IMG/VR virus record: IMGVR_UViG_3300028805_000056
Location: 64,001 to 128,000 of that record
DNA length: 64,000 nucleotides
Strand: one strand, 5' to 3'
Source: a virus
Lineage: Duplodnaviria; Caudoviricetes
The notes below the pieces were generated by a model, which saw only the letters and a program-made list of their open reading frames with translations, was not told the origin of the DNA and made no database searches. The translations under genes and the position numbers were made by a program. Positions 1-64,000 of this stretch are shown piece after piece (the first letter of the stretch is position 1; each line of letters starts with the position of its first letter).

Positions 1-78
1 ATGTAAATGATTCAAAAATTTTAGTATTCATTTTTTTCTTTTACTTTTTAAGTTTTTGTCTTTCTTCTCCAAATATAC

Positions 79-114
79 AAAAAAAAATGGGGAACCGTGA
101 GTGTGGTTCCCCAT
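79..114 (-). terminator. Intrinsic terminator
   Basis: ATGGGGAACC/GGTTCCCCAT stem (87-114) followed on the minus strand by a U-tract, just after the stop of 127..714. Confidence 0.75.
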
Positions 115-126
115 AACAAACAATCA

Positions 127-714
127 TTAGCCCATTCGCCTTAATAGGGAATGGAACCCCTCTGAAACCTCCTCCTTTCCTGATAACCGTCTGAATACGA
201 CATCAGGTCTGTTATATTTTTCGTAATCCCAATCTTCTGGTGCATATTGATCATCCCACTTGCATCTGTCATACTCCGCAAAACCGTTTCTTTCATAGAA
301 ATCAGATAGACAACCCTCGAAATGATCAAGTTGTGTACCACCGTTGTTCTTTGCGGATGTCATAAGACTATTCACAACACCCTTGATATTAGGCTCGTTA
401 TTGTGGACGGATACAATATCTACATTACCGTCCTGCATTGGTATCAACGCATAGCCAATTTCAAAACCTCTCAATTGATATGTCGTGGCATTCATCTTTT
501 TGAAATCCTCAGGTGTGTATTTTGTCAGGAAACCGGGATGCTTGCTATGCTTTATATCCTCGCAGAATCTTGGATAGTCATTAACAACCCAACACTGCTC
601 AGATTCTATCATCTCCCTAACCTTCTCGGATAATTCCGCATCACCGTCTTGCATCGAGTCATTCTGTACCTGTTCCCATAGACTGAACGCTTCAAGTATC
701 TGTTCGTTAATCAT
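127..714 (-). CDS. GNAT-like/acetyltransferase-fold phage protein
   Basis: 195 aa; VSVHNN..KGVVNSLM..AKNNGG..LDHFE..LSDFYERNGF resembles GNAT motifs A/B (FYxxxGF). Confidence 0.45.
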   Translation of the reverse strand: MINEQILEAFSLWEQVQNDSMQDGDAELSEKVREMIESEQCWVVNDYPRFCEDIKHSKHPGFLTKYTPEDFKKMNATTYQLRGFEIGYALIPMQDGNVDIVSVHNNEPNIKGVVNSLMTSAKNNGGTQLDHFEGCLSDFYERNGFAEYDRCKWDDQYAPEDWDYEKYNRPDVVFRRLSGKEEVSEGFHSLLRRMG

Positions 715-1402
715 TTTTTTCTTCTTCTATTTCTTTCCCTAATAAATAGTCATACACTTTATTAATTGTGCGTTTTAGAAGGAAAAAATAGTCAGGAATT
801 GGATTCAGTGTTGTCTCATTCATATAAATTCTCTTGTTCACCTCTATCATAATCGAGTGATATTTCTTGTCACTCTTTGGTGAAATCGAATTTGAATATG
901 GATTATTGATGGAGACAAGATAACCCTCATCCTCGAATATGGTACATATCTTATCAATGGTTTCCTCATCAGGTCGTGTTTCATCGTCGTTGACACCGAT
1001 ACAGATATCCACATTTGACTCCGTTGATGGGAAGGAGTGGCAATCTATCAGCATTGTGTTATCCACAATTGGGGTTGCAAGCATTGAATTGTGTATCTCA
1101 TACCAACGCAGGATGTCAAGTTTCAATTTTTCATCAACATCGCGTTCGAAACCACCGAACTTATAATAGATTATACCTCTACCCTCCTTCTCCAAGGGGT
1201 CATTGACAAGGCGTTCGACATCACAGAAGAAACGGGAGAATGGGAAACGAACCATAGTGGCACGCTCATTCTGAAAAAGGATGTCAGTGTGCCAATCGGT
1301 CCATTCCTTCACGACATGAAACATATTTAAACAACCCTTCCATCCCTCATAACAGCGTTCTATGGAAGAATGCGGTACGTTTAATACAATCTTGTCATAC
1401 AT
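707..1402 (-). CDS. N-formylglutamate amidohydrolase family protein
   Basis: VPHS, DWHTD, SRFFCDVER, IDCHSF, DICIG, NNPYS and IMIEVNKRIYMNE motifs. Confidence 0.85.
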   Translation of the reverse strand: MYDKIVLNVPHSSIERCYEGWKGCLNMFHVVKEWTDWHTDILFQNERATMVRFPFSRFFCDVERLVNDPLEKEGRGIIYYKFGGFERDVDEKLKLDILRWYEIHNSMLATPIVDNTMLIDCHSFPSTESNVDICIGVNDDETRPDEETIDKICTIFEDEGYLVSINNPYSNSISPKSDKKYHSIMIEVNKRIYMNETTLNPIPDYFFLLKRTINKVYDYLLGKEIEEEKND

Positions 1403-1405
1403 CTC

Positions 1406-1783
1406 CTATCGGTTCATTTTCACGAGAATGTTTCTCTTTATTTTTGAAGGTATTTCACTCTCGTTCTTGAGAACCTCACGAATCTGACTGTATGCCTCCT
1501 CATACATAGCCATTGTCGGCTTCTCATAACGCTCACCGGGTTGTCTGCGGTTGCTCTTGTTGTAATCATACATATAGAGGTATCCGTCCTCCATATTGAT
1601 CTTTACGGAATGCAACCACATGTTCGAGGTGTCACGTTTCTTCCACTTGTTGTAGTTAGACAGTGAAATACTGCGAAGGCCACGGGTCTTCATAATCTCC
1701 TTGATTGTACCACGGATTTCCTCCTTGTGGTAATCCTGACGCGCTTTAGTGCTCATAAACAAATTTTTTAAAAAGTTAAACAT
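1406..1783 (-). CDS. Hypothetical protein
   Basis: 125 aa ORF; TATCTTTG promoter element upstream (1810-1817, minus); abuts the next gene. Confidence 0.65.
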   Translation of the reverse strand: MFNFLKNLFMSTKARQDYHKEEIRGTIKEIMKTRGLRSISLSNYNKWKKRDTSNMWLHSVKINMEDGYLYMYDYNKSNRRQPGERYEKPTMAMYEEAYSQIREVLKNESEIPSKIKRNILVKMNR

Positions 1784-1890
1784 TAAACTTGGTCTTTATT
1801 ATCTCAATACAAAGATACAAAAAAAAACTCGAAAATGAGGCAAAAACAGGTTTATTATAGTATATATAGATGATAATATGCATAATAGTT

Positions 1891-3666
1891 ATGATTGAAA
1901 ATTATAATGTATTTAAGGGAATCAAACAAGTTTTTGAATCCACATACACAGCATTGACAAATAGCCAAAAGGAAGGCTACCTTTGGTTCGTAAGAAAAGA
2001 CAGTGCAACCACGGTTGGCGATGTTTATTTTGGGGCTAAAAAATATGCCGAAGCCACCGATATAAGCATTAAGGCGGATAAGTCAGAAGCAATCAGTGCG
2101 TTGTCTCTTACTATGGACAGCGAGTATAAACTGACTCTATCAGGAAGGACAGCTGATGGTTCCGGTTTCACTGTTTCTGATGTAATTGATCTCCCATTGG
2201 AAACAATGGTTGTCAGTGGTGCATATGACAGTGCAAACACACAGATTGTCTTAACCTTAAAGAACGGTAGTACCACAAGTTTCCCTGTATCGGCATTGGT
2301 TGATGGTTTACAGAGTGAGATTACAACAGGAAATACACTTTCCGCTGATCTTATCTCTGACGGAACAACAAACAAGGTAGTTACTGGTACGGATAAGACA
2401 AATTGGAACAATGCGTCAAGTAGTGCACATAGCCACGACAATAAGACCGTTCTTGACGACATTTCCTCAAGTGATGTTGACAAGTGGGATGCTGCTATTC
2501 AGGGCGTAAGGGTAAATGGTGTTGACATAACACCTGATACCGGTAATGTGATAGACATAACAATTTCTGAAGGAGAAGGAGGAGATGATACTGATTATAG
2601 TACACAGTATCTGACATTTGAGGCAATAGAAGACACTACATTCACATTTACGCGAAATCCACTTCAATACAGTTTAGATGGTGGTGCTACTTGGACGAGT
2701 TTATCCAGCAATTCACATACGCCAACAGTGAGTGCCGGTAATAAGATACTTTGGAAACAAGGTACTACTACACCGTCTATCACTCAGAATTATGGTATGG
2801 GTACTTTCTCTGCAACAGGAAGTTTCAAGGCTTACGGTAATGTGATGAGTTTATGTTACGGAGATAATTTTATTGGAGAAGTTAGTCTATCTGGAAAGAA
2901 CTATATACTTCAAAGATTATTCAGACAAAACACATATTTGGTTGATTCATCAAATCTTGTATTACCTGCAACCACATTAGCAAATCAATGTTATGATTCT
3001 ATGTTCTCTGGTTGTACTTCATTGACAAGTGCACCTAAAATATTACCTGCAACTTCACTGACATATTATTGTTATCAAGAAATGTTCGAAGGTTGTACAT
3101 CATTGACAAGTGCTCCTGAATTACCGGCACCTACTTTAAAGATGTATTCTTATTCTTTTATGTTCAATGGTTGTACATCATTAAGTTATATAAAATGTCT
3201 TGCAACTGATATATCTGCAAGTAATTGTACATATAATTGGGTACAAAATGTTAGTTCAACTGGTGTGTTTATTAAGGCTGATGGTATGAATGGATGGACT
3301 GTCGGTAATAACGGTATACCAACCGGTTGGGTTGACTCTACTGAATCAGAATATGGCTATGCACGCGGTTATCAAATACCAAAAAAGACTTCTGATTTGA
3401 CTAATGACAGCGGTTTTATAACGTCCGATAACATTTCGGGTAAGACTGATTCAACCACATTCGGTACACACTCAGCAACCACAATTGCAAATGGTACATC
3501 ATCACAGATGCACTTACCTACGGTATCTGCAAGTGACAACAACAAGGTACTTATGGTAGTGAACGGTGTTTGGACACTCGTTGCGCCTTCAATGATTTAT
3601 AGCGGAAGTGGTGCTCCTGACAATTCTCAGGGCAACAATGGTGACTTATATATACAGACAAGTTAA
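1891..3666 (+). CDS. Tail-fibre-like protein with BspA-type LRR module
   Basis: Repeats LPATTLxxxCYxxMFxGCTSLTSAP; HSHDNK and IDLPLE..VSGAYD fibre-like segments; C-terminal YSGSGAP..GDLYIQT; no signal peptide; likely start at 1891. Confidence 0.65.
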   Translation: MIENYNVFKGIKQVFESTYTALTNSQKEGYLWFVRKDSATTVGDVYFGAKKYAEATDISIKADKSEAISALSLTMDSEYKLTLSGRTADGSGFTVSDVIDLPLETMVVSGAYDSANTQIVLTLKNGSTTSFPVSALVDGLQSEITTGNTLSADLISDGTTNKVVTGTDKTNWNNASSSAHSHDNKTVLDDISSSDVDKWDAAIQGVRVNGVDITPDTGNVIDITISEGEGGDDTDYSTQYLTFEAIEDTTFTFTRNPLQYSLDGGATWTSLSSNSHTPTVSAGNKILWKQGTTTPSITQNYGMGTFSATGSFKAYGNVMSLCYGDNFIGEVSLSGKNYILQRLFRQNTYLVDSSNLVLPATTLANQCYDSMFSGCTSLTSAPKILPATSLTYYCYQEMFEGCTSLTSAPELPAPTLKMYSYSFMFNGCTSLSYIKCLATDISASNCTYNWVQNVSSTGVFIKADGMNGWTVGNNGIPTGWVDSTESEYGYARGYQIPKKTSDLTNDSGFITSDNISGKTDSTTFGTHSATTIANGTSSQMHLPTVSASDNNKVLMVVNGVWTLVAPSMIYSGSGAPDNSQGNNGDLYIQTS

Positions 3667-3685
3667 CTATGACAATTATATAATG

Positions 3686-3720
3686 AAAATGGTACCAAGA
3701 TTTTGGTACCATTTTTTTTT
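3686..3720. terminator. Bidirectional intrinsic terminator
   Basis: AAAATGGTACC..GGTACCATTTTTTTTT between convergent genes. Confidence 0.75.
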
Positions 3721-3728
3721 CTTTTTGA

Positions 3729-4160
3729 TCAGCCTATACATCTATTGACTGACACATCGGCATATCTGATTATTTTACCATTATATGTATAACCGTGTTT
3801 GATTATTCCACTAACCGTGTTATCTTCCATTAGAGTGTTATCTGTGGTGAAAACGGCGTTGTATTTTTCGTCATCGAACTTATCTCCGACATTACCGAAC
3901 CTCTCTATTCCTATAGATGACAAGGCTTTCACAAGTTTCTTATATATTCCCTTCAGTGTCGGGTCCCCGTAATTCAGACCAATTGTCAGGTCATCTATAA
4001 TTGGGAGGATTTTAAGAATTATCTCACTTTGTGAAGAATCAACCGCATTTGTCAAATTCTTTCTCGATGTCTTCTTGTAATTTTCAAAATCAGCCAATAG
4101 TCTGATATATTTGTCATACAACTCGTCATATGACATTTCGTTTCCTATTTCTTGTTCCAT
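3729..4160 (-). CDS. grpE: Nucleotide exchange factor GrpE
   Basis: RLLADFENYKK, ILPIIDDL, GDKFD, GYTYNGKIIRYADV motifs. Confidence 0.9.
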   Translation of the reverse strand: MEQEIGNEMSYDELYDKYIRLLADFENYKKTSRKNLTNAVDSSQSEIILKILPIIDDLTIGLNYGDPTLKGIYKKLVKALSSIGIERFGNVGDKFDDEKYNAVFTTDNTLMEDNTVSGIIKHGYTYNGKIIRYADVSVNRCIG

Positions 4161-4171
4161 ATTACCAAAAT

Positions 4172-4888
4172 TTATTTATGTATGGCTAAATGTGTTTCCC
4201 AATCGCCCCATTGCCACTTTATTTCATATCCTAATCCTTCAATGAAGTTTACCATTTGATCATGGGTTTCCTGCGTCATACCATAATATCCAACTTCCCA
4301 TAATTCAAACAGGATTGGTGGATAGTTGTTTCGGATTATTGTACCTAAACCGCCTTTTAGAACCTGATATTCCATTCCCTCAACGTCGATCTTAATAAAT
4401 CCGATGTTATTTAAATCAAAACTGTCCAAGGTGAGACATTGTGCTTTTTTTGAATTTTTCTTATCAAAGACATTACTGTTTATCTTGCTTGTGTATTCTG
4501 TGTTGAAACCGTCATAGTCAATACATTCAATCTTGTCGGATAAAAGTACATTATGAACATCACATTTGTCTAACTTACCGTGTAGTAACATATTAAATTC
4601 AGCCAATACACAATTCTCCCTGTTTCCATCAAACATATGATAGTGGTTAAACTCTGTGGCGAATGAAAATGTCCCAACGTGTGAGCCAATGTCTATCATC
4701 GATTTTGAAAAGTCGAAATAGCCATCTTCATTTTCATTAATTTTAATGATGGTGTTAGCCTCCCAACAATACAACTCATTGTCATCTATGAAGATCCGTT
4801 CTGGATAATTCATTGCATATCCATCATTTGGTAATAGTTTTGTATCAACCAAATATTGTTTAAAACCTATTTCTTTTATCTTCTCCAT
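4172..4888 (-). CDS. FkbM-family SAM-dependent methyltransferase
   Basis: IDIGSHVG, TLDS and FIKIDVEGMEYQVLKG motifs; start at 4888 follows a promoter element. Confidence 0.85.
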   Translation of the reverse strand: MEKIKEIGFKQYLVDTKLLPNDGYAMNYPERIFIDDNELYCWEANTIIKINENEDGYFDFSKSMIDIGSHVGTFSFATEFNHYHMFDGNRENCVLAEFNMLLHGKLDKCDVHNVLLSDKIECIDYDGFNTEYTSKINSNVFDKKNSKKAQCLTLDSFDLNNIGFIKIDVEGMEYQVLKGGLGTIIRNNYPPILFELWEVGYYGMTQETHDQMVNFIEGLGYEIKWQWGDWETHLAIHK

Positions 4889-5001
4889 ATTACAAATATA
4901 CAAAAAAAATACGAGACGTTTCACAACGTCCCGTATCCGCATCGAGTGTTGTTCCTAAGGCTATCAAGCAGTCAGCACTCGTTTAATTTGTTATATTTTC
5001 T

Positions 5002-5037
5002 AAAAAAAAAGAGGCGGGGTACCGATAACCCCGTCTC
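5002..5037 (-). terminator. Intrinsic terminator after hsp20
   Basis: GAGACGGGGT..ACCCCGCCTC stem plus a 9-nt U-tract on the minus strand. Confidence 0.75.
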
Positions 5038-5046
5038 GTTGTGACG

Positions 5047-5487
5047 CTACTGGATCAACAGTTTGCGTCCCTTGTCTTCTACAAGCGGTTTTTCTTCCTT
5101 CTTTGGCATTGTGATAACCAATACACCGTCTTTTACAGACGCATTGATACCATCCTCTGCCACATTTTCGGGAATCTCAATAGAGCGACTGAATTCTGAT
5201 GAAGACCATTCCTTAGAAATAATCTTACCGTCATCATCCTTCTTCTCTTTCTTGTTTTCATCCTTGTAGTTTACACATACAACCCCATCCTTAACTTCGA
5301 TATCAAGATGTTCTTTATTCAATCCTGGAATGGCTATTTCAAATTCGTAACCCTTGTCGGTTTCCTTTGAATTTGTTCTTGGGAAGTCAGTAAGTGTACT
5401 CACGTTGAAAAAGTCACGCGAAAATGCTTCAGTGTCGAAGTACGGAAAAAAGCTGTCACTGAAAATTGTACTTAAATAATTCTTCAT
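5047..5487 (-). CDS. Small heat-shock protein (Hsp20/alpha-crystallin)
   Basis: IAIPGLNKE, FSRSIEIP, ASVKDGVLVITMPK; probable ATG at 5487 preceded by GGAGG. Confidence 0.9.
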   Translation of the reverse strand: MKNYLSTIFSDSFFPYFDTEAFSRDFFNVSTLTDFPRTNSKETDKGYEFEIAIPGLNKEHLDIEVKDGVVCVNYKDENKKEKKDDDGKIISKEWSSSEFSRSIEIPENVAEDGINASVKDGVLVITMPKKEEKPLVEDKGRKLLIQ

Positions 5488-5539
5488 AATAACCTCCAAT
5501 TTTTAAATAAATTATTATTATATGTGTCTATAGACATTG

Positions 5540-5614
5540 TAGGGTAGACAGGATTTGAACCTGCGACCACAGCATCCCAAATGCCGCATTCTAACCGGGC
5601 TGAACTACTACCCT
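5540..5614 (-). tRNA. tRNA-Pro (TGG)
   Basis: Cloverleaf: acceptor AGGGTAG/CTACCCT, anticodon arm CGGCA-TT-TGG-GA-TGCTG, T-arm GCAGG-TTCAAAT-CCTGT; CCA not encoded; TATATTTG element 8 nt upstream. Confidence 0.93.
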
Positions 5615-5642
5615 ATCTTTTTCAAATATACAAAAATTATTT

Positions 5643-6071
5643 TTATAATAAACAATTCTTGACACATTCTGAGACTAATTTACCATCAGCACCGATCAAA
5701 ACATTCTTAATCTCCTTGATAACTACTCCCATTTGTTTCTTTTCAACACCATTAGGATAATGTTGTCTAAGATACTCTCTAATATCATCCTCAGTTGGCA
5801 ATGCAGGAAGTAATGCTTGAAGTACATCAGCCTGAGCCAATTCGTCATTAGCCAAGTCTTGTCTATTGTTGTTCTTATATATTTCAGCAGAATTCATCCT
5901 GTCATCAATCATCTTCCTTATGAGATTGATCTCTTCGGTTTCATTGTATTCCTTCGCATTCTTTGCTGTCTTGAATTCAAGAATCTTTGCCTTTAACAAC
6001 TTGTAAGTCTCGGAAGCCACCTTATCATGAGCCTTCATAGCCTCCATAATCTTCTTATTAACATCTATCAT
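5643..6071 (-). CDS. GatB/YqeY domain protein
   Basis: IMEAMKAHDK, NRQDLANDE..LLP, KKQMGVVIK, ADGKLVS motifs. Confidence 0.85.
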   Translation of the reverse strand: MIDVNKKIMEAMKAHDKVASETYKLLKAKILEFKTAKNAKEYNETEEINLIRKMIDDRMNSAEIYKNNNRQDLANDELAQADVLQALLPALPTEDDIREYLRQHYPNGVEKKQMGVVIKEIKNVLIGADGKLVSECVKNCLL

Positions 6072-6355
6072 AATCTTTTTAATTTAATATATTACCATTT
6101 AGATCAGTTAACTCTCCATTATTATTTATTAAACAATTATAACCAATAGTTAACTCATACCAATAATCAATATCTTTATATAGTATTAACATCATTTGTG
6201 CCAAAATTTATAACAATGTACATAATTTTTTTTTTGGATATTTCTCGGGTTTCATCGTCATATGGTTTATAATACATGGCTTGTTGTAACCTCCAAAACT
6301 AATACAATCTTCACACTTTGTAAATTTCTGTTTATCCATTTTTAATTTCCTTTTT

Positions 6356-6610
6356 TTATAACCTCTTTATGTCTTCCTTACATATTTCAATTCCGTTTCT
6401 TGTGAATTCCTTGAATTTCTCCTTCATTTCATCAGAAATGTCTGCATCGTCAATGACACTGTATATCTTTTCAAGAATGCCTAATGATACTTCAGCATCT
6501 TCTTTAGTTAAAATATTGTCACTGCTGATCAATGAAACAAAGAATAGACTATATGTTGTTTCATTCTTTGCCAATTCCTCTATAAAATCACTCGTTATGT
6601 TGTATTCCAT
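6356..6610 (-). CDS. Hypothetical protein
   Basis: ORF downstream of a TATATTTG element (6619-6626); start MEYNITSD. Confidence 0.6.
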   Translation of the reverse strand: MEYNITSDFIEELAKNETTYSLFFVSLISSDNILTKEDAEVSLGILEKIYSVIDDADISDEMKEKFKEFTRNGIEICKEDIKRL

Positions 6611-6815
6611 ATCATTAACAAATATACATTTTTTTCCAATATAGACAAAAAAAAAACCTCCATTCATTCTTTTGGAACTCTTGGAGGCTGGAGAATATGA
6701 TAGTGCTTTAAAGCTATGAAGCCATAATTAATTGAACTATATGTAGTTATCTTTTTTCAATCATAAATACTTTTAAAAACAAAAAAAGAACGATTTTTTC
6801 TACATTTTTTTTTTC

Positions 6816-7208
6816 TTATTTTTTTTCAAAATAGAATTTACCGTCCCATTCATTGAACGTCATTATTCCATATTGCATAGCAAGACGTGTCTGAAATGTT
6901 GAACGGCAACTCTTTTGTAGTCGTTCCTTTATGTTGTCACGAAAACCCTCAAGGTCTGTCATTCCCTTATAGAAATTACAAGCACGACAACTTGGCATCA
7001 GATTATCAATTCCATCCATACTGCCATCCTTTATCATATTCTCTATTGGTTCACGTTGTTCCTTCGTACCGTACACGCTCCACATATATGGTACTATGTG
7101 ATCAACCTGCATATCCTTATACTCTATTTCTTTTCCACAATATGCACAGTGACCGTTGTACTTGTCATAAACCTGTTGACGTATTTCTTTAGGTATTCTT
7201 TTTCTCAT
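6816..7208 (-). CDS. HNH endonuclease
   Basis: CAYCG..VDHIVP..NLMPSCRACNFYK. Confidence 0.9.
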   Translation of the reverse strand: MRKRIPKEIRQQVYDKYNGHCAYCGKEIEYKDMQVDHIVPYMWSVYGTKEQREPIENMIKDGSMDGIDNLMPSCRACNFYKGMTDLEGFRDNIKERLQKSCRSTFQTRLAMQYGIMTFNEWDGKFYFEKK

Positions 7209-7960
7209 TTTTCCTTTAATCTGTTTTCGGCATATTCACATTGTGCTTGTGAAATTTCTGATCCTATATAGAACATATTCATATTTTTACACGCTTTTGC
7301 TGTTGTTCCTGTGCCCATAAACGGATCATAAACTATCATACCTTCCTTACCGTATATATTGAACAGTTTCTCACAGAGTTCGGTACTATATGTAGCCTGA
7401 TTGATGTTTCTTGTCTCTCCGTCGTTGTTCTTTGCCTCGACAAAGTTATAATATATATTATAGTATTTCTGTCCTGTTTTCTCGGAGATGCTCTTTACAC
7501 CCTTATTGCAAACAAATGTATCGATATCACTCTTCCTTACAAACACCCATATGAATTCCCAATTTCTTGAAAGTCTCCTCTCATTTGCTGGGAATGGAAG
7601 ACCACTTGTTTTCTTCCATATGATAGTGTCCGCGAGACACCAATTCGTCCTGGCATACAATTCACTTACTAATATATAAGGTAATGTGGGATTCTCTATT
7701 GAGTAGGAGAAATTATATAATACAACACCATTTTCCTTTACGATTCGATCAAAACGGTCAAACAACTTGGTTGTCATATTAACATACTCGTCAACGGACA
7801 GCCAATCAGTATACACATCATATCTCCCCGTATCGGCGTTTCCACCCTTTCTCTTTGTCATATTATACGGAGGGGATGTCATCACCATATCAATTGAATA
7901 TTCCTCAATTTTGTCAATGGTGATGAAACAATCCTCATTATAAATCTTATTGACCTCCAT
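7205..7960 (-). CDS. DNA amino-methyltransferase, beta class (probably N4-cytosine)
   Basis: TSPPYN catalytic motif precedes the DPFMGTGTT SAM-binding motif. Confidence 0.88.
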   Translation of the reverse strand: MEVNKIYNEDCFITIDKIEEYSIDMVMTSPPYNMTKRKGGNADTGRYDVYTDWLSVDEYVNMTTKLFDRFDRIVKENGVVLYNFSYSIENPTLPYILVSELYARTNWCLADTIIWKKTSGLPFPANERRLSRNWEFIWVFVRKSDIDTFVCNKGVKSISEKTGQKYYNIYYNFVEAKNNDGETRNINQATYSTELCEKLFNIYGKEGMIVYDPFMGTGTTAKACKNMNMFYIGSEISQAQCEYAENRLKEK

Positions 7961-7963
7961 ATA

Positions 7964-8416
7964 TTACTTCTTCTTCCTTGCTTCCTTGGCCTCCTTTTCC
8001 TCATCAGCAATCTGTTGGAGAGTGAGAAGTGCAAGTTCAGCCTTTTCAACGGCGATGTTTCCGAACTTGTGATACAACCCGATAGGGATGTTCAGTTCAG
8101 GCTTCGTGATTACAATCTTGTCCTTGTCCATATCATAACTGATTTGACTAAGAAGAGAACGAATCCAAATTTCCTGTGTTTGTTCATCCACACGATCAAA
8201 TGCATCCTCATAAATTGCAACAGCAACTGTAGAGTTGTCACCTGTGAATAGTTCTACAAGGTCGTTAGCCTTCAATACTTGTCCGACTTCCTTCTTACTC
8301 TTCTTAAGACGAACTGGTGTGACATTGATACCTGTAGCCCTAAGACCCATCTCATTTGCAAGGTTTTTTACCTTTTCCTCTAAATAAGAGGACAAATCTT
8401 TTGAATATTTTCCCAT
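7964..8416 (-). CDS. Hypothetical protein
   Basis: 150 aa ORF with phage-like codon usage; promoter element at 8440-8447 (minus). Confidence 0.7.
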   Translation of the reverse strand: MGKYSKDLSSYLEEKVKNLANEMGLRATGINVTPVRLKKSKKEVGQVLKANDLVELFTGDNSTVAVAIYEDAFDRVDEQTQEIWIRSLLSQISYDMDKDKIVITKPELNIPIGLYHKFGNIAVEKAELALLTLQQIADEEKEAKEARKKK

Positions 8417-8627
8417 AATTAAAAAGTTTTAATGTATGACAAATATACATTTTTGTTTTAAAAAAACGGAAAAAAGAGATAATCTATATAACTGTATATG
8501 TATGCGCGTGCGTATATAAGTACTTTAAGTACAACATGACATTCCATGGGCCTCCATGCTTAAAAACCATGCATGCCACGGTAAAAAAAAAATATTAAAT
8601 TTAAAAAATTATTTATATATTTGAAAT

Positions 8628-8909
8628 ATGAAAAAGGAATATAAACTGTTTAATAGGGATAATTTACCTGTAAGTCTAAAACTTATAGAGGACAATGACT
8701 ACCGTTTGGTTATTGATGGCGAAAACGCATATATCAGTATATCAAAACTCGGTGACGAATATAAGTTTATTGATCCGCAAGGAGGACCAATGATTGCACT
8801 TGGCGGACTTTTGGAATGCGGTAATGAGATAATCAAGGTAAAAGAAATATCCTATGATGAAGAAAATAAGTCATTTGTGTGTAAGTTGAAGAAGATAAGA
8901 AACAAATGA
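8628..8909 (+). CDS. Hypothetical protein
   Basis: 93 aa ORF directly after TATATTTG. Confidence 0.65.
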   Translation: MKKEYKLFNRDNLPVSLKLIEDNDYRLVIDGENAYISISKLGDEYKFIDPQGGPMIALGGLLECGNEIIKVKEISYDEENKSFVCKLKKIRNK

Positions 8910-9154
8910 AAAGCAAGAATATAACCAACATAGCAATATTTGAAGAAATCATTGTATTTGTTTCAACTTTATTGCTTTTATATATGAAAGTGTATGCTAT
9001 AAATGAGATGAGTTGGTGGGCATTACTATATCCAATTGGAATTGCAGTTGGCATCAATGTTATCTTACTTATTCTATCTTTTGTAATGTTGATCATCGGA
9101 GCATTTAATAAAAAGAACTATATTAATGGAGAAAACAATGGAGAACGAGTGTGA
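8906..9154 (+). CDS. Small membrane protein
   Basis: Two hydrophobic stretches; ATGA overlap with the upstream gene. Confidence 0.55.
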   Translation: MKSKNITNIAIFEEIIVFVSTLLLLYMKVYAINEMSWWALLYPIGIAVGINVILLILSFVMLIIGAFNKKNYINGENNGERV

Positions 9155-9617
9155 AGAAAGACCCTTATGTATGAGATGTGACCACGAGTTAGTCGAGGTT
9201 GATGCAGGGCTAACAGGAGAAGAACTTGGAGTAAGAGAATTTAACTGTCCCTATTGCGGTGAAATTGAAATATTCTATCCTTGCCCTGAGGAAGATAGGG
9301 AAAACTATGCCTATTATAATGATGAAAACGAGGATACACTCGGTGGTTGTGATCACGGATATCCCGGACTCTGCCCACAATGCGGCAGTCACATCATATG
9401 GGGTTCTGACTTTATGAGGTCAGAAGTGCTCGGTGATGTTGACGAGGACGATGTTGATGAGTATGGCATTCCTAATGATGATGCACTTGCAAGTAGCGTA
9501 CATTGCCCACACTGCGGAGCAAGTATTGATGTTATCGATGCAAAACCATCCGAATATCATCTATATCCTCTATATAAGAATTGCGAAAACACGGAAGAAG
9601 ATGATAGTACTACCTGA
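9126..9617 (+). CDS. Acidic zinc-ribbon protein
   Basis: Four CxxC pairs (CMRC, CPYC, CPQC, CPHC). Confidence 0.7.
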   Translation: MEKTMENECEERPLCMRCDHELVEVDAGLTGEELGVREFNCPYCGEIEIFYPCPEEDRENYAYYNDENEDTLGGCDHGYPGLCPQCGSHIIWGSDFMRSEVLGDVDEDDVDEYGIPNDDALASSVHCPHCGASIDVIDAKPSEYHLYPLYKNCENTEEDDSTT

Positions 9618-11265
9618 TATACACGGAAGAGATTTTTGGAAAGATGCGGTAAAGGGTCACGAGAATGAACTTATCATTTTTCTCGGAGACTATACTGATC
9701 CGTATAATTATGAGGGAATAACAAAGGAAAAGTGTCTTGAATCGATAAAAGAAGTCATAGCATTCAAAAAGGAACACCCTGACAATGTAATACTGTTGTT
9801 GGGAAACCACGACCTGAGTTACATCTATGACAGGGCACCTCAAGTCCGTTATGATTATCTGAATGCCGGTGAGATAAATAAACTGTTTATAAATAACATT
9901 GAACTCTTCCAAATCACGTACACAAAGGAAATAAACGGAAAGAGATACCTGTTCTCCCATTCAGGATTAATGCCCGAATGGTACAGATGGCACGAGAGAA
10001 ATGAGGAGATAGCACCAATAGAACTCGAACTTATGCCCGAGAAGATAAACGAAATGTTCAAAAACGACAGAGAACACATATGTAAATGGTTATCTGATGT
10101 TTCACCTGAACGTGGAGGAAGTTACTCAAGATGTTCGGGATTGGGGTCCTGTATATGGGGTGGAATCAGTGAATTGTACAGTTATCTCAAGAATCCAAGT
10201 TATGAGAACTTTACAAATACATTACAGATTGTAGGACACACACAATTAAGAGATACACCGGTAAATGAACGGAATTTCGTGTGTCTTGATGTAAGACGCG
10301 GATTTATATTGGATGAAGAGAGCGGAGAAATAACGGAAATGAATGGAAAAATAGTAAAGCCAAAGATGAAAGATGTGTTAGTTGTAGGTTCTGAAGGACA
10401 ATTAGGGCAAGAGATAACAAACAGATATCAATTGGTTGATAAGAATAATGCATATCACTTCACCACCTATGACGGAGAAAATAAACTTGACATAACTGAT
10501 TATGACTCTATCGAGAAATATGTTGAAAAATTACACATAGATTACATAGTGAATTGTGCAGCATATACAAATGTTGATAAGGCCGAGGAAGATTATGACA
10601 GCGCATATGATGTGAATGTGAAGGGTGTTGAAAATCTTGCGAAAATATGTAAGAAATATGACATAAAACTGATACACATTTCAACAGACTATGTGTTTGA
10701 CGGTGAGAAGAACGAGCCATATAAAGTTGATGATGCCACAAACCCAATAAACAACTATGGCTTGACAAAATGGCTTGGAGAACAGGCAATCAGAGATATC
10801 GGTTGTGACGCGCTTATAATAAGAACATCGTGGCTCTATTCATTATATGGCAATAATTTTGTCAAGAAGATGATAGAACTCTTCAATAAAAATGAAACAG
10901 TAAAGGTCGTAAGTGATCAATTCGGTTCACCAACAAATGCAATGGACTTGGCGGATTTCATCCTTACTGTACTTTCTGACGGTAATGTCAAAAACGAAAC
11001 GGTACAATTTTCAAACATCGGGGAAATATCGTGGTATGATTTTGCAAAGAAGATATATGAATATGCCATTGGCTTCGGAAATTCATTCAAATGCAATCAG
11101 ATTGTACCATGTAATACCGATGAATTCAAGACAATTGCAAAACGCCCGTATTACTCCGTAATGGACAAGAGCAAAATAAAGGAACTGTTTAACTATGATA
11201 TTCCAAATTGGGAAAATTCATTGAGAACATGCCTGTTGTATATGAACACCTTTAACTATTTATAG
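9601..11265 (+). CDS. rfbD: Metallophosphoesterase fused to dTDP-4-dehydrorhamnose reductase (RmlD/RfbD)
   Basis: N-half: DIHG, GDYTD, GNHD, SHSG, GHT. C-half from ~10366: GSEGQLG, NCAAYTNVDKAE, HISTDYVFDG, YGLTK, RTSWLY, DQFGSPT. Start at 9601. Confidence 0.85.
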   Translation: MIVLPDIHGRDFWKDAVKGHENELIIFLGDYTDPYNYEGITKEKCLESIKEVIAFKKEHPDNVILLLGNHDLSYIYDRAPQVRYDYLNAGEINKLFINNIELFQITYTKEINGKRYLFSHSGLMPEWYRWHERNEEIAPIELELMPEKINEMFKNDREHICKWLSDVSPERGGSYSRCSGLGSCIWGGISELYSYLKNPSYENFTNTLQIVGHTQLRDTPVNERNFVCLDVRRGFILDEESGEITEMNGKIVKPKMKDVLVVGSEGQLGQEITNRYQLVDKNNAYHFTTYDGENKLDITDYDSIEKYVEKLHIDYIVNCAAYTNVDKAEEDYDSAYDVNVKGVENLAKICKKYDIKLIHISTDYVFDGEKNEPYKVDDATNPINNYGLTKWLGEQAIRDIGCDALIIRTSWLYSLYGNNFVKKMIELFNKNETVKVVSDQFGSPTNAMDLADFILTVLSDGNVKNETVQFSNIGEISWYDFAKKIYEYAIGFGNSFKCNQIVPCNTDEFKTIAKRPYYSVMDKSKIKELFNYDIPNWENSLRTCLLYMNTFNYL

Positions 11266-11282
11266 AAAACAATTTTAAAGAT

Positions 11283-11642
11283 ATGGGAATATTCAATTTT
11301 TTATTTAAAAAGAAAAATGACGCGGATAAGAAAGAAACCGCTAAGATTGAGGAACTTACATCTTCAGACATTGTCGTTGAGGAGAAAGAAAAAGAAACAG
11401 TTGTACCTAAAAAGGAATACACTTGTGAAATCCCCCTTTATGGACAATACAACTGGTTAGATGTTCAAGTGGAAACAAAGATGAAATACAGTGTCGAGGA
11501 CGGTAAATTGATTGTAAAGTCAGAAAACCCGATTCGTAAATCAAATGTGTCTGAAGACGTGACTGAAATTACAGTTAGAAGTCTTAAAGAAGTTAATAAA
11601 ATTATCCTGAACAAAGAACAAGGTCTAATTGAAGTTAAGTGA
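11283..11642 (+). CDS. Hypothetical protein
   Basis: 119 aa ORF between rmlD and rmlA. Confidence 0.65.
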   Translation: MGIFNFLFKKKNDADKKETAKIEELTSSDIVVEEKEKETVVPKKEYTCEIPLYGQYNWLDVQVETKMKYSVEDGKLIVKSENPIRKSNVSEDVTEITVRSLKEVNKIILNKEQGLIEVK

Positions 11643-11643
11643 C

Positions 11644-12552
11644 ATGAAGGGAATCGTACTTGCAGGAGGAAGTGGTACAAGACTTTATCCAATTACAATG
11701 GGTGTTTCAAAACAACTTATCCCCGTTTATGACAAGCCAATGGTGTATTACCCGTTATCCGTACTTATGCTTGCGGGAATAAGAGATGTTATGATAATAT
11801 CAACACCGGATGATATAAGTGGTTTCAAACGTCTTTTCGGAGATGGAAGCGAACTTGGTATAAACCTCACCTATGGGACTCAGGATAAACCTGAAGGTAT
11901 TGCACAATCATTTCTCATTGCAGAGAAATACGGGTTTTTAAAAGAAGGGGAACCTTGTGCATTAATACTTGGAGATAACATTTTCTATAGTGCGGGATTA
12001 ACTGATGACCTTGTAGAAGCCGCAGGTTATGCCAAGAGTATAAAAGTTCCGCTTGCCACAATTTTCGGAATTCAAGTAAAAGACCCCGAAAGATATGGTA
12101 TAGTTGAAACAGCAGATGACGGTTATGGCGAATATATCGTTAGTATAGAAGAAAAACCAAAGCATCCAAAGTCAGACATTTGTGTGACAGGACTCTATTT
12201 CTATCCGAGTGACATATTAGATAAAGCGCACAATGTTGTACCTTCTGATCGCGGTGAATTGGAAATCACAAGTATCAATCAGATGTATCTCGATGAGCAT
12301 AAACTCAGTCTCAATAAATTAAAACGCGGAAGTGTGTGGCTTGACACAGGAACTTTTGACAGTCTATATGAGGCTTCGGCATTTGTCGAGACAATAGAAA
12401 AGAGGAGTGGTACAATGATATGTTGTCCTGAGGAAATCGCCTATAATAACGGTTGGATAGATTTGGAAACCTTATTGAAACGAGGTGAGGTGATGAAAAA
12501 CAATAACTACGGACAATATCTGTTGTCATTAAAAAAAAGGAACCCGAATTGA
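11644..12552 (+). CDS. rfbA: Glucose-1-phosphate thymidylyltransferase (RmlA/RfbA)
   Basis: MKGIVLAGGSGTRLYPIT..SKQL.PVYDKPMVYYPLS, LGDNIF, EEKP, RGELEIT, WLDTGT. Confidence 0.95.
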   Translation: MKGIVLAGGSGTRLYPITMGVSKQLIPVYDKPMVYYPLSVLMLAGIRDVMIISTPDDISGFKRLFGDGSELGINLTYGTQDKPEGIAQSFLIAEKYGFLKEGEPCALILGDNIFYSAGLTDDLVEAAGYAKSIKVPLATIFGIQVKDPERYGIVETADDGYGEYIVSIEEKPKHPKSDICVTGLYFYPSDILDKAHNVVPSDRGELEITSINQMYLDEHKLSLNKLKRGSVWLDTGTFDSLYEASAFVETIEKRSGTMICCPEEIAYNNGWIDLETLLKRGEVMKNNNYGQYLLSLKKRNPN

Positions 12553-12566
12553 GTTCCTTTTTTTTT
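12531..12566. terminator. Bidirectional terminator
   Basis: A8-GGAAC..GTTCC-T-tract between convergent genes. Confidence 0.6.
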
Positions 12567-12589
12567 CTTATTTTATCTGTCATCAGTCT

Positions 12590-15500
12590 CTAAGTGTAAA
12601 CTATAGTCCAAGGATAACTTAGCCATTCGGCGCTTGCTTCTAATGCACTCTGCATTCTACTTGGAAGTGTTAGTGTTGTTCCGGGCGCAACGTTACCAAA
12701 CGTAGAGTCTGTAATTACAGGAAGTGCTGTTTCAGCCGCCACTGGACTTATTGTAATTCCACTGATTACTTCTCCCCTGAAAGATAGGCCTTCAAGGGTA
12801 ACATTACTTGTATATCCACTAAATAAAATATTGTATTTATTTGTAAGAGTTGTTGAAAAGGCATTGCTTCTTACTATTGTGGCATCATCACTGTTATTTG
12901 TTGGTGAATAGAACGTTATCCCCCCATTAAATTTCACGTTAAAGAATGCAAAACTTGATATTTCTTTTCCTCTGAAGACATTACCAAATCCTGTTCCGCC
13001 CATTGTTTCCAATTCCAAGTTTGTGCAATAGGCAAAAGCCGAAACCTTTATTTTTTTAACAGATGTCGGTATGGAAATATTTAACGTCGTATTATCACAA
13101 TTATTGAAAAATGAAGCCGGTATTTCATCGGATACACCATAATCAGTACCTGAACCACCTAACCACACCATTTGTAAATTATGACAATTCTCGAACACGC
13201 CAATTCCGCTGCTGTTAGGATCAAGTTCATATTTATCGATAGTAACCTCGCTTATATTAGTATCTTTGAATACATATTTTCCGGAAATGGTAACACTAGA
13301 ACCAATGTGTACAGATCCTTCCAAACCACTTTTATAAAAAGTGTAGGAACCCAATTGTGAAAAATCACCGCTCGTTCCAAAGTCAAGCGTTTTAAGTGAA
13401 CTGCAATTCTCAAATGTGCGTTCGGTTGTGATTGCACTACACGGTATAGTAACAGACGACAATGAAGTATCAAAAAGAAATGAATCTTTAAGATTAGATG
13501 CATTATCGGGTAATGACGCTTTCACGAGTGAAGGACAAAGTGCTAGTATAGTGTTAAAATCAGTTGGAATGTTATTATGTGACTCAAACGTTATTAAGTT
13601 TTCACAACCATAAAAAGTACCCGCCATTTGTGTGCCGGCATAATATTTTATTGATGTAACATAGGGATTGTAAGTTAAAGTATAACAACTCACGGATGGT
13701 TTTAAAAACAACGTTAAATGATGATTTCCCGAGGTTGTAAAATTATATTCTTTTGTTCCTCTATTATATGTATTTCCGGACCGTATACAAGCAGCAAGGT
13801 CGCCATTTATGTCTTTATATCCGGTATCGCCTGTCGGTATATTGAAGTCTAAATCAATATGACCCATACGTCTACTATTCCACCCATAATATCCAAGATA
13901 ATACTGAGTTCTTCCATTAATGAAATTACTTGTTAAAGTTGTCCAGACAAATGTGGATAAGTCTCCGCGATAATAAAAAGTACCATTTTGTTTTACCTTA
14001 AAGAACGTGGTGTTGTTACCAATAGTACATGCACTTGTCAGACAAAAGATTTCCTCTAAAGATGTTGCGCCACTGAAAACATTATTTCCAATAGAACTCA
14101 AACTTGGCGGTAATGTTATCGAAGAAAGTGCCGAACAAGCGCGAAATGAATAATGGTCAAGTAAAGTCACACTGTTTGGAAGTTCAACATCTGTCAGACT
14201 TGTACATCCCTCAAAATAATATTGTCCGAGTGTGGTGAATGTTGAACCGCTTCCAAACTTGACACTTTTAAGTGACGTACATTGTTGGAATGTCCTAACC
14301 GGATTGGTTGTCACATTTCCAAGTACAATATTTTCCAAAGAACTGCACCCGGAAAATGCGGCATTTGCAATAGAGGTTACTTTAGATGTATCTATTTCAG
14401 TCAAACTGCTACAACGTGTAAAGCCTGAAGCCCCTATTTGTCTTACGGTTGTTGGTAACGTTATGTTTTCAAGTGAGGAACAGCCAAAAAATGCCGCTTC
14501 CTGCACTTGTGTGAATGTTCCGCCAAGTGATGCCGTTGTCAACTTTGTACATCCCGAAAATGAGCCATTACCAAGAGAAGTCAGGTTTGATGCAGTAACA
14601 CTATCTAAATTAGTGCACCCCTTAAATGCACTAACTCCAATTACCGTTGTATTGGTACTTAGTATGACCTTATATAATGCTGTCGTGCCTGAGAAAGAAC
14701 CCGCATTAACATAGCCGCTTGGATATTTTACAACATGTAAATTATCGGTCATTGTTTCTGTGAAGGTATATGAGGATGCGGCAGGATACAATGTTCCGTC
14801 CACATACATTTGTGCTGTGGTTGTTCCACCACTTGTATCTCCACTACCGGGTCCGCCACCTGATCCTGGCAGTCCTGAAATATAAGAAGCATTACACAGT
14901 TTAGTTACTGAGTTTGTTGCTGCACTATATAAGAATGTATCCCAATCTATATCGTTTTCATTAATCCAATGATAGTATCCAAGATAATATGCGGCTGTAC
15001 TTAGCATATTCCCAATACTGTTGGTATTAGGATGAGATAACACACCGTAGGACGCAATACCTTCAAATGTTTTATTTTTGATAGATGGCGCCGTTGAACC
15101 GACATAATTAATATTTTTCAATTTAGAACAACCATCAAAACAAGAAAGCGAGATTGTTGTTACTGCTGAAAATGCGGGTAACTTCAAACTTCTCAAATTG
15201 TTACATGCGTCGAAACATCCGGTATCAATTGTTATTGCCGTAGCGTTAATGTCAATATTATTAATGGAAGAACCGCTTTTGAAAGCATTAATGCCAATCG
15301 AAGTAACCTGAGATGGTAATATGACACTTCTGATATGAGAAGTGGTACCCGAAAATGCACGATCAGGAACATTTTTATACAGTGGTAAGAAGAATCTCAA
15401 TTCACTGTTATCATTAGTAAAACCTGTTGCCTCCTTATCACCCTCAACCGGTAACGGGTTTACCCCATTAATGGTAAATGCCCCAAGCCATTTTTCATTT

Positions 15501-17455
15501 GTGCCGGTGAAAGAACTGTCGGATAGGCTAAATTTAATGGTACCTTCATCTCCTTTGATCTCCGTCATCTGATTGAAATCCCATGATGCGGGGAATCTTG
15601 AACTGAAGGATGTAATTCCTGAACAAGTGTCAAACATATAGAATACGTGACCGCTTTCAGGAAGAACATATGGTGCTGTGCTTCCGCTAAATGCGTTACT
15701 TGCAATAGTTGTAGGTGGGGTTTTACCCTCAAATACTATATTAGTCAAACAATCACAATGACAGAATGAGACACCGCTAATTGTTTTTATATTCGGTCCG
15801 AATACAAGTTCCTCCATTTCTTGCAAATATCCGAAAGCATAGTATCCAACTGTCTCTACGTTATTCAAAAAGAGATACTTTACTTTTCTTGCATTACTGA
15901 AAGCCTCTTTCGCAATAGTTTTAACATTCGGTCCAAATTTAATATTTTCTAATTTATGAGTACCTTTGAACATACCCTCTCCCATTACTGGCGAGTTGTA
16001 TTCAACGGACGTTAATGACTTACAAAACAAAAATACTTCAGTTCCTGCACTAACAAGCTGTTCGGATATGATTATATCACATTCAAGTAGAGTACAGCCA
16101 GAGAATGCCTGAGTACCTAAAATTTCAACGTTAGTTGGGAATAGGTTATATTCATCAGTCCCTTCCACACCTCCGCCGAAAATCTTTAATTTTGAACACC
16201 CACAAAAGGCTTGACTATGAATTTCCTTTAGGGTTGTTATATCCTCAAACGTTACGGATGTAAGGTTTATACAGTTTTTAAATGCGTCGGTAGAAATCAC
16301 CGTACAGGATGCGGGTATTACAATACTTGTAAGTCCGGAACAGTTTTCAAATGCGTGTTCACCAATAGTTCTCAATGTATTCGGAAGAGTAATGTTGTTT
16401 AGACGATAACACCCGTTAAATGTACTATATGGAAGTTCTGTTAATGTTGAATTCTCACCAAAATTAAAAGTCTCCAAATTATGACATTCTCCGAACACGG
16501 CGTTACCAAGTTCGTTTATCGTATCACAATCAACCCTTGTAAGACTAGAACAGGCGATAAAGGCCCACGTTCCTATAGAAGTGACATCTTCACCAAGTTC
16601 TACGTATTGTAAGTTACCACAAAATCCAAAGCAACCGCCGGGCACTTCACTTTGATATAATACTCTTGATGTAATCAGTCCGCTCAATGAATTAAACGAT
16701 ATTACCGGATCAGCACCTTCTTCTACAGTACTTCCTGATGTTATAAAACGTGCTGCGGTCTTTCTACCATCATTTGGTACGCTTGTTGTAAATGTCGGAG
16801 CATACTCATATACTATAGTGTTTCCACTTGCAAACAATTGGTTTCTAACATCATCGTTAACAGTTATTAAATCAAGTGTGGTAGAAACCGATGTTGATAA
16901 ATGATAAGTGTTTAGGAACATTGGATTGGGCTTAATACCAACAACACTGAGTTTTGGACACTGGTTTTCTTGCGGCACTTGTTTAAAATTGAAATATGAT
17001 GATAGGTAATTATTCGTTGAAGAATAATATGGTGCATAATTCATCTCAAGCCTTTGTTGCAAAAGTAATGATGATTGTATTATAGATAAATCTCTAACGG
17101 TACCTATTTTTCTATTATCAGTCATATACGTAAAAGAGGCTTGTTCAAGTGTTGGTGCAGTTATGCCACTCTCTCTATCAAAACCAGGACGATACGCCGT
17201 AAGATTCGTGTTAGAACTATTTCCACTTGTTGACGACCATATTGCGACACCATCCGCATCACCAATCGCCACTAAACAAGAGTTGTTTCCTAAAAGCGTA
17301 TTTCCCGTATTAGGTACAGGATTTCCATTAATGGTTGCTCCGGCAATATTTGCCGATTCTGGTGTACCGGATATAATAAGGACACCGCCCAACGTACCCG
17401 GATTATTGTCGCCATATTCGGTATACCTTTTTAGTTTTAACTTATATAAACTCAT
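12590..17455 (-). CDS. Large BspA-type leucine-rich-repeat (LRR_5) protein
   Basis: 1621 aa; many IGxxAFxxCxxLxxI/V repeats in several blocks; no signal peptide; TATTTATA upstream (17478-17485, minus). Confidence 0.88.
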   Translation of the reverse strand: MSLYKLKLKRYTEYGDNNPGTLGGVLIISGTPESANIAGATINGNPVPNTGNTLLGNNSCLVAIGDADGVAIWSSTSGNSSNTNLTAYRPGFDRESGITAPTLEQASFTYMTDNRKIGTVRDLSIIQSSLLLQQRLEMNYAPYYSSTNNYLSSYFNFKQVPQENQCPKLSVVGIKPNPMFLNTYHLSTSVSTTLDLITVNDDVRNQLFASGNTIVYEYAPTFTTSVPNDGRKTAARFITSGSTVEEGADPVISFNSLSGLITSRVLYQSEVPGGCFGFCGNLQYVELGEDVTSIGTWAFIACSSLTRVDCDTINELGNAVFGECHNLETFNFGENSTLTELPYSTFNGCYRLNNITLPNTLRTIGEHAFENCSGLTSIVIPASCTVISTDAFKNCINLTSVTFEDITTLKEIHSQAFCGCSKLKIFGGGVEGTDEYNLFPTNVEILGTQAFSGCTLLECDIIISEQLVSAGTEVFLFCKSLTSVEYNSPVMGEGMFKGTHKLENIKFGPNVKTIAKEAFSNARKVKYLFLNNVETVGYYAFGYLQEMEELVFGPNIKTISGVSFCHCDCLTNIVFEGKTPPTTIASNAFSGSTAPYVLPESGHVFYMFDTCSGITSFSSRFPASWDFNQMTEIKGDEGTIKFSLSDSSFTGTNEKWLGAFTINGVNPLPVEGDKEATGFTNDNSELRFFLPLYKNVPDRAFSGTTSHIRSVILPSQVTSIGINAFKSGSSINNIDINATAITIDTGCFDACNNLRSLKLPAFSAVTTISLSCFDGCSKLKNINYVGSTAPSIKNKTFEGIASYGVLSHPNTNSIGNMLSTAAYYLGYYHWINENDIDWDTFLYSAATNSVTKLCNASYISGLPGSGGGPGSGDTSGGTTTAQMYVDGTLYPAASSYTFTETMTDNLHVVKYPSGYVNAGSFSGTTALYKVILSTNTTVIGVSAFKGCTNLDSVTASNLTSLGNGSFSGCTKLTTASLGGTFTQVQEAAFFGCSSLENITLPTTVRQIGASGFTRCSSLTEIDTSKVTSIANAAFSGCSSLENIVLGNVTTNPVRTFQQCTSLKSVKFGSGSTFTTLGQYYFEGCTSLTDVELPNSVTLLDHYSFRACSALSSITLPPSLSSIGNNVFSGATSLEEIFCLTSACTIGNNTTFFKVKQNGTFYYRGDLSTFVWTTLTSNFINGRTQYYLGYYGWNSRRMGHIDLDFNIPTGDTGYKDINGDLAACIRSGNTYNRGTKEYNFTTSGNHHLTLFLKPSVSCYTLTYNPYVTSIKYYAGTQMAGTFYGCENLITFESHNNIPTDFNTILALCPSLVKASLPDNASNLKDSFLFDTSLSSVTIPCSAITTERTFENCSSLKTLDFGTSGDFSQLGSYTFYKSGLEGSVHIGSSVTISGKYVFKDTNISEVTIDKYELDPNSSGIGVFENCHNLQMVWLGGSGTDYGVSDEIPASFFNNCDNTTLNISIPTSVKKIKVSAFAYCTNLELETMGGTGFGNVFRGKEISSFAFFNVKFNGGITFYSPTNNSDDATIVRSNAFSTTLTNKYNILFSGYTSNVTLEGLSFRGEVISGITISPVAAETALPVITDSTFGNVAPGTTLTLPSRMQSALEASAEWLSYPWTIVYT

Positions 17456-17563
17456 ATTATATGTTTGTTTTATCTCTTATAAATATTTTTGTTTGTATAT
17501 TTATGACGTTAAAAAATAAAAGTATTTTTGTATATTTACGTCGATCAATAATTTTGGGATGAT

Positions 17564-17785
17564 ATGTTAACGAAGGATTTTATTGACGGTTTTACACAAA
17601 TTGAGGAAATTTTAAAGACAAGCGAGACCGAAGAACAATTCGGAAAGACAAAACAATGGGCACTCACATACATTGACAATGAGAGAAGATTCCAAAGGAA
17701 AAAGTATTTCTTTTTCTTAAGGAAATATGTCGATGAAATATATGACGTGTTCTATGAAATAATTCTACATAAGAAATTTAAATAA
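17564..17785 (+). CDS. Hypothetical protein
   Basis: 73 aa ORF. Confidence 0.5.
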   Translation: MLTKDFIDGFTQIEEILKTSETEEQFGKTKQWALTYIDNERRFQRKKYFFFLRKYVDEIYDVFYEIILHKKFK

Positions 17786-17820
17786 CATTATAAAACAAAT
17801 AAATTAATTTTTTTAAAACT

Positions 17821-18867
17821 ATGAGAAAATTCATTTTTAGTTTGGTCATCATGATGATGACCGTGATGAGTGCTAATGCACAGACAGCTCTTCAGGAGCA
17901 GAAGTTTTTTGACAACGTGTTTGTCAGTGTAGGCGGCGGTGTATCAACCCCACTTGATTTCAATTCAGTATTCCCACTGAATCCATCTGCCACAATTTCA
18001 GTAGGTAAGTGGTTCAACCCTGTTGTTGGTGCAGAAATCGAAGGTACCGCTTGGTTCGGTAGCCACGACTCCCAAGGTACAGAAAACCGTTGGGACCTGA
18101 CGACTACACACAATGCCTTCCGTGGCAGTTACGTGGGACTTAACGGACTCGTTAACTTTAACAACCTTTTCTGTGGATATAACGGAAACCGCAGATTTTT
18201 CGAGGTTAACGGCGTTGTCGGTCTCGGTTGGGAACACTTCTATCGTCCCGGAGTGAATGACAGATATTCAAATGGACTTGGTGTTAAGACAGGTCTTGAT
18301 CTCGCATTCAATCTCGGTAAGCAACGTGAACACGCAGTAAGTATCCGACCAGCAGTTCTTTGGAATTTGAGTAGCCCCGGTAATGCAGTTAATGGTTTAG
18401 CATTTAACAAGATGGGTGCACAACTCTATCTCGGTGTCGCTTACACCTATCATTTCAAGACAAGCAATGGCACGCATTCATTCAAGAAGTATGATGTGAC
18501 ACCTGTTGATCCTAAGGTAATCGAGAAGATTGTTGAGAAGAAGGTCGTTGTCAATAAGGAAGTTGTCAAGGAGGTTGTAAAGCCTGTTCAGAACACTTGG
18601 ACTGTTTACTTTGCAAAGAACAGCGATGTATTGACAGATGCAGCAAAGGCTGAACTTGACAAGATTGGTCAGAATGCTGTTGTTGAGATATATGCAACCG
18701 CTTCTCCTGAGGGAACTGACGAATACAATCTCGCACTTTCACAGAAACGTGCTGACGCTGTAAAGGCTTATCTTGAAAAGCGTGGTGTTAAGGTTGCCGG
18801 CGCTGAAGGCCGTGGTGTAATTGGTCCTGAGTCAAACCGTGTTGCGGTTGTGACAATGGCAGAGTAA
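17821..18867 (+). CDS. OmpA-family outer membrane protein (Prevotella/Bacteroides type)
   Basis: Signal peptide ending ANA-Q; beta-barrel region ending VAYTYHF; OmpA C-domain VYFAKNS..ASPEGTDEYNLALSQKRADAV. Confidence 0.9.
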   Translation: MRKFIFSLVIMMMTVMSANAQTALQEQKFFDNVFVSVGGGVSTPLDFNSVFPLNPSATISVGKWFNPVVGAEIEGTAWFGSHDSQGTENRWDLTTTHNAFRGSYVGLNGLVNFNNLFCGYNGNRRFFEVNGVVGLGWEHFYRPGVNDRYSNGLGVKTGLDLAFNLGKQREHAVSIRPAVLWNLSSPGNAVNGLAFNKMGAQLYLGVAYTYHFKTSNGTHSFKKYDVTPVDPKVIEKIVEKKVVVNKEVVKEVVKPVQNTWTVYFAKNSDVLTDAAKAELDKIGQNAVVEIYATASPEGTDEYNLALSQKRADAVKAYLEKRGVKVAGAEGRGVIGPESNRVAVVTMAE

Positions 18868-18903
18868 AAAAATGGTGGTGTACATAGTAGTACACCATTA
18901 CTT

Positions 18904-18978
18904 GCAAGTGTCGCCTAGATGGTTATGGCATCTGATTTCCATTCAGAAATAACGAGGGTTCGAGTCCCTTCACTTGCT
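18904..18978 (+). tRNA. tRNA-Gly (TCC)
   Basis: Acceptor GCAAGTG/CACTTGC, anticodon arm TCTGA-TT-TCC-AT-TCAGA, T-arm GAGGG-TTCGAGT-CCCTT. Confidence 0.93.
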
Positions 18979-19008
18979 CAATTTTAAAACTTTAAAATTC
19001 AATTTTTT

Positions 19009-19224
19009 ATGAAAGCAGATTTGGAAGATTTGGAACGTGAACTTTGGTTAAGGAAGAGGGAACGTGGACAAATACTTTGGGAGACAAAGGATGGAAAAAA
19101 AATTGCGATTAAGGATATGACAGATTCCCATCTGATGAATGCAATTAACCATTGCATAAAAACAAATGAATACAATGCAATTGCCGCAGATTATGAGGCA
19201 TATATAGATGAAAGATTTGGATAA
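19009..19224 (+). CDS. Hypothetical phage protein
   Basis: 71 aa; WETKDGKKIAIKDMTDSHLMNAI. Confidence 0.65.
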   Translation: MKADLEDLERELWLRKRERGQILWETKDGKKIAIKDMTDSHLMNAINHCIKTNEYNAIAADYEAYIDERFG

Positions 19225-19226
19225 AC

Positions 19227-20213
19227 ATGAACATAATAGAACCGAAATTTGAAATTATAGAACAGTCTTTTGACGGGGATTTGTTATCTGATATGTTCAA
19301 ACACATCGAGTTATGTGGGAGAACGTGTTATAAATCAGAGGATAAGATTACGGATGACTCCATGTTCAAGTTTATTGAACATCTTGAGAAGAGTGAACAT
19401 GGTGCGATGCTTGAACATGGAACAGTTTATTTGACAATATCTGTCTTAAGTCCATTAGATGATGCTCAATATATTTTCAAGACTGACATTGTTAATTTTT
19501 TCCAACATAATGAATATTCAAAAGTTAATAAAGAAACTGTCACCTCTTGTTTAACAATTTTCTATATAACAACGAATTGGAGAGTTATATTTGAAAATAA
19601 GGACGAATTGATGTGTAAGAACATTTTTGAAAATCATCATATTCAAAAAGAAGATTTAGAAACAAGTATTCTTCAATTTATGACAGTTCCGACTGAACAC
19701 CACGAAAAAAGATACACAGTTAAGTTTACTTGTGACATCGGTGTAAGCAGGGAGTTCAACAGACACAGGAAGGATTCGATAGCGGAAGAATCCACAAGGT
19801 ACTGCAATTACACAAAGGACAAGTTTGGAGGAGAGTTGAACATTGCGAAACCAGTATGGATTAGTGAAGGTGAGTATGCAGGTATTGGATATGATATATT
19901 CAAGTATTGTTATTGGATTTCCCAACACAAAGATCAAGATGAGTTTTCAGATATTGACTATTGGTTATTTGCAAATCTTGCTGACGAATATTCATACATC
20001 AATCTGATAAGATTGGGTTGGACCCCACAACAGGCGAGAGTTGTCCTTCCGTTGGATACAAAGACAGAATTGGTTCATACTGCATTTGCAAGTGATTGGA
20101 AGCATTTCTTTAATCTAAGGGCATTGGGAACTACCGGTGCGCCACATCCATCCGCTAAGGAGTTAGCACTGCCGTTAATGGAAGAATTTATAAAAAGAGG
20201 ATATTTGAAATGA
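19227..20213 (+). CDS. thyX: FAD-dependent thymidylate synthase ThyX
   Basis: GRTCYKS, HGAMLEH, SREFNRHR, EESTRYCNY, ARVVLP, WKHFFNLR, AHP. Confidence 0.92.
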   Translation: MNIIEPKFEIIEQSFDGDLLSDMFKHIELCGRTCYKSEDKITDDSMFKFIEHLEKSEHGAMLEHGTVYLTISVLSPLDDAQYIFKTDIVNFFQHNEYSKVNKETVTSCLTIFYITTNWRVIFENKDELMCKNIFENHHIQKEDLETSILQFMTVPTEHHEKRYTVKFTCDIGVSREFNRHRKDSIAEESTRYCNYTKDKFGGELNIAKPVWISEGEYAGIGYDIFKYCYWISQHKDQDEFSDIDYWLFANLADEYSYINLIRLGWTPQQARVVLPLDTKTELVHTAFASDWKHFFNLRALGTTGAPHPSAKELALPLMEEFIKRGYLK

Positions 20214-20225
20214 CATATTACAATT

Positions 20226-20849
20226 ATGGGATGGAGAATTAGTTTATATTGTGTACCAAAAGATGTTGCATCCAAATATAAGGATATGACACAAGAGGAA
20301 TATGATGCTGACGTTGATGGTGTTATGTTTGAAGACTTGGAAAAAGAAAAAATCAAATATGACACATTAACTGATGTTATATGCAGTGATAAAGAAGACA
20401 AATTTTCAACAAAATTTTTTGCAAACAAATTAAATATCGAAGAAGATATGTACTTTGGAACAATATCCAAGGAACAATTATTGAATATCATTGAAGATGT
20501 CAGGGTTAATCACATCATTAAATGGTTTGATGGAAGAAGGGTTGATAAAGATGATAAACTTGGCGAAACATGGATAAAGCAGAATTCATATCTAATGAAA
20601 GATGGACCATGGACAGCAGAAGATGCAAGAAAGGCCAATCAGATGGAATGGAATTTCAAGGCCAATAATTGGAAATATCAATGGGGTGGGGATAACGGGA
20701 CAACCCATTATTATAATATGAATATTGATATGGATAATAAGTGGGAAATATCTGGCGGAAATACATACGAATACCTCATATTTGATTTGATTCATATATT
20801 GAAGATATTTGATTGGGAAAATAACATATTAATGTGTATCGGGGGATAA
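20226..20849 (+). CDS. Hypothetical protein
   Basis: 207 aa ORF in a co-directional run. Confidence 0.7.
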   Translation: MGWRISLYCVPKDVASKYKDMTQEEYDADVDGVMFEDLEKEKIKYDTLTDVICSDKEDKFSTKFFANKLNIEEDMYFGTISKEQLLNIIEDVRVNHIIKWFDGRRVDKDDKLGETWIKQNSYLMKDGPWTAEDARKANQMEWNFKANNWKYQWGGDNGTTHYYNMNIDMDNKWEISGGNTYEYLIFDLIHILKIFDWENNILMCIGG

Positions 20850-20853
20850 TGTT

Positions 20854-21228
20854 ATGACACAAGAAGAAAAAGAACTATTACTGAGGTACCTCTGTATGGC
20901 ATTGCCTTATAGAATGGCTATAAAAGATGATTATGGAGATACAATTTTCCTAGATTACAACGATGTTCACATTCAAAATTATTTTGAGGCAATTGTGGAT
21001 GGTGTTGTCAAACCATATCTCCGTCCAATGTCAAGTATGACTGATGAAGAAGCAACGGAATATGCAAATTGTGGTAGTATTATAGCAATCTCTCATCAAA
21101 ATGATTATTTAATTCCTAATCCTAAATCTATTCAATACCTTCTTGAAAATCATTTTGATTTTATGGGTTTAATTCCAAAAGGCGTTGCTATTGAAGTAAC
21201 TGAAAGTAATAATCCTTATAAAGAATAA
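20854..21228 (+). CDS. Paralogue family A (MTQEEKELL..KPYLRPMSSMT..NNPYKE), copy 1
   Basis: Shares three conserved blocks with 56789, 58811 and 59443. Confidence 0.8.
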   Translation: MTQEEKELLLRYLCMALPYRMAIKDDYGDTIFLDYNDVHIQNYFEAIVDGVVKPYLRPMSSMTDEEATEYANCGSIIAISHQNDYLIPNPKSIQYLLENHFDFMGLIPKGVAIEVTESNNPYKE

Positions 21229-21232
21229 AATT

Positions 21233-21655
21233 ATGACACAAGAAGAATTAGACAAGAAGGCATTGGAGTTGTATCCGATTAAGACATATCCGATACAGTG
21301 TAAGGATTTCAATCGGGTGGAAACCGTTGATTTGAATGAGGTGGCGAGAAAGGCGTACATGTCAGGATATGAAGACTGTATGATGGAATTGTTGGAAACC
21401 ACAAAGAAAACAGGGAAGGATTATTTTGAAAGTGGTAGGAATATTGGAAAGATGGAGATTTTAAAGAACCTACCGAAATGGAGAACCGCATCAGATGACA
21501 TCTTTTGTGACACGTTGGACTATATCGTCAAATACAAACATGATGGTGGGGACCATGATGATTGGGAATCACCGATTGTTACCAATAGGGTTTTGAAAGG
21601 TGAGGAATATCTTGAGATATGCGACCTCGTTAATTTAGGAAAGGAGGGAATATAA
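21233..21655 (+). CDS. Hypothetical protein (MTQEE start)
   Basis: 140 aa ORF. Confidence 0.7.
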   Translation: MTQEELDKKALELYPIKTYPIQCKDFNRVETVDLNEVARKAYMSGYEDCMMELLETTKKTGKDYFESGRNIGKMEILKNLPKWRTASDDIFCDTLDYIVKYKHDGGDHDDWESPIVTNRVLKGEEYLEICDLVNLGKEGI

Positions 21656-21853
21656 ATGTCAGTACTTGATAATATGGATAAAAAGAGGGTTTTATTTGAA
21701 GAGGATTTTGAAACGTGGGATGAATATAGGGAATACGTGGAGAAAGAATTAAAGGACGATGTTCTCGATTTTATGTCTATATATAGGATTGGAATAGGTT
21801 CATCATTTTTCGCCACTATTTTGCGAAAGGTCGCAGATTACGTGGATGATTGA
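21656..21853 (+). CDS. Hypothetical protein
   Basis: 65 aa ORF abutting the previous stop. Confidence 0.55.
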   Translation: MSVLDNMDKKRVLFEEDFETWDEYREYVEKELKDDVLDFMSIYRIGIGSSFFATILRKVADYVDD

Positions 21854-21921
21854 ATTTTTTTAGGTGTTGGAAGGTATTTATAGAGGACGCCAAAATAATA
21901 AAAGATAAAAACATTAAAACT

Positions 21922-22056
21922 ATGAAAACTTTTCTTTTAATTATTCTAATTGGGGTGTTTCTCTTTAGAATCTACACGTGCAAACATTCAAGAGATTGTG
22001 CTAAGAAAATGTGCAATTTCTTTAAGGAAAAAATGAAAAAGATGACGGAAGAATAA
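21922..22056 (+). CDS. Small membrane peptide
   Basis: MKTFLLIILIGVFLFRIY; TATTTATA at 21875; hairpin terminator at ~22070-22096. Confidence 0.5.
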   Translation: MKTFLLIILIGVFLFRIYTCKHSRDCAKKMCNFFKEKMKKMTEE

Positions 22057-22121
22057 GAGAGAAAGTTTAGTGCCACACATTGTGTGGCATTTTTTTATTA
22101 ACATTTTTTAACATCAAAAAT

Positions 22122-22152
22122 TTTGTGGTTTCAAAAAATTGTTGTACCTTTG
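22122..22152 (+). promoter_or_regulatory. Bacteroidota sigma-A promoter, class I (TTTG-N19-TACCTTTG)
   Basis: Matches the -33 TTTG / -7 TAnnTTTG consensus; one of 7 similar copies. Confidence 0.8.
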
Positions 22153-22184
22153 CAGCGCAAATAAGAAATAAAAACTTTAAAATT

Positions 22185-22418
22185 ATGACCAACGAAGAAT
22201 TAGACAAGTGGTTTGACAACCTGAGTTATGAAGACAAATGTGTGGCTATTTTCTGTTTAGCAGATGACACGTATTCAGTAAAAAAACTGAAGAAAATGTA
22301 TAGTACACCTGAGGACATGTTAGAAGACACGTATGGAAGACGTACATTTGAGCCAAATCATTGGTATGACAGCGATTTAGAAGATAAACAATATGTTTAT
22401 GATTTCTTTAAGAAGTAA
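22185..22418 (+). CDS. Hypothetical protein
   Basis: MTNEELDKW.., downstream of a class I promoter. Confidence 0.65.
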   Translation: MTNEELDKWFDNLSYEDKCVAIFCLADDTYSVKKLKKMYSTPEDMLEDTYGRRTFEPNHWYDSDLEDKQYVYDFFKK

Positions 22419-22455
22419 AAAAATAAACCCGAGTAGAAAATCACTCGGGTTTATT
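22419..22455. terminator. Bidirectional terminator
   Basis: AATAAACCCGAGT..ACTCGGGTTTATT between convergent genes. Confidence 0.75.
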
Positions 22456-22464
22456 AAATATTCT

Positions 22465-23580
22465 TTATTGTCTGTTATGTATCCTATCTGACATTTTATA
22501 AACTGTAGGTTCTATAACACCAAGTGTAAATGCAATAATGTTGGTTACACCCAGTTGTTTTAACTTTAGACAGAAATCATCTAACGTAGCACCGCTTGAT
22601 ATGTTGTCGTCAAAAACTACAACCGATTTACCTGACAGTTTATGTTGCATTTCAAGATATTGTGGATTTATATCAAACAGTCCTTCAATTGCCCTACGGT
22701 TTTTATCATCCAAAGATTTGATTTGCCAACTCTTAACATTACCATTTGCATCAACTGTAGAATCTCTGCCGCGTTTTCCCTTTCTTAGGATTCCTATTTG
22801 ATCTTGGTAATTTTTAAGTAAGTCTTGTTTCTTTGTAAATTCTAAAGATGGTCTACCCCGTTTTCTTGTTGCAATAATTTGGTTTATTTCATTTTCTAGA
22901 CTTGCAATTTTTCTTCTTAAATCTCTAATATCCTCATCACTGTGCCATTTTTCGACTTGTCTCTGTAATGTATGGATTTCTGAATCGGTCATTCCAATTT
23001 CCTTTGCTACATCCGTATTCACATATATTCCTCTAACATTCTTTACTAACATATCAGGTTTTAATTGTATACCAGATGACGATGGAAAATATTTCATTAT
23101 TGCGTTTAGCATCAATTTATTAAATCCCGAAGATGATTGTGGGCAAGTGAAATAATCAACAGGAGAATTACCAATGAGAGCCTTTATATATAATGCGCTT
23201 CTATCAATGAAGTAATTTATTGACTCTGAGTATTTATCTTCACCCTGATTCCATACTACATCGTTGCCTTCAAGGTCTTTATGATGTTTTAGTGCTTTAT
23301 TTACCTTCATTGTTTTACCTAAGTCATACAGATTATAGGACATTACGTTACTTTTTGGTAATAGTTTTTCAGTTACTTTAAATGTTTTGTCGGCATTAAA
23401 AATTTCTGTGTTGGCTAATCTGTCAGTGTTTGGCTTGAAACTGAAAACACCATTTCTCATACCAAACCCTTCGTTTTCCGGATTTTCCAACATACCGGAT
23501 TCAGAAATCACATTCCTTCCATTAACAATTCTTTCGTATAGTTCCTTATATTGTTTCTCACTGATAATAATACGCCTCAT
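22465..23580 (-). CDS. Phosphoribosyltransferase-domain protein
   Basis: VVVFDDNISSGATL PRPP-binding motif near the C-terminus; N-terminus MRRIIISEKQYKEL; TATTTATA at 23599-23606 (minus). Confidence 0.75.
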   Translation of the reverse strand: MRRIIISEKQYKELYERIVNGRNVISESGMLENPENEGFGMRNGVFSFKPNTDRLANTEIFNADKTFKVTEKLLPKSNVMSYNLYDLGKTMKVNKALKHHKDLEGNDVVWNQGEDKYSESINYFIDRSALYIKALIGNSPVDYFTCPQSSSGFNKLMLNAIMKYFPSSSGIQLKPDMLVKNVRGIYVNTDVAKEIGMTDSEIHTLQRQVEKWHSDEDIRDLRRKIASLENEINQIIATRKRGRPSLEFTKKQDLLKNYQDQIGILRKGKRGRDSTVDANGNVKSWQIKSLDDKNRRAIEGLFDINPQYLEMQHKLSGKSVVVFDDNISSGATLDDFCLKLKQLGVTNIIAFTLGVIEPTVYKMSDRIHNRQ

Positions 23581-23645
23581 ATGTTAAAATCTTACTTTTA
23601 TAAATACTTTACTATATTGGAAAATATTGTATATTTGTTATGTAA

Positions 23646-24776
23646 ATGAAGACAGAGAAACTTACAAACGATGAGTTTATATCCAAGGCCAAGGAAATAC
23701 ACGGTGACAAGTACGATTATTCTAATACATTGTATAAGGACAATCGCAGCTATATCCGTATCATTTGTCCTGAGCATGGGGAATTTAAGTTGAAGCCGAA
23801 GGACCACCTTAATGGTGTCGGTTGTCCTGAATGTGCAAAGGAACCGACAACAGAGGACTTTATTGAAAGGGCAAGGAAGATACACGGCGACAAATATGAC
23901 TACTCCAAGGTTGATTATAAGAAACCATTCATAAATGTGATAATAACCTGCCCGATACATGGGGACTTCAAACAAAGACCTGCTGTCCACCTAAGCGGTA
24001 GGGGATGTGCGGAATGTTTTAATGACTCAAAAAATAGATTGGCATATTGTCCGAATGAATTCTATAATAAGGATAATGTAAGCGTCGGCGAATTTAAGAC
24101 CATTGAGGAGATGATGAATTTCCCGATAAAAGATGTGTGGGATATAAATAGGACAAAATCTAACAAGTTCAATCTGTATAGATCAAATGGTATGAGATTC
24201 TTCATCCTGTGTAATTGGTGTAAAAAAATGCGGGATCCGGAAAAATACATATTGATAATGAAATACAAAAGCGGAAAGATCAAATGTCTTGATACCAATA
24301 ATAATGAAATAGAAAAAAATACAATGGATAGAAGAAATTTTTTAAGAAAATTTGGCATTGGATTAGGTGCATTAACACTTCCAAATAATGCAAAATCACA
24401 AGAAACTAAGAAACTGACATATAGTTTTGATGAGATATTTTACCGTCCTTATGAAGGTAATCAAAATTTAATATATGTTAAGGACAATAGCATCCTTGCT
24501 GATAAGATATATGCAACTGGTAGAGTAGATAAAAATTACAAATCGGAATATAGTGTCGGAATGTATTTCCCTGTTCGTGACATTTTTCTTGAATTAAAAG
24601 ATGAATATTATGAACAAGATTTTGCCGGTATTATATTTTATTTAAAAAACAAGGATCCTCATATTTTTAGATTCATACCATTTGATAATTGGAAGAGTGG
24701 GAGAAGTCCTATGAGATTTATATTAAATAAAGAAGGTTATATGCAATCAGAATTTTTATCAAAAAGTTATTTTTAA
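23646..24776 (+). CDS. DUF723-like zinc-ribbon repeat protein joined in frame to a Tat-signal-bearing domain
   Basis: Two FIxxAxxIHGDKYDYS..CPxHGxF..GCxEC repeats; internal MDRRNFLRKFGIGLGAL at 24324. Confidence 0.65.
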   Translation: MKTEKLTNDEFISKAKEIHGDKYDYSNTLYKDNRSYIRIICPEHGEFKLKPKDHLNGVGCPECAKEPTTEDFIERARKIHGDKYDYSKVDYKKPFINVIITCPIHGDFKQRPAVHLSGRGCAECFNDSKNRLAYCPNEFYNKDNVSVGEFKTIEEMMNFPIKDVWDINRTKSNKFNLYRSNGMRFFILCNWCKKMRDPEKYILIMKYKSGKIKCLDTNNNEIEKNTMDRRNFLRKFGIGLGALTLPNNAKSQETKKLTYSFDEIFYRPYEGNQNLIYVKDNSILADKIYATGRVDKNYKSEYSVGMYFPVRDIFLELKDEYYEQDFAGIIFYLKNKDPHIFRFIPFDNWKSGRSPMRFILNKEGYMQSEFLSKSYF

Positions 24777-24781
24777 GAAAT

Positions 24782-25072
24782 ATGGAAAATGCAAGTAAAT
24801 GTCGTGAATTAACAAACAATCGTAGCCTGTTCTATACGATTATGTACGAAAAGGACCACCCAGTTATTATGGGGAGAATAGAGTCTGCAATTATGACCGC
24901 AGTTGAAAACGGTCAATACATCGTCTCAATAGAGATGCATAACCTGTCGTCTTATGACATTAAAATGATCACAAGAGTGCTGGAATATTACGAATTCTCA
25001 GCAGATTGGCACCCAATACAGAATGATGACGAATCCTGTCAAACCATATCTTTGGTAATTCATTGGGCATAA
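24782..25072 (+). CDS. Hypothetical protein
   Basis: 96 aa ORF. Confidence 0.6.
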   Translation: MENASKCRELTNNRSLFYTIMYEKDHPVIMGRIESAIMTAVENGQYIVSIEMHNLSSYDIKMITRVLEYYEFSADWHPIQNDDESCQTISLVIHWA

Positions 25073-25095
25073 AATATTTTTTGTATATTTGAAAT

Positions 25096-25770
25096 ATGAG
25101 AGTAGTAGTTCTATCTGATTTACACGGAAACCTTATCAAGGTTAAGGAACCGTTTGATCTTATGATAATTTGCGGAGATGTGTGCCCCGTAACTGATCAC
25201 AGAAACCAATTCCAACGGGAATGGATTAATAACGAATTTTCAGAATGGATAAAGGAACTTCCATACATTGACGACGAAAGTAAGGTCGTAATGATTCCCG
25301 GTAATCACGATTTCGTGTTCGAGAGTATATCAAAAAAGAGATTAAACGAGTTCCTGTCAAAGACAGACGGAAGACTTGTATATCTTGACAATGAGGAATA
25401 TTGGTTCAAGGGACTGCACATCTTCGGATGCCCGTACTGTAAACCATTACCCGGTTGGGCATTCTGTAGGGATAATCTTGACAAGTACTATTCATATATC
25501 CCAAATAACCTTGACATACTGATTACACACGATGCCGCAGATTTTGACAAACTCGGAACAACAACAGAAGGACATAATGCGGGTAGGAACTTCGGAAACA
25601 AACTTCTTGGTGAATATATCCTGAAAACAAAACCCCGCTACTACTTCTGCGGACATATCCACACAGGTACACACGGTTTACATAAATATGAGGGAATAAG
25701 GGTGGCTAATACCTCAATACTTAACGAAGACTATCAAGTAACCTATGAACCACTGCTTGTCATAATATAA
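25096..25770 (+). CDS. Calcineurin-like metallophosphoesterase
   Basis: SDLHG, GD, PGNHD, LITH, GHIH. Confidence 0.9.
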   Translation: MRVVVLSDLHGNLIKVKEPFDLMIICGDVCPVTDHRNQFQREWINNEFSEWIKELPYIDDESKVVMIPGNHDFVFESISKKRLNEFLSKTDGRLVYLDNEEYWFKGLHIFGCPYCKPLPGWAFCRDNLDKYYSYIPNNLDILITHDAADFDKLGTTTEGHNAGRNFGNKLLGEYILKTKPRYYFCGHIHTGTHGLHKYEGIRVANTSILNEDYQVTYEPLLVII

Positions 25771-25801
25771 AATAATAAGATAAAAAAAAAAATATAAAAT
25801 T

Positions 25802-26164
25802 ATGGGAGATAAAGTTTTAACTTTTGATTATTCAGATATACAGCCATATACGTTTAATAGTAGTGCTGCTATATCTTCAGATTCAAGCAGTTGTCTTACT
25901 TACAAAGCGGATTATTTAACCACAAAAGTAAACACAAGTACGGATTGGAACACAAGTATCACAACAGATGAATTTTGGCCAAATTACACTTTCCAAAACT
26001 ATTTTACATATAATAAATCCGATGTTGAAAAAGAAATTACCGACGAAATTAATAGGTTACTTTGTGAGGGATTGGAACACAAATACTTTATTAAGACCAC
26101 TCCAAAAGACCGATTGAAGATTAAGAAAGTGAAAATAAATAAATGTTACCTAATAAATTTTTAA
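25802..26164 (+). CDS. Hypothetical protein
   Basis: 120 aa ORF. Confidence 0.55.
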   Translation: MGDKVLTFDYSDIQPYTFNSSAAISSDSSSCLTYKADYLTTKVNTSTDWNTSITTDEFWPNYTFQNYFTYNKSDVEKEITDEINRLLCEGLEHKYFIKTTPKDRLKIKKVKINKCYLINF

Positions 26165-26170
26165 ATCACT

Positions 26171-26503
26171 ATGAAGAGAATCGATTACATTATTCGAAAC
26201 AAGAAGGGTGTCCTTAAGGACGACTATCAGTTCAGAGAAAAGAAGGTTAGAAGAACCCTCGAAGATGCTATTGACTACGCCGAAGAACAAGCGTTTGATT
26301 CAAAGCGAAAGGCCGTTGACATTATCAACTCCGTGAAAGATGTTGCAGATGACAAGGAGAAGATTACAACAAAACTCAACGAGTATATCACGGAAAAGGA
26401 AAATGCCGAAGGATACTTGCGTACAAAGAAGTACCTTGAAGAGGTTAAGACACTGTTAGAAGAGGAAGTTGACTTCGAGGAAGATGAGGATGAAAAGAAG
26501 TAA
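26171..26503 (+). CDS. Hypothetical coiled-coil protein
   Basis: 110 aa; followed by a GCAGGT/ACCTGC terminator at ~26537-26563. Confidence 0.65.
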   Translation: MKRIDYIIRNKKGVLKDDYQFREKKVRRTLEDAIDYAEEQAFDSKRKAVDIINSVKDVADDKEKITTKLNEYITEKENAEGYLRTKKYLEEVKTLLEEEVDFEEDEDEKK

Positions 26504-26624
26504 TTTCTGTTTCATAGATTTTTAATTTTTTTTTAGAAAAGCAGGTATTTCACCTGCTTTTTTGTTTTTAATAATGTAAAGTTTCCTATATTTATTATAG
26601 AATATAATTCTATAGGGAAAAGTT

Positions 26625-29600
26625 ATGCCAAACGTTTTTATTAAAGTAGACGGTGAATATACACAATCCGCCAATTTTTATAGAAAAATAAATGGAGAAT
26701 GGTCGAGTATCACACAGGAAGAACTTATCTCTTATGTTGGTACAACAGTTTTCAATTATGGTGGAAATGTTAACAATACAAGGTTTGAAATTGCAGGACC
26801 AAGCAATGTTACGGCTGAAACCTGTTCCTGTGTTGCCATTCTTAATGGACAAACAGTCTCCAACGGCGTTTCATGGAGTATAACAAGTGGCGTACAATAC
26901 GCAACAATTGATACCGGTGGTACTGTTACAATACTATCAACGGCAGATGAATCAGAAATTGTGGTAACAGCCCAATATAACAGATATACTGCAAGCCTTA
27001 CAATGAATATAACATTCCTGTCAGGCTCTACATCAGAAACAACAGTCGAAACTGTAACTGACTCAAGTGGTAATACTACTACAACAACCACAACCACAAC
27101 TGAAAACGAGGATGGCTCATCAACAGAAACCACCACAACAGTCATTACTGATGAAAGCGGCAATACCATCGGAAGTACGGAAGTTAGTACTGAAACCAAT
27201 GCTGATGGTTCTTACACTGGTACAACCACGAACTATGACTCTGAAGGTAATGCAGTCGATGGTACTAATGTTGTCGGTGATTCAAGCGGTAACGTAAGTA
27301 CACAAGATGTTGAATATGATGAAAGCGGTAATACTGTGGTAACATCATACACAATTGATACAAGCGGTAATCCTAATGGTGAGAAAAACTTCAATGGTGA
27401 CGGTATTAACACTGAGTACTATGCATTTGATATGACACACGGATTCGTTGTCGAACTTAACTTTACCATTGACTTTTCAAATCAACCGGCAGGACAGAAT
27501 GAAAACCACCACCAGATACTTTCTGCAAAGAGAGCAACACCAACGCCTTGGTATGGTTTCCAAATAAGACAGTCAGGTACTAACAAGTACATACAACTCG
27601 GTACACAGTTTGCAACTGGTAGTAATACCAATACAACAATCAGTGCACAAACAATTACGAACAATGTTGCTGAATACAATATTACTATAACATATAATCC
27701 AACAGCAAGTACAAATACATTTGTATGTTATGACAATATTAAAGACAGTGTTGTTTACAGAAGCAATAATGTCTTCCCTGACATCGATGACTTGAAATAC
27801 CTTAAGGTGACTCTCGGTCATGGTATGGACGAAAATGGTGACCCATACAGATATTCAAACATTGATGTTAAAAACTTTGTAATTAAAAGACTTAATAACG
27901 TGGCGGATCCTGCTATCACTTGCGATGGTATGGAAGTTACTATTACTTGTGCTACACAAGGTGCAGATATCTACTACAGATTAGGCAATGCGGGTCTGTA
28001 TTCTACCTATACCGCTCCTATTTCGATAAGTGCGGATACTGTTGTATATTCATATGCTGAATTAAACGGTGACAAGAGTAATACTATATCTCAACTCTGC
28101 GTATATGACAATGGTATTGAGAATCCCGTCATCACTTGCGATGGTATGGAAGTTACAATTACCTGTGTAACACAAGGCACAACTATATACTACAAAAGAG
28201 AACAAGAGGCTTCCTATTCTACATATAATGCACCATTTTCCATAAGTGCTGATACAGTCGTCTATGCATATGCAGAATATAGCGGGCTTACAAGTAGCGT
28301 AGTGTCAGCAACTTGCGTTTATGACAACGGCATTGAAGCACCAGTTATATACTGCGATGGAGAAAATGTTACCATTACTTGTAACACACCAAGTGTTGAC
28401 CTTTATTATAAATTGAATCAGGAAACGGGATATACCGTATATGATGATGCAATTACAATAAGCGCGGACACTGTTGTTTATGCATATGCTGAATTGAATG
28501 GTGCAACGAGTAATGTTGTATCAGCAACTTGTGTATACAGCCCAATAGTATTGGTAAGTCCTGTTATTACTTGCGACGGTGAATTTGTAACAATCACTTG
28601 TGAAACACAAAATTCAACAATATTATATAAAATAGGACAGGAAGGTACATATGCCGCATATACAGTTGCATTCCCAATAAGTGCGGATACTACAGTTTAC
28701 GCATACTCACAGTACAATGGACAGACAAGTACCGTTGTTTCAGAGAATTGCATATACAATCCTGTTCACGATTACAGTAAGGATTACCTCACATTCAGAA
28801 TAACGAGTGGTGGCACTATCTGTTGGAAATCAGTCGGAAGCGGTTATGCTAAAACAATAGAATACAGTCTTAATGGCGGGGAATGGACATCTATAACCGC
28901 CGCATCCACACCACCATCAATTTCAGTGGCTGAAGGCGACGTTATAATGTTTAGAGGAACTAATCAAACATATGCAGGAAATAAATCAAATTATTCGTCA
29001 TTCGGTCACGATACCAGTGGTAGCACAGACGTGGGTTCAACCGCACATTTCACTATTGAAGGTAATATAATGAGTCTTATCTATGGTGATAACTTTAGTG
29101 GACATACAACATTCAATGGAGGAACATATAATTTATGTTCAATATTCAAACGTACAAATGTAGAATCTGCTGAAAATCTTGTATTACCTGCAACTACATT
29201 AACAAATTACTGTTATCGTGCAATGTTCAGCTGGTGTACTTCATTAATGACACCACCACAATTACCTGCAACTACATTGGCTCAAGGCTGTTATTGGTAT
29301 ATGTTTGAGCAATGTCCGATGACTACGGCACCTGACCTTCTTGCTGAGACATTGATACGAGAGTGCTACGGATATATGTTCACAGGTTGTGGAAACCTTA
29401 ATTATATCAAATGTCTTGCAACAAATGTTGCATCCCCGCCAGCTTCAGCATTAACGGGATGGGTTAGCAATGTGGCTGCTACAGGTACATTCGTAAAGGA
29501 TACAGACACAACTTGGTCAACAGGTAACAACGGTATTCCAAACGGATGGACAATATATGATAATACAGCAGTAGCCTCACCGGTAATAACATATGACGGA

Positions 29601-31739
29601 TTTAATACTGTATCAATATCTTGTGCGACACAAGGTGCTGACATATATTATAATGTGAATCATCTTAGAAGTTATACATTATATACCGCTCCGTTTACGA
29701 TAAGCGATGATTCATATGTTGAAGCATATGCCATACTTGGCGGACAGAGTAGTAACACATTGACTCAGAACTGTGTTTATGTCAGTGATGTACCGGTAGA
29801 AGCATCGAACAGAGACATTAAATATTGGACAAATAACGGACAAACAATTACAACGCCTTATTCAGTTAATGCAATTGACGGACACTCGTCAAGTTATTCA
29901 AGGGGTACATTTAACTTTGAATCGAGTTTTGCACTAAGACAAGCACAACCCGCATACTTATGGTTCCAACACGCAGACCAATCAGCATCTGTATATATAG
30001 ACGATACATTGGTTGAGAAGCATTGGGGTGGCTATACCGCATTCTTTGTTGATATATCCAATTATGTTCATAGCGGAACAAATAATGTAAAGGTGGCATT
30101 GAAGAACAACGAAGGTAATAACCTTGCACCGGCAGGTGGTGACTTTAACTTCAACGCAACACTCGGTAATGTGAAGTTACTGACAAGCCCGTGTTTACCC
30201 GCAATGAAATACGGCTATGACGGTTTCCACATCACATCTGATGTTGCCACTTCATCTGCAACAATATATGTGAGAACCACAGTTCCTACAGGTGCAACGT
30301 TAGTATGTACGATAAGCGGTACAAACTGTAATTACACTTCGACAAGTGCAAGTACGGGAGAAGAAATGACATTCAGCACAACTATTTCAAACCCCCATCT
30401 TTGGGGCGGTACAGCTGACCCATACCTGTATGATGTCAAACTCGAAATCTACAACAACAATGTGCTATATCATTCATTTGAAAGACCTTATGGACTTAGG
30501 TTCTATGAATATGTCTTCAATGAAACGATTAACGGAAACCCATATACAGGCTTCCTGCTCAATGGTTCACCATATCTCTTGAGAGGTGTATGTATGCACG
30601 ATGATATAGACGGTAAGGCCAATGCATTATCAGCAAGTGACTATGAACAGGAGTTCAACATTATACAGGAACTTGGTTGTAATTTCATCCGTCTTGCACA
30701 CTATCCTCATCCAAAGGAAGTATATGACAATTGTGATAGGTTAGGTATTGTAGTACAGACGGAGGCTCCTTGTGTAAATAAACTCCAATCTACTATGCCA
30801 TCCGATTACTATACACACCTTGAAGGACAATATACGGATATGGTAAATCAGCATTATAACCATCCTTGTATATTCTTTTGGGGTCTTAGTAACGAGACAA
30901 CAACTGATGATAAGGACTTCGGTAAGACAAAGATAGAGGGATACACAACCCTTATCAGAAGTCTTGACTCAGAACGTATGATTGGTTATGTGATGTCACA
31001 CAGTTGGGAAAACCCAAGTGCATATTATAACAATCCTGATGTTGACTGGTTCGGCTGTAATATCTACACAGGTTGGTATATTGATCAAAATTCAAATAAC
31101 CCGTCAAATCGCCTTAACACACGTATAAACAATATCATAACCACCTTACAGAAGCCAATGGCATATTCTGAGTATGGTTGTGGTGGTACACAGCGATGTC
31201 ACTCAGATAACTTTATGTCGACGACCACAAGGGGTAATAATGAGAGACACGATATTGAATATCAAATGTGGCTGCATGAGGGTCATATTGCTACAATAAA
31301 GAATTATCCACAATTAATGTTTACCGCACAATGGCAGTTGTTTGACATTGCGGTTGCAAACAGAAACGAGGGTTATACGGTATGTCTTGACGGTGAGAAT
31401 GCAACTACGGATGACAACCTCAGGAGATTGAACAACAAGGGTCTTGTTGAGAGAGACCACATCACGAAGAAGGATACGTTCTATCTCTATAAGGCATGGT
31501 GGAATCCGACACCATTCGTCCACATCTGCGGTAAGGATTATACAAAAACAACAGACAGAGTGATCAAGTGTTATACGAATGATGGTGCTTCATTGTCAAT
31601 GTATGTGAACAACACGTTTGTTGAAACGGTTAATGTAACTGACAACATTGCCACATTTACGGCAACGAACTTTAGTAATGGTGATGTTGTAAGGGTTGAG
31701 GGTACAAACACAAATGACACATTAACATTTGGTTCATAG
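26625..31739 (+). CDS. Multidomain fibre/adhesin-like protein with C-terminal GH2 glycoside hydrolase
   Basis: Ig-like and Thr-rich N-terminus; five ~72 aa beta-rich repeats; BspA-like module; GH2 motifs GVCMHDD, NFIRLAHYP, DRLGIVV, NHPCIFFWGLSNE (acid/base) and SEYG (nucleophile); TATTTAT at 26589. Confidence 0.85.
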   Translation: MPNVFIKVDGEYTQSANFYRKINGEWSSITQEELISYVGTTVFNYGGNVNNTRFEIAGPSNVTAETCSCVAILNGQTVSNGVSWSITSGVQYATIDTGGTVTILSTADESEIVVTAQYNRYTASLTMNITFLSGSTSETTVETVTDSSGNTTTTTTTTTENEDGSSTETTTTVITDESGNTIGSTEVSTETNADGSYTGTTTNYDSEGNAVDGTNVVGDSSGNVSTQDVEYDESGNTVVTSYTIDTSGNPNGEKNFNGDGINTEYYAFDMTHGFVVELNFTIDFSNQPAGQNENHHQILSAKRATPTPWYGFQIRQSGTNKYIQLGTQFATGSNTNTTISAQTITNNVAEYNITITYNPTASTNTFVCYDNIKDSVVYRSNNVFPDIDDLKYLKVTLGHGMDENGDPYRYSNIDVKNFVIKRLNNVADPAITCDGMEVTITCATQGADIYYRLGNAGLYSTYTAPISISADTVVYSYAELNGDKSNTISQLCVYDNGIENPVITCDGMEVTITCVTQGTTIYYKREQEASYSTYNAPFSISADTVVYAYAEYSGLTSSVVSATCVYDNGIEAPVIYCDGENVTITCNTPSVDLYYKLNQETGYTVYDDAITISADTVVYAYAELNGATSNVVSATCVYSPIVLVSPVITCDGEFVTITCETQNSTILYKIGQEGTYAAYTVAFPISADTTVYAYSQYNGQTSTVVSENCIYNPVHDYSKDYLTFRITSGGTICWKSVGSGYAKTIEYSLNGGEWTSITAASTPPSISVAEGDVIMFRGTNQTYAGNKSNYSSFGHDTSGSTDVGSTAHFTIEGNIMSLIYGDNFSGHTTFNGGTYNLCSIFKRTNVESAENLVLPATTLTNYCYRAMFSWCTSLMTPPQLPATTLAQGCYWYMFEQCPMTTAPDLLAETLIRECYGYMFTGCGNLNYIKCLATNVASPPASALTGWVSNVAATGTFVKDTDTTWSTGNNGIPNGWTIYDNTAVASPVITYDGFNTVSISCATQGADIYYNVNHLRSYTLYTAPFTISDDSYVEAYAILGGQSSNTLTQNCVYVSDVPVEASNRDIKYWTNNGQTITTPYSVNAIDGHSSSYSRGTFNFESSFALRQAQPAYLWFQHADQSASVYIDDTLVEKHWGGYTAFFVDISNYVHSGTNNVKVALKNNEGNNLAPAGGDFNFNATLGNVKLLTSPCLPAMKYGYDGFHITSDVATSSATIYVRTTVPTGATLVCTISGTNCNYTSTSASTGEEMTFSTTISNPHLWGGTADPYLYDVKLEIYNNNVLYHSFERPYGLRFYEYVFNETINGNPYTGFLLNGSPYLLRGVCMHDDIDGKANALSASDYEQEFNIIQELGCNFIRLAHYPHPKEVYDNCDRLGIVVQTEAPCVNKLQSTMPSDYYTHLEGQYTDMVNQHYNHPCIFFWGLSNETTTDDKDFGKTKIEGYTTLIRSLDSERMIGYVMSHSWENPSAYYNNPDVDWFGCNIYTGWYIDQNSNNPSNRLNTRINNIITTLQKPMAYSEYGCGGTQRCHSDNFMSTTTRGNNERHDIEYQMWLHEGHIATIKNYPQLMFTAQWQLFDIAVANRNEGYTVCLDGENATTDDNLRRLNNKGLVERDHITKKDTFYLYKAWWNPTPFVHICGKDYTKTTDRVIKCYTNDGASLSMYVNNTFVETVNVTDNIATFTATNFSNGDVVRVEGTNTNDTLTFGS
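27905..28760 (+). repeat. Four tandem intragenic repeats (216/216/219 bp spacing), PxITCDG..TITC..IYY..ISADTVVYAYA
   Basis: TGCGA anchors at 27921, 28137, 28353 and 28572; a fifth diverged copy at ~29577; resembles the chitobiase/beta-hexosaminidase C-terminal (Fn3-associated) domain. Confidence 0.85.
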
Positions 31740-31761
31740 GTATAATAAGAATAAGAATTTG

Positions 31762-31804
31762 AAAACGGACAGGTCATTTTTTTTTGGCTTGTCCGTTTTT
31801 TTTT
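31762..31804 (+). terminator. Intrinsic terminator
   Basis: AAAACGGACA..TGTCCGTTTT plus U-tract. Confidence 0.7.
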
Positions 31805-31823
31805 GAAAAAAGTTGGCAAAAAA

Positions 31824-31855
31824 TTTGGTCATTTCAAAAAATTGTCTTACCTTTG
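31824..31855 (+). promoter_or_regulatory. Class I promoter (TTTG-N20-TACCTTTG)
   Basis: Bacteroidota consensus. Confidence 0.8.
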
Positions 31856-31872
31856 CAGCAGAAAACAAAATA

Positions 31873-32172
31873 ATGGATATGGATAGTAGTACTTATTTAC
31901 CAATTAACATTTTTGAGGAGTTCGACATTTTAAGTCAGTCGAGGGCGCCCAAGTCAATAGTGTATGATTCTGAAATATATGAACTTGTTGTCAGACCGTA
32001 TAAGTTTCCGTACCTGTATGGTGATGAAACAATGTTAGAAATGGGGTATTATTCCGTCGGTGTGGACGAGGATGGTGACCATTATTTCCTGTGGTATGTG
32101 ACAGGAAAGACGGTGGAGGAATGTGACAAGCAGATATTTGAAGGTTTGAACAAGTGGAAAATTGAATATTAA
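31873..32172 (+). CDS. Hypothetical protein
   Basis: ORF downstream of a class I promoter. Confidence 0.6.
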   Translation: MDMDSSTYLPINIFEEFDILSQSRAPKSIVYDSEIYELVVRPYKFPYLYGDETMLEMGYYSVGVDEDGDHYFLWYVTGKTVEECDKQIFEGLNKWKIEY

Positions 32173-32184
32173 ATAATAAAAAAA

Positions 32185-32745
32185 ATGGAAAAGAAGTTAT
32201 TTTATATTGACGGTTCTCTCGTGTCAAAGGCATTTAGAAAGCACAATCCTTATTATATGTTAGTGAAGGTTGTGGAGCATCTTAATTTTGGCAAGGCTAA
32301 GGTTGAATGCTATTGGTTTGACATACCTTGTGCTTATTATCCTGTAAGTTTCTTGGGATATGATGTGGTTGAGGAAAAGGACATAAAGGAACTGAATTGG
32401 TATAATCTTCTCAATGACATAAACAAAGATTGTTATGAAAGAAAATATTGGTATTGGAATTTTTTGAGGACACAATATCCATATAGTTCTTTTTATGACA
32501 ATCACAATTCCAATGAACTAACAATAACATATAATTATGAAGTTATTGCGAAGATAGACACAAATGTTCTTCCCGATTGGTGTAAGGGTCAATCTGTATT
32601 GGAAGAAATTGACATTGTTCTTGATGATATGATCAATCGTGGAATTGAATGTGAGAATTGTAAGAAGTTGAAGGAACTTATCAGAACCGACGAAGTCACA
32701 ATGACAACGGAAGAGTACCTGAGAATAAAAGGATATATTGAATAA
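32185..32745 (+). CDS. Hypothetical protein
   Basis: 186 aa ORF. Confidence 0.65.
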   Translation: MEKKLFYIDGSLVSKAFRKHNPYYMLVKVVEHLNFGKAKVECYWFDIPCAYYPVSFLGYDVVEEKDIKELNWYNLLNDINKDCYERKYWYWNFLRTQYPYSSFYDNHNSNELTITYNYEVIAKIDTNVLPDWCKGQSVLEEIDIVLDDMINRGIECENCKKLKELIRTDEVTMTTEEYLRIKGYIE

Positions 32746-32788
32746 TATTGTATATTTGAAAAAGAAAACTTTAATTTAAAAAAAAAAT

Positions 32789-33217
32789 ATGGGATACGAG
32801 ATTAATTCAACGTGGACGAGACTTCGTCAGAAAAGCATTGAGAAATTGAACGAGATAATTGATGATGAGTATTGCAGGGAATTGGAAATCGGCAGAAAAC
32901 TCAACATCATGGAAAAAATTACGGATGAGTTTGAAAAAGAAATAAATTCGCTCAATTGGGATAACATAACCAAATATATGAAAGAACATGATTGGACTTG
33001 GTATATGGGTGGAAATTTTGATAATTGTTACACCCCAACAAAGGAAGAAATGATTGAAAGGCTTAGAAAAGATTTTCTTAAACATGGTCTTTATGAAATC
33101 ATTGAACTTGGTAAGGACAGATTTTCGACATTTTCTGGTGGTTTTAACCTCGAAATTGGGTATAATGGAAATTCATATTGGGTTCATATCTGTTTTGATA
33201 TTGCACATTTTGCTTGA
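32789..33217 (+). CDS. Hypothetical protein
   Basis: 142 aa ORF; TATATTTG at 32751. Confidence 0.65.
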   Translation: MGYEINSTWTRLRQKSIEKLNEIIDDEYCRELEIGRKLNIMEKITDEFEKEINSLNWDNITKYMKEHDWTWYMGGNFDNCYTPTKEEMIERLRKDFLKHGLYEIIELGKDRFSTFSGGFNLEIGYNGNSYWVHICFDIAHFA

Positions 33218-33221
33218 AACA

Positions 33222-33536
33222 ATGAGTAGTATAGTTTGTAAATACAAGATAGTATATGATGGGGGTGATGGTTACACCCACGACAAATACATTTACTGCA
33301 AGTTTGAGAATGTTTGGGACGGTCAGTTATGGAGGAATGAGGACGGAACGCCTGTCGACTTCTTTTGTCTCTCGGATAGTCAGGCGCTTGTAACTGCACA
33401 TTGTATCGCGAACATCCCAACTAATAATGAACATTACTATTGGAAAGAGATAAAAGATTTTGAACTTCCGGATATTGTATGGGAGTCTTTTAAATCTTAT
33501 AAAAGAAAAGAAGACAATGGAAATGAAAATACTTGA
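33222..33536 (+). CDS. Hypothetical protein
   Basis: Probable start MSSIVCKYK, right after the previous stop. Confidence 0.55.
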   Translation: MSSIVCKYKIVYDGGDGYTHDKYIYCKFENVWDGQLWRNEDGTPVDFFCLSDSQALVTAHCIANIPTNNEHYYWKEIKDFELPDIVWESFKSYKRKEDNGNENT

Positions 33537-33846
33537 TCTTCCTCTTAAGAAGGAATGGTATGAAATGATTGAGAGCGGGATTAAAGCCGAAGAATATAGG
33601 GAAATAAAGCCCTATTGGGTGAAAAGATTTCTTGGACTTGATCAACCGATATTATTCTCAAAAAGATACGGGTATGAAACCTGTAATGTTAAGGGATATA
33701 CCCACATCCGTTTTAGATACGGATATACAAAGAGGACCATGTTGTTCGAATTGGATGACATAAGAATCGGACAAGGAAAAACCGAGTGGGGCGCACCGAA
33801 AGATCAAAAAGTGTTCATACTAAAGTTAGGAAATAGAAAAGAATAA
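33517..33846 (+). CDS. ASCH-domain protein
   Basis: LDLPLKKEWYEMIESGIKAEEYREIKPYW (GxKxxExR). Confidence 0.8.
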   Translation: MEMKILDLPLKKEWYEMIESGIKAEEYREIKPYWVKRFLGLDQPILFSKRYGYETCNVKGYTHIRFRYGYTKRTMLFELDDIRIGQGKTEWGAPKDQKVFILKLGNRKE

Positions 33847-33862
33847 AAAAAACTTTGAAAAA

Positions 33863-33894
33863 TTTGGCCAATTCAAAAAAAAGCTGTACCTTTG
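33863..33894 (+). promoter_or_regulatory. Class I promoter (TTTG-N20-TACCTTTG)
   Basis: Bacteroidota consensus. Confidence 0.8.
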
Positions 33895-33954
33895 CAGCAG
33901 AAAACAAAAAGAAACAACAAAATTAATTAAATAACATTATTTAAATTTATTATT

Positions 33955-35301
33955 ATGAGTACATCAGTTTTAAACGGAAAAATGAACATTGTCGAGAAGC
34001 ACGTAACAATTAAGGAGTTCGTAGAGGGCTACCTCAACAATGAGAACGAAGAAGTCGGTGGCGTAACAACAATGAACGGAAATGTAATTATACGTCCCAA
34101 GTACCAACGTTCTTACATTCGTGCTAATGACACAAAGTGGAAGCGCAACCTCATCTTAAGTATCATCAATGGTTATCCTATCAGTCTTTTCTATTGGGGT
34201 GCTAACGAAGATGGTACGTTCGATATGATTGACGGGCAACAACGTAGTATCACAATCTGTGATTTCATCAATGGTGGTTATTCTATCATTTATGACGAAA
34301 AAGAAAGATATTTCCACAATCTCCCACAAGAAGTGAAAGAGGATATACTTAATTATAAATTGCGTGTGAATGTTTGTGTTGGTAGTCAGAGTAGCAAGTT
34401 GAAGTGGTTCGAAATCATCAATCAGCCTATCTCCGAACTGACAAAGCAAGAACTCCGCAATGCGTCTTATAGTGGCGAATGGCTCGAAATGGTAAAGAAA
34501 ATCTTTTCCGCCCCAAGCGCAGGTGCTCTCAAAGAAGTAACAGACAAAGAAAGCAAATATACCGCTCTCCGCTATACTGAAAAGCCAAAGATTGAACGCC
34601 AAGAAATTCTCGAAATGGTTTTGGATTGGGCATCTTATAATGAGTTTCCAAACATCAAGACAAAGGACGAGCGCATCGAAAAGTATATGGCCGCTCATCA
34701 GCACGACACAGAAATGACCGAGTTGGATTTTTATCACAAGGTTATTGATTGGATTTGGGCAACGTTCCTTGACCTCGAAGAAAACATCCACGAATGTAGG
34801 GGTGTAAAGGGTACACCTCACTCTATGGTCGGTGCAGATTGGGGACGTTTGTACTATCAATTCCACAACAAAGAATTTGACACGAAGTACATTTCAAAAC
34901 GTGTCATAGAACTTCTCAAAGATACCGACATCGTTAAATACAACGGAATTTATGAGTATCTGCTTACTGGTGAGCAAGACCAAAAGTTACTGCAAATTCG
35001 CTCTTTCTCAAAGGACGACATCCGAAAGATGTATATCTACCAAGATGGTATTGACCCCGTTAGTGGCGAAAAGCACCCAATCGAAGATTTTGAAGCACAT
35101 CACATTGTGGCTTGGACTGATGGCGGCAAGACCGAAATCGGTAACCTCGTTCTTCTCACAAAGGAAAGTCACCACAAGTTCCACAATCAATATATTTCTC
35201 GTGATGAGATTGTTGCGAAACGTGATGAACTTTGGAAAGCAAACAACCCCAAAGATTTCCAAAAGTATTCAATGCTGAAAACCCTCAACGAAAGTTTCTA
35301 A
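33955..35301 (+). CDS. DUF262 (ParB/GmrS-like) plus C-terminal HNH endonuclease
   Basis: RPKYQRSY, LILSIINGYPI, MIDGQQR, FEIIN; C-terminal EAHHIVAWTDGGKTEIGNLVLL..HHKFH. Confidence 0.85.
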   Translation: MSTSVLNGKMNIVEKHVTIKEFVEGYLNNENEEVGGVTTMNGNVIIRPKYQRSYIRANDTKWKRNLILSIINGYPISLFYWGANEDGTFDMIDGQQRSITICDFINGGYSIIYDEKERYFHNLPQEVKEDILNYKLRVNVCVGSQSSKLKWFEIINQPISELTKQELRNASYSGEWLEMVKKIFSAPSAGALKEVTDKESKYTALRYTEKPKIERQEILEMVLDWASYNEFPNIKTKDERIEKYMAAHQHDTEMTELDFYHKVIDWIWATFLDLEENIHECRGVKGTPHSMVGADWGRLYYQFHNKEFDTKYISKRVIELLKDTDIVKYNGIYEYLLTGEQDQKLLQIRSFSKDDIRKMYIYQDGIDPVSGEKHPIEDFEAHHIVAWTDGGKTEIGNLVLLTKESHHKFHNQYISRDEIVAKRDELWKANNPKDFQKYSMLKTLNESF

Positions 35302-35350
35302 AAAAGAGATAGTTAAAGGTATTTATTAATAGTTAAAAAGATAGAAAATT

Positions 35351-36313
35351 ATGGCTAAAACAAATAATACAAATCTGCATAGTGCAAAGAGAGAAAAGAA
35401 CGATGAGTTTTACACACTTCTCGAAGATGTTGAGGATGAGTTGAAGTACTACAAGGACTACTTTAAAGGCAAGGTAGTGTATTGTAACTGCGACAACGTG
35501 ACAAAAGACCAACGCAGCAACTTCTTCAGGTACTTTGCTCTCAACTATGAGTTTCTCGGACTTAAAGGGCTTGTCTGCACAGCCTACAACCCAAACGGCA
35601 AGGGAAAGAAGTACGAATATTTTGGTGACCTCAATGGCAACAACTACCCCGATGAGGAAGAAATCGAAACGACTGAAATGGACGGGGATGGTGACTTCCG
35701 TAGCCAAGAGTGTATCGAAATTCTCAAAAAGGCAGATGTTGTGGTAACAAATCCCCCGTTCTCCCTTTTCCGTGAATATGTTGCACAATTAATGGAGCAC
35801 GGCAAAAAATTCTTGATTGTCGGTGAACTGAACGTAGTTACCTACAAGGAAATATTCCCTCTTATCAAGGAAAATAAAGTTTGGCTTGGCGTTAAAAACG
35901 TAAACACTGATATGGTGTTTAAAGTTCCATCTTATTACGAGGCAAAAACAACTCGATATTGGCAAGATGAGAACGGACAAAAGTGGCGCAGTCTTGGAAA
36001 TGCTTGTTGGCTCACCAATCTTGACCACAAGAAACGCCACGAAGAAATGACACTTTATAAAAAGTACAATGCGGAGAACTATCCGAAGTACGACAACTAC
36101 GATGCAATCGAAGTGGGCAAGGTAACCGACATCCCTTGTGACTATGACGGAATTATGGGTGTGCCTATCACATTTCTTGGCAAATACAATCCAAGTCAAT
36201 TCGAAATAATTGGAATTGCAAATTCCGCTCGTTGGATAGGTGATTTCCCTTGTTATACAATTATAAATGGGAAGAAAATCTACAATCGCATATTAATCAA
36301 GCGAGTTTTCTAA
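35351..36313 (+). CDS. Adenine-specific DNA methyltransferase, EcoRI-methylase family
   Basis: KNDEFYT, VYCNCD, GDGDFRSQEC, VVTNPPFSLFREY, YDNYDAIEV, MGVPITF. Confidence 0.9.
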   Translation: MAKTNNTNLHSAKREKNDEFYTLLEDVEDELKYYKDYFKGKVVYCNCDNVTKDQRSNFFRYFALNYEFLGLKGLVCTAYNPNGKGKKYEYFGDLNGNNYPDEEEIETTEMDGDGDFRSQECIEILKKADVVVTNPPFSLFREYVAQLMEHGKKFLIVGELNVVTYKEIFPLIKENKVWLGVKNVNTDMVFKVPSYYEAKTTRYWQDENGQKWRSLGNACWLTNLDHKKRHEEMTLYKKYNAENYPKYDNYDAIEVGKVTDIPCDYDGIMGVPITFLGKYNPSQFEIIGIANSARWIGDFPCYTIINGKKIYNRILIKRVF

Positions 36314-36456
36314 TCAAAATTCTAAAATAAGGGCATTTGCCATTGACTGATAAGTCTTTTTCATCATTGCCCTTTCTAAATTTGATTATTTCGAATTGAC
36401 TAATAGATTAGACCAAAAAAATACAACAATAGTTTAAAACTATGTACTTAATTTCA

Positions 36457-36490
36457 ATGCACTTGCTCGTGAGAGTGGGTGCATTTTTTT
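36457..36490 (+). terminator. Intrinsic terminator
   Basis: ATGCACTTGCTC-GTGA-GAGTGGGTGCAT plus U-tract. Confidence 0.8.
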
Positions 36491-36558
36491 CCATTTTATT
36501 TGGTATATGGATTTTTTTGTATATTTGTTTTGTAAGTTTTTAATGTAATATAAAATTT

Positions 36559-37665
36559 ATGGGAAAAATACAAGAAATTGGTTATAGTTTAAAGGACGTT
36601 AGTATCGTTCCATCCAAGATTACTTATATTGATCATCGTAGTGATGTTGATCCGTTTATCCAAATATGCGGTAGAAAATCATATCCCATTTTTGTTGCAC
36701 CAATGGGTGCTGTCACTGATGAAAACAACTATGAAACGTGGATTGAGAACAATTTGACACCCGTAATTCCAAGAAGTGTCAGTACAAGACTGACATTTGA
36801 AGAACGACTTAAACTATCAGAAAAGACATTCGTCTCCTTTTCATTGAGCGAATTTAGTGACTTTGTCGGAAGAACACCATATAACGAGAAAGACCCCGTC
36901 AGATACATATGTGTTGATTTGGCTAATGGGCATATGTTCAAATTGTTGAAAAAGTGTGAGATAGCAAAGTTGCGATATGGAAATAAAATAGTCCTTATGA
37001 CGGGGAACATTGCAAACCCGAATACTTATGATGAATATTGTAGGGTTGGAATTGATTATGTCCGTGTCGGTATCGGTGGAGGAAGCAGGTGCACAACCTC
37101 CGCAAATGGTGGGGTACACTATCCAATGGCCACTCTTCTTGACAAAATATGCAAAAAAAGGAACACTTATAAGGATTGGGAAAGATCCTATACCAAAATC
37201 GTCGCCGACGGTGGAATATATAATTTCGACGACATCAACAAGTGTCTTGCAATCGGTGCAGATGCGGTTATGATAGGACGTGTGTTTGCCGAGTGTGAAG
37301 AGGCGTGTGGCGAAGTGTTATATGCAATGAACGAGAAGATGCTTAATGCGGGAATTGCCTATACTAAAGAAGATTACGATTGTCTCTGCGGACTTTTGAA
37401 GGATAACTTAAAGCCATATAGGGAATATTATGGAATGAGCACAAAACAGGCACAGAAGGAAACCGGCGGAAAGGGCGACAAGACAGCAGAGGGCATTTCA
37501 AAACCGGTACTTGTAAAGTATCCTGTTGCTAAGTGGGTTGACAATATGCAGTCTTATCTTAGAAGCAGTATGGCATATTCGGATAGTAAGAACATAGAGG
37601 AGTTCAATGAAAATGCGGAGATAATCATTCTCGGAGGAAGCGGAGACTACAGCTATCGAAAATAA
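36559..37665 (+). CDS. IMP dehydrogenase / GMP reductase family protein
   Basis: APM, VDLANGH, GNIA, VGIGGGSRCTT (catalytic Cys), ADGGI, GADAVMIG, YYGMS, AEG. Confidence 0.88.
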   Translation: MGKIQEIGYSLKDVSIVPSKITYIDHRSDVDPFIQICGRKSYPIFVAPMGAVTDENNYETWIENNLTPVIPRSVSTRLTFEERLKLSEKTFVSFSLSEFSDFVGRTPYNEKDPVRYICVDLANGHMFKLLKKCEIAKLRYGNKIVLMTGNIANPNTYDEYCRVGIDYVRVGIGGGSRCTTSANGGVHYPMATLLDKICKKRNTYKDWERSYTKIVADGGIYNFDDINKCLAIGADAVMIGRVFAECEEACGEVLYAMNEKMLNAGIAYTKEDYDCLCGLLKDNLKPYREYYGMSTKQAQKETGGKGDKTAEGISKPVLVKYPVAKWVDNMQSYLRSSMAYSDSKNIEEFNENAEIIILGGSGDYSYRK

Positions 37666-37691
37666 GAGAAAAAAAGCAATATTATGACTTA

Positions 37692-38720
37692 ATGGAATTA
37701 AACAGAATTTACAATTGTGATTGTGTAGACGGACTGAAAGAATTAGAGGATAATTCAATTGACTTGGTTGTGACATCCCCACCATATGATGACCTTAGGA
37801 CATATGGTCAGGACAAGTCAACGTGGAACTTTGAGACCTTTAAGAAGGTCGCCAATGAACTGTATCGTGTTATGAAACCGGGACGTGTTGTTGTGTGGGT
37901 TGTTGGTGATCAAGTTAAAAACGGAGGGGAAACCGGTACATCATTCAGGCAAGCCCTGTATTTTCAAGAGATTGGTTTCAAGATTCACGACACAATGATT
38001 TATGAGAAGAATTCATCATCATTTCCTGCAAGAAGAGATTCTAAAAGATACACACAGATTTTCGAATATATGTTTGTATTTGTGAAGGGAAAGATTCGTG
38101 ATGACATAAAACTGATTGCGGACAAACGTAATAAGTGGTCAGGGTGGACGTCTTGGGGTAAACAGACACAATATAGTGACAAGGGTAAGATTGAGGTTGA
38201 GAAGACAATTATGCCCGTACCTGAGTTCAGTCTAAGGAACAATATATGGAAATTCAGTGGGGCATTGAACGACAAGACAAAACACCCTGCGGTATTCCCT
38301 GAAAAACTTGCGGGAGACCACATCCTGTCTTGGACCGTTGAGGGTGATGTAGTGCTTGACCCATTCATGGGTAGTGGAACAAGTGCAAAAATGTCACTTC
38401 TTTACAATCGGCAATATATCGGTTTCGAACTAAATACCGAATATTATGAGGAATCGTTAAAGAGAGTTGAGAAGTATGTCGGAAAGGATTTGACTGGCGA
38501 GAATGAGACAATATCATTCAATGACGGTGACGATGACCTTATAGTAAGGAAAGAGGATGAAAAGGAACTGCAACAGAAGACAGAACTGTTCAACAAACTT
38601 GTTGAAGACCTCAACACATATTTTAATGAGCAATCACTAAGTATTCTGAAGACATTAAAGTTGTCATTTGAGACAAAGACAAATAACAGACGAGTGGAAG
38701 AAAGATTGAAAAATAATTAA
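37692..38720 (+). CDS. DNA amino-methyltransferase, beta class, with C-terminal extension
   Basis: TSPPYD, HPAVFP, DPFMGSGT. Confidence 0.9.
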   Translation: MELNRIYNCDCVDGLKELEDNSIDLVVTSPPYDDLRTYGQDKSTWNFETFKKVANELYRVMKPGRVVVWVVGDQVKNGGETGTSFRQALYFQEIGFKIHDTMIYEKNSSSFPARRDSKRYTQIFEYMFVFVKGKIRDDIKLIADKRNKWSGWTSWGKQTQYSDKGKIEVEKTIMPVPEFSLRNNIWKFSGALNDKTKHPAVFPEKLAGDHILSWTVEGDVVLDPFMGSGTSAKMSLLYNRQYIGFELNTEYYEESLKRVEKYVGKDLTGENETISFNDGDDDLIVRKEDEKELQQKTELFNKLVEDLNTYFNEQSLSILKTLKLSFETKTNNRRVEERLKNN

Positions 38721-38723
38721 AAA

Positions 38724-39191
38724 ATGGTACCATATTATATTATAATAGCATTGGTAATCACATTGATTACCGTATTGAAGGAATTCATCATTGGGACGAG
38801 AATTTACGACTATGCAATAAATGCTGCGTTTATATTAGGTTGGATAGGCACAATGTTCCCAACCAATATCTATTATACCATTTCATTGGCAATCGTCATT
38901 GTCTTGTTCATTTTGTCACATGTATTTTGGGGCAGGCCAACGGTGAATGGAGGGAATGAGGCATTTACATTTTCCGAAGCCAATGCGGATGAGAATGGTA
39001 TTGTTCCGTTTATGCAAGGATATACAGGTAAGGTTGTTTCCGAAATGCAAGGCGGTTATCTTGGTACTACAATAAAAGACGGCTCACCTGTTGAAATTAT
39101 CGTACATAGTGATGAGGAACTGCAACCGGGTGATGAATTTGAAATACTTGGTGCCTCAGGAACAAAAATAATTGCAAAAAAAACGAAATAA
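38724..39191 (+). CDS. NfeD-like membrane protein
   Basis: N-terminal hydrophobic helices plus a C-terminal OB-fold-like region (GYTGKVVS..SDEELQPGDEFEI). Confidence 0.5.
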   Translation: MVPYYIIIALVITLITVLKEFIIGTRIYDYAINAAFILGWIGTMFPTNIYYTISLAIVIVLFILSHVFWGRPTVNGGNEAFTFSEANADENGIVPFMQGYTGKVVSEMQGGYLGTTIKDGSPVEIIVHSDEELQPGDEFEILGASGTKIIAKKTK

Positions 39192-39263
39192 TTAAAAAAT
39201 TATTTGTATATTTGTGAAAATAAAAGGAAAAATAATGTTTTAAAACAAATTTTAATATAATCT

Positions 39264-41150
39264 ATGAGTAAAATTATTGGAATTGACCTTGGCACAACTA
39301 ACAGTTGTGTGTCAGTTATGGAAGGAAACCAACCTACAGTAATCGTAAACAGCGAGGGTAAGAGAACTACACCGTCTGTTGTCGGTTTTGTCGAGGGTGG
39401 TGAAAGAAGAGTTGGTGACCCCGCAAAGCGTCAGGCCATTACTAATCCTAATAATACCGTTTTCTCCATCAAGCGATTTATGGGAGAACGTTATGATGAG
39501 GTAAAGGACGAAATCAACCGTGTATCGTATAAGGTTGCTAAAGGTAAGAACAACACTGCCCGTGTTGATATCAATGGCAAACTCTATACACCACAGGAAA
39601 TTTCATCAATGATTCTTCAGAAGATGAAGGCAACGGCTGAAGACTATCTCGGTGAAGAGGTTAAGGAAGCGGTAATCACTGTTCCCGCTTATTTCTCCGA
39701 CTCTCAGCGTCAAGCCACAAAGGAGGCAGGACAGATTGCAGGTCTTGAAGTCAAGAGAATCATCAACGAGCCTACAGCAGCAGCACTCGCATATGGTCTC
39801 GACAAGAAGGGTGGTAATGAGAAGATTGCAGTGTATGACTACGGTGGCGGTACGTTCGATATCTCCATCCTTGAACTTGGCGGTGGCGTATTCGAGGTAT
39901 TGAGCACTAATGGTAATACACATCTCGGCGGTGATGATTTTGATCAAGTAATCATTGATTGGCTTGCTGAAGAGTTCCTTAAGGATGAGAATGTTGACCT
40001 CAGAAAGGACCCAATGGCACTGCAACGCCTTAAAGAGGCTGCTGAGAAGGCTAAGATTGAACTGTCATCCAACAGTACTGCGGAAATCAACCTTCCTTAT
40101 ATTACTGCGGTAGACAATGTTCCTAAGCATCTTGTCAAGACTCTTACGCGAGCGAACTTTGAGAAGATGACCGCAGAACTCGTCGAGAAGAGTATCGAAC
40201 CTTGCCGTAAGGCTCTTGAGGATGCAAATCTTAAGCCAAGCGATATTGACGAGGTTATTCTTGTTGGCGGTTCAACACGTATCCCCGCTATTCAGGAGGC
40301 AGTAAAGAAGTTCTTCGGTAAGGAACCTAACAAGGGTGTTAATCCTGACGAGGTTGTTGCTATCGGCGCAGCAATTCAGGGCGGTGTTCTCGCGGGTGAT
40401 GTAAAGGACGTGTTGCTTCTTGATGTGACACCACTTAATCTCGGTATTGAGACGATGGGTGCGGTTATGACAACATTGATTGAGGCTAACACTACAATTC
40501 CTACGAAGAAGTCTCAAGTGTTCTCAACGGCAATGGATAATCAACCTGCGGTTTCCATCAATGTTCTTCAAGGTAATCGTCCTATGGCTTCACAGAACAA
40601 GCAAATCGGTATGTTCAACCTCGAAGGCATTGCTCCCGCACCAAGAGGTATTCCTCAGATTGAGGTGACATTTGACATCGACGCCAACGGTATTCTCAAT
40701 GTATCTGCTGTTGATAAGGCAACCGGTAAGGAGCAGAAGATTCGCATTGAATCCAACTCAGGTCTCTCTGAAGATGAAATCAAGCGTATGCAGGAAGAGG
40801 CTAAGGCAAACGAGGAAGAGGACAAGAAGAAGAAGGAGGAAATTGACAAGATTAATGAAGCCGATTCATTTGTCTACCACGTTGAGAAGACCCTTTCAGA
40901 GATGGAGTCCAAGTTTGAAGAAAACGAGAAGAAGGAGATTACTGATCTTATCGAGAAACTCAAGAAAGCCGTTGAGGAACGGAACATTGAGGACATTGAC
41001 AAGTACAACAGTGAACTTCAGGGAAAGTGGAATGCCTTTATTACGAAGGTTTATCAGGAAAACAACACTACGCCCAATATGGACGACATCATCAAGGATG
41101 CTGCAAAACCTAAGGATGACGAACCTGTGGAAGCGGAAACGGTTGAATAA
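39264..41150 (+). CDS. dnaK: Chaperone DnaK (Hsp70)
   Basis: [54 protein letters not shown]. Confidence 0.98.
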
Positions 41151-41172
41151 TTGTGGTTTTCTAGACAGTATT

Positions 41173-41200
41173 AAATGCGGGATCAACTCCCGCATTTTTT
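41173..41200 (+). terminator. Intrinsic terminator
   Basis: AAATGCGGGA..TCCCGCATTTTTT. Confidence 0.8.
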
Positions 41201-41240
41201 GTTTTATAGATATTTATATGTATAATATAAATTATCCAAG

Positions 41241-43364
41241 ATGAGCGGTTTAAAGACAATTAAGGACTTTATAAAGGAGAACAAGGCACCGAGGGGCGCC
41301 AAATATATTGGTGTGTTTAAGGATGGTGAAAAAAACACACAGAAAAGGGTTGATATAAGATATACGAATCTTGTCAACAATGAAGAGGACATGCCACTTT
41401 TCCGTTTTGGAGTGTTATCTGATGTACACGTGAATGCTATGGCAAATTTAAGAAACGAAGACAGAGGGGAAAGAATGTGTGAATGTAAATATGATTTCTT
41501 GAATGCAATGAGGTATTTTCAAGAGAATGGTGCAAAATTCGTATGTATTTCAGGCGACCTTGTATTAAGTGGAGAGGAAAAAAATAAGAAAAATAATGGT
41601 ATGCGGGACTGGGAACTTGTGAAGGACATAATGAATATGTACCAAATAAGTGGCAGTACAACATCTGAACCAATTCCCATATTCTCCTGTTTTGGAAACC
41701 ATGATACATATGATGCTTTAGAAACCTTTGTCGGAAGTGATGGTAATTACAGACTATATCAGTCATTAGACGTAAATACTAATAAATACCCGAGAATTTT
41801 TGGCACTAATATTTATTACAGCGCCGGAACTTTCTATCGGCTTGATTCATCTAAGACAGAAAGTATTGAAGATTATATCACATGGGATGGTAATACGGCT
41901 GTGGTTGATGATTTCAAACGTGCTGATGACAAGATAATGAATTGGATAGATAAGTGGAAGGACTATACGTTTGAAACTAATAATATGGATAAAGTCAGCG
42001 GAGTGACTAACGGTAAGGTTGTTTTCCAAATATTCGAAGGTCAGACGGTTGATGAGTCCGAAAAGAGTCTTGAGGTTAAGTTCGGGGATGACGTAATCGG
42101 TATAAACACATTCGACGGTAGCGGAAATTTCAAGGACCTGAAAACCAAGACCACAGGAAGTTTCTTTTTTGAATATAGTATAAATGGGGAAACATATGTC
42201 TTCATCTTTTTCAGTGTTTATAATGGCATTGACTTTGAAAGTTATAAGAACGATTGTGATCGGGTATATCCAAACATCGAGTGGTTAAGAAAGGTGTTGG
42301 AACATTATAGAAACGAACACTGTTTTGTTTTCATTCACCCGCCATTTAGGACCAAGTCCGGATTGTGGGGTGAAGATCTGAATGGAGAGGGACTATATTC
42401 TTATGTTTTGAAAGAAGAGGAGGCAGGTCCCGATAAATACTCACGTGGTCGATATTCAACACAAAGAACAAGAGAATTTCTCCGTCTGAACGAATTGAAT
42501 AATCACTACAAAAATTCAGTTTGGTTCTTTGGACACACTCACTTTAAGACCTTATATCAGAAATATTTCAAGAGAGCAAACATAACAACTGATGATCCTG
42601 TTAGTTCATACAACCAATCAGCATTAAACATACATGTTCCATCCTGTGCATATCCGAGATACGTAATTGGTGTCACCGAGACCTTTTCGGGTAATAGTAT
42701 TTCAAATGACTTTGACGACTCGGAGGGCTTGATCATTGATGTGTTTACCGATAGGATTGAGGTTAAAACCGTGTGGTTCAAGAAGGGTGTTGACTACGAT
42801 GATGACGATAACATATACACAAGCGGTATAACCCTTGATGACACCGTTCCATTGCCATATTCGGGACATGAGGAATATGGAAAGTATATGAATAAGATAT
42901 CCCCGATGGCGTTCTATTCGTTAGACACTACGAAGGTTCAAATTGCCGCAGATTCGGGGAACACACTGTTCGATACGGAAAATATAAGGAAGAAAATAGA
43001 GGAGAACTGCGGGAAACAGGTCGGTTTTGTCAAATGGGTAGGGAAAAATAGAGAAGACCTGGAAGTTTGCTATATCAGTGGGACAACCGGATATGAAGTA
43101 AAGAATAACATAGTGAACAAACTCGGTGAAGTAATGAGTACCGGCACCACCGGTATAACTGTAAGTGCTTTCTGTGACAACGATGAATATAATCTTGAAA
43201 ACGTAGATACGGACCATTCGGGAGATATAAGGGACAATTCTGTATATTTGTTAGAGGGAAGTACCACCGGCAATACGGAAGTTCAAAAAATTGAGATTAT
43301 AAAAAACAATTTGAGGAAGGTTCCGTTGAATATGATAAAATACATCACAATAAAATACCAATAA
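41241..43364 (+). CDS. Large metallophosphoesterase-domain protein
   Basis: LSDVH, SGDL, GNHD, FIH, GHTH; TATTTATA at 41211. Confidence 0.8.
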   Translation: MSGLKTIKDFIKENKAPRGAKYIGVFKDGEKNTQKRVDIRYTNLVNNEEDMPLFRFGVLSDVHVNAMANLRNEDRGERMCECKYDFLNAMRYFQENGAKFVCISGDLVLSGEEKNKKNNGMRDWELVKDIMNMYQISGSTTSEPIPIFSCFGNHDTYDALETFVGSDGNYRLYQSLDVNTNKYPRIFGTNIYYSAGTFYRLDSSKTESIEDYITWDGNTAVVDDFKRADDKIMNWIDKWKDYTFETNNMDKVSGVTNGKVVFQIFEGQTVDESEKSLEVKFGDDVIGINTFDGSGNFKDLKTKTTGSFFFEYSINGETYVFIFFSVYNGIDFESYKNDCDRVYPNIEWLRKVLEHYRNEHCFVFIHPPFRTKSGLWGEDLNGEGLYSYVLKEEEAGPDKYSRGRYSTQRTREFLRLNELNNHYKNSVWFFGHTHFKTLYQKYFKRANITTDDPVSSYNQSALNIHVPSCAYPRYVIGVTETFSGNSISNDFDDSEGLIIDVFTDRIEVKTVWFKKGVDYDDDDNIYTSGITLDDTVPLPYSGHEEYGKYMNKISPMAFYSLDTTKVQIAADSGNTLFDTENIRKKIEENCGKQVGFVKWVGKNREDLEVCYISGTTGYEVKNNIVNKLGEVMSTGTTGITVSAFCDNDEYNLENVDTDHSGDIRDNSVYLLEGSTTGNTEVQKIEIIKNNLRKVPLNMIKYITIKYQ

Positions 43365-43460
43365 CAAAATTCTTCATTTAGAATGACCGACGAAAAAACA
43401 CTTTCGTCGGTTTTTTTTTATATATTTGCAACAGATAAACTAAAAAATATTTTAATTGTT

Positions 43461-44501
43461 ATGGATGAATTTACACCCGTTCGTATGGATGAATACGATT
43501 GCTGTTGTAACGAAATGGACGAAAGTGTGGTAACAGGTAGAGGTTTAGACTTATTTTCAAGACCTAAAACCCCTTTTATTGAAAAAGAAAATGAAAATGA
43601 GAACAAGGACCCTTACACACTTTGGACTAAGGACAGAAATGATAGAATCTGTTCCTGTGCCGGTACGTTTGATAGTCTTGAACCCGGTTATTACAAGATA
43701 GGAAACTCACCCGATATTGGTGTACACCTTAAGAGGGTTAAAGTTGAGATGAACAGACTCTACCGTCTCCCAAATTCAGCATCCGATTTACTGCTTAATG
43801 ATATCAGTAAATTTTGGACATTGGAGGAAACATATAAGACATATCATAGGGTGTTTGCAAGAAACTATCTTCTATATTCTGCACCAGGTACCGGTAAAAC
43901 ATCATTGATCAATTTAATGTGTCAAGAACTTATTGAGAAATATGATGGTATTGTCATTTATCTTAACTCTGCAAGTGAAATTTATGATTATAATCCTACA
44001 ATAAGAATGATACGTGATGTTGAGCCGAATAGAAGAATTATCACAATCATTGAGGATATTGATGCATACATCGGAAAGGATGGGAGTGATAAGTTGGACG
44101 GGTATCTGCTTAATATATTGGACGGTAATATGAAGTTTGGTGGAATTGTTACCATTGCCACGACAAACTACATCGAAAAGGTGTCCGAGCGATTCACAAA
44201 CCGTCCGTCACGTTTTGACCGTGTAGTTGAATTCCCGCTTCCAAATGATGAAAGCAGAAGAATGTTTATCGAGAAGTCTGTTCAGCCTGAAGACCTTGAG
44301 AAAATTGACGTTGACAAGTGGGTTGAGAAGACCGATGGTTTCTCTATCGACCATATCAACGAACTTATCTTGCTCTTTTTTGTCTTCGGACATACTGAAG
44401 AGGAGTCATTTGAAACACTTACGAGGATGTTGAAAGAAAACGATTCATTGAAGAATGTGACAAGCGTAAAGAAAAAGAGTAAAATTGGTTTTAATAATTA
44501 A
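43461..44501 (+). CDS. AAA+ ATPase
   Basis: Walker A APGTGKT, Walker B IIEDID, LLNILDG, TTN, RPSRFD. Confidence 0.9.
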   Translation: MDEFTPVRMDEYDCCCNEMDESVVTGRGLDLFSRPKTPFIEKENENENKDPYTLWTKDRNDRICSCAGTFDSLEPGYYKIGNSPDIGVHLKRVKVEMNRLYRLPNSASDLLLNDISKFWTLEETYKTYHRVFARNYLLYSAPGTGKTSLINLMCQELIEKYDGIVIYLNSASEIYDYNPTIRMIRDVEPNRRIITIIEDIDAYIGKDGSDKLDGYLLNILDGNMKFGGIVTIATTNYIEKVSERFTNRPSRFDRVVEFPLPNDESRRMFIEKSVQPEDLEKIDVDKWVEKTDGFSIDHINELILLFFVFGHTEEESFETLTRMLKENDSLKNVTSVKKKSKIGFNN

Positions 44502-44506
44502 AAAAT

Positions 44507-45409
44507 ATGGCAATAACATTTGATTATAAAAAGTTTAAGAACGGAAATCAACTTGGCAAAGTCGAGTATTACACAGAGAGTAACGGACAGGTTGTATTTC
44601 AACTGAAAGAAGGTGAAGACGAGTGTGAGCAGGAAGAGGAGGAAGAAACCTCGAGTGATTTTAACAACTCGAACATCATAAGGAATATCTCTTATGATCA
44701 GAAGGAAATCCTGTGGAACATAATGCAGATGCATAATGACGGTAATCCGTTTGACTGTGATATGACCGCATCCACACTAAAGTTCTATGAACAGAAGAAG
44801 AGTGACAAGTATGTGATTCCCGAACCCGAGATACTCTTTGATGTCTTCCCATTACAAGAGAAGATTAAGAAGATTGAGCCACTTGGTCCATTACCGCTTG
44901 AGGATAATTCGATAGGTTCCATCGTAATTGACCTTCCGTTTGTGGTTTCACCACCGAATTGTCCCTCGGCTAAGGCAAACAAGGAGGGCGCCAATATGAT
45001 TATGAACAGGTTTGCATCCTATTATCCTGTCGATGACCTTTATGAATCGTATTTCCATTGGATTTCTGAGGCATATCGTGTTTTGAAGGAAGGTGGAACA
45101 TGTGTATTCAAGTGTCAATCGACCATTTCAGGTGGCATACAGCATAACATTGAGGAGTGGAGTTTTATGTGTGCGCAGAAGGTCGGATTCACTGCGGAGG
45201 ACAAGTTCATCCTTGCGGCAAAGGCGCGTCTCATTGCATCTTCAAAATACAAGAAACAGTATCATGCGAGGAAATACACAAGTATCTTCTGGGTATTCAA
45301 GAAAGATTCAAGGAAGAGAAGCAAGAAGTTTAACTATTTTGACATAATTGAAAAATATTCATTGGAGGAAAATAACAGAAAAGATGAAAATATGACAAAA
45401 AATGATTAG
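44507..45409 (+). CDS. Putative DNA methyltransferase (variant DLPF catalytic motif)
   Basis: ISYDQKEIL, DCDMT, SIVIDLPF, EAYRVLKEGG..FKCQ, HARK..FWVF. Confidence 0.7.
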   Translation: MAITFDYKKFKNGNQLGKVEYYTESNGQVVFQLKEGEDECEQEEEEETSSDFNNSNIIRNISYDQKEILWNIMQMHNDGNPFDCDMTASTLKFYEQKKSDKYVIPEPEILFDVFPLQEKIKKIEPLGPLPLEDNSIGSIVIDLPFVVSPPNCPSAKANKEGANMIMNRFASYYPVDDLYESYFHWISEAYRVLKEGGTCVFKCQSTISGGIQHNIEEWSFMCAQKVGFTAEDKFILAAKARLIASSKYKKQYHARKYTSIFWVFKKDSRKRSKKFNYFDIIEKYSLEENNRKDENMTKND

Positions 45410-46196
45410 TGACAAATTAAAGTCAATTGACTATTACGAGAAAAACAAGAGGAAATTCAACAGAAAATATAATGACATATGGAAAAAAATTGCCGGTTGG
45501 AATTATATTGGAAAGTGTTCGTATCTTTTCCAAATGTTCTATAAGGAATGGAAGAAGGATGGACATACTGAAGACCCTACGCCAAATGACTTTGCAAAGT
45601 ATTATTTCTCCCATACGAACCCAAATGATGATGAGGGGTTAAGAAAAGAAAAATCACAGGAATATGGAAGAAGCGTGGAGGATTTAAAGAAATTGGCGGA
45701 ACACTATCAAGAGGCGTGCAACAATTACAATATACCCCTTGAAGAGTATTTTGACGATATTGTTAATCACGCCATTGTGGAAACGACATCCGGACAGTTA
45801 ATGGAATTAAAACTGTTTGATGAATATGAAAAGAACGGTTTTACTGTAGAACACACAAACAACCATTGGGATAAGAATCTCGGTGTTGACCTTATAGTTA
45901 AGAAAGACGGAATCATACGGGACTACATTCAATGCAAACCCATAAGTACGTTTAGGGGTGACGGTAATAATAGTCTTATTAGTGACAGAAAAATGTTTTT
46001 CAAGAAGGAACTTGATAAAAAGAAGGAATGCGAAAAGGAAAACTTGCCCTATACTCCGACAAAGTTCATATTATATGACAAAAATCAACCGGGTAAATGG
46101 TGCTATATCGGGAAAAGGAGAGGATTCTTGCTTGAGGAACTGTGTGATAGAAACGGTAAGGTAATAATTGATGTAAACAAAGTCCATTATGAATGA
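45402..46196 (+). CDS. Putative PD-(D/E)xK restriction endonuclease (MjaI-like)
   Basis: ETTSGQLME, WDKNLGVDL..IQCKP; overlaps the methyltransferase stop. Confidence 0.5.
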   Translation: MISDKLKSIDYYEKNKRKFNRKYNDIWKKIAGWNYIGKCSYLFQMFYKEWKKDGHTEDPTPNDFAKYYFSHTNPNDDEGLRKEKSQEYGRSVEDLKKLAEHYQEACNNYNIPLEEYFDDIVNHAIVETTSGQLMELKLFDEYEKNGFTVEHTNNHWDKNLGVDLIVKKDGIIRDYIQCKPISTFRGDGNNSLISDRKMFFKKELDKKKECEKENLPYTPTKFILYDKNQPGKWCYIGKRRGFLLEELCDRNGKVIIDVNKVHYE

Positions 46197-46525
46197 TATA
46201 CTTTTATCGCTTTATATGGATAATTTGTGTGCCATTCATTAAAGCCTACTATATCATAAAGGGATATATCAGGTTGAAAACCGCCTTCAGAGTCGGGGAC
46301 ATATATTATGTGTCGGAAACAAATGTATATTATAAGTATCTCGGAGACAGACTCTTCAAGGAAGGAAACAAAATGGTGGATACCGGGTTCATGGCAATAG
46401 AGGTTCCCGGACACACGAAGATACTGTCATATCTTCAAATTGGGATGATGCACTTTATGTTTATAAGGAAAGAAACATCAAACTTAACAACCAAAAGAAT
46501 TTGGCTTAAAAGAAAAAAGAAATAA
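46193..46525 (+). CDS. Hypothetical protein
   Basis: 110 aa; ATGA overlap. Confidence 0.5.
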   Translation: MIYFYRFIWIICVPFIKAYYIIKGYIRLKTAFRVGDIYYVSETNVYYKYLGDRLFKEGNKMVDTGFMAIEVPGHTKILSYLQIGMMHFMFIRKETSNLTTKRIWLKRKKK

Positions 46526-46575
46526 AAAAAATTGTATATTTGTAATATAAAAAAACATTAAAAATTTAAAAAGCT

Positions 46576-47142
46576 ATGTCTATTTCAGAAAATTTCAAAA
46601 CTTATCAGGAAACCCTTATCGACATGCTCGGTGAGGATGTAGTTAACAATCTGTTCGAATCACTTGGCGGTGAGGAGAAGATTAGCAAGGCCGTTTTTGG
46701 CAGTACAGTGGATAGCGGCGTTGCCTATGACGGAAGTATGATTGCATGTTCGTTAGCCATTGGGACCTATGCCAAGAAGATTAACGAACTGTTTCCGTCT
46801 TCAAAACGGGCGGATGAAGAAAGTATTGTTAAGGTTGCATTACTGTCCCACATTGCAAAAGTGCTGATGTTCTCGGAGAATGACAATTCTTGGGAGAAGA
46901 CCAATCGTGGCATCATCTACAAGTTTGAAAGTCTTGACGGTGCTTTGAGGTGTGGTGAGCGTTCAATCCTTCTTGCAATGAATGCGGGCGTCAAGTTCAC
47001 ACCTGAGGAATATGAGGCTATGAGGATTATGGACAAGTCAGGTGACGACGACAATTACACGAAGTATTTCTCAAGTACATTGTCAACTGTAATCCGTCAG
47101 GCAAACGAAATAATCACGTTGATCAAACACATTAAGAAGTGA
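46576..47142 (+). CDS. Degenerate HD-domain-like protein
   Basis: AYDGS..KVALLSHIAKV..GERS..EEYEAM; canonical H/HD residues not intact. Confidence 0.5.
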   Translation: MSISENFKTYQETLIDMLGEDVVNNLFESLGGEEKISKAVFGSTVDSGVAYDGSMIACSLAIGTYAKKINELFPSSKRADEESIVKVALLSHIAKVLMFSENDNSWEKTNRGIIYKFESLDGALRCGERSILLAMNAGVKFTPEEYEAMRIMDKSGDDDNYTKYFSSTLSTVIRQANEIITLIKHIKK

Positions 47143-47963
47143 AGAATGGTGGAAAGATAATTTTGGCGGTAATCTGCAAAAACGAAGAAGATTATATCGA
47201 AGAGTTTGTGGATTACCACCTTAATATTGGTTTTGACAAGATTATAATCGGAGATAACAATGATATCAATGGTGAACTGTATCAGCCGTTATTAAAAGAC
47301 TATATCAAGTCTAAACAAGTCAAGATTGTAAATCTTAGGGGGAAGAAGGGTCAACAGAAACCTTTCTACAATAGTATTATAAAGAATGAAGATTATGAAT
47401 GGTGTGCGTTCATTGATGCGGATGAATTCATCACGTTTGGTAGATATGCCGATTTTTCTGACATAAGGGACTTCTTGGAGTCAAATGACAACATCAAGGC
47501 ATATAAACTGAATTGGCGTTGTTATGGAGATAATGACAACATCGAAATGGAAGACCGTGATGTGATTGAGCGTTTTCCCGAATCGAAACCAATGATGTTC
47601 ACGTTCACCTATAATTTCCCCGAGAACCTGCATACAAAGTCAATACTGCATAAGTCAGTTCAGAACACATTTATAAGTTCTCCGCACACGGTTGATGGTT
47701 ATAACGGTTACTATACGCCAAGCGGGTTTAAGACAAGTTCAAGCCCAATTGGTAATGTAATTGATTGGGATATGCTTTATGTAAGGCACTATTATACAAA
47801 GTCATTGGAGGAATGGGTTAATAACAAGATGGGACGCGGTTATGCTGATTATCCTGTTGTGCCCAATGAAGAAACATATGGACTTGACCAATTCTTCAAA
47901 TACAATAAAAAAACACCAGGAAAAATAAACTATCTTAAAAGTATTGGTATAGACTATGAATGA
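47139..47963 (+). CDS. Glycosyltransferase, GT-A fold (GT2/GT92-like)
   Basis: ICKNEEDYIEEFVDYH..GFD, WCAFIDADEF, NWRCYG, HYYTKSLEEW; GTG start. Confidence 0.85.
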   Translation: MKNGGKIILAVICKNEEDYIEEFVDYHLNIGFDKIIIGDNNDINGELYQPLLKDYIKSKQVKIVNLRGKKGQQKPFYNSIIKNEDYEWCAFIDADEFITFGRYADFSDIRDFLESNDNIKAYKLNWRCYGDNDNIEMEDRDVIERFPESKPMMFTFTYNFPENLHTKSILHKSVQNTFISSPHTVDGYNGYYTPSGFKTSSSPIGNVIDWDMLYVRHYYTKSLEEWVNNKMGRGYADYPVVPNEETYGLDQFFKYNKKTPGKINYLKSIGIDYE

Positions 47964-48741
47964 AAATGTAGATATTTTCATATACACACACAAACCGTTT
48001 AAACAACTTGTATATAATAATGTATATAAGGTGTTGACTTGTTCACATGAGGATTTCCAATCCACACTCCCCGTATATAGGGATTATGAGGGGGACAACA
48101 TCAGTGACAAGAATCTGATGTATAATGAGTATAGTGGTTTCTATTGGCTATGGAAGAACTATGACCTCAAGAAATACATCGGTATGAACCACTACCGCAG
48201 ATATTATGAGTGGTTGGATAATGTGCCGGACATTGAGCAGTTGTTCAAATATTTTGGCATTATCCTTAATAAGCCGATTCCGTTGAATTGTCCCGATGAC
48301 GGACATGTAATGAACAATCGGACGTGGTACGGTTGGTGGCATAACGTCGAGGATTTCGACATTCTTGAACAGATGTATCACGAGCGTTTCCCGGAATATA
48401 TTGATGGTTTTGACAAGATGAAGAACAATGATTACATCTACAATTCATCAATGTTCACTATGACAAAGGAGATGTTCCTTGAATACTGTGACTATATTTT
48501 CAAGGTTCTCGAAGAATACAACAAGTATCGTGGAATGTTTACCAGTGAGGATTATATCAAACATGTGGAGGCTAATAAGGAGAAGTACATTAAGCCACAT
48601 CTTCCTTATTATACTGTTGAAATTCAGGCGAGGATACTCGGATACATTGCTGAAAGGGCAATGAACACCTTTATGTTGCAGGGTGGGGACAACAGTATCG
48701 AGAAGAAAGCAGCAATAATCAATTGGATAATGCCGAGATAA
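47956..48741 (+). CDS. DUF4422 protein (GT111-like galactofuranosyltransferase)
   Basis: IYTHK, GDNISDKN..YNE..YWLWKN, YIGMNHYRRY, MF, RILGYIAER. Confidence 0.82.
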   Translation: MNENVDIFIYTHKPFKQLVYNNVYKVLTCSHEDFQSTLPVYRDYEGDNISDKNLMYNEYSGFYWLWKNYDLKKYIGMNHYRRYYEWLDNVPDIEQLFKYFGIILNKPIPLNCPDDGHVMNNRTWYGWWHNVEDFDILEQMYHERFPEYIDGFDKMKNNDYIYNSSMFTMTKEMFLEYCDYIFKVLEEYNKYRGMFTSEDYIKHVEANKEKYIKPHLPYYTVEIQARILGYIAERAMNTFMLQGGDNSIEKKAAIINWIMPR

Positions 48742-48744
48742 ACT

Positions 48745-48849
48745 ATGAATACATTAATTGTAATAGGTGCTGTGGTGGCTTTCTTTGCCATTTGCTTAAT
48801 AATGACGAAGTTAACGCCAAAGGACAATGTTCGGAAGGAAGAAGTATGA
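48745..48849 (+). CDS. Small single-pass membrane peptide
   Basis: MNTLIVIGAVVAFFAICLIM.., 34 aa, fills the gap before glf. Confidence 0.4.
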   Translation: MNTLIVIGAVVAFFAICLIMTKLTPKDNVRKEEV

Positions 48850-49948
48850 TTATCTTATAGTCGGATCAGGCATTTTCGGGTCGACATTTGCATATCTTGC
48901 GAAGCAGAAGGGTAAGAAGTGTCTTGTATTGGAGAAGAGGGACGTTGTTGGTGGAAACTGTTATACAAAGAATGTTGACGGAATAAACGTACACGTATAT
49001 GGTCCACACATATTCCACACGAATAACAAGGAAGTATGGAATTTTGTCAATTCGCTTGTGGAGTTCAATAATTTCAAATTGAATGTATTGGCCAACTACA
49101 ACAATCAACTTTATCATCTTCCGTTCAATATGAACACATTTTACGAACTTCGTAACATTATCAATCCGGAAGATGCAAAGAGATATATTGAGGTTGCAAC
49201 AAGGAACGGAGTTAAGAATCCAAAGAACCTTGAGGAACAGGCAATTGGTCTTGTTGGTAATGAGATATACACCACATTGATCAAGGGTTATACAGAGAAG
49301 CAATGGGGTCGGGATTGCAAGGAGTTACCACCAAGCATAATAAAGAGGCTACCGATAAGATACACATTTGACAACAACTATTTCAAGGAGGGCAAATATC
49401 AGGGGATACCGGTTAACGGATATACTGAGTTGTTTGATAAGTTATTGGAGGGTATTGAGGTACAATGCGGAGTGGATTACCTGAAGAACAAGAAGTATTT
49501 TGATTCGCTTGCAAATAAAGTGGTCTATACGGGTAAGATAGACGAGTATTTCAATTATTGCTATGGTGAGTTGGAATACAGAACAGTTAGGTGGGATACT
49601 GAGCATATTGACATTCCGAATTATCAGGGAACGGCGGTTATCAACTACACGAACAAGGATGTTCCGTTCACAAGGATAATCGAGCACAAGCATTTCGACA
49701 CGTTTGGGGATGATGTGTATAAGATACCGAAGACAATCATAAGCAGGGAATATTCTGTTGAGTGGAAACACGGTATGGATGGCTACTATCCGATTAAGGA
49801 TGAGAGGAACACTGAATTATATAATAGGTATAGAGATTTGGCTGATAAGGAAAAGAACGTGATATTTGGTGGAAGGCTTGCGGAATACGAATATTATGAT
49901 ATGAACAACATAATCGAGAAATTATTGAACAGTAAAGATTCAATTTAG
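48827..49948 (+). CDS. glf: UDP-galactopyranose mutase
   Basis: GSGIFG, GGNCY, HVYGPHIFHT, YTEKQWG, YQGIP, TRIIEHKHF, GRLAEYEYYDM. Confidence 0.95.
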   Translation: MFGRKKYDYLIVGSGIFGSTFAYLAKQKGKKCLVLEKRDVVGGNCYTKNVDGINVHVYGPHIFHTNNKEVWNFVNSLVEFNNFKLNVLANYNNQLYHLPFNMNTFYELRNIINPEDAKRYIEVATRNGVKNPKNLEEQAIGLVGNEIYTTLIKGYTEKQWGRDCKELPPSIIKRLPIRYTFDNNYFKEGKYQGIPVNGYTELFDKLLEGIEVQCGVDYLKNKKYFDSLANKVVYTGKIDEYFNYCYGELEYRTVRWDTEHIDIPNYQGTAVINYTNKDVPFTRIIEHKHFDTFGDDVYKIPKTIISREYSVEWKHGMDGYYPIKDERNTELYNRYRDLADKEKNVIFGGRLAEYEYYDMNNIIEKLLNSKDSI

Positions 49949-49975
49949 TATATTTGCACAAAGAAGAAATTTGTT

Positions 49976-50221
49976 ATGAAGTTATTTGCGATTGGAAATT
50001 ATGACAAGTATAATGTTTATGCGTTAGTCATTGCTGAAACGGAAGAGCAAGCCCTTGAAAAAATCAAGAATCTTAAAGAAGGTGATAGTGTTGGGGGCTT
50101 TGGTGATGCTGATTATCCTCTTGATGAATTTGACCTTGAGGATGGGGCATCCATAAGTGACTTGAAAGAAACTAAAAGGGTAACTGAAATTACGAGCGGT
50201 ATATATTTTATGGAAAATTAA
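49976..50221 (+). CDS. Hypothetical protein
   Basis: 81 aa; TATATTTG at 49949. Confidence 0.6.
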   Translation: MKLFAIGNYDKYNVYALVIAETEEQALEKIKNLKEGDSVGGFGDADYPLDEFDLEDGASISDLKETKRVTEITSGIYFMEN

Positions 50222-50295
50222 TAACATAACTAATGAGCAACCGAAATAGGCTGTTCATTTTTTTTTGTACTTTTTCAAAAAAAGTTGGTGAAAAA

Positions 50296-50327
50296 TTTGG
50301 CCAATTGGGAAAATTGTCTTACCTTTG
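50296..50327 (+). promoter_or_regulatory. Class I promoter
   Basis: TTTG-N20-TACCTTTG, preceded by a hairpin at ~50232-50265. Confidence 0.8.
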
Positions 50328-50431
50328 CAGCCGAAATGAGAATGAAGGCTGCGTTTGTCAGCCGAAAACAAAAAACGTTGCGAAAAAAGTCGTTACGAAA
50401 AAAGTCGCATAACATTAATTTAATAGACACA

Positions 50432-51097
50432 ATGAAGGAAAAGATTAGTAATTTGATCAAGCCACTTAAGAAGAGTTTGGTTGCAGTGTTCTGTTTTGCA
50501 CTTGGTGCATTGGTTTACAAGTACATTAGTGAATACGTTGAGGAACAGCGTCTCCTGAATTATCCGTTTGTAGTAATGAAGCATGAGGCTGAACTATTCT
50601 ACAATGAGTTTAAGTGTGAACTTGTCAAGGTAACCAAGGCGTACATTGACAGTGTTGCACCGACGAGCAGTCTTAACGGTTATGCAGTAGTTGATCTTTG
50701 TGAACAGTATGACCTTGATATTAGATTTGTTCTTGCACAAGGTCAGGTTGAGTCACACTTCGGGACCAAGGGTATGGCAGCAAAGACAAACAGTGTGTTC
50801 AATGTCGGTGCATTTGATGGTGACACGTATGAACAGATTCAGGGAAGATACAAGTACAAGCACCCGGACTATTCAATTGAACCCTATATCCGACTATTAT
50901 ATAAGGATTATATTGGGGGTAAGAGAACCGAATTGGACCTTTTGGCTAAATATGTGAACAAGAATGGTAAACGATACGCAAGCGGTCCTGATTATGAGAA
51001 CAAATTGTTAGCCCTTTTTAAGAAGATTGATGAGACCACAAATATCAATTATTTGCAGGGAGAAATGCGCAGATATAAGATAATTTGCGGAAAATAA
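50432..51097 (+). CDS. Membrane-anchored glucosaminidase (GH73-like peptidoglycan hydrolase)
   Basis: N-terminal TM helix; LAQGQVESHFG, NSVFNVG, RYAS.PDYE. Confidence 0.75.
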   Translation: MKEKISNLIKPLKKSLVAVFCFALGALVYKYISEYVEEQRLLNYPFVVMKHEAELFYNEFKCELVKVTKAYIDSVAPTSSLNGYAVVDLCEQYDLDIRFVLAQGQVESHFGTKGMAAKTNSVFNVGAFDGDTYEQIQGRYKYKHPDYSIEPYIRLLYKDYIGGKRTELDLLAKYVNKNGKRYASGPDYENKLLALFKKIDETTNINYLQGEMRRYKIICGK

Positions 51098-51116
51098 TAA
51101 AAAAACCCTCAAAAAA

Positions 51117-51148
51117 TTTGGCCGATTCAAAATTTTTTCGTACCTTTG
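51117..51148 (+). promoter_or_regulatory. Class I promoter
   Basis: TTTG-N20-TACCTTTG. Confidence 0.8.
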
Positions 51149-51175
51149 CAAAAGAAAACTAAAACAGAGAAAGAT

Positions 51176-52516
51176 ATGAGTACATTGAACGAGATTTTCA
51201 ACGTGAAGTTGACTGAGAACGGTGACAAGAGTTTTAACTCTACTATGAACCCACTTTTGGACTTGCTTTTCATGTCCGAATACTACCAAAATCATTTGGA
51301 TGAGGTCCGTATCGGAAATTCCGAAAAGGAACAGTTGTTCGCAATGTTTATGCGTGACCCAAGGTATGGTGTCGGGCGCAGGGACTATGGCCGCGAACTG
51401 ATGAAGCAATCCGGTGTTCCAATGGAGGGTGTCATCCTTGCGGGACGTTTTGACGACCTCTTTTATAAGTGGGAGGAAATGCCCGAGGATGAGTTTAATA
51501 CCCTCGCAAAGTTCCTCTACCGTGAGATTTATAACGGTAATGAACTGGTCAAGAAGTGGATGCCTAGATACTCTTCCAAGAATCTGCTTCTTGCTAGGAA
51601 GTTTGCCAAGGCTTTTGGTATGAACAAGCAGCAATACGGTCACTTTGTCAAGTGTGACACGGTTGAGAACAAGTTGTCGAGAAAGGATACCGACAGCATT
51701 GTGTTCGAGCACGTACCGTCCCTGGCAATGCTGAAGTACTTCCAACGTTTCATGCGGAAGAATGACACGCATGACCGTTTCAACGAGTATCTTGAGAGTG
51801 TGAAGTCCGGGAATAAGGAAATCAAGGTGACAACGACGAATGTTTATGACATTTACAGAAATCGTCAGAATATTGATCCTGACGTATTCTTTGAGGCTCT
51901 CCCAAAGACAAAGGGAAACTGGCTGCCAATCATTGATACATCGGGTTCAATGGTATGTGGTGATGCTATGGGCAAGGCTCTCGCTATCGGTCACTATCTT
52001 GCCAAGACATCCACCTATGCCCCTGACACGGCAATAAGTTTCTCGTCTCACCCACAGTTAATAAAACTTGGGCAAGATAAAACGCGGGTTTATTACGATT
52101 ATGAATGTCCGGTTCGTGATGCGGGTGACAGCAAATACCTTAAGGAGATAAAGTCCTTATATACCGGTGATTGTTCGAATACGGATTTCGGTGCTGTTAT
52201 GGACCTGCTTAAGGACCTTACAGATGTTCCCGAGTATCTTGTTGTCCTTTCCGATATGGAGTTTGATCGCGGTAGTAATCAGTCCAAGGAAGAACTTGAA
52301 GCGTTGTGGAAGGAGAGGGGTTATAGGACCAAGATAGTTTGGTGGAACCTGAATGACCGTAATAAGACCGTTCCTGAGATTGACAAGAACGGAAACATCT
52401 ATATGAGCGGTTATTCTCCGCAGCTTCTCCAATATCTTGAGAGTGGCTTCGATGGGAATGCATTCCTCGAAAACTTGCTCACTGAGTACGCAAAGAAGAT
52501 AACCGCGGACCAATAA
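51176..52516 (+). CDS. DUF2828/TROVE-like protein with C-terminal vWA domain
   Basis: LTENG, RDPRYGVGRR, GRFDDL, KWMPR, VPSLAM; MIDAS motif DTSGSM, NTDF, LSDMEFD, VWWNL, SGYS. Confidence 0.8.
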   Translation: MSTLNEIFNVKLTENGDKSFNSTMNPLLDLLFMSEYYQNHLDEVRIGNSEKEQLFAMFMRDPRYGVGRRDYGRELMKQSGVPMEGVILAGRFDDLFYKWEEMPEDEFNTLAKFLYREIYNGNELVKKWMPRYSSKNLLLARKFAKAFGMNKQQYGHFVKCDTVENKLSRKDTDSIVFEHVPSLAMLKYFQRFMRKNDTHDRFNEYLESVKSGNKEIKVTTTNVYDIYRNRQNIDPDVFFEALPKTKGNWLPIIDTSGSMVCGDAMGKALAIGHYLAKTSTYAPDTAISFSSHPQLIKLGQDKTRVYYDYECPVRDAGDSKYLKEIKSLYTGDCSNTDFGAVMDLLKDLTDVPEYLVVLSDMEFDRGSNQSKEELEALWKERGYRTKIVWWNLNDRNKTVPEIDKNGNIYMSGYSPQLLQYLESGFDGNAFLENLLTEYAKKITADQ

Positions 52517-52548
52517 GTCCGTGGTTAACTTATTTTAACATCAAAAAT

Positions 52549-52579
52549 TTTGTAGTTTCCAAAAATTGTTGTACCTTTG
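52549..52579 (+). promoter_or_regulatory. Class I promoter heading the cassette array
   Basis: TTTG-N19-TACCTTTG; near-identical to 22106-22156; preceded by the TAACCGCGGAC/GTCCGTGGTTA hairpin. Confidence 0.8.
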
Positions 52580-52602
52580 CAGCAGAAACGGAGAATAAAG
52601 TT

Positions 52603-52836
52603 ATGAAAGCACCTGACAAGATTTATCGTACAACAACTTATCTTGACAATGATAAAGGTAAAACGTTGTGGAAAGAGGCTCCGGCTAAAGGGGCAGAAAA
52701 TATTGAATATACACGAACTGATACCTTTATTGATAAGGCTGTTAATTTTTTTATTCCATACATTCGAGATAATAGTGGTGGATATGAGAGAGCAGCCGTT
52801 ATTGAAGATTTCAAAAACTATATGAAAAGTGAATAA
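52603..52836 (+). CDS. Paralogue family B (APDKIY..EYTRTD.FI..KNYMK.E), copy 1
   Basis: Shared blocks with 55859, 56408 and 57230. Confidence 0.75.
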   Translation: MKAPDKIYRTTTYLDNDKGKTLWKEAPAKGAENIEYTRTDTFIDKAVNFFIPYIRDNSGGYERAAVIEDFKNYMKSE

Positions 52837-52838
52837 CT

Positions 52839-53312
52839 ATGGAAAAGGAAATTAACATTATAGCCCCAGAAGGCTACGAAATTGACAAAGAAAATAGTAC
52901 ACTTGAGTGTATTAAGTTCAAAGCAATCCAAAAGAAGAAAAGGTGGAGAGATAAAGATGCCGTAATAGGAGGATATTATATAAATGACTCCTCTGAAATT
53001 ATATTTGCTAAATGTCATAATACGCTTGCTAATTGTAATGTTTTCGCAACTAAAAAACAAGCCAAATCAGCACTTGCTATGGCAAGAATTAGTCAGATTA
53101 TGGCTAATGATGAAAGATTTGGTGGTGTTGTAACTGATGAAGAGTGGGCTGACGATGATTTATTCAAGTTTGCTATCACAAGAAAAAATAATCACATTGA
53201 GACAGCAATTTATGGTAGTTATTATGATTTCCTCGCCTTCCACACAAAAGAACAAAGAGATTTATTTCTTAAAGAGAATGAGGATTTAGTAAAAGATTAT
53301 TTAATGCTTTGA
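52839..53312 (+). CDS. Hypothetical phage protein
   Basis: 157 aa; APEGYEIDKENST; FHTKEQRDLFL. Confidence 0.7.
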   Translation: MEKEINIIAPEGYEIDKENSTLECIKFKAIQKKKRWRDKDAVIGGYYINDSSEIIFAKCHNTLANCNVFATKKQAKSALAMARISQIMANDERFGGVVTDEEWADDDLFKFAITRKNNHIETAIYGSYYDFLAFHTKEQRDLFLKENEDLVKDYLML

Positions 53313-53318
53313 TTTAAT

Positions 53319-54383
53319 ATGGACTACGAAAAGAGATATGAAAAACTTGTTGATGCAGTAAAAGTGCTGCGAGATAACAATCCATCTGACGAAGGTATTC
53401 AGAATTGGGTTAATGACAATGTGCCCGAACTCAAAGAGAGTGAGGGCGAAAAAATAAGGAAATGGCTTATCGCTCAACTTGAACTTAAATCAGATATTAA
53501 TAACCAACGTGATTTAGAATTGATGATTCTAAAAGCTATTGCTTGGCTTGAAAAACAGGGTGAAGTAGATAACCCACACAACTATCTATATGGTGAGCGG
53601 AAGTCGGTTGATAAAGTTAAGCCAAAGTTCAAGGTTGGTGATTGGGTAGTAGATGATTACGGTTTAATATGGAAAATAGGAGGAATCCTAAAACAATTTT
53701 ATCTCTTAGAAGGTGTAGGAGGGGGTGAATCACGTCCTACAATAGAACGGGTTGATAAGACCTATCATCTTTGGTCATTGAAGGATGCAAAGGATGGTGA
53801 TGTGCTTGTTGCTTCTGATGATTCTGTCTTTATTTATGCAGGTTCAACAGATATACATGCACAATTTTATATAGCATTAACTAAATATGGTGATTTCAAT
53901 ACTAAAGGCGGCAATTGGGAAGACAAAAATTGTGTCAAACCTGCAACCAAAGAGCAACGTGACCTCTTATTCCAAAAGATGAAGGAAGCGGGTTATGAAT
54001 GGGATGCTAAAAATAAAGAATTGAATAAGATTGAAGATGAGCCTGTTACTATAATTCCAAAATTTAAAGTTGGAGATATTATCAGGCATAAGAAACAAGG
54101 TTTTACATGTAAAATAACTGCCGTTGATACGGAATATAGATTATCTGAATGTAATGGAACTCATTTGCCTTTTGACTGTCAAGATTATTATGAACTTGTA
54201 GATGAAAATCCTGCTTGGAGTGAAGAAGATGAAGAAAATCTTAATCAATTACATAAACTTATTGTAAAAAAAGCGTATGAGGAATATGAAATTGATACTG
54301 AAGATGAAACTCTTTGGGGCAAACATGCTATTTTAGATAATTGGCTCAAATCTTTGAAAGAAAGAATAAAAGGAGGACATTAA
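53319..54383 (+). CDS. Paralogue family D mosaic protein, copy 1
   Basis: Blocks PELK.SE, IAWLEKQ, PKFKVGDW, HLWSLKDAKDGDVL and PATKEQRDLLFQKM.EAGYEWDA shared with 54387. Confidence 0.8.
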   Translation: MDYEKRYEKLVDAVKVLRDNNPSDEGIQNWVNDNVPELKESEGEKIRKWLIAQLELKSDINNQRDLELMILKAIAWLEKQGEVDNPHNYLYGERKSVDKVKPKFKVGDWVVDDYGLIWKIGGILKQFYLLEGVGGGESRPTIERVDKTYHLWSLKDAKDGDVLVASDDSVFIYAGSTDIHAQFYIALTKYGDFNTKGGNWEDKNCVKPATKEQRDLLFQKMKEAGYEWDAKNKELNKIEDEPVTIIPKFKVGDIIRHKKQGFTCKITAVDTEYRLSECNGTHLPFDCQDYYELVDENPAWSEEDEENLNQLHKLIVKKAYEEYEIDTEDETLWGKHAILDNWLKSLKERIKGGH

Positions 54384-54386
54384 ATT

Positions 54387-55553
54387 ATGACTACAGAAGA
54401 AAAGGCAAAACGTTTTGATGAAGTTGTTGAAGAATTTAGAGGACTTTTAGAAGGCGTTCATGAAGATAAATGTGATATTATGGAAGAAGATATATTAAAA
54501 ATTGTTCCTGAATTAAAAAGATCAGAAGATGAGAGGATAAGGAAGGAACTTTTGGAGCATTGTAAGAATCAAGCTAAACCATATATTCAGACAGGAAATA
54601 AATGTCCTCAAATTCAATCTTGGATTGCCTGGCTTGAAAAGCAAGATGAACAAAAACCTGCTGATAAATTTGAACCAAAGTTTAAGGTTGGTGACTGGAT
54701 TGTTTGGAAAGACAAGAACTATAAAGTCAATTATAATGCTTGTGGATATGAATTGTTTGACCAAAATGGTTTAAGTACATCTTGGGCTTATAAAACTATT
54801 GAAGATAATGCCCATCTTTGGTCATTAAAAGATGCAAAGGATGGTGACGTGCTTGCTTGCAATGAAGAAATTTTACTATTCAAATCATATTCAGTACAAA
54901 ACCGTATCTCTTTATACTGTTGGTATAACGGGCAAACAAATAATTTCCATGATAAAGAAGTGACTGATACTTTAGTAACTACAAGAAATAAGATATGCCC
55001 TGCCACTAAAGAACAACGTGACCTTTTATTCCAAAAGATGCACGAAGCGGGTTATGAATGGGATGCTGAAAAGAAAGAACCGAAGAAGATTCATGTTATT
55101 GATGAAGGCAAGGCTGAAATGGACTATTGTTCTAAAATGATGAATGGTGAGAAGGTAAGTCCAACTTGGACTGAAGAGGATGAAAAGATGGTGAAGGATA
55201 TAATAGCAGCTATCGATACATTATATTATCATGGAATGGTGAACTGGCTCAAATCCATCAAAGACAGAGTACAGCCACAGCCAAAGCAAGAGTGGAGTGA
55301 TGAAAATAAAAACATAATTGACGGTATAATTGAATATCTTGAATGTTTTAATGATTACGATTGTGGTGACGAGCCATATGAAGAATATTATGAAAGATTC
55401 GAAAAATACATTAAATTTATGGAGTCGCTTAAACCACAACCTCAGTGGAAACCAAGTGAAGAGCAGATGAACGAATTAACCTGTGTTATTAGCGGGTGTT
55501 CTTATGAAACCCCAATATTGATAGAGTTATTAGAACAACTAAAAAAACTTTAA
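54387..55553 (+). CDS. Paralogue family D mosaic protein, copy 2
   Basis: Same anchors as 53319 with unrelated intervening segments. Confidence 0.8.
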   Translation: MTTEEKAKRFDEVVEEFRGLLEGVHEDKCDIMEEDILKIVPELKRSEDERIRKELLEHCKNQAKPYIQTGNKCPQIQSWIAWLEKQDEQKPADKFEPKFKVGDWIVWKDKNYKVNYNACGYELFDQNGLSTSWAYKTIEDNAHLWSLKDAKDGDVLACNEEILLFKSYSVQNRISLYCWYNGQTNNFHDKEVTDTLVTTRNKICPATKEQRDLLFQKMHEAGYEWDAEKKEPKKIHVIDEGKAEMDYCSKMMNGEKVSPTWTEEDEKMVKDIIAAIDTLYYHGMVNWLKSIKDRVQPQPKQEWSDENKNIIDGIIEYLECFNDYDCGDEPYEEYYERFEKYIKFMESLKPQPQWKPSEEQMNELTCVISGCSYETPILIELLEQLKKL

Positions 55554-55554
55554 T

Positions 55555-55857
55555 ATGATATTTTATCACGGAACATCACAAGAAAATTGGGAGGCTATTC
55601 AGCAAGAAGGTTTCCTTTATGGCAGAAGATATATTACTGACAATAATGGAAAGATAGTCAAGGAGGTTAATAGATGTACATATCTTGCAACTGACTTGGA
55701 GGAAGCCGAACAATATGGAGACGTAGTGCTTCAAGTTGAGTATGACCCAAAGAATTCAACACATAACAACTATATAGATGGTTGTTGGCAGTTAAGAGTA
55801 TATGAACCTATACCTCTGTCTCAAATAAAATTACTTAACACAAGAAAGGAAGATTAA
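55555..55857 (+). CDS. Small ADP-ribosyltransferase-fold-like protein
   Basis: FYHGTS..YLATD..A..YG pattern. Confidence 0.45.
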   Translation: MIFYHGTSQENWEAIQQEGFLYGRRYITDNNGKIVKEVNRCTYLATDLEEAEQYGDVVLQVEYDPKNSTHNNYIDGCWQLRVYEPIPLSQIKLLNTRKED

Positions 55858-55858
55858 T

Positions 55859-56134
55859 ATGGAAGCACCAGAGAAGATTTATATGCCAAATGAATTGCTA
55901 TTAGAAGAATGGCAAAGACACATTGAAGGAGAGGATATTGAGTATGTTCGCACTGATTCATTTTTTGAGAAGGCAAAAGATTGGTTCATAACGCATGTCA
56001 ATATTCCACAAGATGTTGCAACTAATGAGGATGGAGAGCCATTAGCAGACAGTTATATCAAGTATGCGAAAGCAAGATTCAATGCAGCAAATGAAATGTT
56101 TGAAAACTTCAAAAACTATATGAAAGGAGAATAA
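55859..56134 (+). CDS. Paralogue family B, copy 2
   Basis: MEAPEKIY..EYVRTD..FKNYMKGE. Confidence 0.75.
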   Translation: MEAPEKIYMPNELLLEEWQRHIEGEDIEYVRTDSFFEKAKDWFITHVNIPQDVATNEDGEPLADSYIKYAKARFNAANEMFENFKNYMKGE

Positions 56135-56135
56135 T

Positions 56136-56405
56136 ATGAAAGACAGCGAAATAATTTATAGTATTTATGAATTCATGTCAGACAACGTTTTTGGCTTGTC
56201 ATTAATATCAATCTGTATTTTTTCTATTTATTTAATGTTTTTTTGGGAAAATAAAGTGAGATGGTGGCTTAGATTACCAATTATAAACTTATTGCTTTTT
56301 GTCCTTTTAATTATTGGAGGGACTATAGAAGAAATCTATCTTACCTTTCACCCGAAAGAACGAACAAAGTACATCAAAACAAGCATTTTTGATAGATTTT
56401 TTTAA
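56136..56405 (+). CDS. Small membrane protein
   Basis: Two hydrophobic helices. Confidence 0.6.
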   Translation: MKDSEIIYSIYEFMSDNVFGLSLISICIFSIYLMFFWENKVRWWLRLPIINLLLFVLLIIGGTIEEIYLTFHPKERTKYIKTSIFDRFF

Positions 56406-56407
56406 AT

Positions 56408-56626
56408 ATGGAAGCACCTGACAAGATTTACTTGGAAAAAGTATATCCAGATAACGGGATTTTGCCTAATGGACTTAATTATAATCAAAGTCCAAATGAT
56501 ATTGAATACACCCGAACTGATGCCTTTATTGAGAAGACTTGCAAGTTTCTTTTTGAAAATTATCACGGAGAGAAACTATCATTAAGAATGATTGAGGACT
56601 TCAAAAATTATATGAAAGGAGAATAA
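56408..56626 (+). CDS. Paralogue family B, copy 3
   Basis: MEAPDKIY..EYTRTDAFIEK..FKNYMKGE. Confidence 0.75.
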   Translation: MEAPDKIYLEKVYPDNGILPNGLNYNQSPNDIEYTRTDAFIEKTCKFLFENYHGEKLSLRMIEDFKNYMKGE

Positions 56627-56629
56627 ACT

Positions 56630-56785
56630 ATGACAAAAGAAGAATTAGTACAGTTTTTGAAAGATAACTTAAAAATAAAAATTGTTGCAGACAAATATTG
56701 TGACAATGGCTATGACATAATAGTAAAGGTATTATTGGGTGATGATTGTATTTCAGAATGTTCCGATTATATTATAGTAAGATAA
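56630..56785 (+). CDS. Small hypothetical protein (MTKEEL start)
   Basis: 51 aa, exactly fills the gap; below the ORF-track cutoff. Confidence 0.55.
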   Translation: MTKEELVQFLKDNLKIKIVADKYCDNGYDIIVKVLLGDDCISECSDYIIVR

Positions 56786-56788
56786 ATT

Positions 56789-57226
56789 ATGACACAAGAA
56801 GAAAAAGAGCTGTTAGTGAAGTATCTCTGTATGGCATTGCCTTATAATGTGAAATGCAATGTTCCAACTTATAATTTTGCAATGACACTTACAGGCAAAA
56901 GATTAAACTATTTCTGCTTTCATAAAAATGAGTGGGGTATTGATTATAGCCATGAGATTGAAGCAGTGTTAGACCCGTTGAATGACCAAAATAATGATTA
57001 TGTTGTCAAGCCCTATCTCCGCCAGATGTCAAGTATGACTGAGGAAGAAATAAATGAATATAATGAGTATCTTTTTTATGGTTCTTCAATAGGGTTGTCG
57101 TCAAATACAGTAACCGCCTATGAACTTATTAATTGGCTCCTCAAAAATCATTTTGACTTCTTGGGTTTGATCTCTAAAGGATTGGCTATTGAAGTAACAG
57201 AAGAGAATAATCCTTATAAAGAATAA
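56789..57226 (+). CDS. Paralogue family A, copy 2
   Basis: MTQEEKELL..YLCMALPY..KPYLRQMSSMT..NNPYKE. Confidence 0.8.
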   Translation: MTQEEKELLVKYLCMALPYNVKCNVPTYNFAMTLTGKRLNYFCFHKNEWGIDYSHEIEAVLDPLNDQNNDYVVKPYLRQMSSMTEEEINEYNEYLFYGSSIGLSSNTVTAYELINWLLKNHFDFLGLISKGLAIEVTEENNPYKE

Positions 57227-57229
57227 ATT

Positions 57230-57490
57230 ATGAAAGCAAACGAAGTACCGGAGAAAATTTATGTAACAGAAGGTATGTTGTTTATGACAAATCCTGAAAT
57301 AACTTTACGGGGAAATGGTAATAAAATTGAGTACACTCGAACTGATGCCTTTATTGAGAAGGCTTGCAATTTTATTAGAATCAATGCATATAAATATCGC
57401 AAATTAAAGTTTGTTAAAAATAAACCAACTTTTGACTTTCGTACAGATTGGCTTATTGAGGATTTAAGAAATTATATGAAAGGAGAATAA
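57230..57490 (+). CDS. Paralogue family B, copy 4
   Basis: PEKIY..EYTRTDAFIEKA..NYMKGE. Confidence 0.75.
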   Translation: MKANEVPEKIYVTEGMLFMTNPEITLRGNGNKIEYTRTDAFIEKACNFIRINAYKYRKLKFVKNKPTFDFRTDWLIEDLRNYMKGE

Positions 57491-57493
57491 ACT

Positions 57494-57628
57494 ATGAAAC
57501 TGATTATACACGATTTGGACAACAATGTCGTAGATGTGATAATTTGTAAAACACCAATTTCCAAAGGTATTAAGGAAGCTAAAAAGAAATATCCGCCAGG
57601 AAAATATACAGCAACTTTAACATTTTAA
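57494..57628 (+). CDS. Small hypothetical protein
   Basis: 44 aa; begins ATGAAACTGATT like family C. Confidence 0.5.
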   Translation: MKLIIHDLDNNVVDVIICKTPISKGIKEAKKKYPPGKYTATLTF

Positions 57629-57633
57629 AATAT

Positions 57634-58017
57634 ATGAGCCTGATAGACAAAGACGCTTTAAAGGTGGAGATAGAGAAAGAGATAAAAGACATTTATGCAG
57701 GTAGAGAATATGTCGGCATCCCTTCTTGGGAGGAAAGAGAAATTGACGGATTAGAAAAAGCAATAGAAATCTTGAACACCCTTGAAGTGAAAGGGGTGGA
57801 CTTAGAGAAGGAAATAACTTTATGGGCAAATGCAAATCCAGAAATACGACTTGATGACGTTGAAAGACTTGCAAAGCATTTCTTTGAATTAGGCATTAAA
57901 GTAAGTAGGATGACCGCTGTTTTAGATAGTGGAATTGCGGAGGAATTTATATTAGACCTTAAAAGGCTTGAAAACGACTATAAGCGGCTGATGAAAAAGA
58001 TACAGAAAGGAGAATAA
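57634..58017 (+). CDS. Paralogue family C (LIDKD..EVK.VD..AKHFFELGIK..QKGE), copy 1
   Basis: Shared blocks with 60699 and 61593. Confidence 0.75.
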   Translation: MSLIDKDALKVEIEKEIKDIYAGREYVGIPSWEEREIDGLEKAIEILNTLEVKGVDLEKEITLWANANPEIRLDDVERLAKHFFELGIKVSRMTAVLDSGIAEEFILDLKRLENDYKRLMKKIQKGE

Positions 58018-58059
58018 ATAGCCACCAAATGTTAAAATTATGTTAAAAACATGAATTTC

Positions 58060-58091
58060 CTTGGTCAATTTAAAAAATTGTAGTACATTTG
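58060..58091 (+). promoter_or_regulatory. Class I promoter variant
   Basis: CTTG-N20-TACATTTG followed by CAGCAGAAA. Confidence 0.7.
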
Positions 58092-58123
58092 CAGCAGAAA
58101 ACAAAAAACAAAGATAAGAAACT

Positions 58124-58300
58124 ATGACAATCAGAGAAAGAATACAACGCATTGCTACAAAGGCAAACGTACCATATGGAACAATAAGCATTTTGGTGAA
58201 CAGTTTCTATGGGAAGGGAAGCATTCCTTTTGAGGACAGAATTGAATTACTTGAAAAACAATATGAAATACATGGGAATAACAGTCGGACGAATTGTTGA
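58124..58300 (+). CDS. Small hypothetical protein
   Basis: 58 aa, MTIRERIQR.., first ORF after the promoter. Confidence 0.5.
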   Translation: MTIRERIQRIATKANVPYGTISILVNSFYGKGSIPFEDRIELLEKQYEIHGNNSRTNC

Positions 58301-58466
58301 AGGGTTTTGTATCCTCCCTTCTATTAATTTAACTTGGGCAACATTAAAAGTAAAAGATAAACTGCCTGGTAATTATGCTACATATTATGACCTGCAATTT
58401 GCATGGCTATTTTGGTATTTTACTATTGGACAGATTAAAAACAAGTTAAAGGAACAAGGGTATTAA
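58263..58466 (+). CDS. Hypothetical protein
   Basis: 3' part of ORF 58209..58466; start uncertain. Confidence 0.45.
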   Translation: MKYMGITVGRIVEGFCILPSINLTWATLKVKDKLPGNYATYYDLQFAWLFWYFTIGQIKNKLKEQGY

Positions 58467-58487
58467 ATGAAAAATTGTGAATAAACT

Positions 58488-58637
58488 ATGAGAATTAATT
58501 ATGCAGAACTCTATGGCGTAGCAGATAATGAATCAGATTTCAGTGGTGCTATTAAGAGGTCACTTAATATGGGGATGATGCATCTTGGGGAGAATTTTAT
58601 AGAGACCATAAATAAAATTAGAAAAAAAGGGGAGTAG
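58488..58637 (+). CDS. Small hypothetical protein ending KGE
   Basis: 49 aa, MRINYAEL..RKKGE*. Confidence 0.5.
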   Translation: MRINYAELYGVADNESDFSGAIKRSLNMGMMHLGENFIETINKIRKKGE

Positions 58638-58640
58638 ACT

Positions 58641-58814
58641 ATGACACAAGAAGATAAAGAAAACATCATCTATTGGTTTGAACATATTGCACAAATTGCA
58701 GATGACAGGAAAACTGCCAATGGTGTAGTTATGGAAGATTGGGCTGCCCTTGATGAAATTAGGGCAATTGCCAAAGACAGTATATATTATATCAAAAATC
58801 ATTGTAATTTATGA
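58641..58814 (+). CDS. Small hypothetical protein (MTQED start)
   Basis: 57 aa; ATGA overlap with the next gene. Confidence 0.55.
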   Translation: MTQEDKENIIYWFEHIAQIADDRKTANGVVMEDWAALDEIRAIAKDSIYYIKNHCNL

Positions 58815-59206
58815 CAAAAGAAAATAAAGAACTATTAATGAAATACCTCTGTATGGCATCGCCATATGATGTTATAGTTGATTACGAGAATCATATCTAT
58901 ATACTTAATGAGGTTAACCCAGCTTGTAAGGATATGGACTATATTACTGTTCTCATACAAGATGTAGAAAGATTAATGTGTGCTGAAAACGAAATGATAG
59001 AAGACATTAAGCCATATCTCCGTCCAATGTCAAGTATGACTGAGGAAGAATTAAAAGAATTTCAAGAATTTAGAAACATTACTCCATTAGATTGGCTTCC
59101 TCTTGCACTTGATTGGCTTCTTGAATATCATTTTGACTTTATGGGTTTAATTCCCAAAGATTTGGCTATTGAAGTAACTGAAGAAAACAATCCGTATGAA
59201 AATTAG
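58811..59206 (+). CDS. Paralogue family A, copy 3
   Basis: Family anchors present; C-terminus altered to NNPYEN. Confidence 0.8.
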   Translation: MTKENKELLMKYLCMASPYDVIVDYENHIYILNEVNPACKDMDYITVLIQDVERLMCAENEMIEDIKPYLRPMSSMTEEELKEFQEFRNITPLDWLPLALDWLLEYHFDFMGLIPKDLAIEVTEENNPYEN

Positions 59207-59438
59207 AGTTGGATTCGGCACAAACGGTGACATATATGCAGACTTAGAGAAAGTGAAAGCCTGTAATTTTTGTACGCATTTCAAAGGTTATGGTCTCCAT
59301 GCTTGTACTGGGCACTGTTTTAAACTTGAAAAAGACATAGACGGAGGCTATATAGGAAATTATAGTAAAGTAGCTCAAGAATGTGATGTTTTCAATGTTA
59401 GACCCGAACTAATTGAAAATAATCCATATAAAGAATAA
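59196..59438 (+). CDS. Cys-rich small protein ending ENNPYKE
   Basis: 80 aa; CNFC; carries the family A terminal peptide. Confidence 0.65.
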   Translation: MKIRVGFGTNGDIYADLEKVKACNFCTHFKGYGLHACTGHCFKLEKDIDGGYIGNYSKVAQECDVFNVRPELIENNPYKE

Positions 59439-59442
59439 AGTT

Positions 59443-59913
59443 ATGACACAAGAAGAAAAAGAACTATTACTGAAGTACCTTTGTATGGCATTGCCTTATG
59501 GGGTAATCGTTGACTACAAGGAAAATGAATTTGAATTACCACATTGGAAAATAACAACCATTCATCCAGAAACATTGAGTGGTTGGATTGGTTATGACAA
59601 GAGAGTCGGAGCAGGTTCTGAAAGTGGTAGCAGACATTTTAAGATTGGGGATGTGAAACCCTATCTCCGTCCAATGTCAAGTATGACTGAGGAAGAGAAG
59701 GAGGAAATGCACAATCTATTATCTCCTGAAGGAACCGCAATTTATGGCTATGATGGAATTAGTATGCCAATGAATCATTATGGTGAGTTTGTTTCTTATG
59801 AGTTTATGAATCGCATCATTCAATATCTTCTTAAAAATCACTTCGACTTCATGGGTTTAATCCCTAAAGATTTGGCTATTGAAGTAACTGAAAGTAATAA
59901 TCCCTATAAGTAA
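59443..59913 (+). CDS. Paralogue family A, copy 4
   Basis: MTQEEKELLLKYLCMALPY..KPYLRPMSSMT..NNPYK. Confidence 0.8.
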   Translation: MTQEEKELLLKYLCMALPYGVIVDYKENEFELPHWKITTIHPETLSGWIGYDKRVGAGSESGSRHFKIGDVKPYLRPMSSMTEEEKEEMHNLLSPEGTAIYGYDGISMPMNHYGEFVSYEFMNRIIQYLLKNHFDFMGLIPKDLAIEVTESNNPYK

Positions 59914-59917
59914 AGTT

Positions 59918-60112
59918 ATGACATATATACCTGAAAGTAAAATAAAATCATACATAGAATATTGTAAAGATAAAACATTTAATGTAGTATGTGATTGCGG
60001 AGATATAGTAGAGGTAAGTCTTACACCGTATTTCTATGATGAGAAAGAAAATGATGTATATTTCGCATCATTGTGCCCTAAATGTGGAAAATTGATAATT
60101 ACTAAAGAATAA
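59918..60112 (+). CDS. Small zinc-ribbon protein
   Basis: CDCG..CPKCG. Confidence 0.6.
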   Translation: MTYIPESKIKSYIEYCKDKTFNVVCDCGDIVEVSLTPYFYDEKENDVYFASLCPKCGKLIITKE

Positions 60113-60116
60113 AGTT

Positions 60117-60296
60117 ATGTCAAAGATTAAATGTATATTATGTGACGGACGCAAAGAAGCAACGGAGGCTTTAAATGAGTTAAAGGAAAAAGGTCACAAT
60201 TTATCAATGAATTTGCTATCAATCACACAAGATGGAATGTGTTATACCATATTCTATAACGATGTGTTTGACGGAAGAGGTAATGGAAATTTATAA
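60117..60296 (+). CDS. Small hypothetical protein
   Basis: 59 aa, MSKIKCILCD.., fills the gap. Confidence 0.5.
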   Translation: MSKIKCILCDGRKEATEALNELKEKGHNLSMNLLSITQDGMCYTIFYNDVFDGRGNGNL

Positions 60297-60300
60297 AATT

Positions 60301-60702
60301 ATGAACAAGATTTGTACCTCATTAGAACAATCCAAGAAACTCATAGAGTTAGGAATTGATGTTAAAACTGCTGATATGTGTTGGACTAATCATTTATTCA
60401 ATGCATTTCTTTCAAGTTGGAGAATTGAAAGTACTCCACCACAAGAATATAAGAATCTTTTAGATAGGTTTGTAGTAAGAGGTTATCTTATAGAACCCGC
60501 ATGGAGTCTTACGGCATTAGAACAATTGATGCCCAAAATTGGAGCACACGAACCAATGCTGCGTAAGCTGTATTACATAAGTGAACCAACAGAGAGATAT
60601 ATTTGCCAATATAGTTTAACTGACATGACGAGTGAATACGACAATCCTGTTGATGCTTGTTATGAAATGGTTTGTTTTTTAAAAGAAAACGGAAAGATAT
60701 GA
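60301..60702 (+). CDS. Hypothetical phage protein
   Basis: MNKICTSLEQSKKLIELGID..PAWSL..DACYEM. Confidence 0.7.
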   Translation: MNKICTSLEQSKKLIELGIDVKTADMCWTNHLFNAFLSSWRIESTPPQEYKNLLDRFVVRGYLIEPAWSLTALEQLMPKIGAHEPMLRKLYYISEPTERYICQYSLTDMTSEYDNPVDACYEMVCFLKENGKI

Positions 60703-61037
60703 AACTGATTGACAAAGATAGAGTAATGACAATACTATCAAATAAGATAGCAGATATAGAACTTGACATGAAGTGTGGCTTTCTTAAGAAAAGGAAAGGA
60801 GTTAATAATATACTTGTCCTTAAACATATTATTTCTCTCATTGATACAATTGAGGTGAAAGATGTTGACTTAGGGGATATTATAGACACATATATAAATA
60901 ACCATTATAGTGAAGGATGTGATAAAGGTATGATAAGTGACGCAAATAGGGATATAGGCGGTGTTACTTATTTTGATCTTATGGACATTGCCAAACATTT
61001 CTTTGAATTAGGCATTAAAGCACAGAAAGGAGAATAA
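60699..61037 (+). CDS. Paralogue family C, copy 2
   Basis: MKLIDKD..IEVKDVD..AKHFFELGIKAQKGE. Confidence 0.75.
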   Translation: MKLIDKDRVMTILSNKIADIELDMKCGFLKKRKGVNNILVLKHIISLIDTIEVKDVDLGDIIDTYINNHYSEGCDKGMISDANRDIGGVTYFDLMDIAKHFFELGIKAQKGE

Positions 61038-61038
61038 T

Positions 61039-61350
61039 ATGAAGGTACATTATACATCGGATGGAATATTAGCAAATACAAAGTGTCCTTATGGGCATAA
61101 ATCTGGCTTGATCACTACAAAGGTTGGTTCAATTGATTGCCACCGCCATTGCAAATTTTACCGTTCTACAAATTATAAGGAAAAGTATGTAGTTTGTATG
61201 GGTGATTGCTCTTCACAACTTGAAGAAATCCTTGACAAGATAGACGTTATTATAGCAAATGATAAGTTTGATGATATATGCTTTGAGGATTTTCTTGCAG
61301 AAATTAGAGAAGATATTGCATCAGTATTGGATAATATCGAAAATAAATAG
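61039..61350 (+). CDS. Cys-rich hypothetical protein
   Basis: 103 aa ORF. Confidence 0.6.
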   Translation: MKVHYTSDGILANTKCPYGHKSGLITTKVGSIDCHRHCKFYRSTNYKEKYVVCMGDCSSQLEEILDKIDVIIANDKFDDICFEDFLAEIREDIASVLDNIENK

Positions 61351-61354
61351 AGTT

Positions 61355-61606
61355 ATGGAAACGCACTATATAGACAAATCCGCTATAAAACAAAAAGTTC
61401 AAGAAAAGTTACTTGATGCTTGTACAAGACATTATGAGGCAGAAATGGCGTTATGTGAAATCGCCGCGCCACAATCATGGAAAGATGAAGCAAAGGCGGC
61501 ATGGGAGGAATTTGTTTGGAGATATCAAGACTATGAGTTAGTTTTTAAATATGATATGGATATAACGAAAGATGACTTAAATTATGACGATTATGAAACT
61601 GATTGA
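61355..61606 (+). CDS. Hypothetical protein
   Basis: Probable start METHYIDKS. Confidence 0.6.
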   Translation: METHYIDKSAIKQKVQEKLLDACTRHYEAEMALCEIAAPQSWKDEAKAAWEEFVWRYQDYELVFKYDMDITKDDLNYDDYETD

Positions 61607-61991
61607 TAAAGATGCTTTAAGAACGGAAATAGAGAGAAGAATTTCAACATATAAACGTCACTATGAAGAGTTAGTACGTTATGAAGTATGGAATGATGCT
61701 AAAAAAATAGAACCAAAGATTAATGAATTGGAAAATTTACTTTCTTTTATTAACACCATTGAAGTAAAAGAGGTGGAAACTTGGCATTTACAAGAAAAAG
61801 AAGATATATATGATGCAGTTAAAGATTGGGGTCTTTACAAATTTGTATGTATAATGAAAGATGGAACTATCCAAAGATTTAATGGATGCCTTGATGAAGA
61901 TTGTGAAGGGCATATTAATGTACATATAAATGGAATTAATGATGATTATGATGATGTTGATGACATTGTAAAATGGATAGAAATCACTTAA
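61593..61991 (+). CDS. Paralogue family C, copy 3 (replaced C-terminus)
   Basis: MKLIDKDALRTEIE..NTIEVKEV, then an unrelated tail. Confidence 0.7.
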   Translation: MKLIDKDALRTEIERRISTYKRHYEELVRYEVWNDAKKIEPKINELENLLSFINTIEVKEVETWHLQEKEDIYDAVKDWGLYKFVCIMKDGTIQRFNGCLDEDCEGHINVHINGINDDYDDVDDIVKWIEIT

Positions 61992-62114
61992 AGTACAAAA
62001 AGGAGAATAGTATTATGGAAAAATATAATAAAAATGATGACAATTGGGTGGTTGATTATCGATTTTATCCTGAACAAGGATATTGTAGAAGTTGGCTAAC
62101 TAATAAAAAGGAAA

Positions 62115-62273
62115 ATGAATACAGATAAACTTTTAGAAATATTGCTCGAAGCAATAGATTATTCCTTTCTTCAAACTAATGGTGATTATGACAAGTCTTT
62201 GACTTATCCTGTTATCGACAAAGTTAAGTATATAAAAGAGAAACTAAAAAACAAGGAAGTAAAAGGAGAATAA
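62115..62273 (+). CDS. Small hypothetical protein ending KGE
   Basis: 52 aa, MNTDKLLE..EVKGE*. Confidence 0.5.
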   Translation: MNTDKLLEILLEAIDYSFLQTNGDYDKSLTYPVIDKVKYIKEKLKNKEVKGE

Positions 62274-62277
62274 AATT

Positions 62278-63582
62278 ATGACACAAAGAGAAGAAATACC
62301 CAAAACAAATGTAGAAATTAAGGTAGGTGGTCTCATTAAGAATGAACTAAAACCAAGCAATCCTTTGTCCAAGGAGTTGTTTAAGGATATGAAATCCATT
62401 GGTATCAACTACGTCATTACAAGTTATATCCAAGACAGAAAAGGTTCCGATAACCTTAACAGCCTACTTGAAACCTTAAGTAATGCGGACGAGGTTGGAA
62501 TTGACGTTATTACAAGTTTCAGAGTTCTATCTAAGACCGAAAGCGACAAGGATGTAATCAGAAATAGGGAAAAGGAATATTGGTGGTATGCCGATAATTT
62601 TTCTGAGGATAAACTCAAATTGGCAATAGAACATCCGTCATTCAAGGGTGTGTTCATCGACGAACCGAACGACAAGGATGAAACATATGAAAATCTTAAG
62701 AATTTATATGATATCTTCAAGAAATATAATGTTAAGGTGGACATAAACCTGTTCCCTAATTATACCAGTATGTTCACCGCAGACAACAACAAGTGGAATA
62801 CAGGTAGGAATTTCAAGGAATATGTCGAGAGATATGCCCAAATAAGCGATACAATCGGTGTTGATTTTTATCCTATCAATTATTCCACCGATTACTACAT
62901 TGCAGGTTCAAAACTAAAGGCTTGGGCTGAGTGTCTTGAAACACTCTTGCAATTGCATCACAAATACCCAGAGAAAGACTACAAGGTGTTTATACAGACA
63001 AGCAAACACACATCTTATGGGGCATTGACCGACACATCATACCTAATTCAAACGTATGGCGACCTAATAGGCGGTTGCCGTGATGTGAGGTATTTTTGTC
63101 TGACAGACAATGATGTCAAGGAGGGTATTGCTGCTTTCGAATGTTCCCCTTATACAAGTGACCATACGGGATACCAACATGGTGAAACCTATAACATCGT
63201 GAAACTGATAAATCAGTCAACTGATTTTAAGACATTCAGAGATAATATCGGGAAAAGATATATTGATCACGTCGACATTTACAAGGAAGACGCGCCGATA
63301 TTGGGAACAATCACAAACTTCACTGAATTGGTTAGGACAAGCACCGGCAACATAATGGTTTCTGTCGGCTATGATAAGGAGAATACATATTGTCATATCC
63401 TGAACATAGACCCAAATAGGGAAGCAGTAATTACGGACTTCTATGGCACAACGGAAACATTGCTGCCCGGTATGAGAATGACCGTAACGAAAAAGATTGG
63501 CGGGAATGATAGTGAAGAAACACAAAAGAAACCGAATATTTTCAAGAGAATTTGGAATTGGATTAAAAACATTTTTAAATAA
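62278..63582 (+). CDS. Putative glycoside-hydrolase-like TIM-barrel protein
   Basis: HPSFKGVFIDEPN, INLFPNY, YVERY, DTIGVDFYPI, VFIQT patterns. Confidence 0.45.
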   Translation: MTQREEIPKTNVEIKVGGLIKNELKPSNPLSKELFKDMKSIGINYVITSYIQDRKGSDNLNSLLETLSNADEVGIDVITSFRVLSKTESDKDVIRNREKEYWWYADNFSEDKLKLAIEHPSFKGVFIDEPNDKDETYENLKNLYDIFKKYNVKVDINLFPNYTSMFTADNNKWNTGRNFKEYVERYAQISDTIGVDFYPINYSTDYYIAGSKLKAWAECLETLLQLHHKYPEKDYKVFIQTSKHTSYGALTDTSYLIQTYGDLIGGCRDVRYFCLTDNDVKEGIAAFECSPYTSDHTGYQHGETYNIVKLINQSTDFKTFRDNIGKRYIDHVDIYKEDAPILGTITNFTELVRTSTGNIMVSVGYDKENTYCHILNIDPNREAVITDFYGTTETLLPGMRMTVTKKIGGNDSEETQKKPNIFKRIWNWIKNIFK

Positions 63583-63593
63583 AAAAAAAAGAT

Positions 63594-63830
63594 ATGGATA
63601 TACTATTATTTTGGATTTTTGGATGGGTTTTGTTTTTTGTCGGATATATCATCTATAACAAATATATAGACGGACATAATGAGCCAATTACGAAGTTGAT
63701 GGTCTATGAAGGAATAAAATATGGAATGTGGTCATGGATTGGCATTGTAATAATGGTCGTATTCTTTATCATTATGCTCATTACCGCAATTGACGAATGG
63801 TTAACCGAAAAACTTAGTAAAAATAAATGA
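63594..63830 (+). CDS. Small membrane protein
   Basis: Two hydrophobic helices. Confidence 0.6.
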   Translation: MDILLFWIFGWVLFFVGYIIYNKYIDGHNEPITKLMVYEGIKYGMWSWIGIVIMVVFFIIMLITAIDEWLTEKLSKNK

Positions 63831-63835
63831 GAGAT

Positions 63836-64000
63836 ATGAAGAAACTGTTTTTTATTTTAATGGCTTTTATAGCCATTGCACTCGTATCTTGTTGTGCGCC
63901 TGAAAATATGGATGAGAATTGTGATGATGTCACAATTATCCGTCGTAATAGCGACAATGTTGAATATGTTCTGATTAAAGACTGGTTCGATTTTAAATAT
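63836..64000 (+). CDS. Putative lipoprotein (truncated by the window end)
   Basis: MKKLFFILMAFIAIALVS-C lipobox. Confidence 0.55.
   Translation, partial: MKKLFFILMAFIAIALVSCCAPENMDENCDDVTIIRRNSDNVEYVLIKDWFDFKY

Follow-up and report, generated by a model that had tools for sequence, protein, structure and literature searches.

Exchanged segments of phage genomes reportedly end at gene borders, as in the modules of Susskind and Botstein, and whether such joints reflect boundary sequences or selection is said to have been debated later. Integrons comprise an IntI tyrosine recombinase, an attI site and attC-flanked promoterless cassettes placed behind the promoter Pc, the attC sites being imperfect inverted repeats at the 3' ends of the cassettes. 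The promoters of Bacteroidota follow the consensus TTTG / TAnnTTTG. In the hyperplastic regions of T4-type phages, with their PeSLs (regulatory cassettes with an early promoter and a stem-loop terminator; Arbiol et al. 2010, PMC2839356), small, mostly orphan early genes stand behind repeated host-type promoters; from one close relative to another, single genes have been inserted, deleted or replaced, the promoter element is scattered over the genome, and mini-circles have been shown for these PeSLs. SD motifs located within an upstream gene affect its coupling to the next one (Huber et al. 2019, PMC6728339; PMC12548453), Bacteroidetes being the one group in which SD was judged not to be used for restart, even at overlapping genes (~10%, quotient 2; PMC6728339). 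The ribosomes of Bacteroidia have a buried anti-SD and do not recognise SDs in vitro, and strong SDs precede their ribosomal-protein genes rpsR, rplI, rplF and rplE, for which autoregulation of the proteins that hide the anti-SD was proposed (Jha et al. 2021, PMC7797042).

The locus described here lies in a window of 64,000 nucleotides (positions 64,001 to 128,000 of IMG/VR record IMGVR_UViG_3300028805_000056; window coordinates are used unless the contig is named) from a large rumen phage, represented by a 148.5-kb fragment that is 41% complete according to CheckV; complete relatives of this phage measure 350-410 kb. Some 31 ORFs, separated by -11 to +6 nt, run in one direction downstream of a promoter at 52549-52579. 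This agrees with the first-pass annotation, which had noted about 30 co-directional packed genes after a promoter, except that a second promoter copy divides the array into two transcription units. Regions upstream of genes are A-rich, and SDs are scarce overall. The main features are listed below, with C-terminal tails written up to the stop codon.

52525-52602 (+): promoter-repeat copy (60-75 nt repeat; TTTG at 52549-52552, 19 nt, TACCTTTG at 52572-52579) and short leader, which at 52590-52598 holds non-coding GGAGAATAA, 4 nt 5' of the ATG at 52603
52603-52836 (+): family A paralog, 77 aa, ending NYMKSE (translation, BLASTP); the initiation region of the gene that follows (AAAAGTGAATAACT-ATG) is formed by its last codons, a sequence that also stands ahead of the other family Y copy, there after a promoter and without an A gene
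52839-53312 (+): family Y gene, 157 aa, paralogous to contig 35575-36051 on the minus strand (E 6e-59)
53319-55553 (+): two tandem family D paralogs of 354 and 388 aa (BLASTP), the first ending IKGGH (AAAGGAGGACATTAA); another copy in the contig ends LKGE
55555-55857 (+): single-gene cassette, 100 aa; 92.5% identity to L094/L095 spans precisely this gene, the neighbours on either side being different there
55859-56134 (+): family A paralog ending YMKGE; 12-mer at 56123-56134, 1 nt 5' of the ATG at 56136
56408-56626 (+): family A paralog ending YMKGE; 12-mer at 56615-56626, 3 nt 5' of the ATG at 56630
56789-57226 (+): family B paralog, MTQEEKELL...NNPYKE (BLASTP); over the N-terminal half it shares 92.9% identity with an L092 gene, identity being 69% from the conserved KPYLRPMSSMTEEE block, at 57039
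57230-57490 (+): family A paralog ending YMKGE; 12-mer at 57479-57490, 3 nt 5' of the ATG at 57494
57634-58017 (+): family C paralog ending IQKGE; 12-mer at 58006-58017
58043-58106 (+): second promoter-repeat copy, with TACATTTG at 58084-58091
58488-58637 (+): singleton ending KKGE (AAAAAAGGGGAGTAG; translation)
58811-59206 (+): family B paralog ending NNPYEN (BLASTP)
59196-59438 (+): chimeric gene in which a family B tail (ENNPYKE) follows a novel body; on its flanks are direct repeats GAAAAYAATCCRTAT that match at 13 of 15 positions
59443-59913 (+): family B paralog, 156 aa (BLASTP)
60301-60702 (+): family E paralog ending ENGKI; ATGA overlap with the next gene, alternative start at 60232
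60699-61037 (+): family C paralog ending AQKGE; 12-mer at 61026-61037, 1 nt 5' of the ATG at 61039
61039-61350 (+): single-gene cassette, 103 aa, with copies of at least 90% aa identity in five other contexts
61593-61991 (+): family C paralog without the KGE tail (BLASTP)
62115-62273 (+): singleton ending VKGE; 12-mer at 62262-62273, 4 nt 5' of the ATG at 62278
62278-63582 (+): family Z gene, 434 aa, homologous in L090 at 95% nucleotide identity

As in the T4-type regions, small, mostly orphan early genes follow repeated host-type promoters, relatives differ by single genes, and the promoter element recurs elsewhere: about 14 copies in the contig, 75-95% identical and of the Bacteroidota type (TTTG-N19-TAnnTTTG), precede different genes, two of them within the 10-kb array. 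Relative L092 carries one copy as well, with different flanks, and a terminator-like hairpin at 52503-52528 is located ahead of the copy at 52525. Unlike T4-type PeSLs, the array has no promoter or terminator at most borders, its genes abut or overlap within one transcript and belong mainly to multi-copy paralog families, the host is a member of Bacteroidota, and the genome is of ~350 kb; most mapped borders do not coincide with a repeated cassette. The array resembles an integron in that small, co-directional, mostly promoterless genes stand behind a shared upstream promoter and vary gene by gene between relatives. However, a search for a tyrosine integrase (PF00589) gave no match in the 148.5-kb fragment, itself only 41% complete, or in five relatives that are 97-100% complete, attC-like inverted repeats are absent from the junctions (two weak 12-nt pairs occur within 52500-62400, neither at a KGE junction), and neighbouring genes either overlap or are spaced by 1-5 nt. 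There is no sign of an integron-like machine, the first-pass annotation likewise having seen neither integrase nor attC in the window. In common with Susskind-Botstein modules, mosaic segments end at borders, where short conserved sequences are candidate crossover points; here, in contrast, one gene of 50-150 codons makes up the module, whose border sequence is at the same time an initiation signal.

The 12-mer AAAGGAGAATAA occurs on the plus strand at 56123, 56615, 57479, 58006, 61026 and 62262, with stops at 56134, 56626, 57490, 58017, 61037 and 62273; six copies compare with 0.03 expected from shuffles, none of 100 shuffles having reached six. For ATGACAMAAGAAGA the figures are 6 observed and 0.00 expected, and AAAGAATAA ends genes at 57226, 59438, 60112 and 21228. 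The counts and coordinates of the KGE and AAAGAATAA ends, and the coordinates of the starts, had all been given correctly in the first-pass annotation, which nevertheless took the ORFs to be unrelated. According to their translations and all-against-all BLASTP in a database of 219 proteins, many are paralogs: five of the six KGE genes fall in two families, namely A (55859, 56408 and 57230, along with 52603, which ends KSE) and C (57634 and 60699, along with 61593, which lacks KGE), three of the four AAAGAATAA ends are tails of family B, every NNPYKE end belongs to a paralog family, and of the nine ATGACA-type (MTQEE-type) starts on the list four belong to family B (56789, 58811, 59443 and 20854). 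Alignments are near full length, with E-values of 1e-7 to 1e-35 in families A, B and C and of 1e-7 to 1e-67 among the paralogous families altogether. Families A, B and C, like D and E, recur throughout the 148.5-kb fragment, and HMM searches count 31 (A), 187 (B), 44 (C), 77 (D) and 65 (E) members clade-wide, which are not phylogenetically independent. DNA identity between paralogs is concentrated in blocks of 40-90 nt (85-96%). In families A, B, C, D, E, Y and Z both terminal blocks are conserved and the middles vary, so that the matching ends reflect common descent, and most of the repeated gene ends are the conserved tips of multi-copy families. Ends shared across unrelated genes are nonetheless real in a remainder comprising the genes at 62115-62273 and 58488-58637, the family D tails and the starts at 56630, 58641, 62278, 54387 and 21233.

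The junction sequence is a signal at the nucleotide level, not a peptide. Among 2,828 genes from related jumbo-phage loci (contigs mostly of 40-410 kb), the frequency of GGAG/GAGG is highest at -14 to -10 before start codons, amounting to ~10% summed over these positions compared to ~0.35% per flanking position. It is found at 16.5% of gaps of 0-5 nt, 9.4% of overlaps and 3.2% of gaps above 20 nt, and at 13-17% of tight junctions versus 2-5% elsewhere, only a minority of tight junctions carrying it; in overlapping genes the position of the peak depends on the downstream ATG, not on the stop. The motif is position-specific and purine-rich, as an SD is, its peak at -14 to -10 agreeing with the 5-10 nt before the start used to define SDs and its complementarity being scored against the canonical CCUCC rather than the host's own 16S rRNA tail. 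As in the coupling described by Huber et al. (2019, PMC6728339; PMC12548453), the GGAG core lies 10-14 nt 5' of the ATG, inside the upstream CDS, and is enriched at overlaps and 0-5 nt gaps over leading genes, independently of family; unlike the Bacteroidetes of that study, the phage clade has a tight/loose ratio of ~4-6. The locus also shares with the Bacteroidia of Jha et al. (2021, PMC7797042) the presence of SDs at selected genes in a phylum otherwise without them, but the array genes are unrelated phage genes rather than genes of anti-SD-hiding proteins; no bS21 gene was found in the 148.5-kb fragment. At the start side, Thr is residue 2 in 13% of genes (5.2% internally) and is encoded by ACA in 74% of cases (39.5% internally), and MT[QKR]E[ED] starts are present in 38 strict families outside family B.

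At tight junctions no other C-terminal tripeptide is as common as KGE (28 of 594), which is found in 14 families or more, as would be expected of a peptide-level signal, such as a tag for degradation or interaction, common to several families. Such a tag is extremely improbable: terminal KGE is encoded by AAAGGAGAR in 39 of 40 cases (20 strict families), whereas internal KGE is so encoded in only 31 of 140 (Fisher p=1.4e-13 for the GGA codon); the same bases occur in non-coding leaders (window 52590-52598, contig 137103-137118 and contig ~53917-53931 on the minus strand); other frames and tails (KEE, MEE, GG, KGGH) retain GGAG and lose the peptide; and the frequency of terminal KGE depends on a close downstream gene. 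Alternatively, the motif might be without present function, having descended with a few expanded families, with chance and A/G-rich codon bias accounting for the rest. Its presence does track the upstream family (0.31, the base rate being 0.13) but is unrelated to the downstream one (0.12), the copy at 58006-58017 is followed by 106 nt without a gene and is thus an inherited motif that couples to nothing, and ribosomes of Bacteroidia ignore SDs (PMC7797042). Yet we find this quite improbable, given that there is a positional peak, that genes without homologues in the set display the enrichment at tight junctions (20 of 154 tight, 10 of 422 loose; odds ratio 6.1, p=3e-6), that at overlaps the peak tracks the downstream ATG, that KGE ends 10 genes outside families A-E against ~2 expected (at least nine of the ten with the same codons), and that gene 61039 has the motif in every context (p ~0.005 if the upstream genes are counted as three independent types and the base rate is 17%). 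The ATG-tracking peak and the fixed codons of terminal KGE together read as an SD-like coupling signal in the tail of the upstream gene; as Bacteroidia ribosomes are blind to SD in vitro, this putative function is read only from position and codon choice.

Between close relatives, small array genes have been gained, lost and reordered singly, and homology stops at gene borders: of 30 segment ends, 14 are no more than 10 nt away from one, the expectation being 6.7% (p=2e-9). The movement of genes anticipated in the first-pass annotation is thus borne out as single-gene mosaicism, but its placing of the breakpoints within the junction motif is not: with the locus aligned across relatives, the KGE/SD motif is absent on one or both sides at eight of ten mapped left borders, and at these eight homology ends 0-7 nt 5' of the ATG. 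In its five contexts gene 61039 each time follows a different [K/E]GE gene with AAGGAGAATAA, and no two of the five have the same bases between TAA and ATG (T, AGAT, A, GTT and AAAC), so that the joints must lie outside the motif. A given downstream gene may be preceded by the motif in one phage but not in the next; gene 58641-58814, for example, is 93.5% identical in L092, where GGAG is absent ahead of it. In the core region, a methyltransferase gene was lost by microhomology deletion at a 10-nt repeat (GAAAAAATTG). The exchange is seen as a pattern between genomes, and any mechanism proposed for it would be a reading of that pattern.

One such mechanism, put forward in the first-pass annotation, is that the junction consensus (AAGGAGAATAA, 1-4 nt, ATGACA...) supplies short homology arms by which single genes are exchanged, inserted or excised with coupling kept. 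Single-gene exchange ending at borders and the recurrence of gene 61039 behind the motif are what it predicts, and homology to the window indeed begins at the motif in L090 (62262, ahead of family Z, where L090 reads AAAAGAGAATAA and the upstream genes differ) and in L092 (61025). A 57-nt block composed of a family C tail, the motif and ATGAAGGT precedes two unrelated genes, the chimeric gene at 59196-59438 is located between 15-nt repeats, and the motif marks 12 of 49 tight junctions in the arrays of this contig but 2 of 36 elsewhere. In relatives, however, it occurs at similar rates at the tight junctions of large or core genes (7.8-11.8%) and of array loci (11-13%), so that equal frequency at core genes, named at the outset as telling against homology arms, roughly holds there and not in this contig. 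The motif-deficient borders and the variable spacers of gene 61039 also speak against it, as do the degenerate variants in genes without homologues (GGAGGACTAA, GGAGGGCTGA and GGAGATAA), among which the SD core alone is common. The recommended search for a recombinase or annealing protein yielded RecA-fold genes in three of five complete relatives, but no ERF, RecT or integrase. Furthermore, 12 identical bases are fewer than the homology that well-studied phage recombinases are known to use efficiently. We consider homology arms rather unlikely, the alignments being compatible both with such a role of the motif and with its absence. Longer repeats might drive the shuffling instead, namely the 60-75 nt promoter repeats, for which T4-type PeSLs provide a precedent (PMC2839356), together with the N-terminal, central and C-terminal blocks of paralogs. 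The promoter copies ahead of different genes, including that of L092, the hairpin at 52503-52528, the 40-90 nt blocks of paralog identity and the intragenic switch from 92.9% to 69% in the central block of family B are all consistent with this possibility. We nonetheless hold it to be doubtful, as most mapped single-gene borders lie at stop/start junctions between different families with no promoter repeat near, and just two promoter copies are present in the 10-kb array.

We therefore regard as probable that the block is a hyperplastic region of small genes, carried by a jumbo phage whose host belongs to Bacteroidota and driven by two repeated host-type promoter copies, and that paralogy, an SD-like coupling signal and single-gene exchange jointly make the shared ends. 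Most of the ends result from paralog descent of multi-copy families. Because genes are spaced by 1-5 nt or overlap, each initiation region falls inside the last codons of the preceding gene; at 10-17% of tight junctions it holds an SD-like GGAG(G/A), 10-14 nt 5' of the ATG, followed by an A/T-rich spacer with the TAA stop, and this forces tails such as KGE, KEE, MEE and GG. Starts favour ATGACA and A-rich codons (MT[QKR]EE). Judging by its location, GGAG likely helps the terminating ribosome to restart on the next gene. Related phages swap these genes singly, the surviving joints being confined to the few bases that separate a stop from the following start, and these joints most likely arise by paralog-block recombination and by microhomology or illegitimate joins filtered by selection, not by a site-specific system. 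The whole fits known kinds, a hyperplastic phage region and translational coupling. It is unlikely that the initiation junction (SD-like core, stop, spacer and ATGACA-type start) doubles as a microhomology crossover point, moving single genes between arrays or co-infecting jumbo phages; if it did, the outcome would be integron-like, reached with neither an integrase nor attC sites, in phages whose host phylum otherwise ignores SDs.

The window covers positions 64001-128000 of a 148,551-bp IMG/VR virus record. From position 52603 to 63830 it carries about 31 ORFs that run in one direction and are separated by gaps of 1-6 nt or by short overlaps; the sole break in this array (58018-58123) contains a second promoter. 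Gene content and order are identical in the gene table of an independent ENA assembly (157-kb contig). The 12-mer AAAGGAGAATAA, which encodes the C-terminal tail KGE*, occurs six times, on the plus strand only (0.03 copies expected from shuffles), and ATGACAMAAGAAGA also has six copies (0.00 expected). All six positions of AAAGGAGAATAA are where the first-pass annotation put them, and the gene ends in AAAGAATAA and the ATGACA-type starts likewise lie as it stated. The observation of shared gene ends is real, but the description of these ORFs as unrelated is wrong: all-against-all BLASTP of the 219 translated ORFs of the contig (the whole 148,551-bp record), together with alignments, placed most of the genes with shared ends in multi-copy families.

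Paralog families of the contig
Family A, 5 copies: MEAPDKIY...IEYTRTD...NYMKGE*
Family B, 9 copies: MTQEEKELL.KYLC...KPYLRPMSSMTEEE...HFDF.GLI...NNPYKE*
Family C, 6 copies: MKLIDKDAL...VKEVDL...KHFFELGIK.QKGE*
Family D, 6 copies
Family E, 6 copies
Family X (unnamed), 3 copies: contig 47840, 132554 and 146511; none in 52603-62296
Family Y, 2 copies
Family Z, 2 copies

Families A and C account for five of the six KGE* genes, and family B for three of the four AAAGAATAA ends as well as for four of the nine ATGACA-type starts. Within each family the termini are conserved and the middle is variable, and DNA identity between paralogs is restricted to blocks of 40-90 nt (85-96%). Four clusters of these families lie along the contig, two of them minus-strand (32-36 and 47-54 kb) and two plus-strand (116-127 and 131-138 kb). 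Pfam and PHROGs yielded no function for families A-E; the sole PHROGs match of family B is phrog_10841 (function unknown), its AlphaFold2 model (49 sequences, pLDDT 69) had no match in the PDB at E<=0.001, and a protein atlas search with family D yielded nothing usable. The gene at 59196-59438 (within window 59183-59443) joins a novel body to the family B tail ENNPYKE* and is flanked by direct repeats GAAAAYAATCCRTAT (13/15 matching). Either a B gene received an insertion at its end, or a B paralog was lost through a deletion that left its stub fused to another gene. Tails of the NNPYEN type are naturally present in other family B copies.

Searching with the family B alignment, we collected 71 IMG/VR loci, most of them on contigs of 40-410 kb and several on complete genomes of 350-410 kb. 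Two related genomes, G001 and G005 (348,671 and 353,025 bp), end in direct terminal repeats and have a completeness rating of 100%; therefore, the genome of the present phage, when complete, is probably ~350 kb (CheckV completeness of the 148,551-bp record, 41%). All-against-all megablast of 81 loci returned only identical or very distant pairs, plus one pair at 98.9% (L046/L048), so that breakpoints were drawn from Logan and ENA contigs reached via near-identical proteins. Region 52000-64000 had no megablast match among GenBank phages and no Rfam families, and a peptide-pattern search with the 434-aa gene found no relatives in IMG/VR. Relatives reached via the flanking 446-aa gene were set aside as too distant and lacking the array.

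Among the close relatives, L092 (a 16.4-kb stretch of a 49-kb contig) is a patchwork of gene-sized segments 88-96% identical to genes scattered over the contig studied here.

Segments matching L092 include
window 61025-61336
window 58640-58809
window 58262-58491
window 56787-57039
contig 137114-137314
contig 53243-52799(-)

Contigs L094 and L095 match exactly the gene at 55555-55857 (92.5%), with different neighbours on both sides; in L090 the family Z gene is 95% identical and the upstream genes are different; and two contigs that both encode one and the same 104-aa protein have different single genes before it (86 aa vs 64 aa). Segment ends lie no more than 10 nt from a gene border in 14 of 30 cases, against 6.7% expected (p=2e-9), which is an undercount because some small genes are absent from the gene list. 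On these alignments, cassette shuffling is present as a pattern. Exchange extends into genes as well: the family B gene at window 56787-57039 is 92.9% identical to L092:4463-4715 up to the KPYLRPMSSMTEEE block and 69% after it, a drop that marks recombination between paralogs inside the gene, at the family anchor. In the core region, a 211-aa methyltransferase gene present in L091:5114-5698 (L091 being 93-97% identical) is deleted at window 46525 (contig 110525); the deletion is flanked by 10-nt direct repeats GAAAAAATTG and leaves ~25 nt of the 5' end, with ATG changed to TTG, and is an ordinary microhomology deletion.

Several other differences and gene contents were observed at these loci. 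At window 49949-50256 there is an additional 81-aa gene that has a TATATTTG promoter to itself; the L091 counterpart (9122-9142) has a terminator hairpin only. The 100-aa product of 55555-55857 has a sub-threshold match to the PARP catalytic domain (Pfam, E 0.006) and matches to phrog_6170 and phrog_13493, and is possibly an ADP-ribosyltransferase-like effector; its 90%-identity cluster comprises 13 variants, spread over many short contigs. L094, which has a gene of this type, also encodes a Y1 (IS200-type) transposase (PF01797; L094:12-443) adjoining a small-gene array.

The part of the shared junctions that crosses family lines is a positioned nucleotide signal with a Shine-Dalgarno (SD)-like GGAG/GAGG core. 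Among 2,828 called genes of the related loci, this motif starts most often at -14 to -10 before the ATG, in a peak summing to ~10% vs ~0.35% per neighbouring position. Gaps of 0-5 nt carry it in 16.5% of cases, overlaps in 9.4% and gaps >20 nt in only 3.2%. Its distance from the stop is -7/-6 when the next start lies 0-5 nt on and -15 to -11 at overlaps; its position is therefore tied to the downstream start. Where both genes of a junction lack homologues in the set, the motif is found at 20/154 tight junctions vs 10/422 loose ones (odds ratio 6.1, p=3e-6), and the variants have only the core in common.

The commonest tail at tight junctions is KGE*, found in 20 strict clusters and, by HMM labels, in families A, C, D and E plus 10 other genes vs ~2 expected. 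The codons are AAAGGAGAR in 39/40 terminal and 31/140 internal occurrences of KGE (GGA codon, Fisher test, p=1.4e-13). Outside coding sequence the same bases are found in two leaders, one at 52590-52598 and the other near contig 53917(-), and in a spacer of 15 nt at contig 137103-137118. Similarly, AAAAGTGAATAACT, encoding the KSE* tail of the family A gene at 52603, is also found directly behind the promoter before the other family Y copy, where there is no A gene. A corresponding bias exists on the start side, where residue 2 is Thr in 13% of genes vs 5.2% internally, with ACA as its codon in 74% vs 39.5%, and MT[QKR]E[ED] starts occur in 38 strict families besides family B.

We read the junction sequence as an initiation region lying inside the tail of the preceding gene. 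The embedded region combines an SD-like core with a built-in stop and probably aids the restart of terminating ribosomes. SD motifs within upstream genes affect coupling (PMC6728339, PMC12548453), and Bacteroidia retain strong SDs before rpsR, rplI, rplF and rplE (PMC7797042). Because Bacteroidetes ribosomes conceal the anti-SD (PMC7797042) and SD motifs reportedly stand at only ~10% of overlaps in these bacteria (PMC6728339), we only infer a coupling function for the motif. No phage bS21, which could make the anti-SD accessible, turned up in the fragment.

The motif could instead be a general property of the downstream gene, which seems true of gene 61039 (61039-61350, 103 aa); this was dismissed because its presence tracks the upstream family (0.31, base rate 0.13) but is independent of the downstream one (0.12). 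At 58006-58017 the motif has no gene after it. In this contig the motif occupies 12/49 tight array junctions vs 2/36 other tight junctions, an excess accounted for mostly by the expanded families A, C and D. The corresponding rates in the relatives are 11.4% at array loci (families A-E excluded), 7.8% at core loci and 10.8% between genes of at least 200 aa.

Whether the motif itself mediates the shuffling, as portable homology arms that keep translational coupling, is a question on which the evidence is mixed and leans against. The strongest point in favour of such arms is gene 61039, copies of which (at least 90% aa identity) occupy five further contexts; the upstream gene there is a family C member, one of three distinct family A paralogs or an unrelated gene of 119 aa. 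The copies always follow (A/G)AAGGAGAATAA, and every upstream gene ends in [K/E]GE*. However, the TAA-ATG spacer differs in each context (T, AGAT, A, GTT, AAAC), which places the joints in the spacer; recurrence of the motif would then reflect selection for an SD-bearing neighbour and not crossing-over within the motif. At 10 mapped left borders homology stops 0-7 nt before the ATG, with the motif on both sides at only 2/10. Single-gene exchange that keeps coupling thus stands, whereas the proposed mechanism lacks support. The 119-aa gene preceding a 61039-type gene (L097:728-1087; also in L098, L099, L104 and L105) has no homologue in a 3,059-protein set; its ELVDGAHRL stretch, judged by eye, presumably resembles a ParB-type nuclease motif.

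Neither a tyrosine integrase nor ERF was found in the fragment or in five 97-100% complete relatives. RecT and RecA were not detected in the fragment; three of the five relatives have RecA family matches (one clear RecA, two weak). No attC-like repeats were found in the region. The first-pass annotation, which proposed integron-like behaviour, had itself seen no integrase or attC in the window. On both defining parts, an integrase in the fragment or the five relatives and attC sites in the region, the array does not qualify as an integron. It comes nearest to two known kinds: SD-assisted translational coupling, and the PeSL-cassette hyperplastic regions seen in T4-type phages (PMC2839356).

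An element of 60-75 nt (about 14 copies in the contig, 75-95% identity) precedes unrelated genes and consists of TTTG, 19-20 nt, TAnnTTTG and then GCAGCAGAAA. The TTTG/TAnnTTTG arrangement is the Bacteroidota promoter consensus.

Copies of the promoter repeat in the window (further copies lie beyond it in the contig)
22098-22156
31788-31873
33830-33915
50260-50345
51092-51177
52525-52588
58043-58106 (about)

The repeat is a possible PeSL-like regulatory cassette. One copy directly precedes a tRNA-like sequence at contig 58545-58630(-). The sequence upstream of genes is rich in A; 66% of genes have T at -1, and only 11% have GGAG/GAGG near the start. The promoter element and these SD-poor regions fit a Bacteroidota host. 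A full-length DnaK (Hsp70) gene lies at window 39264-41150; its best GenBank phage matches (60-65% aa) come from huge phages that are uncultured, and its matches also include 15 records of Prevotella phages. Since these include Lak-type Prevotella phages, an alternative genetic code was considered and rejected, ~90% of the contig being coding under table 11 (stop codons: TAA 139, TGA 64, TAG 16).

The phage thus belongs to a widespread clade of large rumen phages whose early regions consist of a few expanded orphan families shuffled singly. Their repeated gene ends are paralog tips plus an initiation signal, and can be mistaken for portable arms. Noteworthy here are this fine-grained mosaic and, in a clade of Bacteroidota phages, the putative SD-like signal for coupling, with SD-like motifs gathered at putatively coupled junctions in a system whose ribosomes reportedly ignore SD. 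Should the motif be functional, it would have a bearing on the restart of terminating ribosomes in Bacteroidota, and C-terminal tails in dense phage genomes would be partly set by the start signal of the next gene.
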